Virus record (IMG/VR): IMGVR_UViG_3300012979_000039
Location: 1 to 64,000 of that record
Length of the DNA: 64,000 bases
DNA from: a virus
Lineage: Duplodnaviria > Caudoviricetes
Strand: one strand, 5' to 3'
In this document: one piece after another, positions 1-64,000 of the stretch
How the letters are laid out: each line of letters begins with the position of its first letter
Numbering within the stretch: position 1 is the first letter of the stretch
Translations under genes and position numbers: made by a program
Notes under the pieces: model-generated
Seen by the model: only the letters and a program-made list of their open reading frames with translations
Told to the model about the DNA's origin: nothing
The model's database searches: none

Positions 1-144
1 CGTTCCAAAGATTGCATACAGAACGGTCTTTGATGCGATTGCCTTCCTTGATAATCACCCGAAGCTAAAAGAGAAATATAGCCCCTATGTCTGTTCCGTC
101 TGCGGACAATGGCATATAGGGCATTTGCATAAGAGGAAGAAGAA

Positions 145-516
145 ATGAAAAGAAAACCAATACCAAAGATGATCAGGCAACAAGTCTACAAGAAGTACAA
201 CGGACATTGTGCTTACTGCGGATGTGAACTTGACATCAAGGATATGCAGGTTGACCATGTAGAAAGCGTCTATTTTGCAGAATTGGCGCATAAGGAAGTG
301 AATGATACCCTTGATAACTATATGCCCGCTTGCAGGGCTTGTAACTTCTATAAAGGGGCAGGAGGTATTGAACATCTGAGGTGGTGGATTAAGCATACAT
401 TAGAGAAAACTTGTATGCAGACATTCCAATCGAAACTGGCTATGAAGTATGGGATTTTGGAGTTCAAGCCGTGGGATGAAAAGTTTTACTTTGAAAAGAT
501 AGGAAATGCCAAATAA
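145..516 (+). CDS. HNH endonuclease
   Basis: CAYCG...VDH...N..PACRACN..KG zinc-binding HNH pattern. Confidence 0.85.
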   Translation: MKRKPIPKMIRQQVYKKYNGHCAYCGCELDIKDMQVDHVESVYFAELAHKEVNDTLDNYMPACRACNFYKGAGGIEHLRWWIKHTLEKTCMQTFQSKLAMKYGILEFKPWDEKFYFEKIGNAK

Positions 517-700
517 AGGGAAATATGGACCAATGAAGAAACACTGCACATCTTGTGCGTATGCAACAATAGGCTCTAACGGATATGCTTATTGTCGTAT
601 TCACATGGAAAGATATTTCCCTTCTCATTGGTGCGAAAGTCATATTGACACAAGAAGCAATAAAGGTAAAGAAATACTAAAGAGTTTTAAGAAATGGTAA
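506..700 (+). CDS. small Cys/His-rich hypothetical protein
   Basis: 64-aa ORF overlapping the HNH stop; CxxC and CxxH motifs. Confidence 0.55.
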   Translation: MPNKGKYGPMKKHCTSCAYATIGSNGYAYCRIHMERYFPSHWCESHIDTRSNKGKEILKSFKKW

Positions 701-838
701 AATATAGCGAACTACAAATCGGAGACTATGTGTTAGTCTCCGGCACTCCACGCAGGGTGGAATCCATCACAAAGAAGAGGAGTGGCTATTGAATATGCCA
801 ATGAAAGAGTTTAAGATATTCGGAAAAACATTTAAGAA

Positions 839-1072
839 ATGACTTACTGGACTAACTTGCAAGGCTTCGGCAGGACGAGCATTGAATTAAATGACCGGGA
901 TGTGATTATTATCGGTCCCGGTCTTATCTATACCACTAAGCACAACGGGAGCGAATATAGCATAAAAAGCCGATTTGCGCCTGAAAGCGAGGAGGAAGAT
1001 GCGCTTATAGATATGTGCCAGGACTTGCACCGAACATGCCTTAAACTCGCCGAAAAAACGGCAATGGATTAG
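839..1072 (+). CDS. hypothetical protein
   Basis: 77-aa ATG ORF co-oriented with its neighbours. Confidence 0.55.
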   Translation: MTYWTNLQGFGRTSIELNDRDVIIIGPGLIYTTKHNGSEYSIKSRFAPESEEEDALIDMCQDLHRTCLKLAEKTAMD

Positions 1073-1135
1073 AAATATTTTTTAGATTTAGAACTTATTT
1101 TTAATTTTACCCTCTCAAAGATACTACACGGATAT

Positions 1136-2047
1136 ATGGAAGGTTGGATAAAGATAAGCAGAGAACTCCCAAAACATTGGATATGGTGCGATGCAGAGCG
1201 ACTGAAATGGTGGCTTGATTTGCTGTTGAGTGCATCGTGGGAAGACACCGAAATGATGCACGACGGCAATAAGTTTACGCTCAAAAGAGGGCAGTTGATC
1301 GCACCGGTTTCACTTCTTGCAAAAAGGTGGGGAAAGAGTGCCCCTACTATAATAAGATTTCTCAAGTTGCTTGAATCAGAAGGCATGATTTTTAGGCAAA
1401 CTCTTTATAGGCAAACATCAGTGCTAACTATTTGTAACTATGCAAGTTATCAAGACTGCGTTAATACCCAAGTTGATACCTTAGTTGATACCCAAGTTGA
1501 TACCTTAGTTTATAGTAATAAAGAAATTAAAGAAATATTATTAAAAAAAGATATATCTAAAGATATATCCAAAAAAAGAAACGAACCCCTAAAAACCGAA
1601 GAAAATGACGAATCAGATTTGCCGCTTTTTGCCCCCGGAGAAATCGAAGAAAAAGACATCCCGCAAGAGTTTGTTGACAGGTGGAACAACGCGGTAAAAC
1701 TCCATGCCGGAATACTCCCAAAAGTCGCACGGTTATCCGACGCAAGGAAAGAGAAGATCATGACCCGCTACGAGGAGTTCAAGGAATGCGGCAACCCTTT
1801 GGAGGTGTTTGACACTATCATTCAGAAATGCTTCGCAAGCACTTTCCTGACACAGCAATGGAAGGTCCAGTTCGACTGGCTGTTCCAGAACGACAAGAAC
1901 TGGATAAAGGTTTACGAAGGCAACTACGACAATAACCCAATCAATACTACACAGGACAATGGAAACAATAGCGACGACCGTTACGCTGCACGTAGAAGAA
2001 CTGAAACAAAAGCTACTTCGTGGCAAGACTATTCAGAGGTCTTTTAA
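1136..2047 (+). CDS. phage replication initiator (replisome organiser, lambda O/DnaD-like)
   Basis: N-terminal GWIKISREL..HWIW and LKRGQLI..LAKRWG winged-helix pattern; C-terminal W...FDWLF..KNW.KV.EGNYD; internal iterons; followed by a DnaC-like gene. Confidence 0.8.
   Translation: MEGWIKISRELPKHWIWCDAERLKWWLDLLLSASWEDTEMMHDGNKFTLKRGQLIAPVSLLAKRWGKSAPTIIRFLKLLESEGMIFRQTLYRQTSVLTICNYASYQDCVNTQVDTLVDTQVDTLVYSNKEIKEILLKKDISKDISKKRNEPLKTEENDESDLPLFAPGEIEEKDIPQEFVDRWNNAVKLHAGILPKVARLSDARKEKIMTRYEEFKECGNPLEVFDTIIQKCFASTFLTQQWKVQFDWLFQNDKNWIKVYEGNYDNNPINTTQDNGNNSDDRYAARRRTETKATSWQDYSEVF
1464..1590. repeat. iteron-like repeats and AT-rich tract (probable replication origin)
   Basis: Alternating 12-bp units ACCCAAGTTGAT/ACCTTAGTTGAT x4 (1464-1510), then an A-rich tract with AAAGATATATC x2, all inside the initiator gene. 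Confidence 0.7.
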
Positions 2048-2627
2048 GTTCCCTCTCACTCATGAGCAGGCACAGGCTGTGCTTCTTGCTTCGTATCAGG
2101 TAGAGGTAGAAAGCAGGGGCAGAAAATATGTCGAGGATGAAGCGACCGTGCAGAATCTTGCGAAACTCGCAGAGGTACTTACGGATGATGGCTACAAGTT
2201 CGGAGTTATGATGTGCGGAATAAGTGGAAACGGAAAGACCACGATGATGAACGCCCTGAAAGGTGCGATACAGTTGTTGAGCAACAGCAGTCTATTTGAG
2301 AAGCCTTGCCGACTGGAGGTGATTGACGCGATAGAACTTTCCGCTCTGTATGCTCGTAACGAAGAAAGATATCTTGAGTTCCGCAAGTCTCCGTTGCTCG
2401 GTATAGAGGATATGGGCAGGGAGCCGAGGGAGGTTCAGGTCTATGGTAACGCATACAATCCGATAATAGAACTGCTTGAATACCGATACGCCCGTCAACT
2501 ATTTACTGTGATTACCACAAACCTTGAGGCAAAGGAAGTCCGAGAGAAGTACGGACCAAGGATAGCCGACAGGTTCAACGAAATGCTAAAAGTCATAATA
2601 TTCAAAAACCCCACATATCGAAAGTGA
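1959..2627 (+). CDS. DnaC/IstB-like ATPase (helicase loader)
   Basis: Walker A GISGNGKT; LGIEDMGRE; LLEYRY..QLFTVITTNL; RIADRFNEM. Confidence 0.85.
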   Translation: METIATTVTLHVEELKQKLLRGKTIQRSFKFPLTHEQAQAVLLASYQVEVESRGRKYVEDEATVQNLAKLAEVLTDDGYKFGVMMCGISGNGKTTMMNALKGAIQLLSNSSLFEKPCRLEVIDAIELSALYARNEERYLEFRKSPLLGIEDMGREPREVQVYGNAYNPIIELLEYRYARQLFTVITTNLEAKEVREKYGPRIADRFNEMLKVIIFKNPTYRK

Positions 2628-2749
2628 TAAGCATTCCGCTATTTTTGCCGGTTTTCTTTAAGTTTTAGCGGTGAAAAGGATTGAGATATATAATTTATTA
2701 TCCAAGAAAAGAAAATGGCTCAAATCGGCGCAAATTTAGTTTGCTCACG

Positions 2750-2781
2750 AAGTGATTGTATTAAAAACATTTTTACCTTTG
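2750..2781 (+). promoter_or_regulatory. Bacteroidetes-type promoter with upstream AAGTGATT box
   Basis: TACCTTTG at 2774-2781; AAGTGATTGTA at 2750. Confidence 0.6.
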
Positions 2782-2800
2782 CAGTTGAAACGATTTGAAG

Positions 2801-3223
2801 ATGTACAAGAGGAAAGGATATAACAAGTACGGAGCAAAGAAATGTAGCCTTATGGGTGCTTCCTTCGACTCAAGACTTGAGGGTAACAGGGCTATCTTTC
2901 TTCTTGGTGCATTGAAAGAGGGCAAGATTAGAAATCTCCGCAGGCAGGTTGAGTTTGAGTTGATACCGAAGCAGACTTACAAGGTTGAGAAGCAGCTCAA
3001 GACAAAGGTCAAGGAAGTGGAGAGGGTCGCAGAGCAGAAATGCTGTTATGTAGCAGACTTTGTGTATGAGAAGCGAATGCCTGATGACACTTGGCAGACA
3101 GTTGTCGAAGATACAAAGAGCCCAGTTACGAAGACCGGAGAATATGTAATCAAGCGGAAGTTAATGCTTTTCCGTCACGGGATAAGAATACGGGAGATAA
3201 CCAAGCCCGGAGAAGATATTTGA
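2801..3223 (+). CDS. DUF1064-like PD-(D/E)xK endonuclease/resolvase
   Basis: NKYGAKK...FDSRLE; RQVEFELIP; YVADFVY; VVEDTKS; KRKLM. Confidence 0.8.
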   Translation: MYKRKGYNKYGAKKCSLMGASFDSRLEGNRAIFLLGALKEGKIRNLRRQVEFELIPKQTYKVEKQLKTKVKEVERVAEQKCCYVADFVYEKRMPDDTWQTVVEDTKSPVTKTGEYVIKRKLMLFRHGIRIREITKPGEDI

Positions 3224-3302
3224 CAGAATGAAAACCGGCACTCTATAAACCGTGTAGTAGTATATAATCACACCGAGAGACTGAGCCGGCAGTCTCTCAC
3301 AT

Positions 3303-3374
3303 AGCGAGGTGGAGCAGTAGTAGCTCGCTGGGCTCATATCCCAGAGGTCGATAGTGCGAATCTATCCCTCGCTT
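3303..3374 (+). tRNA. tRNA-Met(CAT), initiator-like, with non-canonical loops
   Basis: Acceptor AGCGAGG/CCTCGCT; D stem GAGC/GCTC; anticodon stem CTGGG/CCCAG with loop CTCATAT; T stem GATAG/CTATC with loop TGCGAAT; no encoded CCA. Confidence 0.9.
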
Positions 3375-3404
3375 CGAGGAACAACAGGGCCGAGCCCCAC
3401 AAAA

Positions 3405-4061
3405 ATGTTAAGAAAAGAAGCATTAAGGTCGATGAATAAGCTGAATGCTTATGAGGTTTTGGATATGCCATTAACGGGCAAAGGAAATCCAATATTGCTA
3501 CCTTGTAATGACATACCTAAGCGTCTGATACCATTCGATAAAGCCTTAAGCACAGTTAAACAAGATGCCTATGTTCACTTCTATCTTGAGGATTATCAAT
3601 TTGAGCGGGTTTGGAGTAAACCGAAGAAATATGTAGATTTGCTCTCAAAGTTTGACGGAGTATTGATGCCGGACTTTAGTGTTTATCTTGATATGCCTGT
3701 TCCTATGCAGAAATGGAATATGTATCGGAATAAGTTTATAGCGAGATTTTTCCAAGATCATGGCGTTAATGTTATACCGATAGTACAAATCGTTATGCCC
3801 TCACTATTTGAGGATATGATTGACGGTTTGCCACAGAATAGTATTCTTGCGGTAAATTGCTCAAATATGGTAAATCGTTATCTCGCAAAGAGGTTATTGC
3901 GTAACGAAATGTTCCAGGTTAAAGAGAGATTGTGCCCAACTCATATTCTTTGTTACGGAATAAACGATGCTCTTTCTGACTTTGATAATACGATATGTTA
4001 CGAGAATGAACGATTTAATAGATTGAGAAATGTTAGCCCCAAGACAAATGCTCCCCGATAA
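3405..4061 (+). CDS. DUF4417-family protein
   Basis: VHFYLEDYQFERVW, PDFSVY.DMP, QKWNMYRN motifs; start could be 3405 or 3432. Confidence 0.75.
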   Translation: MLRKEALRSMNKLNAYEVLDMPLTGKGNPILLPCNDIPKRLIPFDKALSTVKQDAYVHFYLEDYQFERVWSKPKKYVDLLSKFDGVLMPDFSVYLDMPVPMQKWNMYRNKFIARFFQDHGVNVIPIVQIVMPSLFEDMIDGLPQNSILAVNCSNMVNRYLAKRLLRNEMFQVKERLCPTHILCYGINDALSDFDNTICYENERFNRLRNVSPKTNAPR

Positions 4062-4455
4062 CTATGATTCTTTGCCAATCGCAACCAAAGAAATCTTATG
4101 GTGTGGTGTGTTATTATACTATCAACGACCAGATAATTTTAATCGCTATGATTGGATAGAGGAGTTGCTTAATGTGAGCGAGAAAAAGATATATGAAGAT
4201 GAAAATTTTACTTTATATGTAGGTTATGCATCAGAGTATGTTATTGACTTTAAGAATGGGAAAGACGGCTTTTCTGGTGAATTTAATGATTTCTTTTTAG
4301 ACGACGACAGGTGGGAAGAATTAAGTTTAGAAAACAAATTAGGAAAAGAATACAAAGGGGTATCATTGGTCGGATATTTACGACAGCGAGAGTTCCCTAT
4401 AACAGCAGAATTTTGGAATTGGGACAATGGGACACGAAAATTCATTGAGAGGTGA
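4030..4455 (+). CDS. hypothetical protein
   Basis: 141-aa acidic ORF overlapping both neighbours. Confidence 0.55.
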   Translation: MLAPRQMLPDNYDSLPIATKEILWCGVLLYYQRPDNFNRYDWIEELLNVSEKKIYEDENFTLYVGYASEYVIDFKNGKDGFSGEFNDFFLDDDRWEELSLENKLGKEYKGVSLVGYLRQREFPITAEFWNWDNGTRKFIER

Positions 4456-4840
4456 TGATGGCGAATTCATAACGAAAGAGTGGGAAGTCGCAAGAGTCAT
4501 AGGAGGGGTATCTGTGCTACACAATCCTCATCAAGCAGCAGAATTTGACTTGCCTATAAAATCAAATACGGCAAAATATTATTTTAAGCAAAATAAAGAT
4601 GGTGAGATTATACAACTACGCGTCTATGACGAAAATCATAATGCTATGCTTGATATAGATATTAACCCTGCTAAGCCTCACAATAATTTAGAGGCAGGCA
4701 TTTGCCATGTTCATGAGTTTACTGTTATAGACGGGGATATAAAGCGTGCGAAGAAAGCTGCTCGCTATTTAAACGAAGAAGAAGTTAAAAAATATAGCCC
4801 TATCATTGCTTTGGCAAGGCAAGATGCAAGATTCAAATAA
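4427..4840 (+). CDS. putative polymorphic-toxin-like nuclease domain protein
   Basis: QLRVYDEN....DID...H......H.H pattern seen in small RNase-type toxin domains; tentative. Confidence 0.4.
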   Translation: MGHENSLRGDDGEFITKEWEVARVIGGVSVLHNPHQAAEFDLPIKSNTAKYYFKQNKDGEIIQLRVYDENHNAMLDIDINPAKPHNNLEAGICHVHEFTVIDGDIKRAKKAARYLNEEEVKKYSPIIALARQDARFK

Positions 4841-4845
4841 GTTTT

Positions 4846-5325
4846 ATGATAAAGAAACAAGACAAAGTGTTTCTTCAATTCGCGATAGACGAAGCATCGA
4901 AGAACATAGACAATGGCGGTGGACCGTTTGCCGCTGTAATCGTATCACCAAAAGGCGAAGTTGTATGTGTCAAGGGTAACACCGTCACAAGGACGTTTGA
5001 CCCAACGGCCCATGCGGAGATCAACGCAATCAGGCTCGCGTGTAAACTGCACAGGACTTTTTCGCTCAAAGGCTATACCATTTACAGTTCTTGCGAGCCT
5101 TGTCCGATGTGTCTTGGGGCTATCTATTGGGCTGGTATCAGCAGAATTGTCTATGGTGCAAGCGCGGAGGATGCGTCAGAGATTGACTTCTCTGACAAGT
5201 TCATATATGACGAACTTGCCCTGCCAAAGACAAAGCGTTCCGTTCCTATGGAGAGAGGACTGAAAAAAGAAGCACTTGCTCCTTTCGAGAAATGGAAGAA
5301 TACCGAGGGAAAGACTATGTATTAG
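4846..5325 (+). CDS. guaD: nucleoside/guanine deaminase (CDA fold)
   Basis: GGGPFAAVI; DPTAHAE; SCEPCPMCLGAIYWA; FSDKFIYDEL. Confidence 0.8.
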   Translation: MIKKQDKVFLQFAIDEASKNIDNGGGPFAAVIVSPKGEVVCVKGNTVTRTFDPTAHAEINAIRLACKLHRTFSLKGYTIYSSCEPCPMCLGAIYWAGISRIVYGASAEDASEIDFSDKFIYDELALPKTKRSVPMERGLKKEALAPFEKWKNTEGKTMY

Positions 5326-6260
5326 AATGGCATTGTCTTGACTTTTACTGAAAAGAAGTCATAAAGCCTTACGGCATTTTTATATAACCACGCAAACTGA
5401 TTCTGCCAGTCATCTTGGTCGGTATAGTCAGCGGGCGTGGTTAATTGTATAGCACAAGACTTGCAATCGTCTTTACGAAGCCAAGATAGTTCTGACCCTA
5501 TGGCTGCATTCGCTTCGTCTTTAATATTCACATAAAGATACTCGAATTGTTCTTTTGCCTTGTCCCCGTCTAATGTAAGTACCGCCTTAAGGACTTTGCT
5601 GCTGATAATCAGGCTTATGTATATATTGCTTTTGCCGATGGCTATATTCGTCCAATTCTGCGCAAGGGGCTTCTGTAACTTAAACGGAACTCCTTTCTGT
5701 TGCAAGGCATAATCCCTGAATTGCTCCCAGAACGCAATGCGGAGTTTATCTGATTCCTTTAATGCAGTTACGGACTTTGTTGCCCTTTTTAACCACCCAT
5801 TGGGTTTAACAACAGTACGGAAATATGGTATGGCTATCTCTTCATCTGTGACCTTAAGAAGTTGTACTTCGACAGCAAAGAAAAAGCAGCCGGTGCTTGT
5901 GTTGTTGTTAAGCCACTCAACGGCAGCAACGTGTTCTTCTCGGAACGAAGGCGAAATCCATATAAACCTCTGACATTGGAGCCCGGCACAATAGGTAATG
6001 AGTTGTCCAAGGTGATTATGGTCGCTTTGTTCAAGCTGGTTTTCGATGATGATGACGTTATCGGTGTGGGACTCTTTGCAAGTAATGTCTGCACGGAAGT
6101 CTCCGACACTTTGTTCAGTACCTATCAGTTCCAATTCCATTCCTACCGCCGCTCCAAGTGCAGTTAAGTTCTCTTTCTCTGCAAGCCAGTTAGTGAAGTC
6201 AAGGGCTTCGTGTTTCCAGTATTCGCGGGGATTGATAAAAGTGGCGGACTTGAGTTGCAT
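5322..6260 (-). CDS. NucS-like nuclease domain + DUF4268 protein
   Basis: HEALDFTNWL; RADI...IIIENQLEQSDHNHLGQLITY; C-terminal FW..F...PLAQNW DUF4268-like part. Confidence 0.7.
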   Translation of the reverse strand: MQLKSATFINPREYWKHEALDFTNWLAEKENLTALGAAVGMELELIGTEQSVGDFRADITCKESHTDNVIIIENQLEQSDHNHLGQLITYCAGLQCQRFIWISPSFREEHVAAVEWLNNNTSTGCFFFAVEVQLLKVTDEEIAIPYFRTVVKPNGWLKRATKSVTALKESDKLRIAFWEQFRDYALQQKGVPFKLQKPLAQNWTNIAIGKSNIYISLIISSKVLKAVLTLDGDKAKEQFEYLYVNIKDEANAAIGSELSWLRKDDCKSCAIQLTTPADYTDQDDWQNQFAWLYKNAVRLYDFFSVKVKTMPF

Positions 6261-6355
6261 GGCTATGTTATATTATCACGCAAAACTACTGGTTTTATAG
6301 TTAAAATGGAACAAAATGGAAAATTATACCGCTAAAATTAACTGAGATTCCTGCC

Positions 6356-6392
6356 AAGTGATTATGTTGTAATCATTTTATTGTTATCTTTG
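6356..6392 (+). promoter_or_regulatory. promoter with AAGTGATT/GATTA-N5-TAATC box
   Basis: AAGTGATTATGTTGTAATC at 6356; TATCTTTG at 6385-6392; 24 bp before the ATG at 6417. Confidence 0.65.
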
Positions 6393-6416
6393 CCTGAAAC
6401 AAAATCACAAGAATAA

Positions 6417-7313
6417 ATGGCGACAGTAAAGAAGAATCTGAAAGTTGACCTCTTGGAATACAACGAGGGTCAGCTTTCTTTTATTGACGAGGCAACAAAT
6501 AAGCAGGTCGGCTTGCCTCGGAATCCTCGTTTTATAAGAGATACCCGCTTTGAAGCCCTCAAGAAAAGTATTGAGGATGCCCCTGAAATGCTTGACCTCC
6601 GCGAAATCCTTGTATATACTCTCAGTGGTGTAAAAGGCAAGAACGGCAAGTATGTCGTCATAGGCGGTAATATGCGGTTAAGGGCTTGCAAGGAAATAGG
6701 ATATGCGGAGGTCCCTTGTAAGATTCTGGACATTAATACTCCTATGGAGAAATTGAGAGAGTATGCAATCAAGGATAATGAGGCGTTCGGTCAGAACGAT
6801 TTTGACATCTTGGCAAACGAGTGGGATATGGAGGAACTTGTTGATTGGGGAATGGAAGCGGATTATCTTGCCGGAGGCGAGTTGGAAGATTTTGAGGAGC
6901 CTTCTGGCTCAAATGACAATGACGGAGATAATAACACCCATTATTCAAGAAAAATTGAAAGTCCGGTATACGAGATAACGGGTAAAGAGCCTTCCATTGC
7001 GGAGTGTATCAACACGGATAATGTAAAGAAGATGCTGGCTGACATTGATGCAAGTTCTGTATCCGAAGAGCAGAAGGAAATGCTCAGGGCTTGTGCGTAC
7101 AGACATGCCGCTATCAGATTTGATAATATGGCGGAGTACTATGCTCACCAAGGTCCGGAAATGCAAAGACTCATGGAGGATAGTGCACTTGTGATAATCG
7201 ACTTCGACAAGGCAGTCGAAAGGGGATTTGTAGAAATGACGAACAGACTGCTGGACCTTATACCTGGGGAAGAACTCAATAACACTGAACGACCAGACAA
7301 TGATGAAGAATAA
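6417..7313 (+). CDS. ParB/Srx N-terminal domain protein with a conserved C-terminal helical domain
   Basis: NPR.I....F..L.KSI...P; VIGGNMRLRA; acidic linker; C-terminal IESPVYE...AAYRH...AEYYAH...LMEDSALVIIDFDKA. Confidence 0.7.
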   Translation: MATVKKNLKVDLLEYNEGQLSFIDEATNKQVGLPRNPRFIRDTRFEALKKSIEDAPEMLDLREILVYTLSGVKGKNGKYVVIGGNMRLRACKEIGYAEVPCKILDINTPMEKLREYAIKDNEAFGQNDFDILANEWDMEELVDWGMEADYLAGGELEDFEEPSGSNDNDGDNNTHYSRKIESPVYEITGKEPSIAECINTDNVKKMLADIDASSVSEEQKEMLRACAYRHAAIRFDNMAEYYAHQGPEMQRLMEDSALVIIDFDKAVERGFVEMTNRLLDLIPGEELNNTERPDNDEE

Positions 7314-8160
7314 CAGCTTCTGTGCCTTTATTCTAAGCCACGGAAGGCCTAATGGCGTAAAGACATACGAGACACTGCGTAGGCAGGGATATACGGGCAA
7401 GATACGCATTGTTGTTGACGATGAGGATAAATCCATTGAAGAATACCGAAAGCAGTTTAAAGACGAGTTGATAGTGTTCTCAAAGGATGAAGCGGCAAAA
7501 CTGTGTGACCCTATGGATAACTTGGGGAATAGGGGCACACCTCTTTTCGCAAGGAATATGCTGTGGACAATAGCCAAGAATGAGGGCTGCGATTACTTCG
7601 TTGAACTAGATGATGATTACACTGAGTTTATATTCAAATTCACACGGGAGAGGGATTTCATTGGAAAAATCAAGGTTAACGACTTAGACGCTGTATTTGA
7701 TGTTATGGTCGATTTTCTAAAATCCACTCCGACAACGGTGATAGCGGCAGCACAAGGAGGTGATTATATCGGAGGGCCTAAGGCAATGTTCGGTAAAAAG
7801 ATATTCCTGCGCAGAAAGACAATGAATGTGTTTTTCTGCAAGACCGACCGGCCTTTCTACTTTTATGGCACACTTAACGATGATGTCAACTCATACATAA
7901 AGAACGGCAATGCGGGGATACTGCACTTTACGCATAATCTCATATGTGTGCAACAGGGAGCGACACAGCAGAACAAGGGAGGAATCACTGAACTGTATTT
8001 GAAAGTGGGAACTTACAATAAGTCTTTCTATACAGTCATGATATCCCCCACGGCAGCAAAGATTGCTACAATGGGTGTTGAAGATCCAAGAATCCATCAT
8101 AAGATATTGTGGAAATATGCCGTTCCTAAAATAGTATCAGAAAAATACCGAAAGAAATGA
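7300..8160 (+). CDS. GT-A fold glycosyltransferase (GREB1/TAGT-like)
   Basis: FILSHGRP; IVVDDED; ARN; ELDDDY (DxD); G.LNDDVNSY; [11 protein letters not shown]; KSFYTVM; RIHH.I.W..AVPKI. Confidence 0.65.
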
Positions 8161-9095
8161 CGAAAAGAATACTTGTGGCAGGTGGGGCCGGATTTATTGG
8201 CTCTAATCTTTGCCGTTGTCTTGTAGCAGAGGGACACAAGGTGATATGCGTTGACTCTCTGATAACAGGAAGCAGGCGGAACATTGAGGACTTAATGCTC
8301 CATCCCTTGTTTAGATTCGAGCAAAGGGATATCATCTATTTCAAAGCCTACAAGTGTGCAGTTGATGAGATATACAATCTTGCTTGCCCTGCGTCTCCGG
8401 ACAAATATCAGAAGGATCCGATTCATACCATGCTGACCTCGGTCATAGGAACTATGAATCTTCTTGAGCATGCAAGACTGAACGGAGCCAAACTCCTGCA
8501 GGCTTCAACATCTGAGATATACGGCGATGCACTCGTTCACCCTCAGGATGAGACATACTTCGGTAATGTGAACCCGATAGGGATACGCTCGTGCTATGAT
8601 GAGGGAAAGAGGTGTGCAGAGACGCTGTGCTTTGATTACCGCAACAAGTATGGAGTGGATGCCAAGATAATACGAATCTTCAATACATATGGTCCGGGAA
8701 TGTCTGAGGATGACGGCAGAGTGGTGTCAAATTTTATTATTCAGGCTCTTGAAGGGAAACCATTGACAATCTATGGAACCGGAAAGCAGACACGCTCTTT
8801 TCAGTATATAGACGACCTTATAAGCGGAATGTTGAAAGTTATGGATTCTGAATATGCAGGACCATTCAATATAGGCAATCCTGATGAATTTACAATCCTT
8901 GAACTTGCTCAATTGGTGCGAGAACTTACCGGCTCTACACAGGAACTTGTATATAAAGACCTGCCAAGTGATGACCCGAAGCAGAGAAGACCGGATATCT
9001 CAAAAGCAATCAGCCTGCTTGGGTGGAAGCCGGAAGTCAAATTGAGAGAGGGACTTGAGAAAACTATCCAATATTTTAATGACCGAGTAAAATAA
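8157..9095 (+). CDS. UDP-glucuronic acid decarboxylase (UDP-xylose synthase)
   Basis: GGAGFIGS; [15 protein letters not shown]; ASTSEIYGD; [21 protein letters not shown]; RIFNTYGP; [10 protein letters not shown]. Confidence 0.9.
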
Positions 9096-10324
9096 TGAAC
9101 CCAATGAAGAACATAACAGTAGTAGGTGCCGGTTATGTTGGCCTGGCAAACGCCTGCCTTCTGAGCAGGAAGAATAATGTGACTATCCTCGAAACCTCGT
9201 GGCATAAGGTCTTGCAACTTAACAACGCAATATCACCAATCAGTGATAAGGAGATTCAGGCTTGTCTATATGATAATATAGGCAAAACGCTCCGAGCTAC
9301 GATAGAGAAGGATGAGGCGTATAATAATGCTACCGACATGGTGGTTATTGCCGTGCCGACCAATTACGATGAAGACACCAATTACTTCGATACCTCGATT
9401 GTTGAAAGCGTTATCGCTGATGCCGAGAAACTTTGTCCCAATGCCTTAAAGGTAATCAAGTCCACTCTCCCTATTGGATTTGTGGATAGGATGGTAGAGA
9501 AAGGCTATCAAAATCTGTTTTTTAGTCCGGAGTTCCTGCGTGAAGGCAGTGCCTTGAAAGACTGCCTGAATCCTGACAGGATAATCGTGGGAACAAGCCA
9601 AGACGAGTATAAGGCAAAAGCGGAATATATCTGCAATCTATTCTTAGAATGTACAGATAAGCAAGATGTTCCAACACTTGTAACAGGGGCAGCGGAAGCA
9701 GAGGCGGTAAAACTCTTTGCCAACTCATATCTTGCTATGCGAGTGGCATTCTTCAATGAACTTGATACCTATGCAATCAAAAAGGGTTTATGTACCGAGC
9801 AGATTCTCAAAGGTGTGTGTCTTGACAAGAGGATAGGAGAGGGATATAATAACCCGTCATTCGGGTATGGGGGTTATTGCTTCCCAAAAGACACCAAGCA
9901 ACTCCTTGCCAACTATGAGGGTATACCGCAGAAGCTTGTGAGAGCGATTGTAGAAGCGAATCCTACGAGGAAAATGGCAATAGTAAATGATATATACCAC
10001 AAGATAAAGAACAGCGAAAATACAGCAGTAAAAGTCGGTATATATCGAATTGCCATGAAGGCAGGATCCGATAATTATAGGATGAGTGCAAGTATCGATA
10101 TTGCAGAGGAGTTGCAGAAACTCGGAATTGATGTCGTAATATACGAGGATGCGTCAATCTTCCCTTGCGGAAATATTAACGAGATACCTGTGGTGCATCA
10201 TTTTGACTTATTTGCCAAAAATGTGGATATCATAGTTGCTAATAGAATTGACAATAGGCTTGAACAAATCAAGAAACAAGGTCATCCCGAAATATACAGC
10301 AGGGATGTTTACAACGACAATTAG
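9095..10324 (+). CDS. ugd: UDP-glucose 6-dehydrogenase
   Basis: GAGYVG; AVPTNYD; IKST; FSPEFLREG; EAEAVKLFANSYLA.R; NPSFGYGGYCFPKD with catalytic Cys. Confidence 0.95.
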   Translation: MNPMKNITVVGAGYVGLANACLLSRKNNVTILETSWHKVLQLNNAISPISDKEIQACLYDNIGKTLRATIEKDEAYNNATDMVVIAVPTNYDEDTNYFDTSIVESVIADAEKLCPNALKVIKSTLPIGFVDRMVEKGYQNLFFSPEFLREGSALKDCLNPDRIIVGTSQDEYKAKAEYICNLFLECTDKQDVPTLVTGAAEAEAVKLFANSYLAMRVAFFNELDTYAIKKGLCTEQILKGVCLDKRIGEGYNNPSFGYGGYCFPKDTKQLLANYEGIPQKLVRAIVEANPTRKMAIVNDIYHKIKNSENTAVKVGIYRIAMKAGSDNYRMSASIDIAEELQKLGIDVVIYEDASIFPCGNINEIPVVHHFDLFAKNVDIIVANRIDNRLEQIKKQGHPEIYSRDVYNDN

Positions 10325-10387
10325 AATAGGCTGAGGGGAAAGTCGTGATTTCGGTCTTTTCCCTTTCGCCTTATTAGGAGGAAACAT

Positions 10388-10837
10388 ATGGGTGTAAGTG
10401 TAAAGAAACCAAAGATAAAGGACTTTATGAGAGCCTGTGAGGCAACAAAAGGAGACCTCACGAAAATGGCTGTTGCGTTTAATGTCACGAGACGCACTGT
10501 TAGGAACTGGTGTAATGCTGATGCAAGATTTCAGGAGGCATTGGACGAGTACCGCGGCCGTTCTCTTGACGAGTGTCTTAACAGGGCAAAGCAACTTGCT
10601 CTTGGCATTCCGAAGATTGTAGAGAAGGATGGAAAGCAGGTCATTGCCGGGTGGATTGAAAAGCCGGACGGATATATGCTTCGCTATCTTATTGGCAAGC
10701 TCGGCAAGGATGAAGGCTTCGGCGAGAGCATTGACATCACAAGCAAGGGTGAGAGCATCAAGCCAGACCCAATCGTCATTGAGGTTATCGACAGCAGGGA
10801 CAAAGTTGCTAAATCAAGCGAAGAAACAGAGGAGTAA
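10388..10837 (+). CDS. terS: terminase small subunit
   Basis: HTH (AVAFNVTRRTVRNW); C-terminal DITSKGESI; lies upstream of terL. Confidence 0.65.
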   Translation: MGVSVKKPKIKDFMRACEATKGDLTKMAVAFNVTRRTVRNWCNADARFQEALDEYRGRSLDECLNRAKQLALGIPKIVEKDGKQVIAGWIEKPDGYMLRYLIGKLGKDEGFGESIDITSKGESIKPDPIVIEVIDSRDKVAKSSEETEE

Positions 10838-10839
10838 TT

Positions 10840-11700
10840 ATGGAAAATAATAGTTCAAAAGAATTTAAGTCGTTTTTTAAGAAAGTGACAGGCAATGAGG
10901 GAGAAAGGTGTCATTATCCGACAAGGCTTGATACTTATGGCTGTGGTTGTAGCCACGATTGTTCATATTGTTACGCGAAGTCTTTATTGGATTTTCGAAA
11001 GCTATGGAACCCGTCGCACCCGACAACAGCAAACTATGAGAAGGTTATCCGCACTATAAGAAGAAACCTTAAAGAGGGAGATATAGTAAGGCTCGGAGGT
11101 ATGACCGACTGTTTCCAGGCTATTGAGAGGGAAAGGAGGGTTACTTATAAGGCTATCGAGGAACTTAATAAGAGAAATGTTGGCTACTTGATAGTAACTA
11201 AGTCTGACCTTGTAGCAAGTGACGAATATATGCAATTAATGAGAAAAGACCTTGCTCATATTCAGATTAGCATAACGACTACTGATGATAATTTATGCAA
11301 GACTTATGAGAAAGCTCCTTCTACCTCAAGGCATATTGCAGCGATTGAGAAGTTGCAGGCAGCGGGGTTTGATGTTCAAGTGAGGCTTTCCCCATATATC
11401 CCAGAAATTGTAGACCTTGAAAAGATTGGTGCCATAAAATGCGAGAAGTTATTGGTTGAGTTCCTACGAGCTAATACCTGGATAAAGAGGTGGTTCCCGC
11501 AGGTTGATTACTCCGCATATTCATTATTTCATAAAGGGTATAATCACTTGCCGCTTGACCGTAAGATAAACCTTATAAACGACATAAAATCCGTATGGGA
11601 CAAAGAGGTATCGGTATGTGAAGATGTGCCGGAACATCAAGATTATTGGAATGAGTATATAAATTCTAATCCCGACGACTGTTGCAACCTTAGAAAGTAA
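10840..11700 (+). CDS. radical SAM protein, spore-photoproduct-lyase-like
   Basis: C.HDCSYC CxxxCxxC; RLGGMTDCFQ; LIVTKS; QISIT; VRLSP. Confidence 0.8.
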   Translation: MENNSSKEFKSFFKKVTGNEGERCHYPTRLDTYGCGCSHDCSYCYAKSLLDFRKLWNPSHPTTANYEKVIRTIRRNLKEGDIVRLGGMTDCFQAIERERRVTYKAIEELNKRNVGYLIVTKSDLVASDEYMQLMRKDLAHIQISITTTDDNLCKTYEKAPSTSRHIAAIEKLQAAGFDVQVRLSPYIPEIVDLEKIGAIKCEKLLVEFLRANTWIKRWFPQVDYSAYSLFHKGYNHLPLDRKINLINDIKSVWDKEVSVCEDVPEHQDYWNEYINSNPDDCCNLRK

Positions 11701-12891
11701 ATGCCGAAGATACAGGTAAATAGGGTTTATCACGAGATAGAGAGTGCATATAAGGCAGGCTATACAACCGTATCAGAACAAGGATCATCCCGCAGCGGAA
11801 AAACGATGAATACAGTTATATGGCTTGTCGTGTTTCTCTTAATGCATCCGGGGCTGTTGCTTTCTGTTGTGCGAAAGACGCTACCGGCTCTTAAAGGTTC
11901 AGTATTAAGGGACTTTAAGGAAGTAATGCTCAATATAGGCGTATGGAACGATAAGTCGTTCAACAAGTCAGAACTTATCTATACATTCCCTAACGGCAGT
12001 CAGATAGAGTTTTTTAGTACAGATGACGAGCAGAAAATCCGCGGACGAAAGCGACATATCCTGTATGCTAATGAAGCTAATGAACTTGCGGAGATTGAGT
12101 GGCAGCAGTTGAAGATGCGTACCACGATGTTCTCCATTATGGACTATAACCCTTCGTTCTCCGAGGAGCATTGGATTAATGCAGTTAACGCAGACCCTCG
12201 AACCTATCACTTTATCACGACATACAAAGACAATCCGTTCCTTGAGCAGACGGTCATTGACGAAATCGAAAGCCTCAAGTACAAGAACAAGACGCTCTGG
12301 CAGGTCTATGGACTGGGACTACGTGCGATTGTCGAGGGACTTGTGTTCAAGCATTTTGACATCGTTGACGAGGTGCCCGAATATGCCAAAAAGAAGCGTT
12401 GGAGAGGTATGGATTTTGGGTTTTCATCAGATCCAACAGCCATTATTGATGTCTTTCCTTACCAAGATATCTTATATGTTGATGAACTCTGTTACAACAC
12501 GGAAATGCTTACTACTGATATAGTGCAGGTATTAAAAGCAAATGACCCTCTTGTTGAAACAATCTCTGAGAGTGCTGACCCCCGACTGATACAGGAAATC
12601 TACCGTGCGGGAATCAATATACACCCTGTTCATAAATTCCCTGGTAGTATTGAGGCAGGAATCACGAAACTTCTTGAGTTTAAAATTAAAATTACAAAGA
12701 GGAGTTTTAATCTGATAAAGGAGTTCAGAAATTACACATATGCTCAAGACAAGGAGGGAAAGTGGCTGAATAAGCCAGTGGACTGTTGGAATCACGGAAT
12801 CGACAGCTTACGCTATGTCTGCCTTATGAAGATTCTCGGCGGCAAACCACGCCCTGTAAACCTCTCGAAGATAGCAAATAAGGCATACTAA
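11701..12891 (+). CDS. terL: terminase large subunit (PBSX family)
   Basis: Walker A EQGSSRSGKT; ANEANE; DYNP; TYKDNPFL; GMDFGFSSDP; SESADP; NHGIDSLRY. Confidence 0.95.
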   Translation: MPKIQVNRVYHEIESAYKAGYTTVSEQGSSRSGKTMNTVIWLVVFLLMHPGLLLSVVRKTLPALKGSVLRDFKEVMLNIGVWNDKSFNKSELIYTFPNGSQIEFFSTDDEQKIRGRKRHILYANEANELAEIEWQQLKMRTTMFSIMDYNPSFSEEHWINAVNADPRTYHFITTYKDNPFLEQTVIDEIESLKYKNKTLWQVYGLGLRAIVEGLVFKHFDIVDEVPEYAKKKRWRGMDFGFSSDPTAIIDVFPYQDILYVDELCYNTEMLTTDIVQVLKANDPLVETISESADPRLIQEIYRAGINIHPVHKFPGSIEAGITKLLEFKIKITKRSFNLIKEFRNYTYAQDKEGKWLNKPVDCWNHGIDSLRYVCLMKILGGKPRPVNLSKIANKAY

Positions 12892-12923
12892 GTGATTGTA
12901 ATGTAAATATTTTGTTATCTTTG
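12890..12923 (+). promoter_or_regulatory. promoter with AAGTGATT box upstream of portal
   Basis: AAGTGATTGTAATGTAAAT at 12890; TATCTTTG at 12916-12923. Confidence 0.6.
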
Positions 12924-12983
12924 CGTGGTGATTACGATATAATCATAATAGTTTCAAAGGCACATCCAAGACATTCTCCACAG

Positions 12984-14456
12984 ATGAAAGACATCCAAGA
13001 CATCATTCGCAGAGCCAAAGAGGGACAAGATGTTGTGTCCGAACTTATGGCAAAATCTGTTTCAGTCCCAAGTTGGGAACTTGCACTCAAGTACGAATAC
13101 GACACAAGGTTACACCCGGTTATGAATAAAGAGAAATATCCTGACATAGTGCTGTATGAGGAAAGAGTGTCGGAAACGGATGTTGACGAATACGGCAGAC
13201 CGAAAGCCGTCAAAGTGGCTACCGGAGTAGAAAAGGTCAGCCGTGTGACTTATGACCTTATGAGGCTCGCCGTCAAGAGAACGACAGAGCTGTGTTTTGG
13301 TATTCCTATCAAGCGCATCTACAAGCCGGAGAAAGATAACGAGAAGCAGAAAGAGATTGCCCGTTACCTCGAAAATATATTCCAGAGGAATAGAATCAAC
13401 TCGGTCAATATAGACCGAAGCAACAAACTGTATTCGTCTTGCGAGGTCGCTACTATCTGGTATGCTGTCAGGGAGGATAATAATTACTATGGGTTCAACA
13501 GCAAACTAAAACTCCGCTGTGCTACTTATTCTCCTATGCAGGGCGACAGCATCTATCCACTCTATGATGAAACGGGCGACCTTGTTGCTCTGTCGTTTAA
13601 GTACACTCGCAAGGTTGCAGATAAGGATGTGTCATTCTTCGACACATATACCGCCGATACTCATATCGCTTGGAGCAATACAGGGGAACTTGGTTGGAGC
13701 CTTAGCGGACAAGTAGAGCCGATTGCTATTGGCAAGATTCCGGCAGTGTATCGCTACCGCAGACAGCCTGCATGGGAAGACCGTGCGCCGATTGTCTATG
13801 AAATGGAATGGGCGGTCAGCAGAAACGGAAACTATCTCAGGACAAACAGCAGACCTATCCTTATGGCGGCGGTCAATGAGGAGGTAGGCTATGGTAACGA
13901 GCCGAAAGCAGATGCGGCATTCCGCGATATTGTCCAGTACCCACAAGGCTCGACGCTCCAGTATGTGACTTGGAACCAGGCAATCGACAACCTCAAGTTC
14001 TATGTCGAGGAGTTGAAGCAGTCGTTCTTCACTCAGCTGCAGCTCCCTGACTGGAGTTACGAGAACATGAAGACAAGCCCGATGTCGGGCGAGGCTCGCA
14101 AGCAGCTCTTTATCGACTGCCACCTCAAAGTGAAAGACGAAGCTGGCGACTGGATTGAGTTCTTTGACCGCGAGGTAAATGTGGTAAAGGCGTTCCTCAA
14201 GCAGATGCTCCCACAGGACTGGCACAATGATATTGACGCTCTCGTTGTGGAGAATCAGATGACCCCTTACATCATTGACGACCGCAAGGAAGATGCAGAG
14301 ATCCTTCTACTCAAGAACGGACAGAAGCCGCTGATGTCGCAGCGTGAGTCAATCCAGGCACTCGGCGAAAGTGAGGATGTGGATGCTACTCTTGCGGAAA
14401 TCCAGCAAGAAAGTGCCGCTTCTTTGGTGTCTGACGCACTTGGACTTGCACAATAA
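12984..14456 (+). CDS. portal protein (SPP1 gp6-like)
   Basis: Follows terL; about 490 aa; SGEARKQLF.D..LK motif. Confidence 0.85.
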   Translation: MKDIQDIIRRAKEGQDVVSELMAKSVSVPSWELALKYEYDTRLHPVMNKEKYPDIVLYEERVSETDVDEYGRPKAVKVATGVEKVSRVTYDLMRLAVKRTTELCFGIPIKRIYKPEKDNEKQKEIARYLENIFQRNRINSVNIDRSNKLYSSCEVATIWYAVREDNNYYGFNSKLKLRCATYSPMQGDSIYPLYDETGDLVALSFKYTRKVADKDVSFFDTYTADTHIAWSNTGELGWSLSGQVEPIAIGKIPAVYRYRRQPAWEDRAPIVYEMEWAVSRNGNYLRTNSRPILMAAVNEEVGYGNEPKADAAFRDIVQYPQGSTLQYVTWNQAIDNLKFYVEELKQSFFTQLQLPDWSYENMKTSPMSGEARKQLFIDCHLKVKDEAGDWIEFFDREVNVVKAFLKQMLPQDWHNDIDALVVENQMTPYIIDDRKEDAEILLLKNGQKPLMSQRESIQALGESEDVDATLAEIQQESAASLVSDALGLAQ

Positions 14457-14535
14457 GGTGTATTCCGCTGTTTTCGCTTATAGAAACCGGGCAAATTTCG
14501 ATTCAAATATCCTTGAAAGGTAATTTATTATCCGA

Positions 14536-17500
14536 ATGGCAGAAACCCCGAAAAACCCCGTTATTCTTGATTCTTTTGACAAGAAGCATTTGCAACAGAT
14601 AGCGGCACTTGAAAACAAGGTAGCCGCTATCTATGCTGAACTGTGCAAAGAGGTCGGGGTAGTCGGAACGCTGTTCGGTGGTAAAGTGGACTTGGAAAAG
14701 GTCTTTAAACTCGGCGACTATCCTGAAATCAATAAGAAAGTTGACCAGATTATCGAAAGCCTACACGACAGGCTCGGCTCGGCAATCGTTGATGGAGTGA
14801 CGGCTCAATGGCAGCTCGCTAACGAGAAGAACGATGACCTTGTGCGAAAGGTGTTCGGCAAAGACCTTGACAACCTTACGGAAGACCAGATAACGCGGTA
14901 TTTTACAAGCAATCAATCGGCTCTTGACGCATTTCTCAAGCGAAAGGACAAAGGGCTGGGGTTGTCTCAAAAAGTGTGGAAGTATGCGAAAGAAGCGAAA
15001 GTGGACATTGAAAGTGCGCTCGAACTTGGAATCAAGACAGGGCAGTCCGCATCGTCAATGGCAAGAGACCTCAAGCAGTATCTCAAGGAGCCGGACAAAC
15101 TGTTTAGGAGAGTACGCGACAAAGAAGGAAAACTGCACCTATCGAAAGCAGCACAAGCATACCACCCCGGACGAGGAGTGTACCGAAGCAGTTACAAGAA
15201 CGCCCTCCGTCTTGCGGTGACGGAGGCAAATATGGCTTACCGCGCATCTGACTATGAGAGGGTGCAGAACTTTGACTTCGTTGTGGGTATTGAAGTGCGG
15301 TTATCAAACAATCATACACTTAACGGAAAGCCTTTCTACGACATCTGCGACGAACTCAAGGGCAAGTATCCAAAGGACTTCAAGTTCAGAGGCTGGCATC
15401 CGTTCTGCTATTCAAAGGATTCAGAAGTGCTGACAGCACAAGGCTGGAAGAAATTTGCCGATGTTACATTTGAGGATTCTATCATTTCCCTTAATCCGGA
15501 AACAAGAGAGGTTGAATATGTTGGCATAACAGCCAAGCAGCAGTATTGGTATGCAGGACTTATGTGCCGGTTCTATAATAAGACGCTCGACTGTCTTGTT
15601 ACTCCTGACCACTCTATGGTGTATCTTAATAAGCGTGACGGAGAAATTAGAAACTGCCAGGCAAAGGACTATACAAAGGGCAAAGGAGGGTTCTATCGCT
15701 CTGCAATGAATAGCACACAAGATAGACCTCATATCTGCATTGGTGGTTCCTGCTATAAGTTTGACGCATTCTGTGAGTTTATGGGCTATTGGCTTTCTGA
15801 CGGAAGTCTTGAACATAATAGTGGCGTTAGTATATCTCAGAATGTAGGGGAGAAAGCGAGAGAAGACATTGTAGCGTGTGTCAAGAGACTTGGCTTTGAA
15901 CCTAAGTTGAGAAACGATAAGGTGCTGTTCTATAATGCACGATTCAATGCTTATCTCAAGCAGTTTGGATATAGTTACACGAAATATGTTCCAGAAGAGA
16001 TAAAGACCGCTTCTGCTCGACAGATAAAGATATTCCTTGACGCTTTTATCAAGTGTGACGGTCACGAAAGACCTTGTAAATCGTTTGTCGGTAATCACGG
16101 CAATGTGTTTGCATCGCAGAATGGAGAGAAGATGTATTTTACAACCTCTCCAAGAATGGCAGGTGATTTGTGCGAGTGTATGCTTAAAGTAGGGCACAGG
16201 CCAAGTGTTGCTGTTAGTGAACCACATACAGCAGTCAAGAAAGATGGCACAATCATTCAAGGAAACAAGCCGCATTATTCGATAAGGGAGTGCGGGTCTA
16301 TTACCTCTACTGTGTTCGACAAAGAGGAAGTGGGATACTCTGACTATGTATATGATTTGACCCTTGAAAGGAATCACATTATGTACATCAAGAGGAATGG
16401 AAAGTGCTTTTGGGGTTCAAACTGCCGTTGCCACGCAATTACTATCCTCAAGACAAGGGAAGAACTTATGGCTGACAACGAGCGTATCCTTGACGGGCAA
16501 GAGCCTACCGAGGAAAGCGTAAACTCTGTGAATGACTTGCCTGATAATTTCAAGGCTTGGGCGGTCAAGAACAAGAGCCGAATCCTCGCAGCTGACGAAA
16601 GGGGCACTCTCCCTTACTTTATTACCGACAACCCATATAGCGTGAACAGCGCAATCGGTCAGCCTTTGGCAAGTATCAAGGTGCCGCTTTGGTATGCCCA
16701 TAACGCACAGGTCAAGGAGGTGCAGGGTAAGCTCAAGGAAATCAAGTCATGGACTCTGGAACACCCTAAGGCAAAGAAGTTTGTTGGCCAGATCAATGAT
16801 GTGGAATCGGCGATTGCTAACGGAGCCTCTATTGAGGATATATTGGCTCAATTTAATATTCTGGACCATGATTATAAGTTTAGGGTAAGCCACGATGCTT
16901 ATTTAGCACGAAAGAAAGCGGAAGCAGCCAAGAAGCCTACCGCCCTTGATATTGCGAAGAAGCGTCACGAAAGCAGAACGCAGGAGCAGATTGACAAGAT
17001 TAGAGTTGAGTGGGGCAAAAGAACTATCAGACAACTTAATCAGGCTATTGATGACGGATTGCTGCCACAGGAAGTATTCGGCAAGACCGGCGATATGTAT
17101 ATGATGCTTAAGGAAGGTAACTTTGGTGCATTCAACAAGGCTGCATTACCTCTGCAGAAGGCTATCGCAAGACATAAGGCACGAACCCCTGAAATTAAGA
17201 AGGCAATACAAGACGCTTGGGACTTCCGTAAAGAGGCAATCCTCAAGGACGAGCAGTTCCTCTCTGCTCTCATTCCTAATGTCAAGGATTGGAAGAAGCA
17301 GTTTAGCAGCAAGAAACTCCACGAGGTTTACGATGCCGTTGAGAAGAAGATGGCTCAAATCAATGCACTTCCTCTTGATCAGCAGATTAAGGCTCTTAAC
17401 AAGGAAATCCTGTATGTGTCCGATGCGACATATCTCAAGCCTCATACTCTCTATCCTACTTGGCAGGTGTCACAGGCCGCTTATTATAAGCAACTTGGTG

Positions 17501-18507
17501 CAGTCCAGTACAAGATTAGCGTCAAAGGTGTTCAAGATACTCTTAAACCTATCAATGATTGGTTAGCGAATCATCCGAAGGTCAAAAAGCTTGCAGGATT
17601 GGTTGATGAGGTCGAAGACCTTATCAATAGCGGAGCTGATATTAGCACAATCAATGCAAAACTCTCGTCGGTTACTGCCGAATACAAGAATAAACTTTAT
17701 GATGAACAGCATGCTGCGAAACTTAAAGCAAAGAAACTGAACAAGGCGAGTGAGTCTTTTGATGATTCAATATTTACGAAAGAGAAAAGAGATAATGCCG
17801 TTTGGCATAAGACAGCGAAAGAGGCGGACGACTACTTCCATGAAAACGCAGTGGAGTTTTGGACCAAAGTTACTCAACAAGAGAAAGAAGCATTATGGGG
17901 TTACACAGCGGGTTCTGGCTATATCACAGAGCCGCTACGAGCAATCCCAGGGCATTATTACTATTATTCAAGTAAGTTCAAGAAAACTGAAAACCATATT
18001 CAGTGGCTTACAGATGCACTACATAAGCAGCACTTAAAAGATGATACGTGGTTAAAAAGAGACTCTGACCCTTGGAATATTGATTATATATTCAAGATTG
18101 ATCTTAGTAAGTATAAGAAAGACCCTTCTGCTTTGGTGGGTAAAGTTGGACTTGAAGATAGCTTCCAATCTTGCGGTTCTTGTAGGGAGACAAGGTTTAC
18201 GGCAACTGGACCAAAGAAAGTCATAATGAATCTCTATTGTCCGAAAGGCACTCCGGCAGCTTATGCACAGCCTTGGTCATCTTGTGGTACATATGGCCAG
18301 AGTTGGGATGGAATAAAGAAAGCTAATCCTGAACCTTGGAGTGAAAACGAAGTGCTATTGCAGCGAGGCGCAAAGATGCGAATTACTAAAGCGGAATATG
18401 ATAGTGTTAGCGATATGTGGTATATTGATGTTGATGTGATAGGATTTGATATACGAGACTTTGACTTGATACAGGAATCTTCTGGATATTATTGCAGATA
18501 TAAGTAG
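14536..18507 (+). CDS. MuF/gp7 minor head protein with intein and C-terminal ADP-ribosyltransferase toxin domain
   Basis: RL.VTE..MAYR and C-D-L-G-YPK...WHPF/CRC MuF motifs split by the intein; C-terminal YT..SGYI...LR, LKR, FQSCG, CPKG, ENEVLLQRG (R-S-ExE ART motif). Confidence 0.85.
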   Translation: MAETPKNPVILDSFDKKHLQQIAALENKVAAIYAELCKEVGVVGTLFGGKVDLEKVFKLGDYPEINKKVDQIIESLHDRLGSAIVDGVTAQWQLANEKNDDLVRKVFGKDLDNLTEDQITRYFTSNQSALDAFLKRKDKGLGLSQKVWKYAKEAKVDIESALELGIKTGQSASSMARDLKQYLKEPDKLFRRVRDKEGKLHLSKAAQAYHPGRGVYRSSYKNALRLAVTEANMAYRASDYERVQNFDFVVGIEVRLSNNHTLNGKPFYDICDELKGKYPKDFKFRGWHPFCYSKDSEVLTAQGWKKFADVTFEDSIISLNPETREVEYVGITAKQQYWYAGLMCRFYNKTLDCLVTPDHSMVYLNKRDGEIRNCQAKDYTKGKGGFYRSAMNSTQDRPHICIGGSCYKFDAFCEFMGYWLSDGSLEHNSGVSISQNVGEKAREDIVACVKRLGFEPKLRNDKVLFYNARFNAYLKQFGYSYTKYVPEEIKTASARQIKIFLDAFIKCDGHERPCKSFVGNHGNVFASQNGEKMYFTTSPRMAGDLCECMLKVGHRPSVAVSEPHTAVKKDGTIIQGNKPHYSIRECGSITSTVFDKEEVGYSDYVYDLTLERNHIMYIKRNGKCFWGSNCRCHAITILKTREELMADNERILDGQEPTEESVNSVNDLPDNFKAWAVKNKSRILAADERGTLPYFITDNPYSVNSAIGQPLASIKVPLWYAHNAQVKEVQGKLKEIKSWTLEHPKAKKFVGQINDVESAIANGASIEDILAQFNILDHDYKFRVSHDAYLARKKAEAAKKPTALDIAKKRHESRTQEQIDKIRVEWGKRTIRQLNQAIDDGLLPQEVFGKTGDMYMMLKEGNFGAFNKAALPLQKAIARHKARTPEIKKAIQDAWDFRKEAILKDEQFLSALIPNVKDWKKQFSSKKLHEVYDAVEKKMAQINALPLDQQIKALNKEILYVSDATYLKPHTLYPTWQVSQAAYYKQLGAVQYKISVKGVQDTLKPINDWLANHPKVKKLAGLVDEVEDLINSGADISTINAKLSSVTAEYKNKLYDEQHAAKLKAKKLNKASESFDDSIFTKEKRDNAVWHKTAKEADDYFHENAVEFWTKVTQQEKEALWGYTAGSGYITEPLRAIPGHYYYYSSKFKKTENHIQWLTDALHKQHLKDDTWLKRDSDPWNIDYIFKIDLSKYKKDPSALVGKVGLEDSFQSCGSCRETRFTATGPKKVIMNLYCPKGTPAAYAQPWSSCGTYGQSWDGIKKANPEPWSENEVLLQRGAKMRITKAEYDSVSDMWYIDVDVIGFDIRDFDLIQESSGYYCRYK
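15406..16422 (+). mobile_element. intein with LAGLIDADG homing endonuclease (339 aa)
   Basis: Begins CYSKDSEVLT..GWK; block B LVTPDH; FMGYWLSDG and FLDAFIKCDG; ends VYDLTL..NH......WGSN before Cys+1; splicing restores WHPFCRC. Confidence 0.9.
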
Positions 18508-18518
18508 GGATAACTGCC

Positions 18519-18815
18519 CTACTTATAAAGCTGCGAATAAAAAGATTTGAAAGCCTCGATGTCTTCCCTTTCGGTATATTGGAAGTACCTATTCATAAGA
18601 AACGCTTTAAGCGAAATAGGAACCGCATCATCTTTAGCAAAGTGAATCATTCCGTGTGCCATATAGTCGCTAAAAGCGTCTGAAAGCATTTCTTCGCTTG
18701 CGTGTACCCACAAAGCTTCAATTTTCCACGCTGTGAGTCGTGGGTCTCTTATACTAAAAGGAGGTGTCTTCTCTCCTTTATAGAATCGACAGTAATCATT
18801 TTTTTTCATTATCAA
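18519..18815 (-). CDS. hypothetical protein coupled to the ADP-ribosylhydrolase
   Basis: 98 aa, CRFYKGE motif; overlaps the ARH stop codon. Confidence 0.65.
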   Translation of the reverse strand: MIMKKNDYCRFYKGEKTPPFSIRDPRLTAWKIEALWVHASEEMLSDAFSDYMAHGMIHFAKDDAVPISLKAFLMNRYFQYTEREDIEAFKSFYSQLYK

Positions 18816-19582
18816 TATATCTCGTTGTAAAATTTACCAATAATCTTTATCATTTCTATTGTCAGATAATCCGTTGCCCTTGTCTTTATTACGGGTGGAA
18901 TGCCCCAGATTGCTTCTGCGATACTTCCAACGATTGCTGCGATTGTGTCGCTGTCGCCTCCGACTGCTACCGCCCACCTGATTGCTTCCTCGAAACTGTT
19001 TGCTTTGCGGAGTACCCCGAACACTACTGGCATAGTGCCTTGGCAGGTTTCGTCAAACTTATTGCATCCTACCTTTGGCTCTATCCAAGTGTGTGCGGGG
19101 TAGTAGTCGTTCATCTTGGTTAGCATAATCTCTTTGCCGTATCCCCTCGCATAATAGATAGCTAACGCTGTTGCAACAGCTCCCTTTACTCCCTCTGGAT
19201 GGTTGTGGGTAACCACCGCGCTTTTGGTAGCTTCGACAATTACTTGTTCCTCGGTATTAAAGAGCCACCCTACTGGCGAAACCCTCATAGCGGAGCCGTT
19301 ACCAAAGGAATTGTACGGCTCTAAATCCTCGCCGTGAACCCACCTTGCAAAAGAGCCTCCGTAGCCGCCCATTGGCTCGGGGTATCTTCTGCACCATTCT
19401 TTGAGGTTATAGCCAAGATCCTCAAAATCCACTTTTTTCTGATACGCATCCGCTATCGCAACAGTACATATTGTGTCGTCAGTAAAGTCACACTCGCCTG
19501 TGAATAGCTTGAAATTGAAATCTGTTGTGTTGTTGAACTCGAATCGTGATCCTACGATGTCGCCGATGATTGCTCCTAACAT
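18812..19582 (-). CDS. ADP-ribosylglycohydrolase (DraG/ARH family)
   Basis: GAIIGDIVGS; TDDT; GNGSAMRVSP; THNHPEG; GGDSDTIAAIVGSIAEA. Confidence 0.95.
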   Translation of the reverse strand: MLGAIIGDIVGSRFEFNNTTDFNFKLFTGECDFTDDTICTVAIADAYQKKVDFEDLGYNLKEWCRRYPEPMGGYGGSFARWVHGEDLEPYNSFGNGSAMRVSPVGWLFNTEEQVIVEATKSAVVTHNHPEGVKGAVATALAIYYARGYGKEIMLTKMNDYYPAHTWIEPKVGCNKFDETCQGTMPVVFGVLRKANSFEEAIRWAVAVGGDSDTIAAIVGSIAEAIWGIPPVIKTRATDYLTIEMIKIIGKFYNEIY

Positions 19583-19715
19583 ATCCGTGTAGTATTTATG
19601 GTTTATTTCGTTTTTCTTTCTTATGTAATAGGTTTATACCTTTTTGTCTTTTGAACCGTGCAAAGACGAGCAATACAGCTCTTGCAGGGCAAATTTAATA
19701 AATAGTTCGCAAGAG

Positions 19716-19973
19716 CTAAACTTTATTTAAGGCTTCCTTGAGTGCTTCGATAAGCTCCAGGTGGTCATACGACCTGTTCAAGTCAATCCCATTTACTATG
19801 TGCGGTTCTCCTGCGAGTTCCATTGCTGTGATCGGTCTGTCTTTCTGCGCAATCTGCCAACGGGTGCCATAATCTATTGGCACGAAAGTGAACAGGTAAT
19901 AGTCGCCTCCGTTTCTTTTGTTCCATTCTCTGAACAGCTGTGAGAGATATTGGTTAATTCCGTTGATATTCAT
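19716..19973 (-). CDS. hypothetical protein
   Basis: Part of a tightly packed leftward gene run. Confidence 0.6.
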   Translation of the reverse strand: MNINGINQYLSQLFREWNKRNGGDYYLFTFVPIDYGTRWQIAQKDRPITAMELAGEPHIVNGIDLNRSYDHLELIEALKEALNKV

Positions 19974-20210
19974 CTATCCTAAAATAATGTATTCGTTAAT
20001 TGCTTTCTCAGATGTGATTCCGTGAGGGAGAGCTGCATCGTATATCGATCCATCAAATATCTTGTCAGCTGGAGTAAACGAGAAAAATAACTCGTGATAT
20101 TCATTGCCTTCGTCATCACGGCTGATAAGAATCTTCTTATCTCCGTATCCATTTTTGATAGCTGCTTCGCAATACTTTTGAAGCTGCTTGACTGTTATTG
20201 CTCGTATCAT
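19974..20210 (-). CDS. hypothetical protein
   Basis: ISRDDEGNEYH motif typical of small phage proteins. Confidence 0.65.
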   Translation of the reverse strand: MIRAITVKQLQKYCEAAIKNGYGDKKILISRDDEGNEYHELFFSFTPADKIFDGSIYDAALPHGITSEKAINEYIILG

Positions 20211-20213
20211 ACC

Positions 20214-20645
20214 TTAATCCGTTACTTCGTAGAAATACGACATTGCGTCCTCGTTGTCCTTGTTTGCTTCGCAGTAAGCATCGTGCGCTTCGTAAAACAA
20301 GCCTCTGTAAAGTTCCCGGAGTTCTTTGTTGCCATGTTCGTGATGCTCCCAGCACTTGTGATTGAGGACAAGGACAAGTTCTGTTCCATAGACCGTATTC
20401 TTTATCCATTCCTTGACTGACCTGTCGAATGTCTTGCGTATTGCCCCATTGTCATTCATGCGGCATTCGCAAAACTCCGCAATCGAGAAGTCTTGGAAGA
20501 ATGTGGTCTGCGTTTGATAGCCTGAGAGTTTATTCATGACCCCATTGAACATTTCCTGTTCCATTGCGGCATACTCAACAACTGTCATTGGGTATGGAAT
20601 GCGAAGCGGCATCGCCGCATACTTGATTTTTTCTGTTGTGCTCAT
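20214..20645 (-). CDS. hypothetical protein
   Basis: TTFFQDFSIAE...ELVLVLNHKCW; AATACTACAC motif before the ATG. Confidence 0.7.
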   Translation of the reverse strand: MSTTEKIKYAAMPLRIPYPMTVVEYAAMEQEMFNGVMNKLSGYQTQTTFFQDFSIAEFCECRMNDNGAIRKTFDRSVKEWIKNTVYGTELVLVLNHKCWEHHEHGNKELRELYRGLFYEAHDAYCEANKDNEDAMSYFYEVTD

Positions 20646-20667
20646 TATCGTGTAGTATTAGTTGTTG

Positions 20668-20898
20668 CTATGACCTGTAAAGCGAATAGAGCGTAGTTTT
20701 GTCAGTTTTGAAGTTGCTATGAACTGATACATTGTTCACTCCAATCTCCTTGACAAGTTCCTCATAAGTCGGGTCGTAAATATTGAGGACAAACTCAATA
20801 CCTTTAGGATGTGCGTTAAAAGCAAAATCGATGTCGTGCTTCATTAGCACTTTAGCAATTAGCAGGCAGTTGCCTGTAAGTCTGAAATACTGGTTCAT
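20668..20898 (-). CDS. hypothetical protein
   Basis: Packed leftward ORF. Confidence 0.55.
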   Translation of the reverse strand: MNQYFRLTGNCLLIAKVLMKHDIDFAFNAHPKGIEFVLNIYDPTYEELVKEIGVNNVSVHSNFKTDKTTLYSLYRS

Positions 20899-20899
20899 A

Positions 20900-21319
20900 T
20901 TATTGAATTGTTAAAATTTCTGCCTTGCGCCTTTTAGCCATTTTCTCGGCTTCTTTGCGACCTCTTTCTGTGTCAAGATAAGCCTCTATCCATATCGGGT
21001 GCTCTTTGCCTTTCTTATACACTAAAAGCGACCCTCTTGGGACTTTTCTTATCTGCCCGGAAGCTAACTCAACACGCACAATCTCTCGGTAGTCTGGGTG
21101 TAGCTCATATACTATTCCATGCAGGATTGAATCATCCATAACGTCAATGTCACGTGACCAATCTTCAATCTTTGACCGGCTGCCTGATGCGTCAATCCTC
21201 TTGCCTATATAGCTATGTGTTGCGTAGTCAATACCTGTAACGAAATATATGACCTTTACTCTCTCGTGATCTCTGTATTCATCCACGAACTCAAATGCTT
21301 TCCCAACTATTGATTCCAT
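20900..21319 (-). CDS. hypothetical protein
   Basis: 139-aa packed ORF; degenerate upstream motif AATAACACAG. Confidence 0.6.
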   Translation of the reverse strand: MESIVGKAFEFVDEYRDHERVKVIYFVTGIDYATHSYIGKRIDASGSRSKIEDWSRDIDVMDDSILHGIVYELHPDYREIVRVELASGQIRKVPRGSLLVYKKGKEHPIWIEAYLDTERGRKEAEKMAKRRKAEILTIQ

Positions 21320-21325
21320 ACTGTG

Positions 21326-21550
21326 TTATTTTATCTGTTTGTACCTGCCATTAGCGACTGCTGCTTCAAATGCTTCAATGTCGCAATACCAAACATCGGT
21401 GTATCGCAAATTGCCGCATATGATGTCTTTTGTGCCGTAGTAACAGTCGTCTGTTACAATGGCGCCCGCCTTTTCGATTCCCTCTATCTTGTAGATAAAA
21501 GTCGTCTTGCCGAACTTGAACTCAAATCGCTGTCCTATTCTCTGTGTCAT
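21326..21550 (-). CDS. hypothetical protein
   Basis: Start placed at MTQRIG because a degenerate motif (ACTAACACGGTT) precedes that ATG. Confidence 0.55.
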   Translation of the reverse strand: MTQRIGQRFEFKFGKTTFIYKIEGIEKAGAIVTDDCYYGTKDIICGNLRYTDVWYCDIEAFEAAVANGRYKQIK

Positions 21551-21557
21551 AACCGTG

Positions 21558-21962
21558 TTAGTTAAAAATCCAATATCCATAGACACACCTTGTGCCTTTT
21601 CTGCTGCAATCGTAAGTGTCATTGATCACTCCGTCAATGACTGCGACCAAGTGACCTGAGCAACTACATACGATTCTGCCTTTCGGCAATTCCTCTGCCC
21701 GGAGGTGGGTTTTGCAACCGCTTCCGATTGTCATACAAGGCACCCATTTTGCTCCGAGCTGTTCCATTACCTTGCGGATAGCCGTCTTGCTTACCCCGTC
21801 TCTTGGCGTTTTACCGCCTATCTTTTTATACAGGTTATATACCTCCTTGTAGTCCCTTTGACTTGCTATTGCGGTTGCTCTGGTAACGCAATCGCCAACC
21901 TTCTTTGCTGTGAAATAATTGCTACGACCTCCGTCGTTGTAGTTAAACCGTGTAGTGCTCAT
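21558..21962 (-). CDS. conserved phage protein with possible papain-like Cys-His-Asp triad
   Basis: GDCVTRA ... GHLVAVIDG.I.DTYD. Confidence 0.55.
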   Translation of the reverse strand: MSTTRFNYNDGGRSNYFTAKKVGDCVTRATAIASQRDYKEVYNLYKKIGGKTPRDGVSKTAIRKVMEQLGAKWVPCMTIGSGCKTHLRAEELPKGRIVCSCSGHLVAVIDGVINDTYDCSRKGTRCVYGYWIFN

Positions 21963-21974
21963 TTTGATATAGCA

Positions 21975-22355
21975 TTAAAAATTGAACTTGTAATCTATGT
22001 GTCTATAAACCCAGCCCTTTTCGGTGCGCTTAATAGCGAATGAGTAGCCCCAATTTGGGCGGTAGCTCTCGCCCTTTCCTTCCTCTTTAAAGAACCTCTC
22101 CCAATAATTCGCCCTGAAGTTCGGGTCTTCGAGATTATTGCCCCAGTAACATCTGCTCTCCGAGGGAATGCAGAATATTGTTTCCCCAACCTTGAGTTCC
22201 CTGACGGCATCCATACACTCCATTAACGAGCGCATTCCAAACATTCCTACTGAGGTGTTCATCTGCTGGATAATGATGAATCCTCGCAGATTACTGAACT
22301 CATCTGCCTTGAATCTAAGGCTTCTCTTTGTGTCAAGTGTGAGTGTCGCTTCCAT
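21975..22355 (-). CDS. hypothetical protein
   Basis: Start at MEATLT, preceded by AATAACTACACG. Confidence 0.6.
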   Translation of the reverse strand: MEATLTLDTKRSLRFKADEFSNLRGFIIIQQMNTSVGMFGMRSLMECMDAVRELKVGETIFCIPSESRCYWGNNLEDPNFRANYWERFFKEEGKGESYRPNWGYSFAIKRTEKGWVYRHIDYKFNF

Positions 22356-22365
22356 AGTCGTGTAG

Positions 22366-22752
22366 TTATTTGATGATTCTTTCCTCTCCTGATTCGTTGA
22401 TGAAGTAACCCATAAGGTCGTGTCCATTATGACCTCCGTAATAGCCGTGCTGATAAGACACTCCAATATTGAAGGCCACTCCCATTTCCTCGTCAGGGTC
22501 ATTTGCCCAGACATCCATGCGGAGTTCCACCTTGGCGAAAAGTTGCTTTAAGATTGCGTTGTTCCTCATCTTATTGTCAATATCATTCAGAGTGTCTATC
22601 GCTTGAATATAAATACCACCATTGTAGCGTTTTCCAAGCTCAAACTTGAGATTTACCTTAACTCCGAGAGTTTCCTTGATAGCCTTTTCGACTTTTGCCT
22701 TGCACTGACTTTCGATGAAAGCGAGTACCTTTTCTGCGTGTTCCTGTGTCAT
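22366..22752 (-). CDS. hypothetical protein, first gene after an early promoter
   Basis: CTTAATACTACAC before the ATG; directly downstream of the 63-bp repeat promoter. Confidence 0.65.
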   Translation of the reverse strand: MTQEHAEKVLAFIESQCKAKVEKAIKETLGVKVNLKFELGKRYNGGIYIQAIDTLNDIDNKMRNNAILKQLFAKVELRMDVWANDPDEEMGVAFNIGVSYQHGYYGGHNGHDLMGYFINESGEERIIK

Positions 22753-22779
22753 TGTTGTGTAGTATTAAGAATGTTTATG

Positions 22780-22842
22780 TTATAATCACAGGGCAAAATT
22801 AATAATTATTTTAAAATAATAAAAATTTCTTACGGAAAATTT
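22780..22842 (-). promoter_or_regulatory. 63-bp direct repeat, copy 1 (leftward promoter)
   Basis: Identical to 27457-27519; contains TAATTTTG (TAnnTTTG) on the minus strand. Confidence 0.8.
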
Positions 22843-22894
22843 GGCAAAATTTTTAACTTTCCCTGAGAAGACCAAAGAAAAAGCACCGCTGTCG

Positions 22895-24319
22895 TCAGAA
22901 ATTGACAGCGATGCCTTGTTGTCTTATGCTCTGCTTCCAGTCTTTGCGTTGGCAGATATCACGGATTTGCCACATATTAGAATTGACGGCGTTCAGGATT
23001 TCCTCGTGCCGGTCAGTCGGCTGGTTGTGCTTGCCGTAGCATTGATTGACTTTGAAGTCTCGGAGATTGATCTCGATGGTTTCAAGTCGTTCCCCTTTTC
23101 CGTCCCTCGCAGAAAGGATAAGGCTGAGAGGTTTCTTGTAATATCCCATTGAATAGACGCAATGGTGCATTGCAATACCTTCCTCTGCAAATTCTTCTAC
23201 CGATTTTAGCGGCTCAATGCTCAAGTCTTTGTCTTGGATATGGATGCCGAAGAAGAAGCCTTTTAATGACGGATAAGCGGCTCGTATCTTCTCGTCCTCT
23301 TGCTTCCGCTTGATAGCCTCAGCTTCTGCTCTTGCTTGTCGGCGAGCCTCTGCAAGTTGGTACAGTTCCCTCTGGCGTTGCTGCTCTTTCTCGCGTTGTC
23401 TCTGCATCATGTGCAAAACCTTGCCGTGCATTTCGTGCCAATCCTGTGGACATATCCAATGCGGAGAGCGAAGATCCTTTTTCAACTTCTTCAACATCAA
23501 GAGGTAGTCGATGTAGTTCTGCCATCCCACTGCCTTTATATCGTATTTGTGTCGCAAAGCAATTCTTATGCTTGGGTACATATCAGTTATATGCTTGCGT
23601 GCATCAGGCGGTATATCGCGGATTTCTTGGTATCTGCCCTGCTTATATAACTGCTCAAGGTAGGGGTTGGAGAGAATGACGCCGAAGGTCTGTTGCACAT
23701 CGTTATCAAAGGGGTTTCCATTGAATCCGCATTTGCGGTAAACAGGTAGCGTTTTCCAACGAGGATAGACTTTCAAGTACATCCATTCGGTGTGGTAGCC
23801 GGCGCCTCGCCACTCTCCTTTCTTGATGCTCATTGCACTACATAGACTGTAAGGCGACCGGCAGGAGTATGACATCATATTGATACCTACGCCCTGTGTG
23901 ATTTCCGTATGATGCGGCTTGTACCACTTCCGCATTACCTCTCGGACATAGTATTTGGCACCGCTCTTTACAGACCAATCCATTCGGACTTCGTAGTAGC
24001 GATTGACCTGCCAGCCCTTATGTACCGTCAAGACGACAAAGTAAAAGCACTCCTTGATACCTCGCCGTTGGTAAGACTTCTTTATTTCCGCTCCACAGCA
24101 AGGACACTCTATGACAGCCTCCGATATGTCAGCACGAACTGCCTCGATTGGTATTCTGTTCCCGCAATGGGTGCAATAGCACCGCGTTTCTGTGGGATTT
24201 ACCCACGCAAAATGCTTGACGGCATTCTTGATCGCCCAATCGTATTGAGCCTGAGATAGCCGCCTTAAACTGCCCGAAAGACGGCTAATCTCTTTCTCTA
24301 CTTTTGTCTTGGGTTTCAT
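22895..24319 (-). CDS. PcfJ-like protein
   Basis: N-terminal zinc ribbon (CTHCG...CPCCG); DYL.ML.KL.KDLRSP..ICP; EEGIAMHHCV; LETIEINL. Confidence 0.85.
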   Translation of the reverse strand: MKPKTKVEKEISRLSGSLRRLSQAQYDWAIKNAVKHFAWVNPTETRCYCTHCGNRIPIEAVRADISEAVIECPCCGAEIKKSYQRRGIKECFYFVVLTVHKGWQVNRYYEVRMDWSVKSGAKYYVREVMRKWYKPHHTEITQGVGINMMSYSCRSPYSLCSAMSIKKGEWRGAGYHTEWMYLKVYPRWKTLPVYRKCGFNGNPFDNDVQQTFGVILSNPYLEQLYKQGRYQEIRDIPPDARKHITDMYPSIRIALRHKYDIKAVGWQNYIDYLLMLKKLKKDLRSPHWICPQDWHEMHGKVLHMMQRQREKEQQRQRELYQLAEARRQARAEAEAIKRKQEDEKIRAAYPSLKGFFFGIHIQDKDLSIEPLKSVEEFAEEGIAMHHCVYSMGYYKKPLSLILSARDGKGERLETIEINLRDFKVNQCYGKHNQPTDRHEEILNAVNSNMWQIRDICQRKDWKQSIRQQGIAVNF

Positions 24320-24321
24320 AA

Positions 24322-24756
24322 TCAGAATAGGCTTGGCATTTCTTCCTCTTTCTTCAACGCTTCCTGACGCTTCTTCTCCACTCTCTCCTTTTCTTTCTTC
24401 TCCTTCTCCATGAGTTTGCGTAGTTCCTCTTTCTTGAATGCTTCAATTGCGTCAGCCTTTGCTTTTGCCTTGTCCTCCTCTGTCAGTTCGACCTTGTGGT
24501 TCACGACAACCGTGCCCTTAACCGCTTTGATTTCTCCGAGATCATCTTCCTCGTAGTAATGCACAGCCATTCCGAAAATCTCATCATCGGTAAAGCCGTT
24601 GCAGCCTGACTTTTGAACCGAGCTGAGGATATAGTTACAGCATTCCTCAATGCTCTTGCCCTCTTTGGCATACTTCTGTGCGAAGTTGTCGTCAAAGCCC
24701 GCAAGGTTATCCAAGTGGGCTTTGATTGTTCTTTGAAATTCCTGTGTAGTATTCAT
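24322..24756 (-). CDS. acrIIA9: PcfK-like / AcrIIA9-family protein
   Basis: F..TIK..LD...D..FA..YAKE.K.I.EC..YIL..V..SGC.G.TDDEIF.MAVHYY.E; VVVNHKVELTEE.KA. Confidence 0.7.
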   Translation of the reverse strand: MNTTQEFQRTIKAHLDNLAGFDDNFAQKYAKEGKSIEECCNYILSSVQKSGCNGFTDDEIFGMAVHYYEEDDLGEIKAVKGTVVVNHKVELTEEDKAKAKADAIEAFKKEELRKLMEKEKKEKERVEKKRQEALKKEEEMPSLF

Positions 24757-24762
24757 TTTGTG

Positions 24763-25122
24763 TTAGTCTTGAAGATGTAGAATAGATTTTGCTACTTCTG
24801 TGCAATATCGCATCCTTTCAGCTGGGATCATTTTGTTCCACATAAACTTTTTGATATAGCCCCAGAATGAGCAACCTCTCTTGTCGCAAGTAGGGGAGTC
24901 AATTACTATGTATTTCCCTTTGTTAAAGTCAACGTAAGCATTGATATACGCAATCTTATTATGGTGCAGCTCTGTCTTACCGTTACGCTTTGCCCAGTCA
25001 TTATAAGGCTCAATATTGACTTTTACATTCTCGTCAGAGAAGAACCATTTGAGGCTGTCGTATAGCTCTTTTGCAAGCGGTTCTATCTCTGACGGTTCTC
25101 TGTCTTTGTAGTATCCGTTCAT
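24763..25122 (-). CDS. hypothetical protein
   Basis: Packed leftward ORF. Confidence 0.6.
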   Translation of the reverse strand: MNGYYKDREPSEIEPLAKELYDSLKWFFSDENVKVNIEPYNDWAKRNGKTELHHNKIAYINAYVDFNKGKYIVIDSPTCDKRGCSFWGYIKKFMWNKMIPAERMRYCTEVAKSILHLQD

Positions 25123-25424
25123 CGCTCTATCACTTTAAGCTCAGAAGCAACCACCTCGTAATAAACTCTCTCCGTTCCATTCGCTGATGTATATATTTGC
25201 TGACGAAGCCTGCCGATAACTTTAACAACATCACCTTCCCCGACTTGTGTCTTCTCCCAAGCGACGACATTATGCCAGGTGCCCTCGCGGATAATAGAGC
25301 CGTCCTTTAATCTATTCAAATGCTCTGTATAAAGGGAGAAATTCTGAACGGTCATTCCCTGCACATGGTTGGTCCTTACACAGCCAACGCTTCCTTGCAA
25401 TTCGATTTTGTTTATAAATTCCAT
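25119..25424 (-). CDS. ssb: single-stranded DNA-binding protein (short OB fold)
   Basis: INKIELQGSVG; FSLYT; TWHNVVAW; V.VIGRLR...Y; YEVVASEL. Confidence 0.85.
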   Translation of the reverse strand: MEFINKIELQGSVGCVRTNHVQGMTVQNFSLYTEHLNRLKDGSIIREGTWHNVVAWEKTQVGEGDVVKVIGRLRQQIYTSANGTERVYYEVVASELKVIER

Positions 25425-25437
25425 ATTAAGTAGTCCA

Positions 25438-25683
25438 TTAATCCTGTTTTTGTGATATCCTCGTGACCTCTTGCTTGATAATCCTGCATTTTGTCGTCAC
25501 CTTTGCGTTAGTTTGAGTGATATGAGCAGCGTATAGGGCACCAAGTGATGTTCCTATATGCTCCTGTCCAAACTGGGCGAAGATCGCCCGTAAACTGCCG
25601 AAATAGTAATCGGTCTTACCTTCTACCGGTTCAAAGAAATGAACCTGAATAATCTGGCTTTTTGATGTCTTTTCTTTGCTCAT
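25438..25683 (-). CDS. hypothetical protein
   Basis: VHF...YYFGSLRAIF pattern. Confidence 0.6.
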   Translation of the reverse strand: MSKEKTSKSQIIQVHFFEPVEGKTDYYFGSLRAIFAQFGQEHIGTSLGALYAAHITQTNAKVTTKCRIIKQEVTRISQKQD

Positions 25684-25694
25684 GTTGTGTTGTG

Positions 25695-25847
25695 TTAATT
25701 GGTTAATTCTATCTTATACCATTCTACCTCCGGCTCGTCAAGCCCAAAAAACTGAATGATATAAGCCTCTGATTTGTCCCCTGTGAAATAAGTTGTTCGT
25801 GGTGTCGGTTTGCCTACCTCCTTGTAAGTGATTCTGTACTTTTTCAT
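25695..25847 (-). CDS. small hypothetical protein (50 aa, not in ORF track)
   Basis: MKKYRITYKEVGKPTPRTTYFTGDKSEAYIIQFFGLDEPEVEWYKIELTN; ACTTAATACTACAC before the ATG. Confidence 0.6.
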   Translation of the reverse strand: MKKYRITYKEVGKPTPRTTYFTGDKSEAYIIQFFGLDEPEVEWYKIELTN

Positions 25848-25961
25848 ATTGTGTAGTATTAAGTGTGTCTCAAAAGAAAACCCGATAGTTTTGCCCAGAT
25901 TGAGCGAAATGAAGAAGTTTACTAGTGTGCAAGATGAGAACCTATCGGGTTTATATATAAT

Positions 25962-26867
25962 CTATTCTTCCTTATTTCCGTCAAAGATGTAATCCACCGC
26001 TTTCTGCGCCTGTCCCGCGGCAATCACTATCATCTTCTTGTCATTCTTCAAGGCTTCGAGCCATCCCTGCAAGTATGCAACCGAGTTCTTGAATGCCTTT
26101 TCGCAGTCAATGCCCAAACGGTTAAGCGTCATTGCTGAGCCGATTTCTGCTACAAGCTCCTCCTTTGCGTAGGATACATCTCCGAAGGCGGCCACTCCGT
26201 CAATCTTGCGGTTGCACCTGGTGCCTATTCCCGTACTGTGAGTGAGTTCGTGATAAAGTGTGGAATAGTATTCCTCGACAACCTCATACTGGGAAAGTTC
26301 AGGGACAACGACCTTGTCCTCTTTTGGCGAATAGTAGGCCCTGTCGCTGTGTTCAACTACGAGTGTCAGTCCGTCTTCCCTTTCAACATATTCTTTGGCG
26401 ACCCTTTCCGCTTCCTCTATTGGATTATGGGTGTTGCCCGTCTCCCTCTCTATTTTGCTCTCAATACCCTCGATGTCGTCGATGTGGAAAACATTGTAGA
26501 ATCGAAGAACCGGATAGCCGTAATTAGTTATAACGGTCTTGACCTTGCCCGTCTCTTCCCCCGTTTCTTCGTCAATCTCCTTAACTTTCTTCTGATTGAT
26601 CACGGTATAGAATACTACCATCTTTGCTTTTGCCCCTTTCTTGACCTGACCTCCGAGAGCGGACGCCTGCTTGTATGTGAGGTATTCGCCCGGCTTTCCG
26701 AGCAGCATCTGATTCAGGAGAGAATAAGGTCTGCGGGAGACATAACTGATTGCTTCTTCCGAGCCTCCGCACCAAGGCTTCTGCCAAGGAATGATGCCCT
26801 TCTCCATTTCTGCGATGATGTGTTCAGTAACGATGTCGTAAACATCTACTTTGTTCTTCTGTGCCAT
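25962..26867 (-). CDS. ardC: ArdC-like antirestriction protein (ssDNA-binding + zincin domain)
   Basis: IPWQKPW; RPYSLLNQMLL; YLTYKQA..LGGQVKKG; RAYYSP..D.V..P..SQY; HELTHSTG; YAKEELVAEIGS; YLQGWL. Confidence 0.85.
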   Translation of the reverse strand: MAQKNKVDVYDIVTEHIIAEMEKGIIPWQKPWCGGSEEAISYVSRRPYSLLNQMLLGKPGEYLTYKQASALGGQVKKGAKAKMVVFYTVINQKKVKEIDEETGEETGKVKTVITNYGYPVLRFYNVFHIDDIEGIESKIERETGNTHNPIEEAERVAKEYVEREDGLTLVVEHSDRAYYSPKEDKVVVPELSQYEVVEEYYSTLYHELTHSTGIGTRCNRKIDGVAAFGDVSYAKEELVAEIGSAMTLNRLGIDCEKAFKNSVAYLQGWLEALKNDKKMIVIAAGQAQKAVDYIFDGNKEE

Positions 26868-26889
26868 ATCCGTGTAGTAGTTAAATGAT

Positions 26890-27078
26890 TTATATTTCTT
26901 CTTCCAATTCTTCCTTAGTCATATAATTCTTGACGAGGATTCTTCCGCTTAGATAGCAAATGCCAAGCATCGAAAACGACCAAATCAATTGTAATATTGC
27001 TGTTTCTGCTTCCGCACATGCAAGGAATAAACTCATAAGGCATACAATGCCAAGAACGGTTTTCATAATCTCTTTCAT
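26890..27078 (-). CDS. small two-TM membrane protein
   Basis: Two hydrophobic stretches. Confidence 0.55.
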   Translation of the reverse strand: MKEIMKTVLGIVCLMSLFLACAEAETAILQLIWSFSMLGICYLSGRILVKNYMTKEELEEEI

Positions 27079-27428
27079 TGTTCATCCTCCTCATCATTAG
27101 TTGTTTCACATTCCTGTAATCTGTCAAGCTCCACTGCGTCCATTGACCAGTATCGCTTTGCTCTGCGGAGGCACCCTCTCCAGAAAGAAAGCCAATCTTT
27201 TGCGTCGTCCTCGTCAAGCATCGTTTCTTGGTTGAGTTCTTCATCCTCTGTCCAAGTGAGAATACCTTTTTCTGTCATGTTGAAATGCCTTACGTTCCTT
27301 GTAGTAAAAGCGTCTTCATAAAGAGCGATCTCACCTGCTTCGTTTACGTCAGATTCTTTTGCAAAAGCTTCGAGGTCGTCATTGAACCTTTCCCAAGCCT
27401 TGATGTGTCTGTTGCTAATCTTTGTCAT
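27075..27428 (-). CDS. hypothetical protein, first gene after an early promoter
   Basis: Start MTKISN preceded by ACACTACACGG. Confidence 0.6.
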   Translation of the reverse strand: MTKISNRHIKAWERFNDDLEAFAKESDVNEAGEIALYEDAFTTRNVRHFNMTEKGILTWTEDEELNQETMLDEDDAKDWLSFWRGCLRRAKRYWSMDAVELDRLQECETTNDEEDEQ

Positions 27429-27456
27429 TTCCGTGTAGTGTTTAGAAGTGTTTGTA

Positions 27457-27519
27457 TTATAATCACAGGGCAAAATTAATAATTATTTTAAAATAATAAA
27501 AATTTCTTACGGAAAATTT
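27457..27519 (-). promoter_or_regulatory. 63-bp direct repeat, copy 2 (leftward promoter)
   Basis: Identical to 22780-22842. Confidence 0.8.
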
Positions 27520-27593
27520 TATGCCTATTTTATAATATTGTATAATGCAAGCAAAGCTCTACTATGCTAACTTATTGAAACTTAATAAGAACA

Positions 27594-27640
27594 AAGTGAT
27601 TATAATGTAATCGAAAAAATAGAAAAAAGTTTTACCTTTG
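27594..27640 (+). promoter_or_regulatory. promoter for head/tail operon with AAGTGATT box
   Basis: AAGTGATTATAATGTAATC at 27594; TACCTTTG at 27633-27640. Confidence 0.65.
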
Positions 27641-27674
27641 AGGTGTTTAATTAAAAATCTTTTCTATTTTTGCG

Positions 27675-28382
27675 ATGAAAAAGAATCTTATTGCAGCATT
27701 GGCTACCAAGTTCGAGGGCGTCGATGCAAAAATTCTAAGCAGGATTGCTGACAGGATTATGTCAGACAAGACTATCGAGTCAGAGGAGGATGTAAACTCA
27801 GCCGTAGAAGAGGTGACATTCGCTGACATTCTTAAACACTATGGTGACAGCAGGGCTACGGAAGCCACCCGAAAAGCAGTTTCTAACTACGAAAAGAAAC
27901 ACGGCATCAAGGACGGCAAGCCGATAGAACTCAACGAGCAGGAAGACGATGACGAAAGTTCTTCTGACGGCACCAAGAAACAAACCCAACAATCAAATCA
28001 GGAAGGAGAGTTGGCAAAACTCCTCAAGCAGATGTCCGCAAAGATGGACGCACAGGCAGAGGAAATCAAGCAACTCAAACTTGGCAAGGTCGCGGAATCG
28101 CGTGAGAAAATCCTTGACGGTGTTATCAAGGACCTCAAAGAGTCACAGAAGAAGCCTTACAGGCGTTACACCCTTGAATCTATGACAGACGAGGAGTTTG
28201 ACGCGTTTATTGAGGAGATAACAGGTGAGGTGGCGGAAGTGGTCAAGGAAAACAAAGCCACAGAAGCAGCCGGGTTCAACCCTCTTTTTGGCGGTCAGAG
28301 ACATAGTGACGAAGGCCCTGACACGAAAGCGACCGATGCCGAAGTGGATGCGATTGTGGGCAAACTCGCAACAAACCTTTAA
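27675..28382 (+). CDS. capsid scaffolding protein
   Basis: Acidic, coiled-coil; first gene of the head operon; YGDSRATEA...YEKKHGIKDGK. Confidence 0.6.
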   Translation: MKKNLIAALATKFEGVDAKILSRIADRIMSDKTIESEEDVNSAVEEVTFADILKHYGDSRATEATRKAVSNYEKKHGIKDGKPIELNEQEDDDESSSDGTKKQTQQSNQEGELAKLLKQMSAKMDAQAEEIKQLKLGKVAESREKILDGVIKDLKESQKKPYRRYTLESMTDEEFDAFIEEITGEVAEVVKENKATEAAGFNPLFGGQRHSDEGPDTKATDAEVDAIVGKLATNL

Positions 28383-28395
28383 TTCGTTCTAAACT

Positions 28396-28782
28396 ATGGC
28401 AGATGTAGTTACACTTAACCGTAACGGTTATTTCGTAGATGACGGCAACGAAAGCAAAGTCATCATCCGTGACCTCGCAGACATCCCAGGTGGTCGTGCT
28501 CTTAACATGGAGGACTTCGACGCTGACGTGGTTCGCGCTGGTCATATCATCAAGCGCACAGTCGCTACAGACTCTTATGCACCACTCGGTGTAAGCAACG
28601 ACGCTTATGTTGAAGCGGCGGAGGGCGAAGAGATTGTGGGCGTTCTCAAGGTATCGGTAACAAAGGAAAGACCTGCAGCAGCAATCATGACCATGGGTCA
28701 GGTAAACGCTGCGGCTTCACCTTATCCAGTGACTGAGGAAATCAAGACTGCCCTTCCGCAGATCAAATTTCTCTATGCGTAA
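28396..28782 (+). CDS. head decoration/auxiliary capsid protein
   Basis: Between scaffold and MCP; DIPGGRAL...VRAGHII. Confidence 0.6.
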   Translation: MADVVTLNRNGYFVDDGNESKVIIRDLADIPGGRALNMEDFDADVVRAGHIIKRTVATDSYAPLGVSNDAYVEAAEGEEIVGVLKVSVTKERPAAAIMTMGQVNAAASPYPVTEEIKTALPQIKFLYA

Positions 28783-28807
28783 CAACTAAAAAAGGAGGAA
28801 ATCAATT

Positions 28808-29908
28808 ATGAGTATGCAGACTTCAATGTTTGGTTCATTCATAACCAAGTTCTTCGGTAGTGTAGTTGGCAAGCTCACTGAGCTTTTCAACGGAAGAAAG
28901 GAACAGTCACCTTACCTCTATGAGCGTATGCTTGACGAGGAGTATAGTGCTGACCTCACTTGGAATACTTCCGAGTTCGACAACTCAATCGTAGCGGCGG
29001 ATGTAGTCTCTATGGACTCTTCACTTCCGCTCAAGAAACGCGGCACAATCCGCACAGCAAGCGGTGACATTCCTAAGCTGGGTATCAAGAAGCAGATGCG
29101 CGAGAAAGCTATCTCCGATGTCGCTGTAATGCAGGCAAAGGGAGTCCAGGCTTCAGATATCGCTTCAAAGATTCTCAATAATGTGCCGAAGGTAATCTCT
29201 GGTATCAAGATCCGTCTTGAGATTATGTTCGAGCAGGCTCTCTCGACCGGACTTGTTCTCGTGGCTAACGATACTAACGACGGAACAGGAGTTCGTGCTG
29301 ACTTCGGTTACAAGGCGACGCACAAGTTCAAGGCCACCACAGACTGGAAGAACGTGGGCACAGCACAGCCTGTGACAGACCTTCATAAGATGTTCGACCA
29401 GGCAGACGCTGACGGTGACACCATCGCAAAGGTAATGTTGTCAAAGCAGTACTTCGACCTTGCACGAAAGAGTTTTGAGGTGCGTGAACTTGTAGCCACT
29501 TCACTCAAGCAGACCATCGTGGACGCATCTTATCTTCCTACTCCTACCCGCAAGGCGACTATTGACGCTCTTGAAGAGGAGTTCGGCTGTACTTTCGAGA
29601 TTGTCAACGGTTCATTTGTAACCGAAGACGAGGCTGGCAAGAAGACTACCGTGAAACCTTGGGAGCAGGGTAATGTTGTCGGTCTTACATCTGAAAAGGT
29701 CGGCCGTCTTGTACATGGTACACTTGCCGAGGATATGCGCAGGGTTCCGGGCGTGGCATATGAGAAGTCAGGATTCATCCTCGTTTCCCAGTACAGCCAC
29801 AACGAGCCTTCGCTTGCCGAATTTACCGCAGCACAGGCTCTTGCTATGCCGGTAATCGACAACGGTGGCAATGTATATGTCCTCGACGCAACAGCAGCAG
29901 CAGAGTAG
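28808..29908 (+). CDS. major capsid protein
   Basis: 366 aa; AADVVSMDSSLPLKKR; GDIPKLG; RLEIMFEQALSTG; position in operon. Confidence 0.8.
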   Translation: MSMQTSMFGSFITKFFGSVVGKLTELFNGRKEQSPYLYERMLDEEYSADLTWNTSEFDNSIVAADVVSMDSSLPLKKRGTIRTASGDIPKLGIKKQMREKAISDVAVMQAKGVQASDIASKILNNVPKVISGIKIRLEIMFEQALSTGLVLVANDTNDGTGVRADFGYKATHKFKATTDWKNVGTAQPVTDLHKMFDQADADGDTIAKVMLSKQYFDLARKSFEVRELVATSLKQTIVDASYLPTPTRKATIDALEEEFGCTFEIVNGSFVTEDEAGKKTTVKPWEQGNVVGLTSEKVGRLVHGTLAEDMRRVPGVAYEKSGFILVSQYSHNEPSLAEFTAAQALAMPVIDNGGNVYVLDATAAAE

Positions 29909-29943
29909 CGGTAAACAGTAGTAACGGATAAAGCATCGTCATT

Positions 29944-30282
29944 ATGCGAACAGTGTGTGAGTTGTTGAGGGCGTCAACAAACTTTCCCGTGTCAGCGAAT
30001 ACTATCGAAACATTGGCACTCAAGCGTGGACTTGACCTTAATACTGCTGTTACACCTGAACTGGTGAAGTCACGGGAGTATCTTCTTGCCGAAGCGGATA
30101 TATACAGATGGCTGTACCTTGTAGCAAACATGAGCCAAGGAGGGCAGTCGTATAACTTCACCGCAGAGGACAAGGAACATTTCAGGATTGAGGCTAACAA
30201 GACCTACATGCTGTTCGGAGAGGACGATATGGTTCTCAAAGATACTGCGAACAGATACGGTTACAAGGGCAGCAGGTTATGA
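29944..30282 (+). CDS. head-tail connector (adaptor)
   Basis: Position; LAEADIYRWL...SQGGQSY; YGYKGSRL end. Confidence 0.6.
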   Translation: MRTVCELLRASTNFPVSANTIETLALKRGLDLNTAVTPELVKSREYLLAEADIYRWLYLVANMSQGGQSYNFTAEDKEHFRIEANKTYMLFGEDDMVLKDTANRYGYKGSRL

Positions 30283-30605
30283 TTATCGAAAACGGAACAA
30301 TCGAGATTAAATATAAGACCGTCAAGGGTATTGACGCGGAAACTGGATTCCCGGCCGTAAGTGAGGATATCACTTGGGGCGGTCCCATACCGTGCCAGTG
30401 GCAGACGACCAGATATAGCAATCTCGGACAGTCCGAAGCCGGTAACGTCACTGTCGCTCATTATTCCATACTGATTGAATCGGAAAAGGCATTCACGGGA
30501 GAGCAGATAAGGCTACGGGATAACTACGGCAATGTCCTCGGAGAGTTTTCTGTCATACAGGTTGAAATCCTTAGTGCGGTCTGTCAGTTACGGATAACAG
30601 TGTGA
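30279..30605 (+). CDS. head closure protein
   Basis: Position; WG..IPCQW; YSILIE. Confidence 0.55.
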   Translation: MIIENGTIEIKYKTVKGIDAETGFPAVSEDITWGGPIPCQWQTTRYSNLGQSEAGNVTVAHYSILIESEKAFTGEQIRLRDNYGNVLGEFSVIQVEILSAVCQLRITV

Positions 30606-30611
30606 CGGGTC

Positions 30612-31088
30612 ATGGGAGTAAAGGCATCCATACCTCAGGCACAGGTAAGCAGAATACTCCGCGAGGAAGTAGCAAGGCAGCAGAAGGTGCTTATAAGAAC
30701 AATGCTGTACTGTGCGGAAGAGATCACGAACGCCGCAAGAACAACCAATTCATATCAGGACCGGACGGGCAATCTTCGAAGTAGTGTAGGCTGCATTGTA
30801 ATCGTTGACGGAAGAATAATCCAAGAGTACGGATTCGAGCAAGTGAAAGAAGGAGCACAAGGGGTCACGGACGGGAAGGAGTTCGCACACTCTCTTGTAA
30901 GCCGTTTCCCGAAAGGAATAGCAATCATTGCCGTTGCCGGAAAGGAATACGCTTCATATGTCGCTGACAAGGGATACGATGTCCTTGACAGTGCGGAGGA
31001 ACTTGCAAAAGTCGTAGTGGAAAAGTCTCTGAGAGAACTCCGAATCATGAAACAATCACGTCTTGAACAGGAAAAGAGTAATAAGTAA
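30612..31088 (+). CDS. neck/tail completion protein (HK97 gp10-like)
   Basis: YQDRTGNLRSSVG; AG.EYASYV..KGYDVL. Confidence 0.7.
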   Translation: MGVKASIPQAQVSRILREEVARQQKVLIRTMLYCAEEITNAARTTNSYQDRTGNLRSSVGCIVIVDGRIIQEYGFEQVKEGAQGVTDGKEFAHSLVSRFPKGIAIIAVAGKEYASYVADKGYDVLDSAEELAKVVVEKSLRELRIMKQSRLEQEKSNK

Positions 31089-31507
31089 TGTCAAGAACTG
31101 CATCGGAAATACAAGGGGATGTATATGACCTCCTTCGTAAGAGCGACCTTGCACAAGGCCTGTCCGGAAGCGTCTATCGCCGAGGATACCGGCCTCGCGA
31201 CAGCAGATTGGAGGATGCGGAGGTGATATTTACGACAGGTACTCCGGGAGAGATTGAGTCAGGAGTTGTGACCATCAACATCTACTGCCCTGACATAGAC
31301 CCGTATAACAACGGAGTCATGGTTGAAAATGGGCAGAGGATAAGCGAGATAGAAAAGGCCGCAGATAACTGGGTAAAAACCCTTGTAGCGAGCCGAAGCA
31401 ATTACCTGTTCTCACTCAAGCAGACTATTCATTCCGTTGCGGACCGAGAGGTAAAGCAGCATTTCGTGGTTATCCGGCTCTATTACCGTTACTACAACGG
31501 CAGGTAA
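31088..31507 (+). CDS. tail terminator protein
   Basis: Position before the tail tube gene; V.INIYCPDI. Confidence 0.6.
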   Translation: MSRTASEIQGDVYDLLRKSDLAQGLSGSVYRRGYRPRDSRLEDAEVIFTTGTPGEIESGVVTINIYCPDIDPYNNGVMVENGQRISEIEKAADNWVKTLVASRSNYLFSLKQTIHSVADREVKQHFVVIRLYYRYYNGR

Positions 31508-31543
31508 CTAACAACAAAGTTCAATTCATAAAGTCAATAAATC

Positions 31544-32014
31544 ATGGCAGTTATTGGATGGGGAAAATGTAGGATTTTCATCGCTGCTCTTGGCGAGTCA
31601 GGTTCGCCAGGTTCATGGAGTGAGGTTCCTACCCCCGTAGAAAATTCGACAACCCTTACTACAACAAAGGGTGACAAGAAGGAGGCAAAACTCGAAGGAG
31701 GAGCCAACGAGGATGTGAAGTACGGTAGAAATACGTACGCACTCTCTTATACTATCCGTGTCGCAAAGAATAAGAGTATGCCTTTCACATATGTGGACGG
31801 AGTGGTAGAGGGAGAGTATGCCGTAGCGGTTCAGCCGGAAGACCCTGCTGTTCCGGGCATCATGATCTCGAAGTCGGTTGTGTCTGCCGAAGACACATTC
31901 TCTACTGACGAGGGTGGTGCCGTTGTGTTCACCCACGACGCACTCCAGCCTGACGATGACAAGCAGAGTCAGGTTCAGTGGCAGGTTATCTCAAACCTCG
32001 CAGGAGGAGAATAG
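31544..32014 (+). CDS. major tail tube protein
   Basis: WGKC.I; TTLTTTKGDK.EAK.EGG; AVAVQPEDP. Confidence 0.7.
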   Translation: MAVIGWGKCRIFIAALGESGSPGSWSEVPTPVENSTTLTTTKGDKKEAKLEGGANEDVKYGRNTYALSYTIRVAKNKSMPFTYVDGVVEGEYAVAVQPEDPAVPGIMISKSVVSAEDTFSTDEGGAVVFTHDALQPDDDKQSQVQWQVISNLAGGE

Positions 32015-32095
32015 CATACGGGCGGGCTGCGGCCTTGACAGCAGCACAAGTGGGGAACGGAGTGAAATCCGTTCCTCGCACCATTTCAAACCAGT

Positions 32096-32797
32096 ATGGA
32101 GCCAAGGGAGATTCATAACAGACTCGCAGACGCCATCATAGAGAGGCCGGTATCCTTTTCCGTCAACGGGGAAAGGATGTTTCTATATCCGGCTACCCTT
32201 GGCAAGATATACCTTACTGCATCCATTCTCGATTCGCTGTCACTCATTCAGGAAGCACTCAAAGAGGACATCTACGCGGAGTCTCTGCGTGTGTGCAAGA
32301 AGCACAGGAATGAAGTTGCACGACTGATTGCCTTATATACCGTCAGGACAAGGGAGGACCATTTCGATGACTCCCTCATAAGCGGACGGGCAGCCTCACT
32401 TGCGGAACTTGATGACGAAGAACTTGCGACGCTCCTTGTCATGGTTCTGACGATGGATGTGTCTGACGAACTCATATCGGCATACGGCATAGACAAGGAG
32501 AGGGATACTGTCAGAAGGATAGTGCGGTATAAGAGCGAGAAGGGAAGCCTCTCATTCTGTGGAAGGACCATCTACGGAACCATGATAGACTCTGCCTGTG
32601 AGAGGTACGGGTGGACATTAGACTATGTGGTCTGGGGCATATCGTTCACCAACCTCAAGATGATGACGGCTGACGCTACCGTTTCCATGTATCTGAGCCC
32701 GGATGACCAGAGGAAGCTCCATGTGTCGGCTGACCGTGAGGTGATAGATGCAACTGACCCGAAGAATTTTGAAAAGATAAGACAAATCCTTGAATAG
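32096..32797 (+). CDS. tail assembly chaperone
   Basis: Between tube and tape measure; LYPATLGK; ERYGWTLDYVVWGISFTNL.M. Confidence 0.65.
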   Translation: MEPREIHNRLADAIIERPVSFSVNGERMFLYPATLGKIYLTASILDSLSLIQEALKEDIYAESLRVCKKHRNEVARLIALYTVRTREDHFDDSLISGRAASLAELDDEELATLLVMVLTMDVSDELISAYGIDKERDTVRRIVRYKSEKGSLSFCGRTIYGTMIDSACERYGWTLDYVVWGISFTNLKMMTADATVSMYLSPDDQRKLHVSADREVIDATDPKNFEKIRQILE

Positions 32798-32799
32798 AC

Positions 32800-35700
32800 A
32801 TGGCTGGACTTGAGTTTCATATTACGGCAGAGAACCGTGACTTCATCAACAAGGTGCGTCAGATGCAGGACGCAATGAAGGAAGCATCATCCAAGATTGA
32901 ATCGGAGGGTGATGCCATTGATGGTGTCCTCAGGAAGATAGGACAGGCGGCCGCTGCAATGGGAGTGGGATTCTCCGCACAGAAACTGATTAGCGACATC
33001 GTTAGGGTGCGAGGTGAGTTCCAGCAGTTGGAGATTGCCATGGAGACCATGCTCGGCAGTCAGGAGAAGGCTACGGCACTCATGACGCAGTTGACGCAGA
33101 CAGCGGCCAAGACACCTTTCGGACTGACGGACATAGCACAGGGTGCAAAGCAGTTGCTCGCCTACGGAACTGCATCGGAGAATGTAAACGAGACCCTTGT
33201 CAGACTCGGAAACATCGCATCAGGTCTTTCCATTCCGTTGAATGACCTTGTATATCTCTATGGAACCACCATGACGCAGGGACGCCTCTTCACGCAGGAC
33301 TTGCGTCAGTTCATGGGACGAGGTATCCCGTTGGCTGACGAACTGGCAAAGCAGTTCGGAGTGGCGAAGAGTGCGGTGGGAGAACTCGTGACCGCAGGAA
33401 AGGTCGGATTCCCGGAGGTACAGAAAGCCATCGAGGCCATGACCAACGAAGGCGGCCAGTTCTTCAACCTCATGGAGAAGCAGTCATCATCCCTCACAGG
33501 ACAGATTAGTAATCTGGAAGACGCTTGGGATATGATGCTGAACGAGATCGGAACAAAGACACAAGGCGTTGCATCTGCGGCAATACAAGGTGTTTCTTCC
33601 CTTATAGAGAACTATGAAAGGGTTGGCAAGGTAGTGATGGACATCGCGGTCGCTTACGGCAGTTACAAGGCCGCTACGGTGGCTGTGTCGCTTGTCCAGA
33701 AGATTAACACGCTTGTAATGGAGGAAGCCTCTGTACAGATAGCCTTGGCTGCCGCACAGCACCACAACCTGTCTCTTGCCCAAGCGAAGTCCGCGGCTTC
33801 TACTGTCATTCTCACACGTGCCAAGCAGAAGTTGATAGGAGTGATGAAAGGAGTCGGAAAGGCCTTGACCAATCCTTATGTCCTTGCAACGGCAGCCGTT
33901 GCCGGACTTGCATTCGGCGTGTATAAACTCATTACCTATCAGACGGATGCCGAGAAGGCGCAGAAGAGACTCAACAAGGCATTCGGTGAAGCGTCTGCAT
34001 CCGCAGGTGCTGAGATTCGTGAACTAGACATCCTGAAAGGAAGACTGGCCGCCGCCAAGAAGGGTTCAGTGGAGTATCAGGAGATAAAGGATGAGATTGT
34101 AAGCAAGTACGGCAAGTATGACGAGAACCTTGATGCGGAGATAACCAAGGTAGGTGACCTTACCACCGTCTACGACAACCTTACGACAGCCATTCAGAAT
34201 GCTGCCAACGCGAGAATGTACGAAAAGTACGTCAGCGAAGAGCAGGAGACATATGACAAGGATGTATCCACAAAACTGGAGAAGATTCAGAACAAACTCT
34301 ACGGCAAGAAGGGAATAGATACCGATGCCGCATCGGAAGCGTATTCCAAGATATGGAAGCATATCTTCCAAGGCGAGGAGTTGGACGAAGAGACCGAGGC
34401 GATCATAGCGAAGTTCGACAAAGTCCATAGAGTTGTTCAGGAAGATGGAAGCGTTTTCAAGTATACTACGAATAGTGTAAAAACTCTCATAGGAGGAGTC
34501 CAAGACCTGAATAAAGAATACGACTCATACATTGATAGTGCAAGGGAGAGGTTCGGTCAGGGTGCCTTGGAATCCGACTTCATGAGGGGTGTCAAGAAAC
34601 TCGACAAGCAGCAACTTGAAGACTTGAAGGCGCAACTTGACGAGGGATTGGAGAAATTCAAGGAGACTGGCCAGGGACAGTCGTTCAGCCTTGTCTCAGG
34701 CGAGAAGATTACGCTCGCTACAGAGCAGGAGATAAAGGACGCAATCGGAAGCGTAGACGCCTTCCTTGCAAAGTTAAAGCCGAAGCCAACGGACCCTGAA
34801 CCAGTAGATGAGGACGCCATCAAAAAGGCAAAGAAAGTCGAGAAGAAGGTTGATGAGGATGCATCAAAAGCATTGTTTGAACTCAAGAAGGCTCAGACAG
34901 AAGATGAAATCAAACTCATTGAACTGGAAAAGGAAAGGAAGATTGACGCTCTGAAAGAGGAGCTGGAAGCATACAGGGCAATCTACGAGGCTGCCGGAAT
35001 GGATACCGCTGCCCTTGAAAAGAACTTCGCCACTATGATTGAGGTGGAGGAGAAGATGGCCGCCATAGATATAGCCAAGGTCAAGAAGGAAAAGGATTCC
35101 GAAAGGAAAGCCAAGGAAGCCGAAGAGCATGTGCAGGACCTGCTTGAGACCTATCGTTCATACGAAGATGAGAAGCTTGCACTCAAACGGTCTTACAACA
35201 TGGATACCGCCGTACTCCTTAACAAGTATTTGCAGACGGGAGATGAGCAGTATATGCGTTCCATCGAGGAAAGAAGGAAGGCTTACGTAAAGGCTCTCAA
35301 TCAGCTAGAGAGGGAGATGGGTGGAAGTGACTATCAGCTAGTATTCGGAGACCCGTCCAAGATGACATCGGAAACCATCAGTAAAGCTCTTGATGTCGCG
35401 AAGAAGAAACTGAAGGAGATGGACAAGGAAGCCGACCCGGAATCATATCAGGCTCTTGTGGAGGCGATAGACAGGCTGGAATCGGCCCGTGACACCAATC
35501 CTTTCGAGGGTTGGGATACATCCGTCATGGGATTGATTCAGAGACTGTATCAGATTAAGAAGATTAGGGAAGATATTGCAGACGCGGAGTCCCGTGGAGA
35601 TGACAAGGCCATTGAGAACTACACTGCGAAGTTGGAATCGTCTAAAAAAGACCTTCGTAATGCCCTGATAGGCACGGGTGCCGATGCCTTTGCCAACAGC

Positions 35701-37104
35701 CTCTCCCAAGCAGCAGATGCAATGGCTAAGGTTGCGGAGATATCAGGTGATGTCCAGCTAACAGAAGCGGCAGAGCAGTTGGGAGCATTCTCGCAGAACC
35801 TCTCGGCGGCCGCACAGGGTGCATCTTCCGGCGGATGGATTGGTGCTATTGTAGGAGGTGTGACGGATATGATTTCACAGACTGTGCAGGCATTCACAGA
35901 AGCCAAGGTTCAGGCTGCGGAGGCCGCCGAGAACGCATCTGATTATAGACGGCAGATTGAAATGCTCAAGTATGTGATTGACGAGGCGGACTTCACATCT
36001 GTTTTCGGAGTTGATGAGATGGCAAAGTCCGTTGATGCTTTGGAGAAGGCTTCCCTTGCTGCGGCCGACTATGAGGCGATGATGGCAGAACTGTCATCCA
36101 ATACTCTTACTACATTGTACGAGAAACAGACCCAAAGTAATTCGATAGGTGCTGCAATCTTCGGCGGTTCGTGGGGTTCTCTAAGAAAGGTGGTAAGCAA
36201 TGAGTTCAAGGGTGCATTGGAAGCGTATGAGAAGGGATACTCCCAGTTGGAAGCCATGCAGGTAAAGACCGCAGATTACAGCGGTTGGGCTAACTTCTGG
36301 GGGAAGAAAGACGAGTACACCGCACTAAAAGACCTCGCTCCTGACTTGTGGGGTGCTGACGGAGTGTTCAGCGTGGAGAATGCAAAAGTGTTCCTCGAAA
36401 CCAACACTCAGCTCAATGAAGAGCAGCGTGAGCAGATTCAGAACATCATAGACATGAAGGACGCATATGACGAGGCCACCAAGGTCGTTGACGACTATCT
36501 TGAAAGCCTCTACGGCTCTTGGGGTTCAGACCTTTCAGAAGCAATATCAGATGCTGTCGTGTCAGGTGCGGACGCATGGGATGTCTTTGACGACAAGGCG
36601 TCAGAGGTAATCAAGAACATAGGAAAGCAGATGATATACAATGCCTTCTTCAAGGACATCATGGACTCATATCAGGAAAGTCTGAGGTCAGCGGTCGGAG
36701 ACCCGGAGGCAATGGCTGTCGTTACAGGGCAGTTAGTGGAAAGCCTCAAGAACACCTACACGGCCGCTACGGATGCGACGAAACAGTTCTATGACTATGC
36801 CAAGGATGTTGCAGGAATAGATGTATACGAAGACTCCGAGGCAAGAGAATCTTACAAGAAAAGCGGTATAACTGCATCGCAGGACAGTGTTGACCGTGTG
36901 GACGCAAGGCTGACTACCATGCAGGGACACACTTACACTATCAGTGAGGAATGCCGCAAGACATCGGCTTACAGTTCGCAGATGCTCATGAGGCTGACCG
37001 CCATTGAGAAGAATACCTCATATCTCGCTGCTATCAGTCAGGATCTTGCTTCAATGAGCAGCGACATCAATGACATTAAGAACAAAGGAGTGGTGATGCT
37101 ATGA
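32800..37104 (+). CDS. tape measure protein
   Basis: 1434 aa helical; TAAKTPF...AKQLLAYG; QGRL..QDLRQF..RGIP. Confidence 0.9.
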   Translation: MAGLEFHITAENRDFINKVRQMQDAMKEASSKIESEGDAIDGVLRKIGQAAAAMGVGFSAQKLISDIVRVRGEFQQLEIAMETMLGSQEKATALMTQLTQTAAKTPFGLTDIAQGAKQLLAYGTASENVNETLVRLGNIASGLSIPLNDLVYLYGTTMTQGRLFTQDLRQFMGRGIPLADELAKQFGVAKSAVGELVTAGKVGFPEVQKAIEAMTNEGGQFFNLMEKQSSSLTGQISNLEDAWDMMLNEIGTKTQGVASAAIQGVSSLIENYERVGKVVMDIAVAYGSYKAATVAVSLVQKINTLVMEEASVQIALAAAQHHNLSLAQAKSAASTVILTRAKQKLIGVMKGVGKALTNPYVLATAAVAGLAFGVYKLITYQTDAEKAQKRLNKAFGEASASAGAEIRELDILKGRLAAAKKGSVEYQEIKDEIVSKYGKYDENLDAEITKVGDLTTVYDNLTTAIQNAANARMYEKYVSEEQETYDKDVSTKLEKIQNKLYGKKGIDTDAASEAYSKIWKHIFQGEELDEETEAIIAKFDKVHRVVQEDGSVFKYTTNSVKTLIGGVQDLNKEYDSYIDSARERFGQGALESDFMRGVKKLDKQQLEDLKAQLDEGLEKFKETGQGQSFSLVSGEKITLATEQEIKDAIGSVDAFLAKLKPKPTDPEPVDEDAIKKAKKVEKKVDEDASKALFELKKAQTEDEIKLIELEKERKIDALKEELEAYRAIYEAAGMDTAALEKNFATMIEVEEKMAAIDIAKVKKEKDSERKAKEAEEHVQDLLETYRSYEDEKLALKRSYNMDTAVLLNKYLQTGDEQYMRSIEERRKAYVKALNQLEREMGGSDYQLVFGDPSKMTSETISKALDVAKKKLKEMDKEADPESYQALVEAIDRLESARDTNPFEGWDTSVMGLIQRLYQIKKIREDIADAESRGDDKAIENYTAKLESSKKDLRNALIGTGADAFANSLSQAADAMAKVAEISGDVQLTEAAEQLGAFSQNLSAAAQGASSGGWIGAIVGGVTDMISQTVQAFTEAKVQAAEAAENASDYRRQIEMLKYVIDEADFTSVFGVDEMAKSVDALEKASLAAADYEAMMAELSSNTLTTLYEKQTQSNSIGAAIFGGSWGSLRKVVSNEFKGALEAYEKGYSQLEAMQVKTADYSGWANFWGKKDEYTALKDLAPDLWGADGVFSVENAKVFLETNTQLNEEQREQIQNIIDMKDAYDEATKVVDDYLESLYGSWGSDLSEAISDAVVSGADAWDVFDDKASEVIKNIGKQMIYNAFFKDIMDSYQESLRSAVGDPEAMAVVTGQLVESLKNTYTAATDATKQFYDYAKDVAGIDVYEDSEARESYKKSGITASQDSVDRVDARLTTMQGHTYTISEECRKTSAYSSQMLMRLTAIEKNTSYLAAISQDLASMSSDINDIKNKGVVML

Positions 37105-37952
37105 CAGGGAGTATAATCATAAGCGGCAAAGACATCAAGAGTGCATACGGAGCCTATCTGGTTGACGGGGCACTCTCCGACCTTCCCTGCTTCCCTGACA
37201 TGAAGGAGCCGGAAAGGAACGACTGGTACGAGGAGGACGGAATAGAGGTAGACCTTGAGAAGCCTTGCGTTGAGTCACATGAGATGACCGTCTCGATGAT
37301 GATGCCCGGCTCTCTTGGGAATGTGTCCAGTCTCATGGAGTATGTCAGGTCCGCAAGATTCCACGATGTGGAGTTCAGCGAGGCAGGAAGGTCAAGGAAA
37401 CTGAGGCTTGTATCAATGATGGCTACGGGACTATCGATGGGCCTTTTCGGCATAGACATCACCCTTGCAGACGAGTCTCCGCTTGAAGGACTGTCGGGAG
37501 GGGATGTTACATCATCTTCAAGGCAATGCGGCCTTGCTATGGACGGTGTAGACCTCTGTGCATACGGCATACTGCTCAACGGCAACGCAGACCATCTGTG
37601 GCCTTCTGCCGAGGTGAAGGACAACATACTAGCGGAGTCGGACTTCATCAACGGAGAGAAGCATTACGATGAGATGGAAGAGGCAGAGGATGATAGGATG
37701 AAGGTAACGGTACACAGTGACGACATCAAGGTAGGATGCGTCATGATATCTAAGTCCATCACAGAGTTTTGGAGAAAGAGGGATGCCCTTTTGACTGCTC
37801 TTGTAGCCCCTGGTGAAAGGACTCTTTCGTACATGGGAAGGTCGTACAAGGCATATTATAAGAACTGCAACTCATCGCTCTTTGACTACAGCGGTGGAAA
37901 GAAGTGGTGGGAGTTCGAACTGACATTCGGATATATAGGTGAAGTGATATGA
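37101..37952 (+). CDS. distal tail/baseplate hub (Dit-like)
   Basis: Follows TMP; tandem-domain layout; NDWYEEDGIEVDL. Confidence 0.6.
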   Translation: MTGSIIISGKDIKSAYGAYLVDGALSDLPCFPDMKEPERNDWYEEDGIEVDLEKPCVESHEMTVSMMMPGSLGNVSSLMEYVRSARFHDVEFSEAGRSRKLRLVSMMATGLSMGLFGIDITLADESPLEGLSGGDVTSSSRQCGLAMDGVDLCAYGILLNGNADHLWPSAEVKDNILAESDFINGEKHYDEMEEAEDDRMKVTVHSDDIKVGCVMISKSITEFWRKRDALLTALVAPGERTLSYMGRSYKAYYKNCNSSLFDYSGGKKWWEFELTFGYIGEVI

Positions 37953-40900
37953 TAGAGATTTATACAAATACAGGTGAACTGCTGATTGAGACCGATGTGC
38001 TTGACAGTTCAAGTTCATACCGTTCCATTGACGGCAGGCACGAACTGACGCTCAAGTTCTCGCTTGAAAGCCACAAGGACATCCCTATCGGCTCATGGTG
38101 CATGTTCAAGGATGCGAGGTTCGAGGTGATGTCACACGCTGATGTGACCATGAGGAACACGAAGCATTACGAATACTCCGTCCTATTCAAGTCGGATTTC
38201 GGTCTGCTGTCAAGGTTCAAGATAGCCAATCCCGTAGACGGAAGGCTGTCTTTCGACATGGTGGCCAAGCCTCATGAGTTCGTTGAACTGATCGTCAGCA
38301 ATCTCAACGGAAGGGACGAGGGATGGTCTGTCGGAGAGTGCATCAATTCAGCCGAGAAACTTGTGTCTTTCAGCCACACCTCATGCGAGGAGGCCCTTAT
38401 ATCGGTGGCGGAGACCTTCGAGACCGAATACGAGGTTGTCGGCAAGACCATATCTCTTAAAAAGGTGGAGTACAACAAGGAAACGCCACTTGCACTTGAA
38501 TACGGCAAGGGAAAGGGCTTCCGTCCCGGCATAGGAAGAGGCAACTTCGAGGACGGGCTGCCTACGCACAGGATGTTCATAGAGGGCGGAGACAGAAACA
38601 TATCGTACAAGGATTACGGCTCGGAGACGCTTCATCTTCCGAAGTCGTATTATTTCCTGTTTGATGGTGAAAAGTTCGACGGAGAGGAAGGCTTCGATGC
38701 CGCAAAGGCAAAGTCATTCGCAACCGATGAGAACGGCTACTCCGTCTTTCTTACGGAAGGAAAGGGAGGCAAGGAGGACAGCATAGATGTCACCGAGATA
38801 TATCCGAGCAGGGTAGGAACCGTAAGTGCCGTGGTGTTCAACCTTCGTACCGACAAGTTCGATGAACCGCAGGAGGGATGGACGGAAGAGGATTGGAACA
38901 ATGTGCAGGTGGATATCGTTGATGACACGATACCGGAAGAACTCGATTTCAAGCAGTGTCTGATAGGGAACGACCCGCTTACAGTCATATTCCAGTCAGG
39001 AGAACTCTCTGGAAGGGAGTTTGACGCATCGTTCATCAAGAGCGGGAATGTCTTTGAACTGGAAAAGCAGGAGTATAGCGGACTGCCGATGCCCCAGGGA
39101 TTGTTCATCCCAAAGAAAGGCGACACATACGCCGTTTTTAACGTGTTTTTGCCAGAGTCATATATATCCAACCCATCCACCCATTCAGGTGCTGAGTTCG
39201 ACGCTTTAAGGGCGGCTACAAGGTCCTTATACGACAAGTCGGAGCAGAAGTTCACATTCAAAGGAGAACTTGACCCTATCTTTACGAAGAAGGACTGGGT
39301 CAACATCGGTGGTAAGATAAAGATAGGCGGTTATGTGTCGTTCACCCACAAAGGTCTGCTTCCTGACGGTCCTGCACTTGTAAGGATAGTCGGAATCACC
39401 CAGAGCGTGAACAACCCGTATACTCCGAAGATAGAACTGTCGAACATGACTCATCGTGGCTCCGTATCCTCACGAATCAATCAGATTGAGAACAGCGAAG
39501 CCCATGTCGATGAATTGCACAAGACGGCAAAGAGATATACGAAGGTGCGTTTCGCTGATGCGTTGAGAAGCATATCGATGCTTGAAGAGGCATTCGGAAA
39601 GGGCTTCACGGAGTCGGTGAGGCCTGCTACCGTACAGACCATGATGATGCTTGTCGGAGACGAGAGCCTTCAGTTTATGTTCGTCGAGTCTATGGATTCC
39701 ATGACACAGGTCGCTCATTCCGAATATTTCGACACAGAGACAAGGTCATTCAAGTGTGATGAGGGATTCCTCAAACACATGACACTCGGAATCAAGGAGT
39801 TGCATAGCGGATATGACCAGAACTACCGTTGCTGGTCCATTCCTGCCTACGAGAGTGCCGTGCTTACGGATGAGGCGGCGGAATACTATGTATATGCTTC
39901 CGTAGAAAGGGACGGCAGCAATGGCGAGTTCCGTCTTGAATCAAGTCCGATAGACATGTATGAGGTGGATGACAGATACTATCTCCTGCTTGGTCTGTTG
40001 CTGGCTGAAAGCGACGGTTCAAGGAGTTACATGCCTCTGTACGGATTCACACAGATTCTTCCGGGACAGATAACGACAGATGTCATAAGAAGTGCAGACG
40101 GCGAAACTTACTTCGATCTTGTTAAGGGACTCATAGGAGGAAGGATACAGTTCGCTTCCGGCTCGTCCGGCCTTGATAACCTTGACGAGTGGGCTAACAA
40201 GCAGTCACAGATAGACAAGGCGTTGAAGGACGCTGAGGAAGCCGCTGCGTCAGCAGCACTGGCAGAGAGTTCGGTAGGCAACCTTGACACCAAGATTACC
40301 GACATTGAGAACGGAGTCAACAAGAGCATCAAGGAAATCAATCAGAAACTTGACGGAGTGGTCGAGAGTTACTTCGATGACTACACCCCATCAAGAAGCA
40401 ATCTTCCCGCAAGCGAGTGGATTGCCAATGAGACAGAAGAGGAGCATGTAGGAGATACTTTCACGAACACAGCTCTTGAAGGTGACGATGTAGGTAAGTC
40501 ATGGAGATGGCTTCTCCAGAGTGACGGCACATACGACTGGCAGCAGATTGCCGATTCGGACGCAGCGAAGGCACTTGCACTTGCGGGACAGGCTCAGGCT
40601 ACGGCAGACGGAAAGAGCAGGACCTTCCTTGTAAAGCCGAGCAACTATTCCTACGGAGACCTTTGGATAGTCGGTTCGGATTATGTTCCGTCAGGATATA
40701 CTGTCGGTGACCTGTTGAGTGCCAACGATTCAAGTACCACATTTGTCGCTTCTCATTGGAAGAAGAAGGTGAAATATACCGATGACACGGCAGCCAATGC
40801 AGCTCAGGAAGCGGCTGACAATGCTGGTGCTATCGCGGAGGATGCGAAAAGTGCTGCGGAGGACGCACGTAGTGCTGCCGAGAAGGCTCAATCTATTGCT

Positions 40901-43900
40901 AACAAGGCCCAAGATGCTGCCGAACTTGCACAGACAGCAGCAGCCGAAGCAAAGAATGAGGTTCAGGAAGCGGCATCAGTTCTTGATGTCTGGGCGTCTG
41001 ACGATTATATCTCTCCGATGGAGCAGACCGTGCTGAGGGAACTTCTTGCACAGATAAAGTCCGAGTACACGCAGATAATCAACGACGCGGACAGATACGG
41101 AGTCAGCAAGACATCATACATGTCCGCTTACAATTCGGCAGTTACCGCTTTGGAGAAATATACCAAAGCCACTTCTGACGGTTCAAGCATAGTTGTTGGC
41201 AGCGACTATGCCAACATATCGGCTTACTATACAGCAAAGGCGACTATCCTTGACAAGATAGCATCAGAGGTAAAGGAAGAGGCGGACAAGGCAGTTGGAG
41301 ACGCGGAATCCGCAGCCGCCAGTGCCGCAGCAGCAGACGCAAAGGCCGCAGCAGCAGCCAGTGCCGCAGCCGCCGCCAATGCAGTTGCGGAGAATGCGAA
41401 GTCCATTGCAGACGCAGCAGCAGAAAACGCGAACAAAGCAATACAGGATTCGGAAGATGCCAAGGAGACGGCAAACAATGCCGCAAACATAGCCGGGAAT
41501 GCGGAGACACTGGCTGGGGAGGCACAAAGGATTGCTGATGAAGCCCAAGGCGTTGCTGATGAAGCCAAGCAGGACGCCCAGGATGCCCTTGCTGATGCTC
41601 AGGAGGCTCTTGCCAATGCCAACGATGCAAAGAACGACGCCACTTCCGCGAAGCAAATGCTTGAAGAACTGACGGCGGACGGAATGATAACACCTGTCGA
41701 GAAGCAGTCCTTGAAGAATGAACTGGCCCAGATCAATGCAGACTATGCCGATGTCAGGAACGAGGTAGACAAGTATGTCATTGACAACGAGACATCGCTC
41801 TGGAATGCGTTTGACAATGCGTATGACTTGTACAGGGAGGACCTTGAAAGTAAGATTAACGCCGGGGGCAGTGTAGAAGCAGGTAACATAACAGAGTTGC
41901 AGGTGGCCTATTATTCGGCAAGGACAGCCCTGCTGAATGCGATATATGTTGCTGCGAAGAAAGCGGCTGACGATGCACAACAGGCGGCTGACGATGCACA
42001 AAAGGCGGCCGATGACGCACAACAGGCTGCGGACGACGCAAAGAAAGCGGCTGGCGAAGCGGCTGAGCAGGCCCGTCAGGCATATGAATTGGCGAATACT
42101 ATTGATGCCGCCACCAAGACGCTTGATGCCAAGATTGGTGATGTGGAGACGGGTCTGCTTGAAGAAGTTGACGAAATCAACAAGAAACTTGACGGTGTTG
42201 TAGAGAACTACTTTGAGGAGGGAGCACCTGCTATTGACAAGTACCCGTCATCAGAGTGGGTGACAGACACAGACAAGAAGAACCACCTCGGAGACACATA
42301 CACGAACATCGAGGAGTATGTGGACAATGAGACAACTCCGGATGCCGGAAAGTCTTGGAGGTGGACCTACACGGATAGTGAGCATACTGGCTATCATTGG
42401 CATCCGATTGCTGACAGTGATGCGGTCAAGGCTCTTCTCGCCGCTTCCAAGGCTCAAACGGCCGCTGACGGAAAGTCCCGTACATTCGTTGATCAGCCGT
42501 ACCCGCCTTATTCCGTAGGCGACTTGTGGGTGCAGGGTGACGAAGGAGAAATAATGAAGTGTGTGCGTGCAAGAAGCGAAGGCTCATATGACGCTTCCGA
42601 TTGGGCGAAAGCCTCCAAGTACACAGATGACACGGTAGCCAATCAGGCGTTGGCGTTAGCGAATGAGGCCAAGAATGAGGCAGGGGATGCGAACAGTGCA
42701 ATTAACATTCTTGTCAGCACGACCCTTCCAGCATTGGAGGATGGAATAATCACGGAGGCTGAAAAGATAGCCATAGGCAAGTACATCAACATTGTAGAGA
42801 ATGAGATGAATGAAGTCACTGCTACCTATGACAAGTTGTCCGCTCACCCGTTGATTACTGATGTGGCAAAGTCCGCCCTGACAATTGCATACAACAATGT
42901 GAAGGTAGCTGTTCAGACTCTGATTAACGGAATCAATGGAGCCATTCTTGAAGAGCCTACGCATACTCCTGCCAATGTGGACTTCTTATATGACACCTAT
43001 AAGACAAAGTATGCTGCTTACAGCACAGCCATTGAGTCCGCGTATGCTGCCATTGAAGATGTTATCAACGGCAAGGCGGAGGAGGCAAAGGAAACCGCAG
43101 ATGCGGCGAAGGTTGCAGCGGATGCCGCCAAACTTGCTACGGATAACCTTGATGATGACACGAAGTTCACGGTAGCGGAGAAGAGGACATTGAGGAAAGC
43201 ACTCAAAGATATCAACACAAGCGAGACTGCAACGGTCAATCAGTTGATGTATGAGGTGACAGAAAGAAGCGTGGTCCTTGGCAATGCATGGAAGAAGATT
43301 ACCGACAAGGCGGACAACAACTATCGGTGGTATGTGTCAGACATGCACACAGCGTCTTCGGCTTCCATTACCAAGGTAGCCTTTACGGTCAACACCAAGT
43401 GTGATGTGAGGTTCAGACTGATGTCAAGAGCGGAAGGAAACTACGATTATGCCATGTTGAGCAAACTGGATACCACGCTTGCTTCAAGTGCCGTATATAA
43501 CTCCGCATCCGTAGTAGCTCATACGAGAGGCAAGCAGGGTACTATCGTCTATCACACCTTTGAGGATGTTGCTCCAGGAACCCACTTCGTGACCATAAGT
43601 TTCAGAAAGGACGGAAGCGGAAACACTGAGCCGGATAACGGCTACTACTATGTCGAGGACTTCGGCATGGATCCCGGAAGCCTCGGTGACTGGTATGGCC
43701 TTGTGTTGAGCAAGGGAATGAACGAAGCATTATGCGTACCTGCCGTCAATGCCGCCAACGCCCTGTTCAAGTATCTGTACGACAACGGAGTCTGGACGAA
43801 TGTCACCACAGATGTGGAGGACGGATTCAGGGAGAAGGTGTTCTCTCTGTTCCAAGACTATTACGCCGAGGTGGCAATCATTCTGAACGGAACTGCAACT

Positions 43901-44872
43901 GCGGATGTGGACTACCTTGCAAGTGCATTGAGGGACGGCCGTTCTATCATAGACGGTGGCCTCATGCTTTCAAGCCTCGTTGCTGTGTCCGATACGGCCA
44001 AGTCCTCTGACGCGGAGGTCGTCGGAGTGCTTAATGGCAGTTCCATGGCAAATGACGTTGAGTGCGGAAGGCTTGTGATGGCGCTCGGCATACCTACGGA
44101 GACTTCTGACGGAAACTCCGACTTTGAGGAAAGGATGAGGGAGGCCAACACCAAGATATATGAGAACGGAAAGATAGTGGTTGACGCTCCGAATGTAGGA
44201 GGAAGGTCCGTCATTGATGATAACGGATTCGTGTACTACGGAGTGGATACCAACGGTAATGTTTATCCTAAACTTGCACTTGGAAATACTTGCCAGGGAG
44301 CAGGAGGTGTGTTCTATGCTCAGGACGCTTCTACCTCATTCTGTGTCCCTACTGCATTGCTAGCTATAGGAAGTGAAACGACTTACGCATTTGTTGCCAC
44401 TGGCGGTAGGTCAATCTTTCAAGACGATGTAATCATAAATGCAAGCCTTCAATGTGATACATACAGCGGGGATAACGTATCTGTTTCTGCGAGAATGATG
44501 AGTGTCGAGGTGCCGGAAGGAATAAGCATAACAGACGGTTTCGTGTCCGGACTGAGAAGGAGGACACGAGTCATATCTTCTTCTGGCAGCACATCCGCAA
44601 GAACTCTGCTGACCGATCTTGATTATTCTGTGCTGATTACCTTGACCACGGGTACATGCTATCTCTCTCTCCCGTCAAGTCCGAAGGAGGGTCAGGAGTA
44701 TATCATTGAGTCAAAGGGAGCGGGCCTTAACCTTTCCTCTACGATGCCTGTGTATTCGCTGTATTCGGGAACGTCGGCTTACTCGGTGTTGCAGAGTTCT
44801 GGAAGGTGGTCGTTGAAGTTCACATGGTACAAGGGTCTGCATTGGGTAGTGACAATATTGTATAACAACTAA
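37949..44872 (+). CDS. large tail tip/central fibre protein
   Basis: 2307 aa; N-terminal Tal-like part (YGKGKG, P.IYPSR.GTV); duplicated W..IADSDA.KAL...ADGKSRTF...GDLW..KYTDDT modules; Ala-rich coiled coils. Confidence 0.75.
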   Translation: MIEIYTNTGELLIETDVLDSSSSYRSIDGRHELTLKFSLESHKDIPIGSWCMFKDARFEVMSHADVTMRNTKHYEYSVLFKSDFGLLSRFKIANPVDGRLSFDMVAKPHEFVELIVSNLNGRDEGWSVGECINSAEKLVSFSHTSCEEALISVAETFETEYEVVGKTISLKKVEYNKETPLALEYGKGKGFRPGIGRGNFEDGLPTHRMFIEGGDRNISYKDYGSETLHLPKSYYFLFDGEKFDGEEGFDAAKAKSFATDENGYSVFLTEGKGGKEDSIDVTEIYPSRVGTVSAVVFNLRTDKFDEPQEGWTEEDWNNVQVDIVDDTIPEELDFKQCLIGNDPLTVIFQSGELSGREFDASFIKSGNVFELEKQEYSGLPMPQGLFIPKKGDTYAVFNVFLPESYISNPSTHSGAEFDALRAATRSLYDKSEQKFTFKGELDPIFTKKDWVNIGGKIKIGGYVSFTHKGLLPDGPALVRIVGITQSVNNPYTPKIELSNMTHRGSVSSRINQIENSEAHVDELHKTAKRYTKVRFADALRSISMLEEAFGKGFTESVRPATVQTMMMLVGDESLQFMFVESMDSMTQVAHSEYFDTETRSFKCDEGFLKHMTLGIKELHSGYDQNYRCWSIPAYESAVLTDEAAEYYVYASVERDGSNGEFRLESSPIDMYEVDDRYYLLLGLLLAESDGSRSYMPLYGFTQILPGQITTDVIRSADGETYFDLVKGLIGGRIQFASGSSGLDNLDEWANKQSQIDKALKDAEEAAASAALAESSVGNLDTKITDIENGVNKSIKEINQKLDGVVESYFDDYTPSRSNLPASEWIANETEEEHVGDTFTNTALEGDDVGKSWRWLLQSDGTYDWQQIADSDAAKALALAGQAQATADGKSRTFLVKPSNYSYGDLWIVGSDYVPSGYTVGDLLSANDSSTTFVASHWKKKVKYTDDTAANAAQEAADNAGAIAEDAKSAAEDARSAAEKAQSIANKAQDAAELAQTAAAEAKNEVQEAASVLDVWASDDYISPMEQTVLRELLAQIKSEYTQIINDADRYGVSKTSYMSAYNSAVTALEKYTKATSDGSSIVVGSDYANISAYYTAKATILDKIASEVKEEADKAVGDAESAAASAAAADAKAAAAASAAAAANAVAENAKSIADAAAENANKAIQDSEDAKETANNAANIAGNAETLAGEAQRIADEAQGVADEAKQDAQDALADAQEALANANDAKNDATSAKQMLEELTADGMITPVEKQSLKNELAQINADYADVRNEVDKYVIDNETSLWNAFDNAYDLYREDLESKINAGGSVEAGNITELQVAYYSARTALLNAIYVAAKKAADDAQQAADDAQKAADDAQQAADDAKKAAGEAAEQARQAYELANTIDAATKTLDAKIGDVETGLLEEVDEINKKLDGVVENYFEEGAPAIDKYPSSEWVTDTDKKNHLGDTYTNIEEYVDNETTPDAGKSWRWTYTDSEHTGYHWHPIADSDAVKALLAASKAQTAADGKSRTFVDQPYPPYSVGDLWVQGDEGEIMKCVRARSEGSYDASDWAKASKYTDDTVANQALALANEAKNEAGDANSAINILVSTTLPALEDGIITEAEKIAIGKYINIVENEMNEVTATYDKLSAHPLITDVAKSALTIAYNNVKVAVQTLINGINGAILEEPTHTPANVDFLYDTYKTKYAAYSTAIESAYAAIEDVINGKAEEAKETADAAKVAADAAKLATDNLDDDTKFTVAEKRTLRKALKDINTSETATVNQLMYEVTERSVVLGNAWKKITDKADNNYRWYVSDMHTASSASITKVAFTVNTKCDVRFRLMSRAEGNYDYAMLSKLDTTLASSAVYNSASVVAHTRGKQGTIVYHTFEDVAPGTHFVTISFRKDGSGNTEPDNGYYYVEDFGMDPGSLGDWYGLVLSKGMNEALCVPAVNAANALFKYLYDNGVWTNVTTDVEDGFREKVFSLFQDYYAEVAIILNGTATADVDYLASALRDGRSIIDGGLMLSSLVAVSDTAKSSDAEVVGVLNGSSMANDVECGRLVMALGIPTETSDGNSDFEERMREANTKIYENGKIVVDAPNVGGRSVIDDNGFVYYGVDTNGNVYPKLALGNTCQGAGGVFYAQDASTSFCVPTALLAIGSETTYAFVATGGRSIFQDDVIINASLQCDTYSGDNVSVSARMMSVEVPEGISITDGFVSGLRRRTRVISSSGSTSARTLLTDLDYSVLITLTTGTCYLSLPSSPKEGQEYIIESKGAGLNLSSTMPVYSLYSGTSAYSVLQSSGRWSLKFTWYKGLHWVVTILYNN

Positions 44873-44879
44873 TCAGTTT

Positions 44880-45145
44880 ATGGAAAGGATATTAGGACAG
44901 AACTCGGTTCGACAAGGGATATAGGATTGAGCGGAGAACGGCATACACGGGAGTGACCATTGACGCACAGTAGCATGGGCACCTGCATTAACATAGAGGC
45001 AAAGAGGATAGGCGGTCCTATCTCCGTATCGGCTTGTTACGACAACACGCAGAGGCATCTCGGCAATGTGGAGACGTTGACCACCAAGGAGGAGGTGGAT
45101 GTATACGACTACACTACCGGCTATCCTGAAAAAATCACATTTTAG
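44880..45145 (+). pseudogene. truncated remnant of a tail-associated gene
   Basis: ATG at 44880 stops after 14 codons; a C-terminus typical of Bacteroidales tail proteins (SACYDNTQRHL...YDYTTGYPEKITF) lies in another frame. Confidence 0.45.
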
Positions 45146-45168
45146 TCAAACCTTTAAAATCAACGTAT

Positions 45169-45864
45169 ATGGAACTTACATTCAACAGAGACGGTGGCTC
45201 CTTCGTAGCGGAGTTTGTAGCCACAGCAGATTTCAACCTGCACATTGAGAAGTCCGGAGGAGATATCCGGATCATGCAGAAGACTACCGAGAACGGAAAG
45301 TACGATTCGATAGACGGTCTGTATATTCCGGCAGGAAACTCTGTCATAGACTATGATTTCGTGGCTTCGGTCTGGCCGAAGCACATCAAGATAGTCTCTG
45401 AGGTCGAACCGACTCTTGCGGTAGTAACCTCGGCAGGAGAGATAACTGAAATACTACCAGAAGAGCCAGGTACTTCTATTGACTCAGATAAGAATGTATA
45501 TATAAGCGGAATTGAAGAGACTGTTGCATATGAAGCCTATGCCACAGTTAATGTAGGGGAACCAGTACAATTGCTCGAATCATCTGGTGTAGGTGCTTAT
45601 GCAAACATGTATAACAACACTATTAATGTTTTCTTCAACAAGTACCCTTTAACTACCTACGATTATGGACGCCTTACCTTAAAGACAAAGATGGCCGGCT
45701 TGAAGTTGGTGTCACAAAACGGTGCTGAGACAGAATTTACCTACAATGCCGACACAGGTTTTTATGTGTCTAAGTTCTCTATGGGAGAGCCAACCTGTTA
45801 TTTCTCAGGCACAGTTCAGGATAGTACAGGTAAGATATTGTTCTACATAAAGTACGAAGAATAA
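45169..45864 (+). CDS. tail-associated hypothetical protein
   Basis: 231-aa ORF in the tail fibre region. Confidence 0.6.
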   Translation: MELTFNRDGGSFVAEFVATADFNLHIEKSGGDIRIMQKTTENGKYDSIDGLYIPAGNSVIDYDFVASVWPKHIKIVSEVEPTLAVVTSAGEITEILPEEPGTSIDSDKNVYISGIEETVAYEAYATVNVGEPVQLLESSGVGAYANMYNNTINVFFNKYPLTTYDYGRLTLKTKMAGLKLVSQNGAETEFTYNADTGFYVSKFSMGEPTCYFSGTVQDSTGKILFYIKYEE

Positions 45865-45867
45865 TTT

Positions 45868-47109
45868 ATGAACACAGTATTATTGAACACGGTGCATCTT
45901 GACGGTGCACCTATCGTAAAGAAAGTCTCTGGTGAGGGTGGTGGTAGTACCATCCTCAATCAGAGCAAGAGTGTAGAGATTACCGAGAACGGGAGTGTAT
46001 CGGTGACTCCAGATGCCGGATATACTGGCTTGAGCAAGGTGGATGTCAATGTAGATGTCCCCACTCAAGAAATTAGCAACCAAGACAAGGCAATAGACAT
46101 CGTTGAGAACGGCACTACTGAGATTGTAGCGGATGCAGGTTACACAGGTCTTGGGAAGGTATCCGTTAATGTCAATGTCGCTTCAAGCGGTGGTGGAAGT
46201 GGATGGACAGGTCACGCAGATGCGGAAGGCTTGAAGGCCATCGGTTGGACTGACGAGGATATTGCTTACTACCAAGAGCATGGTGTGAATTGGAATGCAG
46301 AGGATGACGAGTATCACAAAGTAACTGATGACAACAAGGCTTTGTATGGGGTGTTGACTGCGGATAATATACAAACCTACAAGGATAGGATTGTGTATCT
46401 TCCAAAGATTGATACGAGTGGTGTGACGAATACAACCAGCATGTTCTACAACTGCTATTCCCTTGTAAGTATTCCACAGTTGGATACAAGCAATGTGACG
46501 AATACAACCAGCATGTTCAACAACTGCTATTCCCTTGTAAGTATTCCACAGTTGGATACAAGCAATGTGACGAATACGAACAACATGTTCAACAACTGCT
46601 ATTCCCTTGTAAGTATTCCACAGTTGGATACAAGCAATGTGCGGGATATGCACCACATGTTCAACAACTGCTATTCCCTTGTAAGTATTCCACAGTTGGA
46701 TACAAGCAATGTGACGAATACGAACAACATGTTCTACAACTGCTATTCTCTCACATCAATTCTACAGTTGGATACAAGTAGAGTGACTTCTGCGGGTTAT
46801 ATGTTCTACAACTGCAACTCTCTCACATCAATTCTACAGTTGGATACAAGTAGAGTGACGAGTATGTATGGTATGTTCTATGGCTGCTTCTCTCTCACAC
46901 ATGCCAACCTTAAAGGTGTAGCAAAAGCATATCAGTTGAATAACTCCGCTCTTTTGAGCAAGGAATCCCTCCTCTATCTTATTGACAACGAGGCGGCAAC
47001 ATCGGCTATCACTATCAAACTCGCAGCCTACGCATACGAAAGACTTGCAGAGGATGCTGATGTAGTAGCGGCACTCGCTAATCATCCTAACATTTCAATA
47101 GCACAGTAA
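45868..47109 (+). CDS. receptor-binding/adhesin protein with DUF285/BspA-like repeats
   Basis: Seven 24-aa repeats (SIPQLDTSNVTNxxxMFxNCYSL); two N-terminal DAGYTGL.KV.VNV repeats. Confidence 0.8.
   Translation: MNTVLLNTVHLDGAPIVKKVSGEGGGSTILNQSKSVEITENGSVSVTPDAGYTGLSKVDVNVDVPTQEISNQDKAIDIVENGTTEIVADAGYTGLGKVSVNVNVASSGGGSGWTGHADAEGLKAIGWTDEDIAYYQEHGVNWNAEDDEYHKVTDDNKALYGVLTADNIQTYKDRIVYLPKIDTSGVTNTTSMFYNCYSLVSIPQLDTSNVTNTTSMFNNCYSLVSIPQLDTSNVTNTNNMFNNCYSLVSIPQLDTSNVRDMHHMFNNCYSLVSIPQLDTSNVTNTNNMFYNCYSLTSILQLDTSRVTSAGYMFYNCNSLTSILQLDTSRVTSMYGMFYGCFSLTHANLKGVAKAYQLNNSALLSKESLLYLIDNEAATSAITIKLAAYAYERLAEDADVVAALANHPNISIAQ
46400..46900 (+). repeat. 72-bp tandem coding repeats
   Basis: Near-identical TATTCCCTTGTAAGTATTCCACAGTTGGATACAAGCAATGTG cores at 72-bp period. 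Confidence 0.9.
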
Positions 47110-47110
47110 T

Positions 47111-47725
47111 ATGAAAGAGATAAAAGCAACAGAAGGTCATTACCTCTCACAGACGGGAGAGAATGGCGAAAGGATATATGTGACTGCTATCAAGGGTGCG
47201 AACATCAGCGAGTCCGATTGGAGAGATGCAAGTCAAGAGGAGCAGGAAGCATACACCGACCTTGATGGATGCAACAACTACGATGAACTCCTTGAAGTTA
47301 AGGAGCAGGTCGCTGACGAAACCAAGAAGGTCACTCGCAAAATCAACTACATCGGTCTGACAGACAACCAAGCACTCTCCGTAAAGGAACTCTATCCTAA
47401 ATGGGAGGACAAGGTGAACGCCACGATTGAAGAGGGATACATCACTCTCTACAATGACAACCTTTGGAGAGCAAGGCAGACACATACTGCTCTTGAAATC
47501 TATCCTCCGTCAATTGATACCGCTTCACTCTACGAAGTGATTGTCAAGACACACGAAGGAACGATGGAAGACCCAATCCCTTACACTCCTCCTATGGAGA
47601 TATACGAGGGCAAATACTATACGCAGTTCGATGTCCTCTACAAATGTACAAGGGATAGCGGAACGGCACTGACGCACGACCTCTTCGATTTGAGGGGAAT
47701 GTATGTTGAACTGATAGAGCAGTAA
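47111..47725 (+). CDS. tail accessory protein with small carbohydrate-binding-like modules
   Basis: LW.ARQ.HT...PS..TASLYE; DPIPY...MEI..GKYY.Q..VLYKC.RDSG. Confidence 0.6.
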   Translation: MKEIKATEGHYLSQTGENGERIYVTAIKGANISESDWRDASQEEQEAYTDLDGCNNYDELLEVKEQVADETKKVTRKINYIGLTDNQALSVKELYPKWEDKVNATIEEGYITLYNDNLWRARQTHTALEIYPPSIDTASLYEVIVKTHEGTMEDPIPYTPPMEIYEGKYYTQFDVLYKCTRDSGTALTHDLFDLRGMYVELIEQ

Positions 47726-47729
47726 TACA

Positions 47730-47948
47730 ATGAGCAGGATAATTTCATTCATCAAGGAATGGGCTTCGGTGATATTCTTCGCCGCCGAGGCTCTCCTACT
47801 GCTCTGTGCATTGATAGTGTGCATAGTGCAGATCGCTGCGAAGATAGGTGTGTTCATGGCGACATGCGGTGCATTCGGCTCCGGGGTGGCACTCGTCTCG
47901 GTAGTGCTTTGCATCTATTGGGACATTAAAGACAGGAGGGCAAGGTGA
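47730..47948 (+). CDS. small two-TM protein (holin/antiholin candidate)
   Basis: Two hydrophobic helices; in the lysis region. Confidence 0.5.
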   Translation: MSRIISFIKEWASVIFFAAEALLLLCALIVCIVQIAAKIGVFMATCGAFGSGVALVSVVLCIYWDIKDRRAR

Positions 47949-48340
47949 TGGAGTGGTACAACATCGTAATAGGAATCATTGCGGCCATCGGTGGAGTTGG
48001 TGGAATCATAGCCATCTATAAGGCCCGTCCAGAGAAGGAGGGAATCATCGTCAAGAACATGCGTGAGATGCTTGACGAGGCTCACAGACTCTACGAGGAG
48101 ATGAAGGCAGAAAAGAACTCCGTCAAGGAAGAGTTCAACGAGTACAAGGACGAGACCAACAAGAGGTTTGAGAAGGTCGAGGACAAGTTGGACAGAACGG
48201 AGGACACTGTGACTCAACTCAAAGGTGTTATCAACAGAGGCTACGGATGCCGCTATCCTGACAATCCCAGTGACTGCCCCGTCGTCAGAGAGTACGAAAG
48301 GATTAACTGCAAGGACTGTCCAGCAACGGAGGGGAACTGA
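47945..48340 (+). CDS. membrane-anchored coiled-coil lysis-region protein (holin-like)
   Basis: N-terminal TM, coiled coil, C-terminal Cys cluster. Confidence 0.55.
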   Translation: MMEWYNIVIGIIAAIGGVGGIIAIYKARPEKEGIIVKNMREMLDEAHRLYEEMKAEKNSVKEEFNEYKDETNKRFEKVEDKLDRTEDTVTQLKGVINRGYGCRYPDNPSDCPVVREYERINCKDCPATEGN

Positions 48341-48536
48341 CATGGGAAGGCTATCTACGAGACAAACGACAAGCAGTTGATTCCGTTGGATGACATTCAG
48401 CACATCAACGGAAGATACAACGAGGCATTGAAGGAGGGATTTCAGACCTTGACCATTCTATACAAGGATGGCCTCAAGGTCACTATCCCTGCAACGGAAT
48501 ATGAGAGACTATATAAATGTTGGGAGGCAAGAAGGA

Positions 48537-48962
48537 ATGGGAACGGTGTCAAGAAATTTTAATTACTCCGAATTTGAGAAATCGGATACTGCGGCAAGGC
48601 TGCACATCAACAACGCAATCAGGGACTGGTTTGTCAGGGACAACATCAAGGCATTGGTGGATAATGTGCTTCAGCCTCTCCGAGATGCTTGGGGCGGACC
48701 GTTATTCATCAATAGCGGATACAGATGCCTTGAACTGAACAAGGCAGTAGGTGGAGTGCCTACAAGTCAGCATTGTCTTGGAATGGCGGCAGATGTGGCT
48801 TGTACCGATCCGATAGCACTCGCAAGACTCGCAAAGAAGATGAGACTGGACTACGACCAGATGATTATCTATGCTTCTTTTGTCCATTTCTCATACAGAA
48901 ATGACGGAGGCAACCGCAATCAGATATGCTATTCAGCAAAGTACAAAGGTCCGCAGATTTAG
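48537..48962 (+). CDS. endolysin, peptidase M15A family
   Basis: NF..SEF..SDTA; LQPLRD.WG.P..INSGYRC.ELNKAVGG..TSQH..G.AAD; FVH. Confidence 0.9.
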   Translation: MGTVSRNFNYSEFEKSDTAARLHINNAIRDWFVRDNIKALVDNVLQPLRDAWGGPLFINSGYRCLELNKAVGGVPTSQHCLGMAADVACTDPIALARLAKKMRLDYDQMIIYASFVHFSYRNDGGNRNQICYSAKYKGPQI

Positions 48963-49134
48963 AGGGAATTAGTGTTCCTTTTTGGGGAGTTCCCTCTATT
49001 TGCATAGTATTTGAAGTTCATTGACATATTGGAATTACCGTTATTTCAGAAAGTTGTGAAATTTCTCAGTAAATTCTTGCTTACTACGAAAATTTATAGT
49101 ATCTTTGTGGTGCAATATTAAATTTTTTATAGTT

Positions 49135-49275
49135 ATGGTAAGATTTTCTGAAGAAGAGCGCGAGCTCATTGAGGCGATTAGAAACTATAAAAACTCGTTG
49201 CACAATCCGTCATTTGAGTTGGAAGATTATGCGAATCAACTATTCAACAACTTGATGTATGGCAACGAAGAATAA
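49135..49275 (+). CDS. small protein (46 aa, not in ORF track)
   Basis: MVRFSEEERELIEAIRNYKNSLHNPSFELEDYANQLFNNLMYGNEE; TATCTTTG promoter upstream. Confidence 0.7.
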   Translation: MVRFSEEERELIEAIRNYKNSLHNPSFELEDYANQLFNNLMYGNEE

Positions 49276-49358
49276 TTGCCTCTATCCTCTCTTGGCAACG
49301 AGAGAGGATTTTGAAAGACACAACTAACAAAATAAATACAATATCTAATTTTTCTATT

Positions 49359-49598
49359 ATGCGACCAATTTTTGACACTCAAGTAAAGCAATCTCTCCGA
49401 GATATTTACTTGTTCATTACTTGGGGTAAGTTCTCGAATGTGTACTTCCAGAAGTCGAGCTCGTGGCTTTACAACAAGTTGAACGGAACAGACGGAAATG
49501 GAGGACAAGGCGGTTTTACCGATTCGGAAAAGGAGCAGTTTAAGGCTTCTCTCTTGGATTTCTCCGACAAAATCCGTAGAATTGCAGAAAATATGTAA
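49359..49598 (+). CDS. DUF5053-like HTH protein
   Basis: YFQKSSSWLYNKLNG.DGNG..GGFT..EKEQFK..L.D. Confidence 0.75.
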   Translation: MRPIFDTQVKQSLRDIYLFITWGKFSNVYFQKSSSWLYNKLNGTDGNGGQGGFTDSEKEQFKASLLDFSDKIRRIAENM

Positions 49599-49667
49599 GC
49601 CCCTCCAAGGCTTTAAGAAATTTAATATTGCTTCAGCGGTAGTTCCAATGGGATTACCGCTATTTTT

Positions 49668-50243
49668 ATGAAGAAGAATATCATAGGAGCATTACTGCTT
49701 ATTCTCGGCATAGTCATCGGTTGGCTCTGCCGAGGACGCTTTCTTGGTGACGCTCCGGCAGTGCAGAGGGATACGACTGTGGTCTATAAGACGGTAAGGT
49801 ATTCAAGATTGGAGTTGGATTACCTGACTTACAGACTGGACTTGCCGAAGATAGGCAACAAGGAGTATGTGTTTATCAGGGAGGACTCCACTTCCATTAT
49901 ATACCGAGACAGTATCAGATATGTCACACTTCCTCGTCAGTTTTTCTACACAAGGACAAACGAGGCAGAGATATTCCACTCCGGCATTGATTCAAGGATT
50001 GACAGTCTGAATGTCTACATGAGAAACACGAGCGTCACGCAGGTGATAAGACCGAGAGAGAAGAAGCACTCCATAGGCATAGGGATAGAGGCGAACTACG
50101 CCACTGCCTTCAACATGCCCGTGCAGTTGGAATACTCCTACATGGTTAGACCTTGGCTCTCCGTCTACGGATATGCGGAGTACGAGCCATTCCGAAGGCA
50201 GTTTGGAGTGGGAATAGGCACCAAGATGTTATTAGAGTGGTAA
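49668..50243 (+). CDS. N-terminally anchored membrane protein (spanin/outer-membrane lysis candidate)
   Basis: Signal/TM N-terminus; beta-rich C-terminus ending in W; follows the endolysin. Confidence 0.5.
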   Translation: MKKNIIGALLLILGIVIGWLCRGRFLGDAPAVQRDTTVVYKTVRYSRLELDYLTYRLDLPKIGNKEYVFIREDSTSIIYRDSIRYVTLPRQFFYTRTNEAEIFHSGIDSRIDSLNVYMRNTSVTQVIRPREKKHSIGIGIEANYATAFNMPVQLEYSYMVRPWLSVYGYAEYEPFRRQFGVGIGTKMLLEW

Positions 50244-50535
50244 GCGTTTAAATCAAGGATTTATTTTGCCTCTGTAACTTGGTATAAGTCAACAACTTAT
50301 AGAGAACAATCAGAATAAACCTTTTAAAGAGTGCTTATTTGGCGTTTAAAATCAGAGTTAAATTATTTAAATTTATGGCGACAAAAAGAAGACTTACCGT
50401 AGCCCCCAAAAAGCCTGCGGTATCATTAAAGAAAGTATCAATAGATGAATTGTCGAGGGAATCTGACAAGGCTAATAAGAAGAGACTGTATAAGCCAAGG
50501 GTTCGTTTGACGGCTCACATCAAGAAGACTGTAAG

Positions 50536-50925
50536 ATGATCGAAGAATTGGTAAGCATTTTGAGAAAAGTAACGACAACGGTGAAGGTCGCTCCGTTTGC
50601 GATAGCCCTATTCTATCTCTTGACAATATTGGGATATATGTATATGCCGGACATTGCCATCTATCTGCTTGACACTCTGCTTTATTTCTCACCGATAAGT
50701 GTGGTGCTTATGTTCATTCTGTCAAAGCAGTTAAGATTGTGTTTTTGGCATCGTCTGGAATGCTCTCTCCCGGTTTTGTGCATGGTGCCGGGTATAATCG
50801 ACGACCTGTTCATTTCGCTGACGGAGGCGGCAACCTATATCAATGCAGTTACGTTGTCACTTGTTCTGCTTCTTTCCATAATCAATGCTTACTTTGTATT
50901 TGTCAAGCCGAGTGTAAGAAGATGA
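50536..50925 (+). CDS. multi-pass membrane protein
   Basis: Four hydrophobic segments. Confidence 0.6.
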   Translation: MIEELVSILRKVTTTVKVAPFAIALFYLLTILGYMYMPDIAIYLLDTLLYFSPISVVLMFILSKQLRLCFWHRLECSLPVLCMVPGIIDDLFISLTEAATYINAVTLSLVLLLSIINAYFVFVKPSVRR

Positions 50926-51218
50926 AACGGTTTGTATTGGATATTATCGACTATATCAGGGGTGAAGTAGTCGATGACAAGTGTACCCCAGAACAGTTGC
51001 AGAGGATTTCGGATTTTGCCAAGAACGAACTTCATGTAAAGGGTACGATAGACGACATAGCGGAGTTCTACGGCCAGTCAAGGAACAATGTCAGCAATGT
51101 GCTTTCGAGAAGACCGATACCGAAGGACAAGCGTCCGCAGAGAAGGGTTCTATATGATGTCGGATGGTTTGCGACCTTGGTCCCGGAGTCTTGGAGAAAG
51201 AAAAGAATGAATAAGTAA
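50922..51218 (+). CDS. small putative DNA-binding protein
   Basis: IDDIAEFYGQSRNNVSNVLSRR helix-turn-helix-like segment. Confidence 0.5.
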   Translation: MKRFVLDIIDYIRGEVVDDKCTPEQLQRISDFAKNELHVKGTIDDIAEFYGQSRNNVSNVLSRRPIPKDKRPQRRVLYDVGWFATLVPESWRKKRMNK

Positions 51219-51370
51219 TAGCGGCTTCTCTTGACGAGGAGTTTTTTTACAACACCAAAGTGTCTATAATGCAAACACTTTGGTGTATTTTGTTGTATAA
51301 TGGCATAAGGTGTTGCGAATGCTGAATTTTGTGCTGCGGTTGATGTTGACCGTAATAATATTGTAGTTTT

Positions 51371-52309
51371 ATGTATTCGACAACACCTCAGACTTATGTG
51401 TTCGGTAGCGATAGCGACAAGAACACTTTCGACCCCAACCTTCTGTTGGGAATGATGTTCGGCAATGGTGGATTCGGAGGCTTCGGAGGTGGAGCCAACT
51501 GGATATGGCCATTGTTCCTCTTTGCCCTTTGGGGCGGTAACGGATTCGGTGGATTCGGTAACAACGGCGGTTTTAACGGCCGCGGTGGAGTGGGTTTCCT
51601 TTCTAATCAGATTAACGAAGACACAGGCCGTCAACTTGTGATGCAGGCAATCAACGGTAATGCTACCGCAATCAGCCAACTCGCATCTTCTCTCAACTGT
51701 GCTACGGGCGACATTCAGAACGCTCTCTGTTCTATTCAGAGCAAGATCTGCGATGTGGCAAATCAGGTAGGTATGTCTTCGCTTCAGGTCATCAACGCCA
51801 TTGACCGTGGTGACGCTGCTCTTGCAAGTCAACTTGCACAGTGCTGCTGCGACCTCAAGGGTGCAATCAAGGATGTTGCGATCGGTCAGGAACGTGGCTT
51901 CGCAAGTGTCGCTTACGAGACCCAGCGTCAGACCTGTGACATAGAGAAGGCGATAGCTTCTTCTACCTCACAGATTCTCGAAGGACAGCGTGCCGCAGAG
52001 ATGCGTGAGATGCAGGACAAACTTGATGCCCTCAGGGAGAAGAACGCACAGCAGGCTGTTGTTCTGAACAATGCACAGCAGACCGCTCAGTTTGCGGCTA
52101 TGCTTGCTCCTATTCAGGCGGACCTCGCAGACCTCAAGTGCAATCAGGTGCCAGTGAAGAAGATTGCTTGTCCGGAGACTTATGTACCGGTGAACAACTC
52201 CATCAACGCAACATACGGACTCATTCCGACATATTGCAATGGATTCGGCGCATTCGGTGCGGGATTCGGTTTCCCTAACGGTTGGAACGGTGGTTCGCTT
52301 TGGGGCTAA
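51371..52309 (+). CDS. Gly-rich membrane/coiled-coil protein (cassette gene 1)
   Basis: GGFGG repeats around a TM segment; LAQCCCDL motif. Confidence 0.75.
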   Translation: MYSTTPQTYVFGSDSDKNTFDPNLLLGMMFGNGGFGGFGGGANWIWPLFLFALWGGNGFGGFGNNGGFNGRGGVGFLSNQINEDTGRQLVMQAINGNATAISQLASSLNCATGDIQNALCSIQSKICDVANQVGMSSLQVINAIDRGDAALASQLAQCCCDLKGAIKDVAIGQERGFASVAYETQRQTCDIEKAIASSTSQILEGQRAAEMREMQDKLDALREKNAQQAVVLNNAQQTAQFAAMLAPIQADLADLKCNQVPVKKIACPETYVPVNNSINATYGLIPTYCNGFGAFGAGFGFPNGWNGGSLWG

Positions 52310-52344
52310 GATGTGATTGCTAACTTTTAAGAAAGGAGGTAATT

Positions 52345-52695
52345 ATGTCAACGCTTCTTCCGATTTACATCAATACCAATGTGAATGGTATTCCCGCTTT
52401 GCGAAGCAACAGTGTGACCGTAACTGCAACTGATGTCCGCTTTGACTTCAATAATCATCGCAACATCGGTTCTCCGTTCAGAGGTTACATCACGTTCTTC
52501 CTTGCTCAGCCGGTACCTGCGGGAACGACTACCACTCTTCCGATAGTGTTCACGTCGGACAGCGGTAATCCGCAGCCTCTGACGACCTACAACGGTGCCG
52601 CAGTCACTGTGGCTGACCTGCCGGGAACGGGAATCTACCTTGCTTGGTTCGAGAGGGATACCAACACGCTCCAACTTATCAACGGAGCAATCTAG
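52345..52695 (+). CDS. hypothetical beta-rich protein (cassette gene 2)
   Basis: 116 aa in operon. Confidence 0.7.
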   Translation: MSTLLPIYINTNVNGIPALRSNSVTVTATDVRFDFNNHRNIGSPFRGYITFFLAQPVPAGTTTTLPIVFTSDSGNPQPLTTYNGAAVTVADLPGTGIYLAWFERDTNTLQLINGAI

Positions 52696-52727
52696 CAGAT
52701 TAAGTTAAACGACAATACCGAAACTAT

Positions 52728-53249
52728 ATGTTCAGTGGACTGAGGGAGAATGCTCCCATTTTCATACTCACGAAAGGAGAAAGGCCTGTCTTGCAGGTCG
52801 GAACGGTAGTCAGTGTCAGCAATCCGAATCTCGGATTCGGTTCACAGATGCCGATGTTGAACCCAGGTGCTATCATGGAGGTTACGGTCAAGGTGGGCGA
52901 CAATACCTTTGACCTCAAGAATCTGCCGTGCAATCAGACCTCTTATGTATATACTAAGGAGAATGCCTTTGTTACAGACAACTGGCAGGAGATGCTCAAG
53001 GAGGTGGACAACCTTGAACGTGCGAGTCAGGCTGTCGTGGACAGCGCTCCGCTTCATGCCGACCTTGTGAAATCATACAAGGGAATGAAGGAGGTGCTTG
53101 ACCCGCAGATCGCCAAGGAGAGGGCTAATCAGGAACAGATAGACGACCTCAAAAGCCGTATGGGCGGCATAGAAGACACTCTCGGTCAGATGATGGGGCT
53201 TCTTCAGTCCCTGAACAATAGCGGAGGTAGCAAAAAAGTAAAGGAGTAA
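52728..53249 (+). CDS. hypothetical protein (cassette gene 3)
   Basis: MFSGLR; C-terminal coiled coil. Confidence 0.7.
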   Translation: MFSGLRENAPIFILTKGERPVLQVGTVVSVSNPNLGFGSQMPMLNPGAIMEVTVKVGDNTFDLKNLPCNQTSYVYTKENAFVTDNWQEMLKEVDNLERASQAVVDSAPLHADLVKSYKGMKEVLDPQIAKERANQEQIDDLKSRMGGIEDTLGQMMGLLQSLNNSGGSKKVKE

Positions 53250-53253
53250 AGTT

Positions 53254-53553
53254 ATGGGCTGGAAAATGATTCAGATTCCGAGCGAGAAGGTCTATTCTCT
53301 CAGCGAGCATATCGAGAAGGCTCTCCGTCACGCGGGAAAGGCCATGCAGTGTCTTGAAGACATGACGCCTGAACATGAGATGGGTGAGCGTTACATGGGT
53401 GAACGCTACATGGGCGAAAGAGGCAATTACGGACAAGGCGGTTCGTCATACGGCAGCCGTTCATACGGAAGTTACGGAAACCGTGACGACGAGTGGAATG
53501 AGCGTGAGATGGACGAAAGACGCAGACGTGACTCTCGCGGAAGGTACATGTAA
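53254..53553 (+). CDS. low-complexity protein (cassette gene 4)
   Basis: MGERY repeats; ends RRRRDSRGRYM. Confidence 0.7.
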   Translation: MGWKMIQIPSEKVYSLSEHIEKALRHAGKAMQCLEDMTPEHEMGERYMGERYMGERGNYGQGGSSYGSRSYGSYGNRDDEWNEREMDERRRRDSRGRYM

Positions 53554-53595
53554 AATCAGGGGGCTTGAACTGCCCCCTTTATGACTTGAAAGACT

Positions 53596-54027
53596 ATGAA
53601 CAGAAGAACACCCCTTGACATCTATGAAGTGGAGATGATGCCTGCCGACATGAAGGCTTATCTCCGCAATCACGGCTTTTCGTTTTCCAAGAAGGCTTGT
53701 GACTTTGCGGTGTCGCTTATGGAAAGAAGAAACAAGGCGACTGACAAGGCGGAGAAGATAGAGCCTTACACCAAGGAAAAGACTGAGGAACTTATGACCA
53801 AGTACGGAGTGACCTTGAAGAACAACATAGGCTACAACTTCGTATATGTCATGAATATGACATTTGCTGACTGTTGGAAAGAGTCAATCGAAGACGAACA
53901 CCATCTTGTCAAGCATGTAAAGTGTATAATCGATGACATTGACGACAACCCGGAAAACGTTTTTCGTCTTTGGATAGCCAAGATGGACGGTAACGGTATT
54001 CCTATTCCTTGGGAAGAAATAATGTAG
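53596..54027 (+). CDS. hypothetical protein (cassette gene 5)
   Basis: YLRNHGFSFSKKAC.FAVS.M; PIPWEEIM end. Confidence 0.7.
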   Translation: MNRRTPLDIYEVEMMPADMKAYLRNHGFSFSKKACDFAVSLMERRNKATDKAEKIEPYTKEKTEELMTKYGVTLKNNIGYNFVYVMNMTFADCWKESIEDEHHLVKHVKCIIDDIDDNPENVFRLWIAKMDGNGIPIPWEEIM

Positions 54028-54036
54028 TATTAAGCC

Positions 54037-54471
54037 ATGATAGTACAGGATATATATTTGCCGGAATATGATTGGCATTGCCGTGTATTTTATGCAGTTA
54101 CCTGCTATTGGGCAGATGACATCCTGTATGAACTTCGCAGGACCGGTTGCAACGGCAAGGAATATCATACGGCACAGAACAATCTGTATGATAGTAAGTT
54201 AGATACTGGATTGACGTACTCCAACAGAGAGAGCCGTGAGAGCATAATGGTCATTGCCAAGACCAGTTGCCCAGAGGAGTTTGCCCACTCGTTTGACCAC
54301 GAGAAGGGGCATCTTGCAAAGCATATTGCACTTGCATACGACCTTGACCCCTTTGGAGAGGAGGTTCAATATCTCAGCGGTGACATAGCGAAGGAGATGT
54401 TTCCGATAGCGAAGCGTTTTTTTTGTGAATGCTGCAGAAGAAAACTATATACGAGGCGTAGTGAGCAGTAG
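54037..54471 (+). CDS. putative zincin metalloprotease (cassette gene 6)
   Basis: HEKGH (HExxH) with downstream EE. Confidence 0.55.
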   Translation: MIVQDIYLPEYDWHCRVFYAVTCYWADDILYELRRTGCNGKEYHTAQNNLYDSKLDTGLTYSNRESRESIMVIAKTSCPEEFAHSFDHEKGHLAKHIALAYDLDPFGEEVQYLSGDIAKEMFPIAKRFFCECCRRKLYTRRSEQ

Positions 54472-54504
54472 AATACTCACACGCGAGAGAAGTGCATTTC
54501 ATTA

Positions 54505-54545
54505 CGGGTGACAGAGAGTGGCTAACTCTGTTGCCCGTTGTTGAT
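54505..54545 (+). terminator. intrinsic terminator after the six-gene cassette
   Basis: ACGGGTGACAGAG/CTCTGTTGCCCGT stem, then a T-rich tail. Confidence 0.65.
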
Positions 54546-54564
54546 TTATGTGCTATATTTGCAG

Positions 54565-54701
54565 CATATCGCTCTCGGAACGATTGACTGGCTATCCGCT
54601 TGCCGTTAAAGCGGACAAAGAAAAACTAATACAAATAAAGACTACCAATCAATTATGCATTAGTTCTATGGGGAAGGGTTCAGGCCTTTCCCTTTCTTTT
54701 T
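54565..54701 (+). ncRNA. candidate small RNA (plus strand)
   Basis: TATATTTG at 54554-54561; internal hairpin TCCGCTT/AAGCGGA; terminator GGGAAGG/CCTTTCCC+T; no ORF. Confidence 0.4.
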
Positions 54702-54704
54702 CCT

Positions 54705-54770
54705 AAAAAGGGTAGCCCTCTGCGGCTCACAGAAAGCACGGCAAAGGGCTACTTAATACTACACGGTTCG
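54705..54770 (-). ncRNA. candidate trans-acting antisense sRNA
   Basis: Minus-strand TTTG-N19-TACCTTTG promoter (54802-54772); 5' CCGTGTAGTATTAAG; GTAGCCCT/AGGGCTAC hairpin + T5. Confidence 0.65.
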
Positions 54771-54805
54771 GCAAAGGTAAACTTTTTAGTTTACAAGTCA
54801 AAGAT

Positions 54806-56041
54806 TTACTTGCTTTTTCGGTAATCCTTGCCGTAAAATATATAGTCTATTATCTTTCTGTTTGCGTCATCTACAAGGTCGTTGTCGTAATCTATATATA
54901 TATCAGTTACTTTCAATCCGAAACTGTGCCCCATGCCTCTGCTTATCACCTCTTTGGATATGCCTATCTTCATTGCTACGGTAGCCCAAGTGTGGCGTGC
55001 CCAGTTTGAACTCAAGTCCGGGAAGATGCCTTTCCCAAGAATCTTGCCGCGTTTGCCGAGCGGTCTGCCGATAGCCTTGAGCCCGTCATTGAAATGATGT
55101 AGATAGTCCTTATAGTCGTCATACGAGTCCATAGGGTTGAGCAAGGTACCTCTGCCTTTGTACTTTTCAATGATCGCGATTGCCTCTGGCTCCAGTTTGA
55201 CAGACAGAGGTGTTCCCGTCTTGTTTCTTCGGTAATCTAACCTGCCGTTGGACACCTGCTGTGCAGTAGCAAGGAAAAGGTCTCCGGCATTGATTCCGCG
55301 AAGAAGGAACATGAGGATAAACATATCGCGATACTGCTCTTGATAAGGCTCGCACTTGGCATTTAAGAGGCTTTTGAGTTGTTCCGGCATAAGTGCCTTC
55401 TTCCGCGTATTCTCTTGTCTTAACGGGTACTTTCTGAAAGGATACAAGGTTGTTATGCCCGCGTTGATTGCATCGTTGAATACGGCTCTTATGTTTCTCA
55501 GGTGGATATTCCTGCTGTTCTTCTTCTCTGTCTTGGAACAAAAGGACTCGAACTCCCGAAGATAGTCGTTGGTTATATCCTCAAACGAGCGGGTTGCAAG
55601 ATTAGAGTCATATGCTTCTAACTTTCGGAGAGTATAGGCATACAGCCCTCTTGTCCCGTCATTGCCCTTCAGTTCCATGAAGCGAACAAAACGGAATCGG
55701 AACATATGGCTTTCCTCTATTTTCCGCTTCTTGTCAGGGTCTATGATGTCAATTATCTTGTCACGAAGTTGATATGCAGTTAATCCTCCGCTTTCCCCGT
55801 TTTCCACCAGCCGCAGGATAGCGGAATCTATCTCCAATCTCTTCTTGTTAAGGATAAGATTGATTCTTTTGGCATTCGGATGATTTACCACCTCCTTTCT
55901 TGTCGTACTCCACTGTTGCACTGTTACCTTGATACCTGTATTGATATAAGCCGCCTTGCCGTTCTTCCGTATAGCAAATTTCAGAGGAACCGGTTGATTT
56001 TCCTGAACCGCTCTGGCGTCGAAGTAGATTGTTATTGTCAT
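54806..56041 (-). CDS. int: tyrosine integrase
   Basis: Arm-binding N-terminus (Y.NTGI.V...QW); LRNIRAVFN.A; RGIN..D; YRRNKT; ARHTWAT...MGH...T..Y. Confidence 0.95.
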   Translation of the reverse strand: MTITIYFDARAVQENQPVPLKFAIRKNGKAAYINTGIKVTVQQWSTTRKEVVNHPNAKRINLILNKKRLEIDSAILRLVENGESGGLTAYQLRDKIIDIIDPDKKRKIEESHMFRFRFVRFMELKGNDGTRGLYAYTLRKLEAYDSNLATRSFEDITNDYLREFESFCSKTEKKNSRNIHLRNIRAVFNDAINAGITTLYPFRKYPLRQENTRKKALMPEQLKSLLNAKCEPYQEQYRDMFILMFLLRGINAGDLFLATAQQVSNGRLDYRRNKTGTPLSVKLEPEAIAIIEKYKGRGTLLNPMDSYDDYKDYLHHFNDGLKAIGRPLGKRGKILGKGIFPDLSSNWARHTWATVAMKIGISKEVISRGMGHSFGLKVTDIYIDYDNDLVDDANRKIIDYIFYGKDYRKSK

Positions 56042-56191
56042 ATCCCGCACTGATTTTGCACTTTCTTCTCCCTTAAAATGGAAAAAAATGGAAAGAAATG
56101 CTCTTTTTTTTGACCGGGATAGTCTTGAAATGAGGGGAAAAATAAAGCGATTGACCGTTATAACTAACTGATAATCAATCGCTTTATAGGT

Positions 56192-56236
56192 GTGATTCGG
56201 TTGGGATTCGAACCCAAGACCCACAGCTTAGAAGGT
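56192..56236 (-). other. attP core = 3' half of tRNA-Arg(TCT)
   Basis: Minus strand CCTTCTAAGCTGTGGGTCTTGGGTTCGAATCCCAACCGAATCAC with no 5' half; directly upstream of the integrase. Confidence 0.85.
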
Positions 56237-56323
56237 AAAGTACTGCTGAATCTTATAGCCTTGTAACTTCCTCAATATCAATACTATCCTTGTTCGTGTG
56301 ATAACTACGGTTTTATGCTTGCA

Positions 56324-56605
56324 CTAATTTTGCACTTTTTGATGTTCCACGCGTCTTGCATAGAACTCTCCCTCGCCGGTAAGAAGCCACCTCGCACTAA
56401 CATTATAATCCCTGACGAGGTATGTCAGCCATGCAGTTTGAAAGATATCCCTTCCCGGCTCTTTTTCAAGGGTGTTAAAGTTCCATCGGTTGATTCCATA
56501 CTTCTCGGTAAAAGTTTTCTTTCCCCTTATTGCCTTGTCTGATTTCAGGCGGTATATAGCATCAAAGAACCGAATGACCACTTTTTGACTATCGTTGTTT
56601 TGCAT
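56324..56605 (-). CDS. small HTH-like protein
   Basis: TF..KYGINRWN...WL..LV.DY.VSA.WLLTG.G. Confidence 0.65.
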   Translation of the reverse strand: MQNNDSQKVVIRFFDAIYRLKSDKAIRGKKTFTEKYGINRWNFNTLEKEPGRDIFQTAWLTYLVRDYNVSARWLLTGEGEFYARRVEHQKVQN

Positions 56606-56801
56606 AGGCTTTCTGTATTCTGTTAATCATGTCATTTCTTCTGCATACCCATTCGTTGAGCAATTTCTGCCAATGGGCGAGAGTGCCTGGGGTGAGCCGC
56701 AGAAGCCCGTTGGCGACCATCGCAAGTTCTAGACTTGTCATCACCGGTATGAACTCCTGTACTTCTTCTAGAAGTTGAATGCTGTGCAGTTCTTTTCCCA
56801 T
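56589..56801 (-). CDS. hypothetical protein
   Basis: Co-transcribed with the repressor. Confidence 0.5.
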   Translation of the reverse strand: MGKELHSIQLLEEVQEFIPVMTSLELAMVANGLLRLTPGTLAHWQKLLNEWVCRRNDMINRIQKAYAKQR

Positions 56802-56819
56802 ATATATAATAGGTATATA

Positions 56820-57215
56820 TTACTTTGACATAGCCTGTTTCAAGAGTTCGATGAAAGCGTCATGTTGCTCTTGGAACTTGGCACACATTTTCTGCTCTTC
56901 CGCGAGTGCGTCCAGGGCCTTGTTCAATGCTTCATTTGACGGTCCGTGAATGTCGCCATTGGCTGTGGTGTTGTTGTCGCCAATGACATTCTGATTGTTG
57001 TCTTTTCTGAGCATGCTTCCTTTTTCCCCGTTGCTGAGCAGCCACTCTGGGTCAATTTCCGGACACTTTTCATATACGAGTTCTAGATCCAAGTATCCAC
57101 GCTTGACCCACGAGTAAGCGTTCTGCTCGGACAAATCAAATTTCTGAGCAAAATCTATATTTCTATGGAGTTTATAATAATCTCGTATCTCTTTGAGCAT
57201 CAATTCTTTAGCCAT
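56820..57215 (-). CDS. CI-like repressor
   Basis: FAQKFDLSEQNAYSWVKRG..D...Y.KCPEI.PEWLL...G.M; divergent from a Cro-like gene. Confidence 0.75.
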   Translation of the reverse strand: MAKELMLKEIRDYYKLHRNIDFAQKFDLSEQNAYSWVKRGYLDLELVYEKCPEIDPEWLLSNGEKGSMLRKDNNQNVIGDNNTTANGDIHGPSNEALNKALDALAEEQKMCAKFQEQHDAFIELLKQAMSK

Positions 57216-57358
57216 ATCTCAATAAAAATTTTATTAAAAATAATTAAAATAAATTTTTATAAATTAGAAATAATTATTATTTTTGCCTCGTTAATTTCAA
57301 CAAAGATAGAAAAACTTTTGTAAAAATTATTAAAAATATTGTTTAAAATTTTTAGAGT

Positions 57359-57550
57359 ATGCCAGAATTAAAGACAGAAATCGAAAAGCGCAGGGACGAG
57401 AGAAACAGAAGTATCTGCTCTGAGTTTAAGAAGCTTAAGGAGAAAGACACGTCACTATCTACTCACCGCATTGCATCGCATTTAGCAGAGAAGTATAACC
57501 TTACTACCCAGGCGATAACCCTTATCGTCAAGGCGGCTAATCTCTGCTGA
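57359..57550 (+). CDS. Cro-like HTH protein
   Basis: First rightward gene; LAEKYNLTTQAI..IVK. Confidence 0.6.
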   Translation: MPELKTEIEKRRDERNRSICSEFKKLKEKDTSLSTHRIASHLAEKYNLTTQAITLIVKAANLC

Positions 57551-57552
57551 TT

Positions 57553-57753
57553 ATGATTACCGGAATCAAGCCAAACGTGAACAAGGAGCGCAGGTATTCA
57601 GTGCCTGAGACCTATACACTTCTTGGCATCAATCGCAAGACACTGATGAAGTACACGGAGCGGCAGCAGATTATCCCAATCGTACACTCGGCTAATAACC
57701 GCCTATACTACACGGGAGAAGAAATACTCCGCTTCTGGAACGCAGTTTCATAA
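57553..57753 (+). CDS. excisionase-like HTH protein
   Basis: YSV.ET..LLGINRKTL.KY...RLYYTGEEILRFW. Confidence 0.7.
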   Translation: MITGIKPNVNKERRYSVPETYTLLGINRKTLMKYTERQQIIPIVHSANNRLYYTGEEILRFWNAVS

Positions 57754-57777
57754 CATTAACATTTTAATACTACACAA

Positions 57778-58638
57778 ATGGAAACATTACAAGTGACTCA
57801 GATTCAGAGAGCAGAAACACTTGAAGCTCTCAATCGTTCTGAAATCGACATCCAGATTTCAACAGCAAAGAAGTTCCCTCGTTCAGTGGAACAGTCAACC
57901 AAGAGGATAATGGCACTTGCCACTATTGATGAAGAAACCGCACAAGAGTGCTTTTACTCCCTCCGCAGGGGCAAAGGCGAAAGTGCATCAGCAGTAGAAG
58001 GACCGAGCGTAAGACTTGCGGAGATCGTCGCAGCATCTTGGGGCAATCTCAGAGTTCAGTCGCAGGTTGTGAGCAATGACGGCAAGTTCATCACAGCAAG
58101 GGGTATATGTCACGACCTCGAAACTAACACCGCAGTATCTTGTGAAGTGCAGAGAAGAATCACTGACAAGTACGGCAAGACATTCAGCGAAGATATGCAG
58201 GTCGTTACCGGCAACGCGGCTGGCGCAATCGCCTTTAGAAATGCCGTATTCAAGGTAGTGCCAAAGGCAGTGATAAACAATACCGTCAAGGCAATCAAAC
58301 AGGTGGCAATCGGTCAAGCAAACAATCTTGAGGAACGCAAGAGCAATATGCTCAAGTTCTTTGCTTCTATCGGCGTGACAAGGGAAATGGTGCTGTCGTA
58401 CCTTGAGGTCGAGGCAACCGAGCAGATAGATATGGAAATGGTAATGGAAATGGTTGGTCTTGTCAACGCAATCAAGGAAGGCACGACCACAAAGGAGGAA
58501 GCCCTTATCAATCCATACAACGAGAAGATGCGCAGCAAGACCGCTACAAAAGCAGCAACAGCAACACAGAGCAAGGTCGCAGCAGCATTGCAGAAGCAGG
58601 GCGAGGGAATGTTTGAAGATGATCTTCCAAACGCATAG
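57778..58638 (+). CDS. putative single-strand annealing/recombination protein
   Basis: EID.QI.TAK.FPRS; GPSVRLAE.VA..WGNL; adjacent to a YqaJ exonuclease. Confidence 0.55.
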   Translation: METLQVTQIQRAETLEALNRSEIDIQISTAKKFPRSVEQSTKRIMALATIDEETAQECFYSLRRGKGESASAVEGPSVRLAEIVAASWGNLRVQSQVVSNDGKFITARGICHDLETNTAVSCEVQRRITDKYGKTFSEDMQVVTGNAAGAIAFRNAVFKVVPKAVINNTVKAIKQVAIGQANNLEERKSNMLKFFASIGVTREMVLSYLEVEATEQIDMEMVMEMVGLVNAIKEGTTTKEEALINPYNEKMRSKTATKAATATQSKVAAALQKQGEGMFEDDLPNA

Positions 58639-58665
58639 AGGGCAGCTACTTAATACTACACGCAA

Positions 58666-59634
58666 ATGGCTAATTTCACAATCAGAGCCAATAATCACAA
58701 AGAGTGGTTGGAGGCAAGGAAAGGAGGTATCGGTGCATCAGAGATAGGCACCATCCTCGGTGTCAATCCATACGACACTCCTTATCAGTTGTGGCTCCGC
58801 AAGACAGGCAGAGTACAGGAAGTAGAGAGCGAGAACTTCCTAATGAAAGCGGGACACTATCTTGAAGATGCAATCTCAAAGTTCTGTGCCGATGAAACCG
58901 GCATCGAGATCATCAAGCGTTCCGCAGAGGAGTTCGTCGTAGTCAATCAAGATAAGCAGTTCCTCCGTGTTAGTCCCGACCGATATGCTTGGCTGCCTAA
59001 TGCGAAGCACACACAAGATAACAAGGTTGTCGTTGAATGCAAGTCAACACAGAAGCAGATATTCGATGATGATATTCCTCTCACTTGGTTCACGCAGGTG
59101 ATATATCAACTTGGCGTGTGCGAAATGAATCAGGCATATCTTGCTTGGCTGACACAAGGCAGGGACTTCGGATATAAGCATATCGTTTTTGACAAGGACT
59201 TCTACAATGATGTAATCGTTGCGGAAATCGAAAAGTTCTGGGTTGATAACATCCTCGGAGACCAGGAGCCTGCTCTTTTGAACATCGAAGATGTGAAGAG
59301 AAAGTATCCGATTCACAATGTCGGAAAGTCAGTCGAAGCGACAGATGAACTCCTTGACAGGTATCACACTCTTGTCGATGTGAATGCAAAGATAAAGGAA
59401 CTTTCGGCTATCAAAACAGAGGCCGAGAATGCCCTCAAATTTGCCCTTCAAGACGCGGAAAGTCTAATTATACCAGCGACAAACGAAATGCCGTTCAAGA
59501 CCCTTGCTACTTGGAAAGCAGCCAAGGAATCAAGCAAGTTCGACGAGAAGGCATTTGCAGCGGAGAATCCAGAACTGTATTCAAGATATATGGTCACTAC
59601 TCCGGGCAGTCGCAGATTCATGCTTAAACAGTAA
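58666..59634 (+). CDS. YqaJ-like viral recombinase exonuclease
   Basis: WL..RK.GIGASE...ILG.NPY.TPYQLW..KTG; SPDR; VECKS; Q.IYQLGV. Confidence 0.9.
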   Translation: MANFTIRANNHKEWLEARKGGIGASEIGTILGVNPYDTPYQLWLRKTGRVQEVESENFLMKAGHYLEDAISKFCADETGIEIIKRSAEEFVVVNQDKQFLRVSPDRYAWLPNAKHTQDNKVVVECKSTQKQIFDDDIPLTWFTQVIYQLGVCEMNQAYLAWLTQGRDFGYKHIVFDKDFYNDVIVAEIEKFWVDNILGDQEPALLNIEDVKRKYPIHNVGKSVEATDELLDRYHTLVDVNAKIKELSAIKTEAENALKFALQDAESLIIPATNEMPFKTLATWKAAKESSKFDEKAFAAENPELYSRYMVTTPGSRRFMLKQ

Positions 59635-59690
59635 TTCACTATGCTATGTGCTGAGATTTTGTCTTGGCACATAGCTTAAATTGTATCTAT

Positions 59691-60005
59691 ATGGAATATA
59701 AAGAAATTACAATAAAGCTCCCAATCATCAAAGTAAAGCAGAATGTGGATATATACTCCTATGATTGGGCAAAAGATAATACCCCAGAGGGAATGTATAT
59801 TGTTGACAACGGTATAATTCGTTTCCTTTGCTCTAGACACTTGGATTATTCTCCGAGTTGTATGGAACTGCCGACCGGTATCATCGACTCTGCTATTGCT
59901 CACGAAGTTCAAGAAACAACATTGGTGCAAGTCCTCGCAGCTCTCAATTCAATGCTCGAAGCCCTTAAAGACAATTCTGACAAGATAAGAGAGGCGAAAA
60001 AATAG
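59691..60005 (+). CDS. hypothetical protein
   Basis: ORF in the rightward early operon. Confidence 0.5.
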   Translation: MEYKEITIKLPIIKVKQNVDIYSYDWAKDNTPEGMYIVDNGIIRFLCSRHLDYSPSCMELPTGIIDSAIAHEVQETTLVQVLAALNSMLEALKDNSDKIREAKK

Positions 60006-60011
60006 ATTATT

Positions 60012-60239
60012 ATGAAAGAATTGTTACATGAATTAAGGCTTGACACTCTGATTCAAGGTATGGATGTCAGCAGTTATATCGCACAGTTGCTTGAGAAGAA
60101 TGACAACCAGGAGATTGAGATAGAGAGAGGCAAGTTGAGTGTTGCGATGCTCAAGCAGATGAATAATCACAGTCGCTTGGTGCTTGATGCTTACAAGTAC
60201 AAGTTGAAGGCTTCTGAATTGAAGAATATAGAACCGTAA
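60012..60239 (+). CDS. hypothetical protein
   Basis: 75-aa helical ORF. Confidence 0.55.
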   Translation: MKELLHELRLDTLIQGMDVSSYIAQLLEKNDNQEIEIERGKLSVAMLKQMNNHSRLVLDAYKYKLKASELKNIEP

Positions 60240-60248
60240 ATAATAACA

Positions 60249-60350
60249 ATCGGGTAGGCTGTACTACCTTAATACGAGGGAATTTTCCACTCGGAAAGAC
60301 TGTCTAACTAGTTGCTATACAGCTACAGCACGCCCCACATCGTTTTATCC
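60249..60350 (+). ncRNA. natural single-guide-like RNA upstream of dead Cas12f
   Basis: Homologous to the tracr at 61520-61575 with compensatory stem changes; loop GCTGTA complementary to TACAGC (60324-60329), followed by a putative guide. Confidence 0.6.
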
Positions 60351-60359
60351 TAAATCGCT

Positions 60360-61511
60360 ATGGTTATCACAAGAAGAATTGAAGTCTTTATCTGCGAGGA
60401 TGATAAAGACCTCCGTAAGTCGTATTACGAAAAACTCTACGACAACAGTAAGGCGGCAGTCGCTACCGCTAATATGGCTATCTCGCATTTGTATATGCTT
60501 GACAATACAACCCCTTATCTCTCGGAAGAAGATAGAGAGAAGATAGTCTATCTCGGAGCAAAGGGAAGTGCTGCAACAAGAAACAATGCACCCTATGTCA
60601 AGGCTTCCGAGATGTTCAAAGGAAAGGCGGATATGGGTATGCTTTCCTGCGTATGTCAGGAAGTACGAAAGGTCTATCAGGACGACCGAAAGAAAGGAAT
60701 GTGGAATAGGTCACTCCGTTCATATAAGGCGAATATGCCAATGCCGTTTAAGGCGGAAAGATTCTGTGATCTTCGCATTTCCGAATATCACGATAAGGAA
60801 GATACTGTCCGCAAAGGGTGCCTCTTCACTCTTATGGGTATCCCTTTCCAATGTAGATTCGGCAGGGATAGGAGTAACAACAGAGTGATTGTGGAAAGAG
60901 TCATAGAGGGAGATTACAAGATGTGTACATCTTCCATTCAGATTGATGGGAAGAAGATATATCTGCTTTTGCGTGTCGATATTCCTGTTCAGGAACATAA
61001 ACTGACAGAGGGTAAACAGATATTCGCCTTCCTTGGAGTAATGAATCCTATTGTATGCACTACGGATATAAATTATAATCTCTGTGGCGAGAGCAAGACC
61101 AAGAGTGTTGTTTGGGAGATAGGAACAAAGGAAGAGTTCAACTATCGCAGAAGGCAGATTCAGGAAGCGGTTTGGAGATGTCAGAAGCAGAACAAATATA
61201 GCACGGGAGGTAAGGGCAGAAAGAGGAAGTGTCAGGCAATAGAACGATACCACGAAAAGGAAATGAACTATGTAGACACGAAACTCCATACTTATTCCCG
61301 TGAACTGGTGGATTTAGCCATCAAGCACAAGTGTAGTGAGATAGTTCTCATGTCGCAGAAGAAGAGGGAAGAGAAAGCCAAGAAGGACAACGCAGTTGAA
61401 GAGAAGAACAATCATGAAGAGTTCGTCCTTCGCAACTGGTCTTACTATGGCTTGAAGGAGAAGATTTCCTACAAGTGTAAGATGGCCGGGATTAAGTTGA
61501 TAGAAGAATAA
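60360..61511 (+). CDS. cas12f: nuclease-dead Cas12f-like protein
   Basis: G.GRKRK; H.YSR.LVD.A.K..C..I; LRNWSYY.L..KI.YK...AGI align to Cas12f; RuvC-I Asp and RuvC-II Glu replaced (AFLGV, IVLMSQ); ends before the Zn finger and RuvC-III. Confidence 0.85.
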   Translation: MVITRRIEVFICEDDKDLRKSYYEKLYDNSKAAVATANMAISHLYMLDNTTPYLSEEDREKIVYLGAKGSAATRNNAPYVKASEMFKGKADMGMLSCVCQEVRKVYQDDRKKGMWNRSLRSYKANMPMPFKAERFCDLRISEYHDKEDTVRKGCLFTLMGIPFQCRFGRDRSNNRVIVERVIEGDYKMCTSSIQIDGKKIYLLLRVDIPVQEHKLTEGKQIFAFLGVMNPIVCTTDINYNLCGESKTKSVVWEIGTKEEFNYRRRQIQEAVWRCQKQNKYSTGGKGRKRKCQAIERYHEKEMNYVDTKLHTYSRELVDLAIKHKCSEIVLMSQKKREEKAKKDNAVEEKNNHEEFVLRNWSYYGLKEKISYKCKMAGIKLIEE

Positions 61512-61519
61512 AGACAATA

Positions 61520-61605
61520 TATCGGGGTGGTTGCACACCCTTAACGGGAGGATTTCTCACTCCTGAAATACCTTTACGAAAGTGGTTTGTAGGTAGTTAT
61601 GTCGG
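61520..61605 (+). ncRNA. tracrRNA candidate
   Basis: GGGTG-GTTGCA-CACCC hairpin whose loop complements the repeat end TGCAAC; AATACCTT complements AAGGTAT in the repeat. Confidence 0.7.
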
Positions 61606-61609
61606 ATAG

Positions 61610-61775
61610 GTTGTAAATACCTATAAAACTTAAGGTATATGCAACTCCTCTGTGTTTATGGAAAATTCAATCTGTTGTAAATACCTATAAAAACTCAAGG
61701 TATATGCAACATCGGAGAAAACTTGCCCTCATAAAGACGGTTGTAAACACCTATAAAATTCAAGGTATATGCAAC
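61610..61775 (+). CRISPR. mini CRISPR array: 3 repeats (36-37 bp), 2 spacers (28, 29 bp)
   Basis: GTTGTAAATACCTATAAAACTTAAGGTATATGCAAC at 61610-61645, 61674-61710, 61740-61775; GTTG...ATGCAAC ends as in type V-F; partial ATATGCAAC at 61793-61801. Confidence 0.92.
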
Positions 61776-61848
61776 AACAGCCACAAACTACAATATGCAA
61801 CGAGGACAATTTTATCTTATCTAAACAAATTGTTTAATAAATAGGCAA

Positions 61849-62028
61849 ATGGAAATATTAAAAAAAGGAACAACTGAACATTTCCCGAAAAGGAAGTTTA
61901 CTTGCCCCGACTGTGGGTGTGTATATATAGCGAAATGGAACGAGGTAAATAAGTTTCCAATACCTCATACTATTTGCCCGACCTGTGAAAGACAAATAGA
62001 TTGGGCGGACGGTGCGGATATAGAATAA
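61849..62028 (+). CDS. zinc-ribbon protein (59 aa, not in ORF track)
   Basis: CPDCG...CPTC. Confidence 0.7.
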   Translation: MEILKKGTTEHFPKRKFTCPDCGCVYIAKWNEVNKFPIPHTICPTCERQIDWADGADIE

Positions 62029-62039
62029 AGCATATCAAA

Positions 62040-62702
62040 ATGAATATAGAAGTATTGAATAAGGTTGATATAAGTTCCTTGAAAGAGCGAGTGATGCAAG
62101 GGCGGTTTATCAAGGTGCTGCCGGCATCCGTCTGGCGTGAATATGATTGGGCAGCAGTCCGTCAGTTGATGCACGAAACAGGAACTTATGTTCTTCCAAC
62201 GCAAGAGTTGATTGATTATCTCGCAAGAGAGATAGAGGGAATGCGAACCATTGAGATAGGTGCAGGTAACGGCGTAGTCGGCAGAACTCTCGGAATACCG
62301 ATTACGGACAGTTGCTTGCAGAGGGACAACAAGGCTGTAAGGCAGCATTACGCCATTTGTGGTCAGCCGATAATAAACTACCCAAAGGATATTATCAAAG
62401 CCGAAGCAATGGAGGCTGTAAGGCGTTTTAAGCCGGAGGCGGTTATTGGTTGCTATGTCACTCACAAGTGGCGCAACGACACGCAGTCCGGCAACGATTG
62501 GGGCATCGACTTTGAGCGACTGCTTGCCTCTGTCAAGAAATTCATTCTTGTAGGCAACAGAGTGACGCACAGAGATAATCCGATAATGGTTTTGCCGCAC
62601 ATAGAAGAACGATTCCCTGGTCTTATCACAAGAGCAGGAATAGACGAACCAACTAACTGTGTTTTTATATGGGAAAGAGAGAGAGTAAACGCAGAGTGTT
62701 AA
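62040..62702 (+). CDS. class I SAM-dependent methyltransferase-like protein
   Basis: TIEIGAGNG motif I; ITDS; A.EAV..FKP..VIG. Confidence 0.6.
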   Translation: MNIEVLNKVDISSLKERVMQGRFIKVLPASVWREYDWAAVRQLMHETGTYVLPTQELIDYLAREIEGMRTIEIGAGNGVVGRTLGIPITDSCLQRDNKAVRQHYAICGQPIINYPKDIIKAEAMEAVRRFKPEAVIGCYVTHKWRNDTQSGNDWGIDFERLLASVKKFILVGNRVTHRDNPIMVLPHIEERFPGLITRAGIDEPTNCVFIWERERVNAEC

Positions 62703-62977
62703 GAGTTATCCGACACATCAACAAGGTTATTCGCAAGCAGGGAGTATATAGTTGCGTGGTTGCTGAAATCTATGATTCATCTTTGAGAAAAATAACGAAG
62801 CACGCACCGGCTTGGTATGAGACTACTTGGCACGATGACCGTATCCTTGCTCTCCGATTCTTGAGAAGCAAAGGCTATGTGGTTAGTGTGCGACAGCAAT
62901 GGGCGAATAGTCCGTCCTACTTCAAAGGAGAATTGTTCTATATGAATATGACAAGGATATCAATTAGTAAACCGTAA
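62669..62977 (+). CDS. hypothetical protein
   Basis: Packed ORF. Confidence 0.5.
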   Translation: MGKRESKRRVLRVIRHINKVIRKQGVYSCVVAEIYDSSLRKITKHAPAWYETTWHDDRILALRFLRSKGYVVSVRQQWANSPSYFKGELFYMNMTRISISKP

Positions 62978-62983
62978 TGAGAT

Positions 62984-63166
62984 ATGAAAAGACTGTTTTT
63001 TAGACTGCGGTACTACCTGTATAAAGAGAAAGACCGCAATGGCCGGTGGGCGATAATCGTCCGCGACAAAAGAAAGAAGAAAGAGTACATCCTTTGCGAG
63101 AAGTATCTTGCAAAGAAAAGTGCCGAGGATAGAATTAAGGAGATATATAAAGAAGGAGAATGGTAG
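62984..63166 (+). CDS. hypothetical protein
   Basis: Packed ORF. Confidence 0.5.
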   Translation: MKRLFFRLRYYLYKEKDRNGRWAIIVRDKRKKKEYILCEKYLAKKSAEDRIKEIYKEGEW

Positions 63167-63167
63167 T

Positions 63168-63350
63168 ATGAAGCACATTGAAATATCATGCAACTCGCTT
63201 GCAGAGTGCTATGCACGATTAAGAGACTGCGATTTGATTTATGTCTCCGACCTCGGCAAGAAGTCGAAGGTTGTGATTGACATAGACACGGACTCGCCAT
63301 TCGATGGGTCGTTTATCAATATACCAGAGTGTGAGGAGGAAAGGTTATGA
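63168..63350 (+). CDS. hypothetical protein
   Basis: ATG one base after the previous stop. Confidence 0.5.
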   Translation: MKHIEISCNSLAECYARLRDCDLIYVSDLGKKSKVVIDIDTDSPFDGSFINIPECEEERL

Positions 63351-63736
63351 AAACGCTTGACTTAGTATTGAAGCGAAAGTGGTTTGAGATGATCGCATCC
63401 GGGGAAAAGACCGAAGAGTATAGGGAGATCAAGCCGTACTGGATAAAGAGGCTTATAGAGGAGAGAGACCCTGCACATCACGACTACTATGAGAAAATAA
63501 CAAGCATTCGTGCTGAGTTCTTTTCCGATAGAGTCATTATGTTACAGTATTACTTGGAAGAAGGTTTTGTTAGACGCAAGAACTATGACACTGTGACATT
63601 CTACCTCGGCTACTCAAAAGACCGACCTTCGATGACGTTCAAAATAAAAGACATCGTTATTTCAAGAGGGAAGCAAGAATGGGGTGCAGTATATGGAGAA
63701 TACTATTTTGTATTAAAATTAGGAGAAAGATTATGA
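63347..63736 (+). CDS. ASCH domain protein
   Basis: L.LK.KWFEMIASGEKTEEYREIKPYW..RL; F..GY; WGA. Confidence 0.8.
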   Translation: MKTLDLVLKRKWFEMIASGEKTEEYREIKPYWIKRLIEERDPAHHDYYEKITSIRAEFFSDRVIMLQYYLEEGFVRRKNYDTVTFYLGYSKDRPSMTFKIKDIVISRGKQEWGAVYGEYYFVLKLGERL

Positions 63737-63942
63737 AGAACGTAAACACAGGAATACTCCTCACGCCAACAGAAGCGAGAGGTATTGCGGACATATTGAG
63801 ACTAATCGCAAATATGGAAGACTATGACGAGATTATTAGCGAGGACATAGAGGATGAACGTAAGTCTGCAAAAAGGCTCTATAACCGCCTCTATCCGTTG
63901 CTTCTAATGGGATTCTTAGAGAAAATCCAAGAGAGCAGGTAG
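63733..63942 (+). CDS. hypothetical protein
   Basis: Overlaps the ASCH stop codon. Confidence 0.5.
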   Translation: MKNVNTGILLTPTEARGIADILRLIANMEDYDEIISEDIEDERKSAKRLYNRLYPLLLMGFLEKIQESR

Positions 63943-64000
63943 GGAACTAAAATATTGCCCATTTTTATAAGAAAAATTTTTATTATTTTAAAATATTTTA

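Follow-up and report, generated by a model that had tools for sequence, protein, structure and literature searches.

A conserved integrase-linked candidate antisense RNA mirrors a start-site motif of early genes in a Bacteroidales phage

In phage T4 a single factor, RegA, turns off many early mRNAs at the level of translation, acting on a site at their start codons, and RegA operators, like stoperators, are asymmetric and co-oriented with transcription. The sites paired by the c4 RNA cover a ribosome-binding site. Initiation of the Bacteroidetes type relies on unstructured, A-rich leaders rather than on Shine-Dalgarno (SD) pairing, and the phylum is without Hfq. The consensus for sigma-ABfr is TAnnTTTG at -7 with TTTG near -33 (PMC7366714). 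The Cluster K mycobacteriophages carry start-associated sequences (SAS), asymmetric repeats of 10-13 bp that precede the ATG of 10-19 non-structural genes by 3-7 bp, all in one orientation (Pope et al. 2011, PMC3203893), and the same work sets stoperators in contrast to them (PMC3203893). Phages of subcluster K1 have, in addition, a single reversed SAS copy away from any gene start; TM4 and Pixie also carry SAS, and a reversed copy was not reported for them (PMC3203893). The function of SAS was still termed unknown in 2024-2025 (PMC11373665, PMC12699233). In Mycobacterium phage Anaya we found 16 forward SAS copies and one reversed, the latter (record 59870-59882; L164 34871-34883) located within 385 bp of non-coding DNA close to the right genome end, with a terminator-like hairpin upstream of it.

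The window, that is, the whole stretch of DNA analysed here, covers positions 1-64000 of a virus record that consists of one contig of 73,054 bp. A tyrosine-type integrase of 411 aa is encoded on the minus strand (54806-56041), directly upstream of a candidate small-RNA unit. It carries the domains Arm-DNA-bind_5 and Phage_int_SAM_5 (P0001, PF17293/PF13102), its relatives belong to Bacteroidales, and integrated relatives of the phage are located in Bacteroidales-type host DNA. These features place the phage as a temperate one of gut Bacteroidales. The unit, also on the minus strand, begins 3 nt past the integrase stop codon (54806-54808) and sits between convergent operons, with int on one side and the late genes on the other.

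We ruled out that the unit is the attP site, as prophage and host DNA join on the 5' side of int, opposite from the unit. Host genes directly adjoin that 5' side in two integrated relatives (L003 and L019) and the contigs of many relatives end ~180-200 nt upstream of int, which places attP there and leaves the unit linked to both its neighbours, int and the late genes. Near the start of int, a stretch of 44 nt (56192-56235) matches otherwise unrelated Bacteroides phages at 90-98% and is likely an attP core or a shared host target. Three relatives (L003, L008 and L019) are all inserted behind the same host genes (PfkB, DUF6913 and VCA0040-like). Relatives also carry Tad2-like or Acb2/Tad1-type (sequestin) anti-defence genes in a variable slot beside their lysis genes (L003 16454-16873, L014 6750-7175, L008 12456-13049).

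From its 5' end the unit reads as follows. A candidate promoter opens with a -33 box, TTTG (54799-54802), followed by a spacer of 19 nt (54780-54798) and a -7 box, TACCTTTG (54772-54779), that conforms to the TAnnTTTG consensus of sigma-ABfr. A linker of 5 nt, CCGAA (54767-54771), contains the predicted transcription start and leads into an unpaired 5' seed, CCGUGUAGUAUUAA / CCGTGTAGTATTAA (54753-54766), which is the complement of a motif found at gene starts. A hairpin of 41 nt (54712-54752), with 17 bp, two 1-nt bulges and a 5-nt loop, and a tail of CC plus U5 (54705-54711) complete it. The initial annotation had proposed a minus-strand Bacteroidetes promoter, and the consensus TTTG-N19-TACCTTTG is indeed present at 54802-54772, one of two occurrences in the 73-kb genome against 0.7 expected; a perfect consensus promoter at exactly this spot has a chance expectation of ~2e-4. 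The claimed transcript of ~65 nt with an unpaired 5' segment, a hairpin and U5 agrees with the computed fold, which has an energy of -28.4 kcal/mol (z = -4.2) and leaves the first 20 nt unpaired. Likewise, no plausible ORF was found in the unit, and none follows the motif on the plus strand either here or in the relatives, as had been stated for this locus. In silico the unit thus combines the features of the sRNA class, namely a promoter of its own, a terminator hairpin with a U-run and a single-stranded seed complementary to several mRNAs. The 17-bp hairpin is probably the terminator stem of the candidate sRNA and also the terminator of int. A search of 50000-64000 against Rfam 15 gave no match at E<=1, and identity of the unit as a tRNA or tmRNA fragment was rejected. 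A covariance model of the unit (R2) detected a single true copy in the genome and found no copy in L147, in L017 or at other loci, its only sub-threshold hit being the leader of the YqaJ gene (E 0.02).

Integrase homologues 74-85% identical led to eight further distinct copies of the region, and a pattern scan to one more, giving nine relatives; these include the one contig found in JGI metagenomes (L011, 1.5 kb). Across the ~2-kb region from int to the late genes, conservation peaks in the 60 nt of the unit, with 83-90% invariant columns as compared to 30-70% in the flanking genes (int and a 144-aa gene). Variation falls on the unit in a patterned way: 9 of 66 positions vary in the promoter boxes, seed and hairpin, against 30 of 37 in the spacer, linker and flank (Fisher p = 1e-11). 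By part, none of the 4 columns of the -33 box and none of the 8 of the -7 box varies, as against 14 of 19 spacer columns and 5 of 6 linker columns; the seed varies at 1 of 13 columns, the hairpin at 8 of 41 and the sequence past the tail at 11 of 12. Both boxes are therefore invariant in all nine relatives, and the spacer, variable in sequence, keeps its length of 19 nt in eight of them and is 18 nt in the other. Variable and invariant positions interleave (4-19-8-6-13-41) as a promoter, seed and stem predict, which recent exchange of a segment cannot explain.

The hairpin is paired in 100% of cells in the nine sequences, and its covariation score was reached by none of 500 shuffles. The changes in the hairpin are compensatory or fall in bulges. 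At three pairs both sides have changed: C-G became U-A in three sequences, and L019 has A-U in place of U-A and of U-G. One further pair went from C-G to U-G. The tail retains 3-5 T in the relatives, with the caveat that the U-run has only 3-4 U in some. The comparison thus gives strong support for a functional unit and for a hairpin that forms as RNA; conservation of the hairpin would be expected anyway if it is the terminator of int. Judged by sequence comparison, the conserved succession of promoter, seed, hairpin and terminator is a real, selected feature.

The unit was absent from the more distant integrase relatives P0018, P0035 and P0039 and from IMG/VR L020-L031, as well as from two distant relatives of the 144-aa neighbour (L015 and L016), whose genomes are also without the motif-ATG pattern. 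No relative of the region was found among INPHARED phage records, where integrase relatives are <=42% identical. IMG/VR yielded no match to the integrase or YqaJ, none to the hairpin or to the seed plus -7 box, and none to the L017 unit; scans of it for the loose pattern TACCTTTG-N0-6-CCGTGTAGT returned chance hits only, and scans for the motif plus ATG returned single chance hits, with no contig holding several copies. A 20-mer of the hairpin was not found in GTDB species representatives, nor was the unit found in the 401 Bacteroidales genomes searched. The lineage of the phage is a rare one.

In two further integrase lineages the int stop is followed immediately by a TACCTTTG box, after which both the short sequence and the terminator hairpin differ from those of the unit. 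In L017/L018 (integrase 66%) the 5' sequence after the box begins TAGTGTGTTAGATTTG, and in L147 (integrase 64%) it begins CCGTGTAGTTACTACAGCG, which retains CCGTGTAGT, the complement of the motif core. In L147 the -7 box directly adjoins the seed, so that a normal start site would clip part of the seed, which counts against the sRNA reading. The complements of the seeds themselves would be about CTGTAGTAACTACACGG in L147 and about AATCTAACACAC in L017. The contigs that carry the units of both lineages are short, stop at the prophage junction and are without early genes.

The motif to which the seed is complementary, (T)TAATACTACAC(G/A), stops 2-6 nt short of the ATG in about 13 early genes, which have no SD. 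It is always co-oriented with its gene and keeps its place beside the ATG even in upstream gaps of 60-140 nt. The longest match is to the YqaJ-like exonuclease gene (ATG 58666; motif 58645-58663, plus strand), with 18 nt and a predicted duplex energy of -28.7 kcal/mol, and this site is identical in L006. As had been claimed, the match is exact: the 18-mer GCTACTTAATACTACACG occurs only twice in the genome, at 54748-54765 and 58645-58662 (0.02 expected). Also on the plus strand, the motif precedes the 286-aa gene upstream of YqaJ (ATG 57778; 57765-57777; 12 nt; motif-ATG gap 2 nt longer in L006), a DnaD/O-like replication initiator (ATG 1136; 1121-1131; 11 nt) and a DnaC-like helicase loader (ATG 1959; 1943-1952; 10 nt). 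On the minus strand it is found at an ADP-ribosylglycohydrolase (ARH) gene (ATG 19582; 19585-19597; 12 nt), a 143-aa gene (ATG 20645; 20648-20660; 12 nt), a 126-aa gene (ATG 22355; 22359-22367; 8-nt core), a 128-aa gene that is the first behind an operator-like early promoter (ATG 22752; 22755-22767; 13 nt), a 50-aa gene (ATG 25847; 25849-25861; 14 nt), the gene of an ArdC-like anti-restriction protein (ATG 26867; 26870-26882; 10 nt) and a 117-aa gene that is the first behind a second operator-like promoter (ATG 27428; 27431-27443; 9 nt). The lengths given by the initial annotation for YqaJ, 25847, 22752, ARH, 20645, the annealing-protein gene (12 nt), the initiator, ArdC and DnaC were all reproduced. 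The gene at 64050 also has the motif before its ATG, and three additional copies lie in the first codons (codons 2-5) of genes 24756, 21962 and 64050, that of the gene starting at 24756 forming codons 2-4 (24742-24754, minus strand). One copy is internal (57705); all other sense copies are within ~20 nt of an ATG.

At least 9 contiguous nt (9-18 nt) complementary to the 24-nt RNA 5' end are present in 12 of 118 start regions, all of them in early operons, as compared to 0.16 for shuffled seeds. Among ~3,900 genomic 24-mers, a count of at least 10 was reached only by a few at or next to the motif's complement. Nine predicted duplexes of seed and leader range from -15.7 to -28.7 kcal/mol; a duplex-energy cut-off of -12 kcal/mol failed to discriminate, and -15.7 and contiguous matches were used instead. 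The structural block (28-54 kb) has no sense copy of the motif and only one antisense-like 12-mer, which is not conserved. At 54023-54036 (plus strand), on the late mRNA just before the 144-aa gene, TGTAGTATTAAG equals 12 nt of the sRNA seed; it is kept in no relative, and the likeness is, on sequence grounds, probably due to chance.

The products of the motif-bearing genes serve early functions (replication, recombination and anti-defence), and at the head of their operons stand four copies of an operator-like palindrome (22.8, 27.5, 57.26 and 63.97 kb). These AT-rich palindromes, with the core AATTATTTTAAAATAATT, lie ahead of the early operons at 22792-22831, 27469-27508, 57248-57287 and 63949-63998, two of them within a 78-nt repeat that is 94% identical. 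They are probably repressor operators, and the motif genes are probably the repressor-controlled early set. Early-gene sequence was available from one relative, L006 (int 77%, 10 kb of early genes), in which the motif is kept before the orthologues of 57778 and 58666 and before two further early genes. A search for sequencing runs that contain the phage listed no RNA run and two DNA runs. Over 18500-27700 we also compared these two DNA runs, which contain relatives ~10% diverged; among the matches listed, both runs have a 1-nt deletion between motif and ATG at 22755. At 21555-21983 the relative in one DNA run is without the gene 21558-21962 and has instead the 12 nt CGTAGTATTAAA, the complement of the start-motif-like TTTAATACTACG; the start motif may mark cassette junctions. 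Strong SD-like GGAGG sequences precede several genes, mostly late ones (starts 10388, 28808, 52345, 53254 and 63347). Such starts are unusual for a Bacteroidales host and are a class of start region distinct from that of the motif-bearing early genes.

Several further elements lie close to the unit or resemble its seed. Directly after the 144-aa gene, 54472-54545 is a second well-conserved non-coding stretch, whose covarying hairpin, ACGGGTGACAGAG...CTCTGTTGCCCGT, leads into T-rich sequence; the hairpin is probably the terminator of the late operon. The first bases of this stretch, AATACTCACACG, nearly repeat the start motif, and no ORF follows them. Between it and the unit lies an optional cassette of ~150 nt (54548-54703), present here and in L003, L012 and L014, partly present in L006 and absent from L001, L005, L011 and L019. 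It has a -7-like box, TATATTTG, and a terminator of its own (54670-54703), and from its sequence may encode another small plus-strand transcript. Spacers of the neighbouring Cas12f/TnpB-like array gave no match to the start motif. A second copy of the seed in the sRNA sense, CCGTGTAGTAGTA (12/13), is found at 3250-3262 on the plus strand (surroundings 3224-3302), and is a candidate second antisense element. It lies 27 nt past a Holliday-junction-resolvase-like gene (2801-3223) that has its own TACCTTTG promoter and 40 nt before tRNA-Met, and a 9-bp hairpin without a U-run follows it. For the ArdC leader variant, ACTACTACACGG, the complement of this copy is a better match (12 nt) than the main RNA. 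Given this position, the copy could be released as the 5' leader of the tRNA.

Our combined findings tip the balance modestly towards a trans-acting antisense sRNA that would mask early start sites. A host promoter of the sigma-ABfr type after the int stop would start an RNA of ~62-66 nt, of which the first ~15-20 nt would be free and the 3' end would consist of the 17-bp hairpin and U-run, probably terminating int as well. The free 5' end would pair over 9-18 nt with the shared start motif of early mRNAs. Since this pairing would fall within the ribosome footprint of SD-less mRNAs, it is predicted to block initiation. Masking of start regions is plausible because the phylum initiates on unstructured, A-rich leaders and not through SD pairing, and because GibS acts in this way without Hfq. 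The sRNA promoter has no visible operator, so the RNA is probably made in the lysogen. It would then form one RNA-level brake on the early lytic programme, including the initiator, the DnaC-like loader, YqaJ and its partner, ArdC, ARH and small ORFs, and the brake could serve as a leak filter and as superinfection immunity in the lysogen, or as an early shut-off at raised gene dosage. Of the proposal in the initial annotation that one sRNA controls the early regulon, the conserved unit and the seed mirroring a start motif confined to early operons stand, and the regulatory role itself is what we infer from them. Apart from one of its 13 columns the seed does not vary among the nine relatives, which leaves no seed change there for the motif to follow.

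The start motif may also have a function of its own. It could be a protein site, bound by a RegA-type RNA-binding repressor or acting as an asymmetric, stoperator-like DNA site, with the int-linked copy as a decoy or operator and the antisense relation incidental; we consider this unlikely. The asymmetry of the motif and its constant co-orientation with transcription are shared with stoperators and RegA operators, and the orphan copy on the plus strand is co-oriented with read-through from the late operon. For SAS, too, the published view leaves protein and RNA factors both possible (PMC3203893). However, the orphan copy is framed in the opposite orientation by a conserved promoter and terminator, and variation avoids exactly these. 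Moreover, a motif that hugs the ATG in gaps of 60-140 nt, with three copies in codons 2-5, fits a target in the ribosome footprint better than a DNA roadblock. The classical palindrome at early promoters suggests an ordinary dimeric repressor, and no candidate RNA-binding regulator was identified in this phage.

An RNA that is real and has another job, be it on host mRNAs, on int expression or in stabilizing the 3' end of the int mRNA, would owe its likeness to the motif to an inverted duplication of the YqaJ start region. Such an origin would agree with the 18 nt and the GUAG..CUA mini-stem that the sRNA shares with the complement of the YqaJ leader, the sole sub-threshold hit of the covariance model, and the TACCTTTG promoters and hairpins at the same place in two other integrase lineages, with other 5' sequences, indicate that the slot may be tied to int. 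Yet a neutral leftover of duplication would not keep a 13-nt seed while linker and spacer diverge, and the L147 variant retains precisely the complement of the motif core, CCGTGTAGT; we regard this explanation as quite unlikely. It is also conceivable that there is no separate RNA gene at all, the hairpin being the int terminator, the promoter match a coincidence and the motif copy left over from recombination and retained through recent exchange. Terminators are expected between convergent operons, the neighbouring non-coding hairpin at 54472-54545 is likewise well conserved, and the cassette indels show that recombination is active here. The interleaved pattern of variation is, nonetheless, incompatible with recent exchange, and the low chance expectation of a perfect consensus promoter at this spot makes a fortuitous match hard to accept, so that we consider this account very improbable.

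A broader form of the antisense reading is that the phage writes a common "address" into its early start regions, which the int-linked sRNA reads, as an RNA master switch layered on a protein repressor; the same logic would explain the SAS of Cluster K1. We put this forward tentatively, at slightly under even confidence. If true, Bacteroidales phages would have in this unit their first candidate regulatory RNA, and a phage would control at least a dozen of its own genes post-transcriptionally via a built-in target, in a phylum without SD-led initiation or Hfq. It would also predict that immunity has a simple RNA-based determinant, which could influence both superinfection and the induction of gut prophages. 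The long-standing puzzle of the purpose of SAS in phage genomes becomes a directly testable hypothesis. In practical terms, a 65-nt RNA and a 13-nt tag could provide a compact, orthogonal translational switch for Bacteroides engineering.

The initial annotation knew of no described equivalent of the locus, a view that does not hold: SAS of Cluster K is close to the motif (PMC3203893), and c4 of P1/P7 and CI of P4 are known with repeated targets (PMC12197685). Like these two RNAs, the unit would provide a phage small RNA that brakes the phage's own early transcripts via repeated complementary sites (PMC12197685). It has, however, no sequence or structure homology with c4/CI (Rfam C4) and no match to their covariance model. 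Moreover, c4 and CI are processed from a transcript that also holds their two targets, whereas the candidate RNA has its own promoter beside int and ~13-16 putative targets over several operons, on both strands and 3-37 kb away, in a Bacteroidales host without Hfq or SD-led initiation. P22 sar and lambda OOP are also small phage antisense RNAs that tune lysis-lysogeny genes (PMC12197685), but they are cis-encoded opposite a single target and the unit is trans-encoded with many putative targets. GibS of B. thetaiotaomicron offers a likeness in mode of action, as it is trans-encoded, places a conserved unpaired 5' seed across start regions and represses through extended pairing without Hfq (PMC7366714); it differs in being chromosomal, with metabolic targets and imperfect pairing, and is neither homologous to the unit nor phage-borne. 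In T4 RegA the common factor is a protein, whereas the candidate factor here is an RNA. Stoperators of the L5 type are spread across early and late operons and are not tied to gene starts, in contrast to the present motif, which is start-tied and without a sense copy in the structural region. With SAS the motif shares an asymmetric sequence a few nt before the ATG, restriction to non-structural genes and a single orientation. The SAS consensus GGGATAGGAGCCC contains an SD core, whereas the motif here is G-poor (TAATACTACAC(G/A)) and belongs to an SD-less host, and no RNA partner was proposed for SAS, whereas a candidate RNA partner is found here. The unit is not a member of the C4 family; it would be akin in kind to the phage antisense immunity RNAs, with a link to SAS.

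Follow-up and report, generated by a model that had tools for sequence, protein, structure and literature searches.

Nuclease-dead Cas12f proteins (dCas12f) have only recently been shown by experiment to work with natural single guide RNAs, and the origin of such guides from a tracrRNA and a half repeat is a prediction based on phylogeny. The guide RNAs of sigma-E-associated dCas12f are single chimeric molecules of 85-105 nt carrying a 14-16-nt guide at the 3' end (Hoffmann et al., Nature 2026, PMC13472631), and the structure of the Fta dCas12f guide RNA contains four paired regions and a 14-nt guide (10.1101/2025.06.10.658880). The same study (PMC13472631) already describes single guides for dCas12f, loci that mix full guides with arrays, and an rpoE-less cluster linked to arrays. 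This CRISPR-associated cluster is described there from bioinformatics (Extended Data Fig. 1a,b), with a Chitinophagaceae chromosome as the example and an efflux promoter as its target. Regarding the evolution of these systems, Altae-Tran et al., PNAS 2023 (PMC10691335) put forward a scenario in which Cas12f is dead, the array is minimised, and a half repeat and the tracrRNA fuse to give an omega-RNA-like guide. Two further systems are related in function, namely, I) the long-form tracrRNA of Cas9, which is a natural single guide (Workman et al., Cell 2021, as cited in PMC13472631); and II) the Cas12m roadblock systems found on plasmids and prophages (PMC11656645).

The DNA analysed in this study is a 64-kb stretch (64,000 nt, here referred to as the window), which forms the first part of a 73-kb IMG/VR virus record and contains a dcas12f gene (Table 1). 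The best solved relative of the encoded protein is 9n9c, 'Nuclease-deactivated Cas12f' (E 3e-54, end-to-end alignment), while the Pfam family OrfB_IS605 is matched with 11.7 bits only. The RuvC-I Asp of active Cas12f aligns to a Phe in the phage protein, the chain stops short of the zinc finger and RuvC-III, and the intact RuvC triad and zinc-finger/RuvC-III part of type V-F Cas12f are thus absent. About 830 homologues are present in public data; those derived from genomes belong to Prevotella or Prevotellaceae, and viral contigs give 29 further loci. No Sigma70_r4_2 match is present in the 73-kb phage record, and no sigma-E gene was found near dcas12f in five related records. Hence, dCas12f systems without sigma-E are a common cargo of Prevotella phages. 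Two other features of the window were recorded. A perfect match to the promoter consensus of Bacteroidetes (TTTG, 19 nt, TAnnTTTG), one of only three in the whole window, lies on the minus strand at 54772-54802, just past the integrase gene, and 72-nt tandem repeats, which surfaced during the screen for repeat ends, are found within a coding region at 46437-46725.

Table 1. Features of the phage dcas12f locus, with positions in the window.
Feature	Position	Strand	Basis or remark
Integrase gene	54806-56224	minus	
RecE/YqaJ-like exonuclease gene	58666-59634		
Upstream guide-RNA scaffold core	60251-60314	+	model R1, 58.8 bits, E 1e-18; fold; covariation
Upstream stem 1	60253-60257 with 60264-60268	+	sequence, fold
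Upstream pseudoknot loop GCTGTA	60258-60263	+	sequence
Upstream stem 2	60275-60281 with 60286-60293	+	sequence, fold; one bulged A
Anti-repeat remnant CTGT	60300-60303	+	follows GAAAG, which follows stem 2
Tandem TACAGC-TACAGC	60318-60323 and 60324-60329	+	deletion scar joining scaffold and guide
Predicted 18-nt guide	60330-60347	+	invariant in the window, L001, L037, L107 and L106
Variable leader, guide to dcas12f start codon	60348-60359	+	five-region alignment
dcas12f	60360-61511	+	383 aa; nuclease-dead, C-terminally truncated
Downstream tracr-like scaffold	61523-61609	+	model R1, 66 bits, E 4e-21 (match 61523-61584)
Downstream stem 1	61525-61529 with 61536-61540	+	sequence
Downstream loop GTTGCA	61530-61535	+	partner TGCAAC ends each repeat
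Downstream anti-repeat ATACCT	61568-61573	+	after stem 2, before linker
Mini-array	61610-61801	+	repeat finder and sequence
Repeats	61610-61645, 61674-61710, 61740-61775	+	every one ends in TGCAAC
Spacers	61646-61673, 61711-61739	+	
Short guide	61776-61794	+	
7-nt repeat stub	61795-61801	+	terminal guide from 61802

A preliminary description of this DNA had recognised, upstream of dcas12f, a second scaffold that parallels the tracr downstream of the gene, and the stems, six-base loops, loop partners and GAAA that it listed are all present at the positions given, in both copies. An alignment of the two regions extends for about 60 nt, a resemblance that lies far outside what chance would produce, and between their loop/partner pairs two base pairs are changed, both with full compensation. 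For the covariance model from homologous loci that had been called for, 32 scaffold copies were taken from distant loci, none of them from this phage clade. When run over both strands of the whole window, this model (R1) gave two matches and nothing else, one to each scaffold (61523-61584, and the upstream core with E 1e-18). As these are the only matches in the window, the upstream element is a genuine second scaffold copy and a paralogue (60251-60329) of the downstream one. Rfam holds no family that matches either scaffold.

The upstream element lies on the dcas12f strand, and its parts can be assigned to a single short RNA. Its second TACAGC is the in-cis partner of the stem-1 loop GCTGTA, with 6 of 6 Watson-Crick pairs; the preliminary description had located this partner correctly but had overlooked the other, tandem copy directly before it. 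In this first TACAGC, ACAG (60319-60322) is able to pair with the CTGT that follows stem 2, which leaves an anti-repeat helix of 4 bp, compared to 5-8 bp (median 6.5) in the family. Thermodynamic folding of the element recovers stems 1 and 2; in the minimum-free-energy fold the second TACAGC is placed in a hairpin and the pseudoknot is not used. The predicted RNA has a 79-nt scaffold and an 18-nt conserved guide, together about 97 nt (60251-60347), with both ends predicted from the sequence, and would consist of the two stems, a short counterpart of the anti-repeat helix, and a 6-bp pseudoknot at the guide. With a probability of roughly 0.55, this stretch is considered to be a natural single-guide RNA gene for the nuclease-dead Cas12f, which would direct binding to an external site and probably repression. 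Loaded with the fixed 18-nt guide, dCas12f would bind DNA sequence-specifically without cutting it, and the bound protein would most likely block transcription in a CRISPRi-like manner; the sequence bound would belong to the host or to a rival mobile element and not to the phage itself. CRISPRi-like repression is favoured because no sigma-E partner is present in the phage.

The predicted RNA resembles the single guides described by Hoffmann et al. (PMC13472631) in several ways: their protein (9n9c) is the nearest relative with a solved structure, the RNA is one molecule, the scaffold is 5' and a short, fixed and conserved guide is 3', the predicted length of about 97 nt falls in the range of 85-105 nt, and four paired elements are present. 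With stems 1 and 2, the anti-repeat helix and the pseudoknot, the number of paired regions equals that of the solved Fta dCas12f guide RNA (10.1101/2025.06.10.658880). The differences are that the RNA gene lies upstream of dcas12f, where theirs lies immediately downstream, and that neither an rpoE nor an hth partner is present in the phage, so that sigma-E activation is unlikely. Moreover, the described systems yielded no tracrRNA-like species, while the phage keeps an unfused, tracr-like scaffold with a mini-array in addition to the upstream element; the context is a phage, and the searches gave no target for the guide. Similarities to the long-form tracrRNA and to Cas12m are that a dead effector, or a fixed guide of natural origin, serves to repress transcription and not to cleave, and that mobile elements are carriers; the proteins and RNAs are unrelated, however, and no match to a self-promoter was found in the phage.

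The downstream module has a separate tracr-like scaffold and a CRISPR array; behind the upstream element there is no array. Its scaffold would serve the three-repeat mini-array, and when it is folded together with the first repeat, the anti-repeat ATACCT pairs with AGGTAT of the repeat (z -3.9). This arrangement is like the type V-F Cas12f1 dual guide in that the 3' part of the repeat is paired to a tracr-like RNA, a pseudoknot is adjacent to the guide, and each repeat is followed by its spacer. It departs from type V-F Cas12f1 in its dead, truncated nuclease, in a scaffold far shorter than the Cas12f1 RNA of about 200 nt, and in the absence of adaptation genes. A 10-nt perfect complementarity between the upstream stem-2 loop region (60280-60289) and the first spacer (61659-61668) was also observed, the number of such pairs in the 2.2-kb region being that expected by chance.

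Both modules of the window belong to a family with clear pairing rules. In nearly all related loci, two to five scaffold-plus-mini-array modules are found on the dcas12f strand, on both sides of the gene. Each module is built, in this order, from stem 1 with its six-base loop, stem 2, an A-rich junction, an anti-repeat of 5-8 nt, a linker, and one to nine 36-nt repeats. In the 32 distant scaffold copies, stems 1 and 2 are 98.3% paired, compared to 40-51% when the 3' partners are slid, and double changes are seen in 11 of the 13 stem pairs. The pairing codes were compared over about 35 modules in about 35 Prevotella phage or prophage loci. To form the pseudoknot, the stem-1 loop pairs with the six bases that end the repeat, directly 5' of the guide, and five matched loop/repeat-end states occur (GCTGTA/TACAGC, GCTGCA/TGCAGC, GTTGTA/TACAAC, GTTGCA/TGCAAC and GCTGTG/CACAGC) in addition to a few G-U variants. 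Among close relatives, the orthologous downstream modules show three matched states, grouped as the window with L037 and L107, L106, and L001 with L036. With repeat ends located independently of the loop, the match exceeds permuted assignments (p = 0.0007); weight is placed on this test and on direct reading, since the other pseudoknot permutation is biased by the choice of repeat end. The pairing of the loop with TACAGC, on which the preliminary description had staked its claim, is thus conserved and covarying in homologues. In a second helix, which covaries as well, the anti-repeat pairs with the part of the repeat that directly precedes the pseudoknot partner, e.g., ATACCT:AGGTAT in the window versus ATAGGT:ACCTAT in L015. 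Cognate anti-repeats pair at 6.3 positions on average and non-cognate ones at 4.8 (none of 10,000 permutations reaches the observed value), and this helix is recovered by thermodynamic folds of scaffold plus first repeat.

Two further observations concern the placement of scaffolds and repeats in related genomes. In Prevotella sp. P2-180 (G004 contig C48), more scaffold copies are present at 90650-90709, 110484-110745 and 111772-112153, i.e., 2-25 kb from its dcas12f gene and in addition to the three copies in locus L006. The last repeat of a module is often close to the gene that follows, ending at its start codon or at most about 25 nt away: the ATG of dcas12f directly follows the last repeat in L031 (2980-3003), and start codons of other genes are near terminal repeats at L005:5560-5580, L009:4390-4420 and L006:4470-4502. 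In such cases, the last 'guide' would therefore be the leader or the first codons of the gene itself.

The rpoE-less cluster is similar to the phage loci in having dead Cas12f beside arrays, a covarying putative scaffold upstream of the arrays, and a proposed role in repression (PMC13472631). In the text considered here, the account of that cluster says nothing of carriage by phages, of multiple modules per locus with differing codes, or of modules collapsed to a single guide.

Aligning the upstream regions of the window and of L001, L037, L107 and L106, of which the dCas12f proteins are 85-95% identical, reveals how the fused form arose. The upstream region of L106 contains the scaffold, the linker and two full repeats (three repeat ends), and those of L037 and L107 contain one full repeat (two repeat ends). 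The window and L001 lack 47 nt, from the TACAGC of the linker to the TACAGC that ends the last repeat; in L037, L107 and L106, at least 47 nt separate the two motifs. The intergenic lengths fit such a collapse series, with 120 nt in the window and in L001, 167 nt in L037 and L107, and 225 nt in L106; two further relatives have 229 nt. As read from this series, an ordinary module of scaffold and repeat gave rise to the fused form by losing 47 nt between two TACAGC motifs, and the scaffold was thereby joined directly to the last guide of the module. L037, L107 and L106 retain the ordinary module. In these three uncollapsed forms, the full repeat supplies GAGAGT as the pairing partner of the anti-repeat ACTCTC, and position 60302 is C; in the collapsed window and L001 only, it is G. 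The G creates the CTGT:ACAG pairing with the first TACAGC, whereby the second TACAGC is freed for the pseudoknot at the usual one-base spacing. The change at 60302 looks like a likely compensation, and together with the 47-nt deletion it is probably one event shared by both phages, not a pair of independent replicates.

This series follows the path of Altae-Tran et al. (PMC10691335), with three repeat ends in L106, two in L037 and L107, and one, fused, in the window and L001, and what used to end the repeat now forms the 3' end of the fused scaffold, as in that scenario. Beyond the scenario, fused and unfused states flank one and the same gene, in phages without RpoE, and the junction can be read directly.

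Since the collapsed form is the product of a deletion, the element might also be a decaying relic: the repeat was lost, the module is unused, and both the scaffold similarity and the conserved guide reflect recent ancestry only. In addition to the deletion itself, this explanation draws on the stem-3 substitute of only 4 bp, on the absence of a target in the searches, and on an estimate that 18 invariant columns would be seen with a likelihood of roughly 0.08 at the scaffold's rate of about 13% variable columns. However, both stems are intact, as is the pseudoknot partner, the R1 score is near that of the downstream copy, and the only stem-1 change among the five upstream copies (in L107) keeps the pairing as G-U. 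The collapsed form also persists in two phages with dCas12f proteins that differ by 15%, and compact modules of a like design arose independently in L003, L009 and L033. Decay is hence regarded as quite unlikely.

The single-guide reading relies further on the conservation of the guide. All 18 of its positions are invariant in the five phages, divergence sets in directly 3' of 60347, and of the 12 leader columns that follow, about half are variable in the five-region alignment. Both in place and in size, this block is as expected of a guide. The guide of 20 nt (60330-60349) that had been assumed earlier is accordingly shortened to this conserved stretch. An invariant 18-nt guide beside a diverging leader suggests a fixed target. 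Of the earlier proposal of a cis-fused guide with a fixed target, the fusion is borne out, and the first 18 nt are invariant in five phages, but a target was not found; since none was found anywhere searched, the fixed target is still inferred.

The start codon of dcas12f follows 12 nt after the guide, whose conservation could therefore serve an mRNA leader instead. In such a cis-acting, autoregulatory arrangement, the scaffold and 'guide' would be the 5' UTR of dcas12f, and dCas12f, bound to it in the manner of a guide RNA, would hide the start region and limit its own translation. The position of the element directly before dcas12f on the same strand is in line with this, as are the promoter and terminator scans (including the Bacteroidetes TTTG...TAnnTTTG consensus), which detected nothing separate at the upstream element, the terminal repeats that abut start codons in relatives (of dcas12f in L031 and of other genes in L005, L006 and L009), and the DNA target searches, which found no target. 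On the other hand, the bases nearest to the start codon are variable and the conserved block coincides with the guide position, conserved terminal guides also occur in downstream modules that do not precede dcas12f, and the known dCas12f guide RNAs act on DNA (PMC13472631). Autoregulation through the leader is therefore judged unlikely, and a natural single guide remains the preferred reading.

Candidate targets of this single guide were sought in the phage itself, in other phages and in host genomes. As had been noted before, the window contains no target, and none is present elsewhere in the 73-kb phage record down to the seed level: 14-mers with up to 2 mismatches and 16-mers with up to 3 mismatches matched the locus itself only, and with seeds of 9-12 nt in two registers no seed of at least 9 nt was found elsewhere in the record. 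An exact 18-mer search of IMG/VR returned only the copy of L001. Blastn of the guide against the INPHARED phages gave weak chance matches only, and the 60 exact 17-mer matches in JGI metagenomes were rejected; none of them extended or stood beside a repeat end, and they fell on unrelated, mostly GC-rich contigs. The search of Bacteroidales genomes and phages for targets with a shared flanking PAM, which had been suggested earlier, thus yielded no target. In five host genomes with related prophages, the guide had no match with up to 3 mismatches. Among 401 Prevotellaceae genomes, 4 matches of the 20-mer (up to 2 mismatches) compare to 5 for the reversed control, and among 121 further genomes, 3 matches of the 19-mer (up to 1 mismatch) compare to none for the control. 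Overall, no guide match above chance was obtained in about 520 Bacteroidales genomes, and a match in the genome of the true host may exist nonetheless. The near-matches with 1-2 mismatches (L039:1500-1520 on the minus strand, L042:1502-1521, and L114 and L115 near 1501) fall in the coding motif Asp-Lys-(Thr/Lys)-(Met/Ile)-Trp-Gly of unrelated genes. In two genomes the product is a Wzx-like polysaccharide flippase (Pfam Polysacc_synt_3), and in two more the gene is an unrelated one. With counts close to those of the control, these sites are considered a lead and not a target.

Guides of the downstream modules were treated likewise. The last two downstream guides of the window (61776-61821) are kept in L037 (1981-2030) and L106 (1786-1850), i.e., across phages with different pseudoknot codes, the second guide being located behind a repeat stub of 7-9 nt. 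On account of these conserved terminal guides, the clade seems to carry a few fixed guides alongside variable spacers. Spacers 1 and 2 of the window have no exact 20-mer match in IMG/VR, and the mini-array region has no match in INPHARED. Six matches of the downstream terminal guide, allowing two wildcards, share no common flank and were judged to be due to chance; when the spacers of Prevotella sp. P2-180 were compared to the genome that carries them, other modules and A-rich chance matches were the only hits. The sole candidate protospacer was found for a downstream-array spacer of L010 (L010:3000-3023), which matches L011:4049-4072 with 1 mismatch in 20, at a site about 2 kb downstream of dcas12f with a 5' flank ending in TTTTG. 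This match hints at targeting between phages and at an adjacent motif of the G or TTG type.

The two modules of the window differ in both helices, and on cross-pairing the pseudoknot would have one mismatch and one wobble, while the anti-repeats would match poorly. As the downstream scaffold has its own matched anti-repeat and pseudoknot codes, one protein would be fed by two RNA sets which, in this phage, are unlikely to cross-pair. The pair had been described as orthogonal; while the codes do differ in the window, the difference is not conserved. Nor is the pair a purpose-built one, loci with several modules and differing codes being the norm in the family; differing codes within one locus recur in L003, L009 and L031. 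In L001, the closest complete relative, the upstream and downstream modules are both GCTGTA/TACAGC, and the separation by pseudoknot is therefore not a conserved feature of the module pair. The code difference may be drift with compensation rather than design.

Another explanation is that the upstream scaffold is a second, trans-acting tracrRNA, which makes no guide of the sequence behind it and pairs with crRNAs from a TACAGC-ending array elsewhere, e.g., in a co-resident related phage. Of all repeat ends in the family, TACAGC is the most frequent by a wide margin, and the scaffold copies located kilobases from dcas12f in Prevotella sp. P2-180 would fit such a role. Near the upstream scaffold, however, TACAGC is present only as its own tandem pair with no array behind it, and the collapsed anti-repeat fits its own partner in cis and not the usual repeat tails of the family. 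A trans-acting tracrRNA is consequently deemed very unlikely.

New in this locus, relative to the systems described above, are the phage setting, the organisation in multiple modules with module-specific pairing codes, and a readable series from dual to single guide. The close relatives keep the three-, two- and one-repeat states, which allows the fusion junction to be read base by base. If the codes do prevent cross-pairing, one very small DNA-binding protein would come with a natural set of orthogonal guide scaffolds, ready for use. What the locus means for biology hinges on what the conserved 18-nt guide binds. A broader and doubtful possibility is that the dCas12f of Prevotella phages is a multi-channel regulator, in which each module would have a two-helix address of its own (pseudoknot and anti-repeat), several RNA sets would load one protein with no cross-pairing, a few fixed guides, the fused one at 60330-60347 among them, would silence conserved genes of the host or of rival phages, and variable spacers would be directed against competitors.

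Follow-up and report, generated by a model that had tools for sequence, protein, structure and literature searches.

The question raised by this locus is what a phage might do with a CRISPR-type, RNA-guided protein that appears to have lost its nuclease. The locus lies in a 64,000-nt stretch (here called the window) of an IMG/VR virus record that is CheckV-complete at 73 kb and contains genes for capsid, tape measure, tail, and integrase; the element is a temperate phage of the Prevotella type, and in 401 genomes of the family Prevotellaceae its match was confined to a 45-nt attachment core. An initial annotation had placed at nt 60360–61801 a phage-encoded nuclease-dead Cas12f with a tracr-like RNA and a mini-array. 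That locus was real, and the assignment to the early operon held, the cassette being located on the rightward early strand, 3′ of the repressor/HTH, RecT-like, and RecE-like genes, with the RecE-like exonuclease gene 0.7 kb upstream. The delimitation was incomplete, a second scaffold, a pseudoknot code, and a 75-codon gene, orf75, having been missed. Profile searches over the whole 73-kb record gave no match for Sigma70_r2 and Sigma70_r4_2 or for Cas1 (PF01867), in agreement with the lack of a sigma factor and of Cas1 noted before, and no cas1, cas2, or cas4 was found among the called neighbour genes in relatives. A sigma-70 promoter and terminator scan, which is ill-suited to Bacteroidota promoters, returned fewer promoter-like sites than shuffled sequences did and none on the + strand.

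The dCas12f gene (nt 60360–61511, + strand) encoded a C-terminally truncated protein of 383 aa that was predicted to be nuclease-dead. In a phmmer search against PDB, the best match was 9n9c, "Nuclease-deactivated Cas12f" of Flagellimonas (E = 2.9e-54), query residues 4–381 aligning with chain residues 9–363, and active Cas12f chains ranked after it with E values of 1e-34 or weaker. The fold gave the same order, as the AlphaFold model (pLDDT 82.8) matched 9n9c_A best in Foldseek (E = 9.7e-31, TM 0.63/0.68), with active Cas12f chains next; a match to NCBIfam guided_TnpB (E = 1.5e-20) was below the family cut-off. Catalytic sites were assigned by alignment with Cas12f representatives of 480–520 aa, in which Phe224 occupied the RuvC-I Asp position (IFAFLGV versus VGVDLGI) and Met331 the RuvC-II Glu position (IVLMSQ versus IKMELL); in the HMMER pairwise alignment Ser332, not Met331, stood at the latter position, both residues being non-acidic. 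The Zn finger and the RuvC-III motif ADxNAA were missing, with the C-terminus of the protein about 25 residues past RNWSYY, and the phmmer alignment showed a lid region about 10 residues longer than that in 9n9c. All clade members seen lacked RuvC-III, and neither of their retained RuvC positions was acidic. The replacements of Asp by Phe and Glu by Met and the loss of the Zn finger and RuvC-III, as read initially, were thus recovered. As judged by homology, fold, and alignment, the window protein belongs to the nuclease-dead Cas12f (dCas12f) lineage; within this lineage, a quick tree placed the phage proteins in a supported clade of their own, apart from the Fta-type representatives (SH-aLRT 97).

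Two paralogous scaffolds flanked the dCas12f gene on the + strand, scaffold A at nt 60249–60329, which had been overlooked, and scaffold B at nt 61521–61609, which corresponded to the tracr-like RNA of the initial annotation. The covariance model CM R1 matched scaffold A at nt 60249–60303 (61.4 bits, E = 3e-17) and scaffold B at nt 61521–61573 (66.8 bits, E = 6e-19). In 77 related metagenome loci it detected another 160 copies of the scaffold, each on the dCas12f strand, and it also matched the place of the sgRNA in an rpoE-dcas12f operon of the Fta type (L025:5113–5161, 27.9 bits). Scaffold A consisted of hairpin 1 (GGTAG/CTACC) with the loop GCTGTA at nt 60258–60263, hairpin 2, a linker, and the pseudoknot strand TACAGC, which occurred in tandem at nt 60318–60329; the loop GCUGUA is complementary to UACAGC. 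Scaffold B had hairpin 1 (GGGTG/CACCC) with the loop GTTGCA at nt 61530–61535, hairpin 2, and a degenerate repeat-like hairpin, its loop GUUGCA being complementary to UGCAAC, the 3′ end of every repeat in the window array. In each scaffold, the 6-nt loop of hairpin 1 was thereby complementary to the 6 nt located 5′ of its own guides, and this pairing covaried over four loop types in the relatives: GCUGUA was found with UACAGC 31 times and with UGCAGC 14 times, GUUGCA with UGCAAC in 6 of 6 cases, GCUGCA with UGCAGC in 7 of 8, and GCUGUG with CACAGC 14 times. Pairing in hairpins 1 and 2 reached 98%, and 8 of the 11 pairs showed compensatory changes; slid controls were 36–56% paired. The scaffold elements are far beyond chance, and a search of Rfam with the scaffolds returned no family.

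The element designated tracr-like is real, but it is best read as a guide-RNA scaffold, as is its paralogue, rather than as a classical anti-repeat tracrRNA. The 3′ part of scaffold B aligned with the array repeat, and the duplex between scaffold B and the repeat had an energy of -20.4 kcal/mol (shuffles, -12.5 ± 2.5) because that 3′ part is itself repeat-like; in the pairing of scaffold and array, only the 6-nt match of loop to repeat end covaried. An anti-repeat to the array repeat considered in scaffold A, GTTGCTATAC, was dropped, since ...TATACAGC is the usual 3′ end of the repeat in relatives and also the pseudoknot strand for the scaffold A loop.

Scaffold A was directly followed by guide g0 (ACGCCCCACATCGTTTTATCC...; nt 60330–60352, + strand), the terminal guide of this part of the cassette, which leads into the dCas12f ribosome-binding region and start codon and was identical in the window and the related loci L003 and L021. 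Scaffold B was followed by the mini CRISPR array (nt 61610–61801, + strand), with repeats at nt 61610–61645, 61674–61710 (37 nt), and 61740–61775, separated by spacers g1 (28 nt, nt 61646–61673) and g2 (29 nt, nt 61711–61739). The three repeats and two spacers described earlier were confirmed, but a fourth, minimal repeat, TATGCAAC, was present at nt 61794–61801, preceded by the 18-nt spacer g3 (nt 61776–61793) and followed on the + strand by a candidate terminal guide, g4 (GAGGACAATTTTATC...; nt 61802–61826). Virus-borne mini-arrays have reportedly been described before, by Medvedeva et al. in 2019. Across the family, the spacing of pseudoknot strands peaked at 65–67 nt.

Comparison of spacers among relatives, which had been proposed as a check, showed that content differs even between close ones. 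Most of the 169 validated unique spacers were confined to one locus, and near-identical phages had trailer spacers in common and different leader-proximal spacers; L021 kept g3 with the minimal repeat and most of g4, with leader-proximal spacers unlike those of the window. Spacer lengths of 28–30 nt and turnover at the leader end between close relatives fit foreign DNA as the target, whereas the conservation of g0, g3, and g4 among relatives fits fixed regulatory targets better than immunity. Evidence for a gene-start bias in the spacers was unconvincing, ATG occurring in 69 of them (shuffles, 61 ± 5.5) and CAT in 75 (shuffles, 61 ± 6). For host-assisted spacer acquisition, which had been suggested initially as a possibility, five lysogen genomes gave a mixed picture: Cas1 was found in three of them, and its absence from the other two, which would leave new spacers without a source, counts against the reading favoured below.

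A dead active site, the lack of adaptation genes, and a tiny array could also describe an inactive type V-F remnant carried passively by the phage, and two relatives (L096 and L103) indeed had internal stops. Such decay was not the rule, as 74 of the 76 complete copies were intact and omega was 0.10 against a 95%-identical relative and had a median of 0.098 over 123 pairs. The phage dCas12f family is under purifying selection; it has hundreds of members in diverse phage backbones, those of Prevotella/Prevotellaceae phages other than the window phage included, and its scaffolds stay paired through many compensatory changes. The remnant explanation is accordingly disfavoured and most improbable, and the decay named initially as a ground for refuting a functional system was not found.

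Upstream of scaffold A, orf75 (nt 60012–60239, + strand) encoded a helical protein of 75 aa. In the window, L021, L006, L004, and L011, homologues with 55% to 97% identity immediately preceded a scaffold. Its HMM had matches in 68 of 87 loci, without exception on the + strand; a scaffold followed 14–88 nt downstream in 56 of the 69 copies. The family comprised 460 proteins encoded on dCas12f-bearing contigs, and across different phage backbones the only conserved neighbours of dCas12f were orf75 and the scaffolds. These data show that orf75 belongs to the cassette, in which it is a candidate accessory. Searches against Pfam, PHROG, and by fold gave no match, and no similarity to sigma-E was detected.

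The closest solved relative assigns a possible function to such a companion. In the chromosomes of Bacteroidota, dCas12f has been reported to act together with ECF sigma factors to turn on genes for nutrient uptake (Hoffmann et al., Nature 2026, PMC13472631), and the structure of dCas12f-sigma-E is available (PMC12259091, PDB 9n9c/9n9m). By analogy, the phage protein might be an RNA-guided transcription activator that recruits RNA polymerase through another partner, orf75 or a host sigma factor, docked on the truncated RuvC domain. This would agree with the activator type of the best structural match, with the truncated RuvC domain being the surface complemented by the C-terminal domain of sigma-E (PMC12259091), with the homology of the scaffold RNA to that of the rpoE-dcas12f operon, and with the tight linkage of a small conserved protein. 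However, orf75 does not resemble sigma-E, the phage has no sigma factor, the phage clade is separate from the Fta-type one, and the guides are variable and of 28–30 nt, where fixed guides of 14 nt would be expected. Furthermore, no sigma-E with the dCas12f-docking C-terminal domain was present in five lysogen genomes carrying such dCas12f, the host of the window phage itself not being among them; the best matches there to a dCas12f-linked sigma-E were generic ECF sigmas (20% to 28% identity over residues 15–190 only, in ORFs of 175–208 aa), whereas rpoE lay directly upstream of dcas12f in the control locus L025. The suggestion that a host ECF sigma factor is borrowed is weakened by these genomes, and activation as a whole appears quite unlikely.

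The same neighbourhood bears on whether the dead protein only locates the target, which is then destroyed by a second nuclease of phage or host origin or through a factor that completes RuvC. Spacer length and turnover are immune-like, and the RecE-like exonuclease gene is close by in the window. Nevertheless, the conserved neighbours include no nuclease, and the clade members seen share the non-acidic RuvC positions and the absence of RuvC-III. Recruitment or restoration of cutting is therefore regarded as very improbable.

Matches of the spacers outside arrays were scarce. The 20-mers of g1 and g2 had no match in IMG/VR, and the window array had none by blastn in GenBank phages; g0 to g4 gave nothing beyond chance in their own 73-kb phage when up to 3 mismatches in 16 nt were allowed and shuffles served as the control. 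No target being found in any of these three sets, the silencing or activation of host or competitor genes proposed in the initial annotation is something that we can still only infer. The arrays of relatives yielded nothing convincing in GenBank phages, a match to megaphage LR756500.1 being rejected as neither scaffold nor array. When 200 candidate spacers were compared with all loci of the comparison set, the matches were to copies in arrays, apart from one false unit within the dCas12f gene, and further spacer scans of IMG/VR gave matches solely in arrays of related phages. The only protospacer found belonged to a spacer in the array of a relative, L109, which matched phage contig L119 at 28 of 30 positions, 26 of them contiguous. 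This protospacer, which favours foreign DNA as the target, was a non-array site close to where a small ORF begins, on the sense strand of that ORF, with the 5′ flank ...TTTCT; it is a single case, and in the clade concerned the protein has about 61% identity to that of the window.

Host genes were not evident as targets either. A lysogenic-conversion regulator, with guides repressing chromosomal genes of the host such as those for receptors, defence systems, or transporters so that the prophage reprogrammes the host, has precedents. TldR proteins, TnpB-like nuclease-dead repressors that are partly prophage-encoded (10.1101/2023.11.30.569447; PMC13418256; PMC13622181), are established phage-encoded RNA-guided repressors of host genes, the prophage-encoded one repressing host flagellin (10.1101/2023.11.30.569447; PMC13418256), and a CRISPR-linked dCas12f has guides matching efflux promoters (Hoffmann et al., PMC13472631). 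The conservation of g0, g3, and g4 among the window, L003, and L021 would also suit this role. On the other hand, the arrays of L011 had only chance-level matches (E ≥ 0.1) in the genome of their own host outside the prophage, the 18-mer of g0 had two one-mismatch matches in the 401 family genomes, both in coding sequence and at the chance rate, and most spacers are unique and turning over, unlike fixed regulatory guides. Reprogramming of the host is thus considered unlikely.

The explanation preferred here, with moderate confidence, is that the cassette encodes an RNA-guided complex that binds DNA without cutting it and that most likely acts on foreign elements as a repressor or a roadblock. 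Repression is proposed solely because a nuclease and an activator are both lacking. A precedent for interference by binding rather than cutting is provided by Cas12c and Cas12m, which are naturally DNase-free and protect by binding, although these are other subtypes and bacterial. In the mechanism that we infer, orf75, scaffold A with its guide, dCas12f, and scaffold B with the mini-array would be expressed from the early rightward operon of the phage and would give an RNA-guided DNA-binding complex that does not cleave. The solved Flagellimonas complex suggests, by homology, that dCas12f would probably act as a dimer on one guide RNA with a scaffold of about 55–80 nt, in which the hairpin 1 loop may form a 6-bp pseudoknot with the hexamer immediately 5′ of the guide. 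The two scaffold types, with different loop codes (GCUGUA/UACAGC and GUUGCA/UGCAAC), could thus present separate guide sets to one protein. The guides, CRISPR-type spacers of 28–30 nt presumably aimed at foreign DNA, would most likely direct R-loop formation on the DNA of competing phages or co-resident elements; for the window spacers, rival phages would be the targets. The R-loop could then block transcription or replication, a natural CRISPRi-like interference, and any contribution of orf75 would be that of an accessory.

A bolder proposal, which is possible but rather doubtful, is that temperate Bacteroidota phages widely possess an adaptive, non-cutting CRISPR system of their own, in which a dead Cas12f is loaded through several orthogonal scaffold/pseudoknot channels, spacers are gained without a phage Cas1, and orf75 replaces sigma-E on the truncated RuvC domain, with an as yet undescribed outcome, for instance activation, anti-termination, or the silencing of rival phages or of prophages.

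The cassette resembles known systems to varying degrees. With dCas12f-sigma-E (PMC13472631), it shares a truncated nuclease-dead Cas12f of about 365–385 aa, which is the best match in both sequence and fold, and a homologous guide-RNA scaffold, scaffold A being a natural single-guide form with the guide directly after the scaffold. The sigma-E system has a fixed guide of about 14 nt, a 5′-G TAM, and target sites that precede host susCD, two-component genes, or its own operon, whereas the window system is phage-borne, has no rpoE in its operon, its phage, or the hosts searched, and possesses real CRISPR arrays with variable 28–30-nt spacers that match neither self nor host above chance; it also has several types of scaffold, each with its own pseudoknot code, a 75-aa ORF in place of sigma-E/HTH, and a clade of its own. 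A CRISPR-array-associated dCas12f cluster has been noted only bioinformatically (Hoffmann et al., PMC13472631, Extended Data Fig. 1a,b) and is similar in having a dead Cas12f without rpoE beside CRISPR arrays and a covarying guide element upstream, repression being proposed there. The example given, from a Chitinophagaceae MAG, is chromosomal and has an efflux promoter as its target; phage carriage, a 75-aa ORF, multiple scaffolds, and spacer turnover do not form part of the description of that cluster. TldR is likewise a phage-carried, nuclease-dead RNA-guided DNA binder and acts as a transcription factor, but it descends directly from TnpB and uses omega-RNA with one fixed host-gene guide and no CRISPR array, whereas the window protein is of the Cas12f lineage and has an array. 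Type V-F Cas12f nucleases (PDB 9nzo, 8hr5, 7wju, 7l48) resemble the system in fold, 36-nt repeats, spacers of about 30 nt, and, by homology, a dimer-type architecture; they differ in having an active RuvC, a Zn finger, and usually cas1/cas2/cas4, and probably also in their long anti-repeat tracrRNA, the RuvC of the window dCas12f being inactive as predicted from alignment. Phage-encoded CRISPR systems without adaptation genes are known (Al-Shayeb et al. 2020, PMC7162821), and the combination of a type V effector with a small array and no Cas1/Cas2 is found there too, but most of those effectors retain their catalytic residues, unlike the window dCas12f.

These comparisons indicate that the lineage of dCas12f and its guide RNA also lives, without a sigma factor, in temperate phages of the gut and rumen. 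There it is accompanied by true CRISPR arrays that change, by several types of scaffold distinguishable through a 6-nt pseudoknot code, and by the conserved small companion protein, and the cassette represents a concrete intermediate between CRISPR-Cas12f immunity and single-guide regulators. With its very small protein (about 380 aa) and naturally orthogonal guide-scaffold pairs, it also offers parts for multiplexed gene control in Bacteroidota. If the binding-only reading is true, phages of an abundant gut genus would use a natural CRISPRi against competitors or hosts, which would bear on phage–phage conflict and on the control of Prevotella by its prophages.

The source virus record (73,054 bases, rated complete by CheckV), of which the window is bases 1-64000, encoded a major head protein (28808-29908), a tape measure protein (32800-37104), a tail protein of 2307 aa and, on the minus strand, a tyrosine integrase (54806-56224); a rightward early block contained genes for an HTH protein, a RecT-like protein and a RecE-like exonuclease. 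The dCas12f cassette formed the end of this block and shared its strand. The 45 bases at 56191-56235, just upstream of the integrase gene start, matched perfectly the last 45 nt of tRNA-Arg(TCT) in many Prevotella-family genomes. They constitute the attachment core and mark the phage as temperate; given their position relative to the integrase gene, the record represents the excised or virion form. A tRNA-Met(CAT) gene was located at 3303-3375, and a 301-aa protein encoded on the minus strand (25962-26867) matched phrog_7245, a PHROG family of anti-restriction proteins (E 1.9e-70).

The dCas12f ORF (60360-61511) encoded 383 residues, for which the closest solved relative, over the whole length, was 9n9c_A, "Nuclease-deactivated Cas12f" (E 2.9e-54), with active Cas12f nucleases ranking behind it (E 1e-34 or weaker). 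The best structural matches of its AlphaFold model (pLDDT 82.8, pTM 0.70) were 9n9c/9n9m, followed by AsCas12f, CnCas12f and others. Alignment with Cas12f representatives of 480-520 residues showed that the RuvC-I Asp was replaced by Phe224 and the RuvC-II Glu by Met331; as the chain ended about 25 residues past the RNWSYY motif, the Zn finger and the RuvC-III ADxNAA motif were missing. The nuclease-dead Cas12f described in the initial annotation was thus borne out in its homology, both substitutions and the truncation. Recruitment of a nuclease to the target, which would supply cutting from elsewhere, was placed third among the rival explanations considered.

The dCas12f family comprised 830 members in a set of 5.8 billion proteins, more than 120 of them sharing at least 66% identity and nearly all of these having 377-386 residues. 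The contexts of the relatives were phage or prophage, for example a Mu-like portal with a protease, or an S24 repressor with ERF and Mom, and the genomes bearing them belonged to Prevotella or Prevotellaceae; the isolate Prevotella sp. P2-180 was among them. A quick maximum-likelihood tree, whose deep branches were not resolved, supported the phage dCas12f clade (SH-aLRT 97) and placed the Fta-type, sigma-E-linked representatives outside it. Decay of the cassette was the rival ranked last: 74 of the 76 complete dCas12f copies were intact, and dN/dS was 0.10 in comparison with the closest relative (median of 123 pairs, 0.098). Internal stop codons in dCas12f of two metagenome contigs (L096 and L103) could represent decay or assembly errors.

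The tracr-like RNA noticed initially at 61521-61609 (scaffold B) does exist, but it is one of two paralogues, the second (scaffold A, 60249-60329) being located upstream of the gene. Each scaffold possessed a 5-bp hairpin capped by a 6-nt loop and a second hairpin, GAGG...CACUC. In an alignment of 23 copies from the window and its relatives, pairing in the two hairpins reached 98%, versus 36-56% when the partner was slid by 1-3 columns as a control, and 8 of the 11 pairs showed compensatory changes. A covariance model trained on this alignment gave exactly two strong matches in the window (61 and 67 bits), found copies also in loci outside the training set, and located 160 copies across 77 metagenome loci, all 160 in the orientation of the dCas12f gene; Rfam had no family for this RNA. 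The published dCas12f guide RNA has four paired regions in its core and a 14-nt 3′ guide, residues 77-90 (PMC12259091). The model also matched, at 27.9 bits, the single-guide RNA position 3′ of an Fta-type rpoE-dcas12f operon (L025), which shows the phage scaffolds and the published RNA to be one RNA lineage. An A-rich box (AATAA...) was observed about 8-12 nt 5′ of nearly every scaffold (60238-60248 and 61511-61520 in the window, the same place in relatives), and may act as a promoter element or processing signal, or may simply reflect the stop-codon context.

The hairpin-1 loop was complementary to the six bases directly 5′ of each guide: in the window, loop GCUGUA of scaffold A was followed by UACAGC, while UGCAAC, complementary to loop GUUGCA of scaffold B, ended every repeat of its array. 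Across loci, GCUGUA occurred with UACAGC in 31 cases and with UGCAGC (G-U wobble) in 14, GUUGCA with UGCAAC in 6/6, GCUGCA with UGCAGC in 7/8, and GCUGUG with CACAGC in 14, the pairing remaining scaffold-specific even in a locus with five scaffolds. This matching is strong comparative evidence for a pseudoknot between the loop and the 3′ strand, and its scaffold-by-scaffold nature implies that different scaffold types would be orthogonal. The termini of each repeat (e.g. 61610-61645) were self-complementary (GUUGUA...UGCAAC), so the pseudoknot strand can pair with the 5′ end of its own repeat or with the scaffold loop.

Since the pseudoknot strand and then guide g0 (from 60330, reaching into the dCas12f gene start) came directly 3′ of scaffold A, the two together have the arrangement of a natural single guide; an early idea, that scaffold A carried an anti-repeat toward the array, was wrong and was dropped. 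The three repeats and two spacers reported initially were recovered 3′ of scaffold B, with full repeats at 61610-61645, 61674-61710 and 61740-61775 separated by spacers 28 and 29 nt long; next came an 18-nt spacer (g3, 61776-61793), a minimal repeat holding only the last 8 bases of the repeat (61794-61801) and a terminal guide position (g4). Two loci (L006:7790-10200 and L008:3350-6000) had five or six scaffolds, runs of minimal repeats (8-12 nt) and guides just 11-22 nt long, an architecture intermediate between a CRISPR array and a tandem of single guides.

In a 95%-identical relative (L021), cassette A had one extra repeat-spacer unit compared with the window, while cassette B had a different leader-proximal spacer but shared g3 and g4 as trailer elements. 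Family-wide, the spacing of pseudoknot strands peaked sharply at 65-67 nt, equal to a 36-nt repeat plus a 29-30-nt spacer, and most of the 169 unique validated spacers were single-locus. Near-identical phages (L074 versus L076, L083 versus L084, and 13 IMG/VR contigs) had the trailer spacer in common and different leader-proximal spacers, a pattern as would be left by polarised spacer gain. Cas1 was absent from the phage and present in 3 of 5 lysogen genomes. In L028/L029 (3760-3900), two adjacent spacers differed by one base (GCTCTCCGCTGCACG... versus GTTCTCCGCTGCACG...), a unit duplicated inside the array.

For the guides of the window, no target was found in the phage itself, IMG/VR or GenBank phages, and g0 gave nothing above chance in 401 family genomes. 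One leader-proximal spacer of a related phage (L109) matched, at 28 of 30 bases with 26 contiguous, a site outside any array in a different viral contig (L119), whose tape measure gene and that of the window belonged to one PHROG family. This protospacer was on the sense strand, close to where a small, unassigned ORF begins, with the 5′ flank ...TTTCT; a 24-mer match there would not be expected by chance on a rough hand estimate (<1e-3, assuming a collection of ~1e11 bases), although this is a single case. The foremost rival was that the cassette would regulate genes of the host, much as prophage TldR does, with guides directed at the host.

No sigma-factor domain was found in the phage. When the 260-aa sigma-E of operon L025 was used as query, five host genomes with phage-type dCas12f yielded only generic ECF sigmas (20-28% identity, covering residues 15-190) without the C-terminal domain, the part of sigma-E that docks on the truncated RuvC of dCas12f (PMC12259091). 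Activation through a partner of another kind, such as orf75, was the second rival. This ORF (60012-60239, 5′ of scaffold A; 72-78 residues in the family) had homologues of 55-97% identity at the same position in different phage backbones; its HMM detected it in 68 of the 87 loci, without exception in the same orientation, with a scaffold 14-88 nt 3′ of 56 of the 69 copies (median 30 nt), and a divergent copy was recognised by eye in the human-gut clade. The orf75 family had 460 members on contigs also carrying dCas12f. Its predicted structure consisted of two helices (pLDDT 86.9), with no match in Pfam, PHROG or a fold search and no similarity to sigma-E. Downstream of the array, a 59-aa zinc-ribbon ORF (CxxC...CxxC) was located at 61849-62028; L003, another locus with a related cassette, had a similar CxxC ORF 3′ of its array, but about 390 nt off with another ORF between. 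An 82%-identical relative (L022:1695-3294) carried two N6_N4 DNA methyltransferase genes 3′ of the cassette, past one small ORF.

No description of a phage-encoded dCas12f was found in the literature searched; Hoffmann et al. mentioned, on bioinformatic grounds alone, a cluster of CRISPR-linked dCas12f that lacks rpoE (PMC13472631), and huge phages were reported to carry type V-F variants and CRISPR systems without adaptation genes (Al-Shayeb et al., PMC7162821). The cassette appears to be a maintained, phage-borne RNA-guided DNA binder predicted to be unable to cut. The lack of sigma-E, the changing CRISPR-like spacers and the spacer of a relative that targets another phage together favour interference by binding, directed against foreign elements, as the best reading, held with moderate confidence, in which the bound complex would block transcription or replication of those elements.
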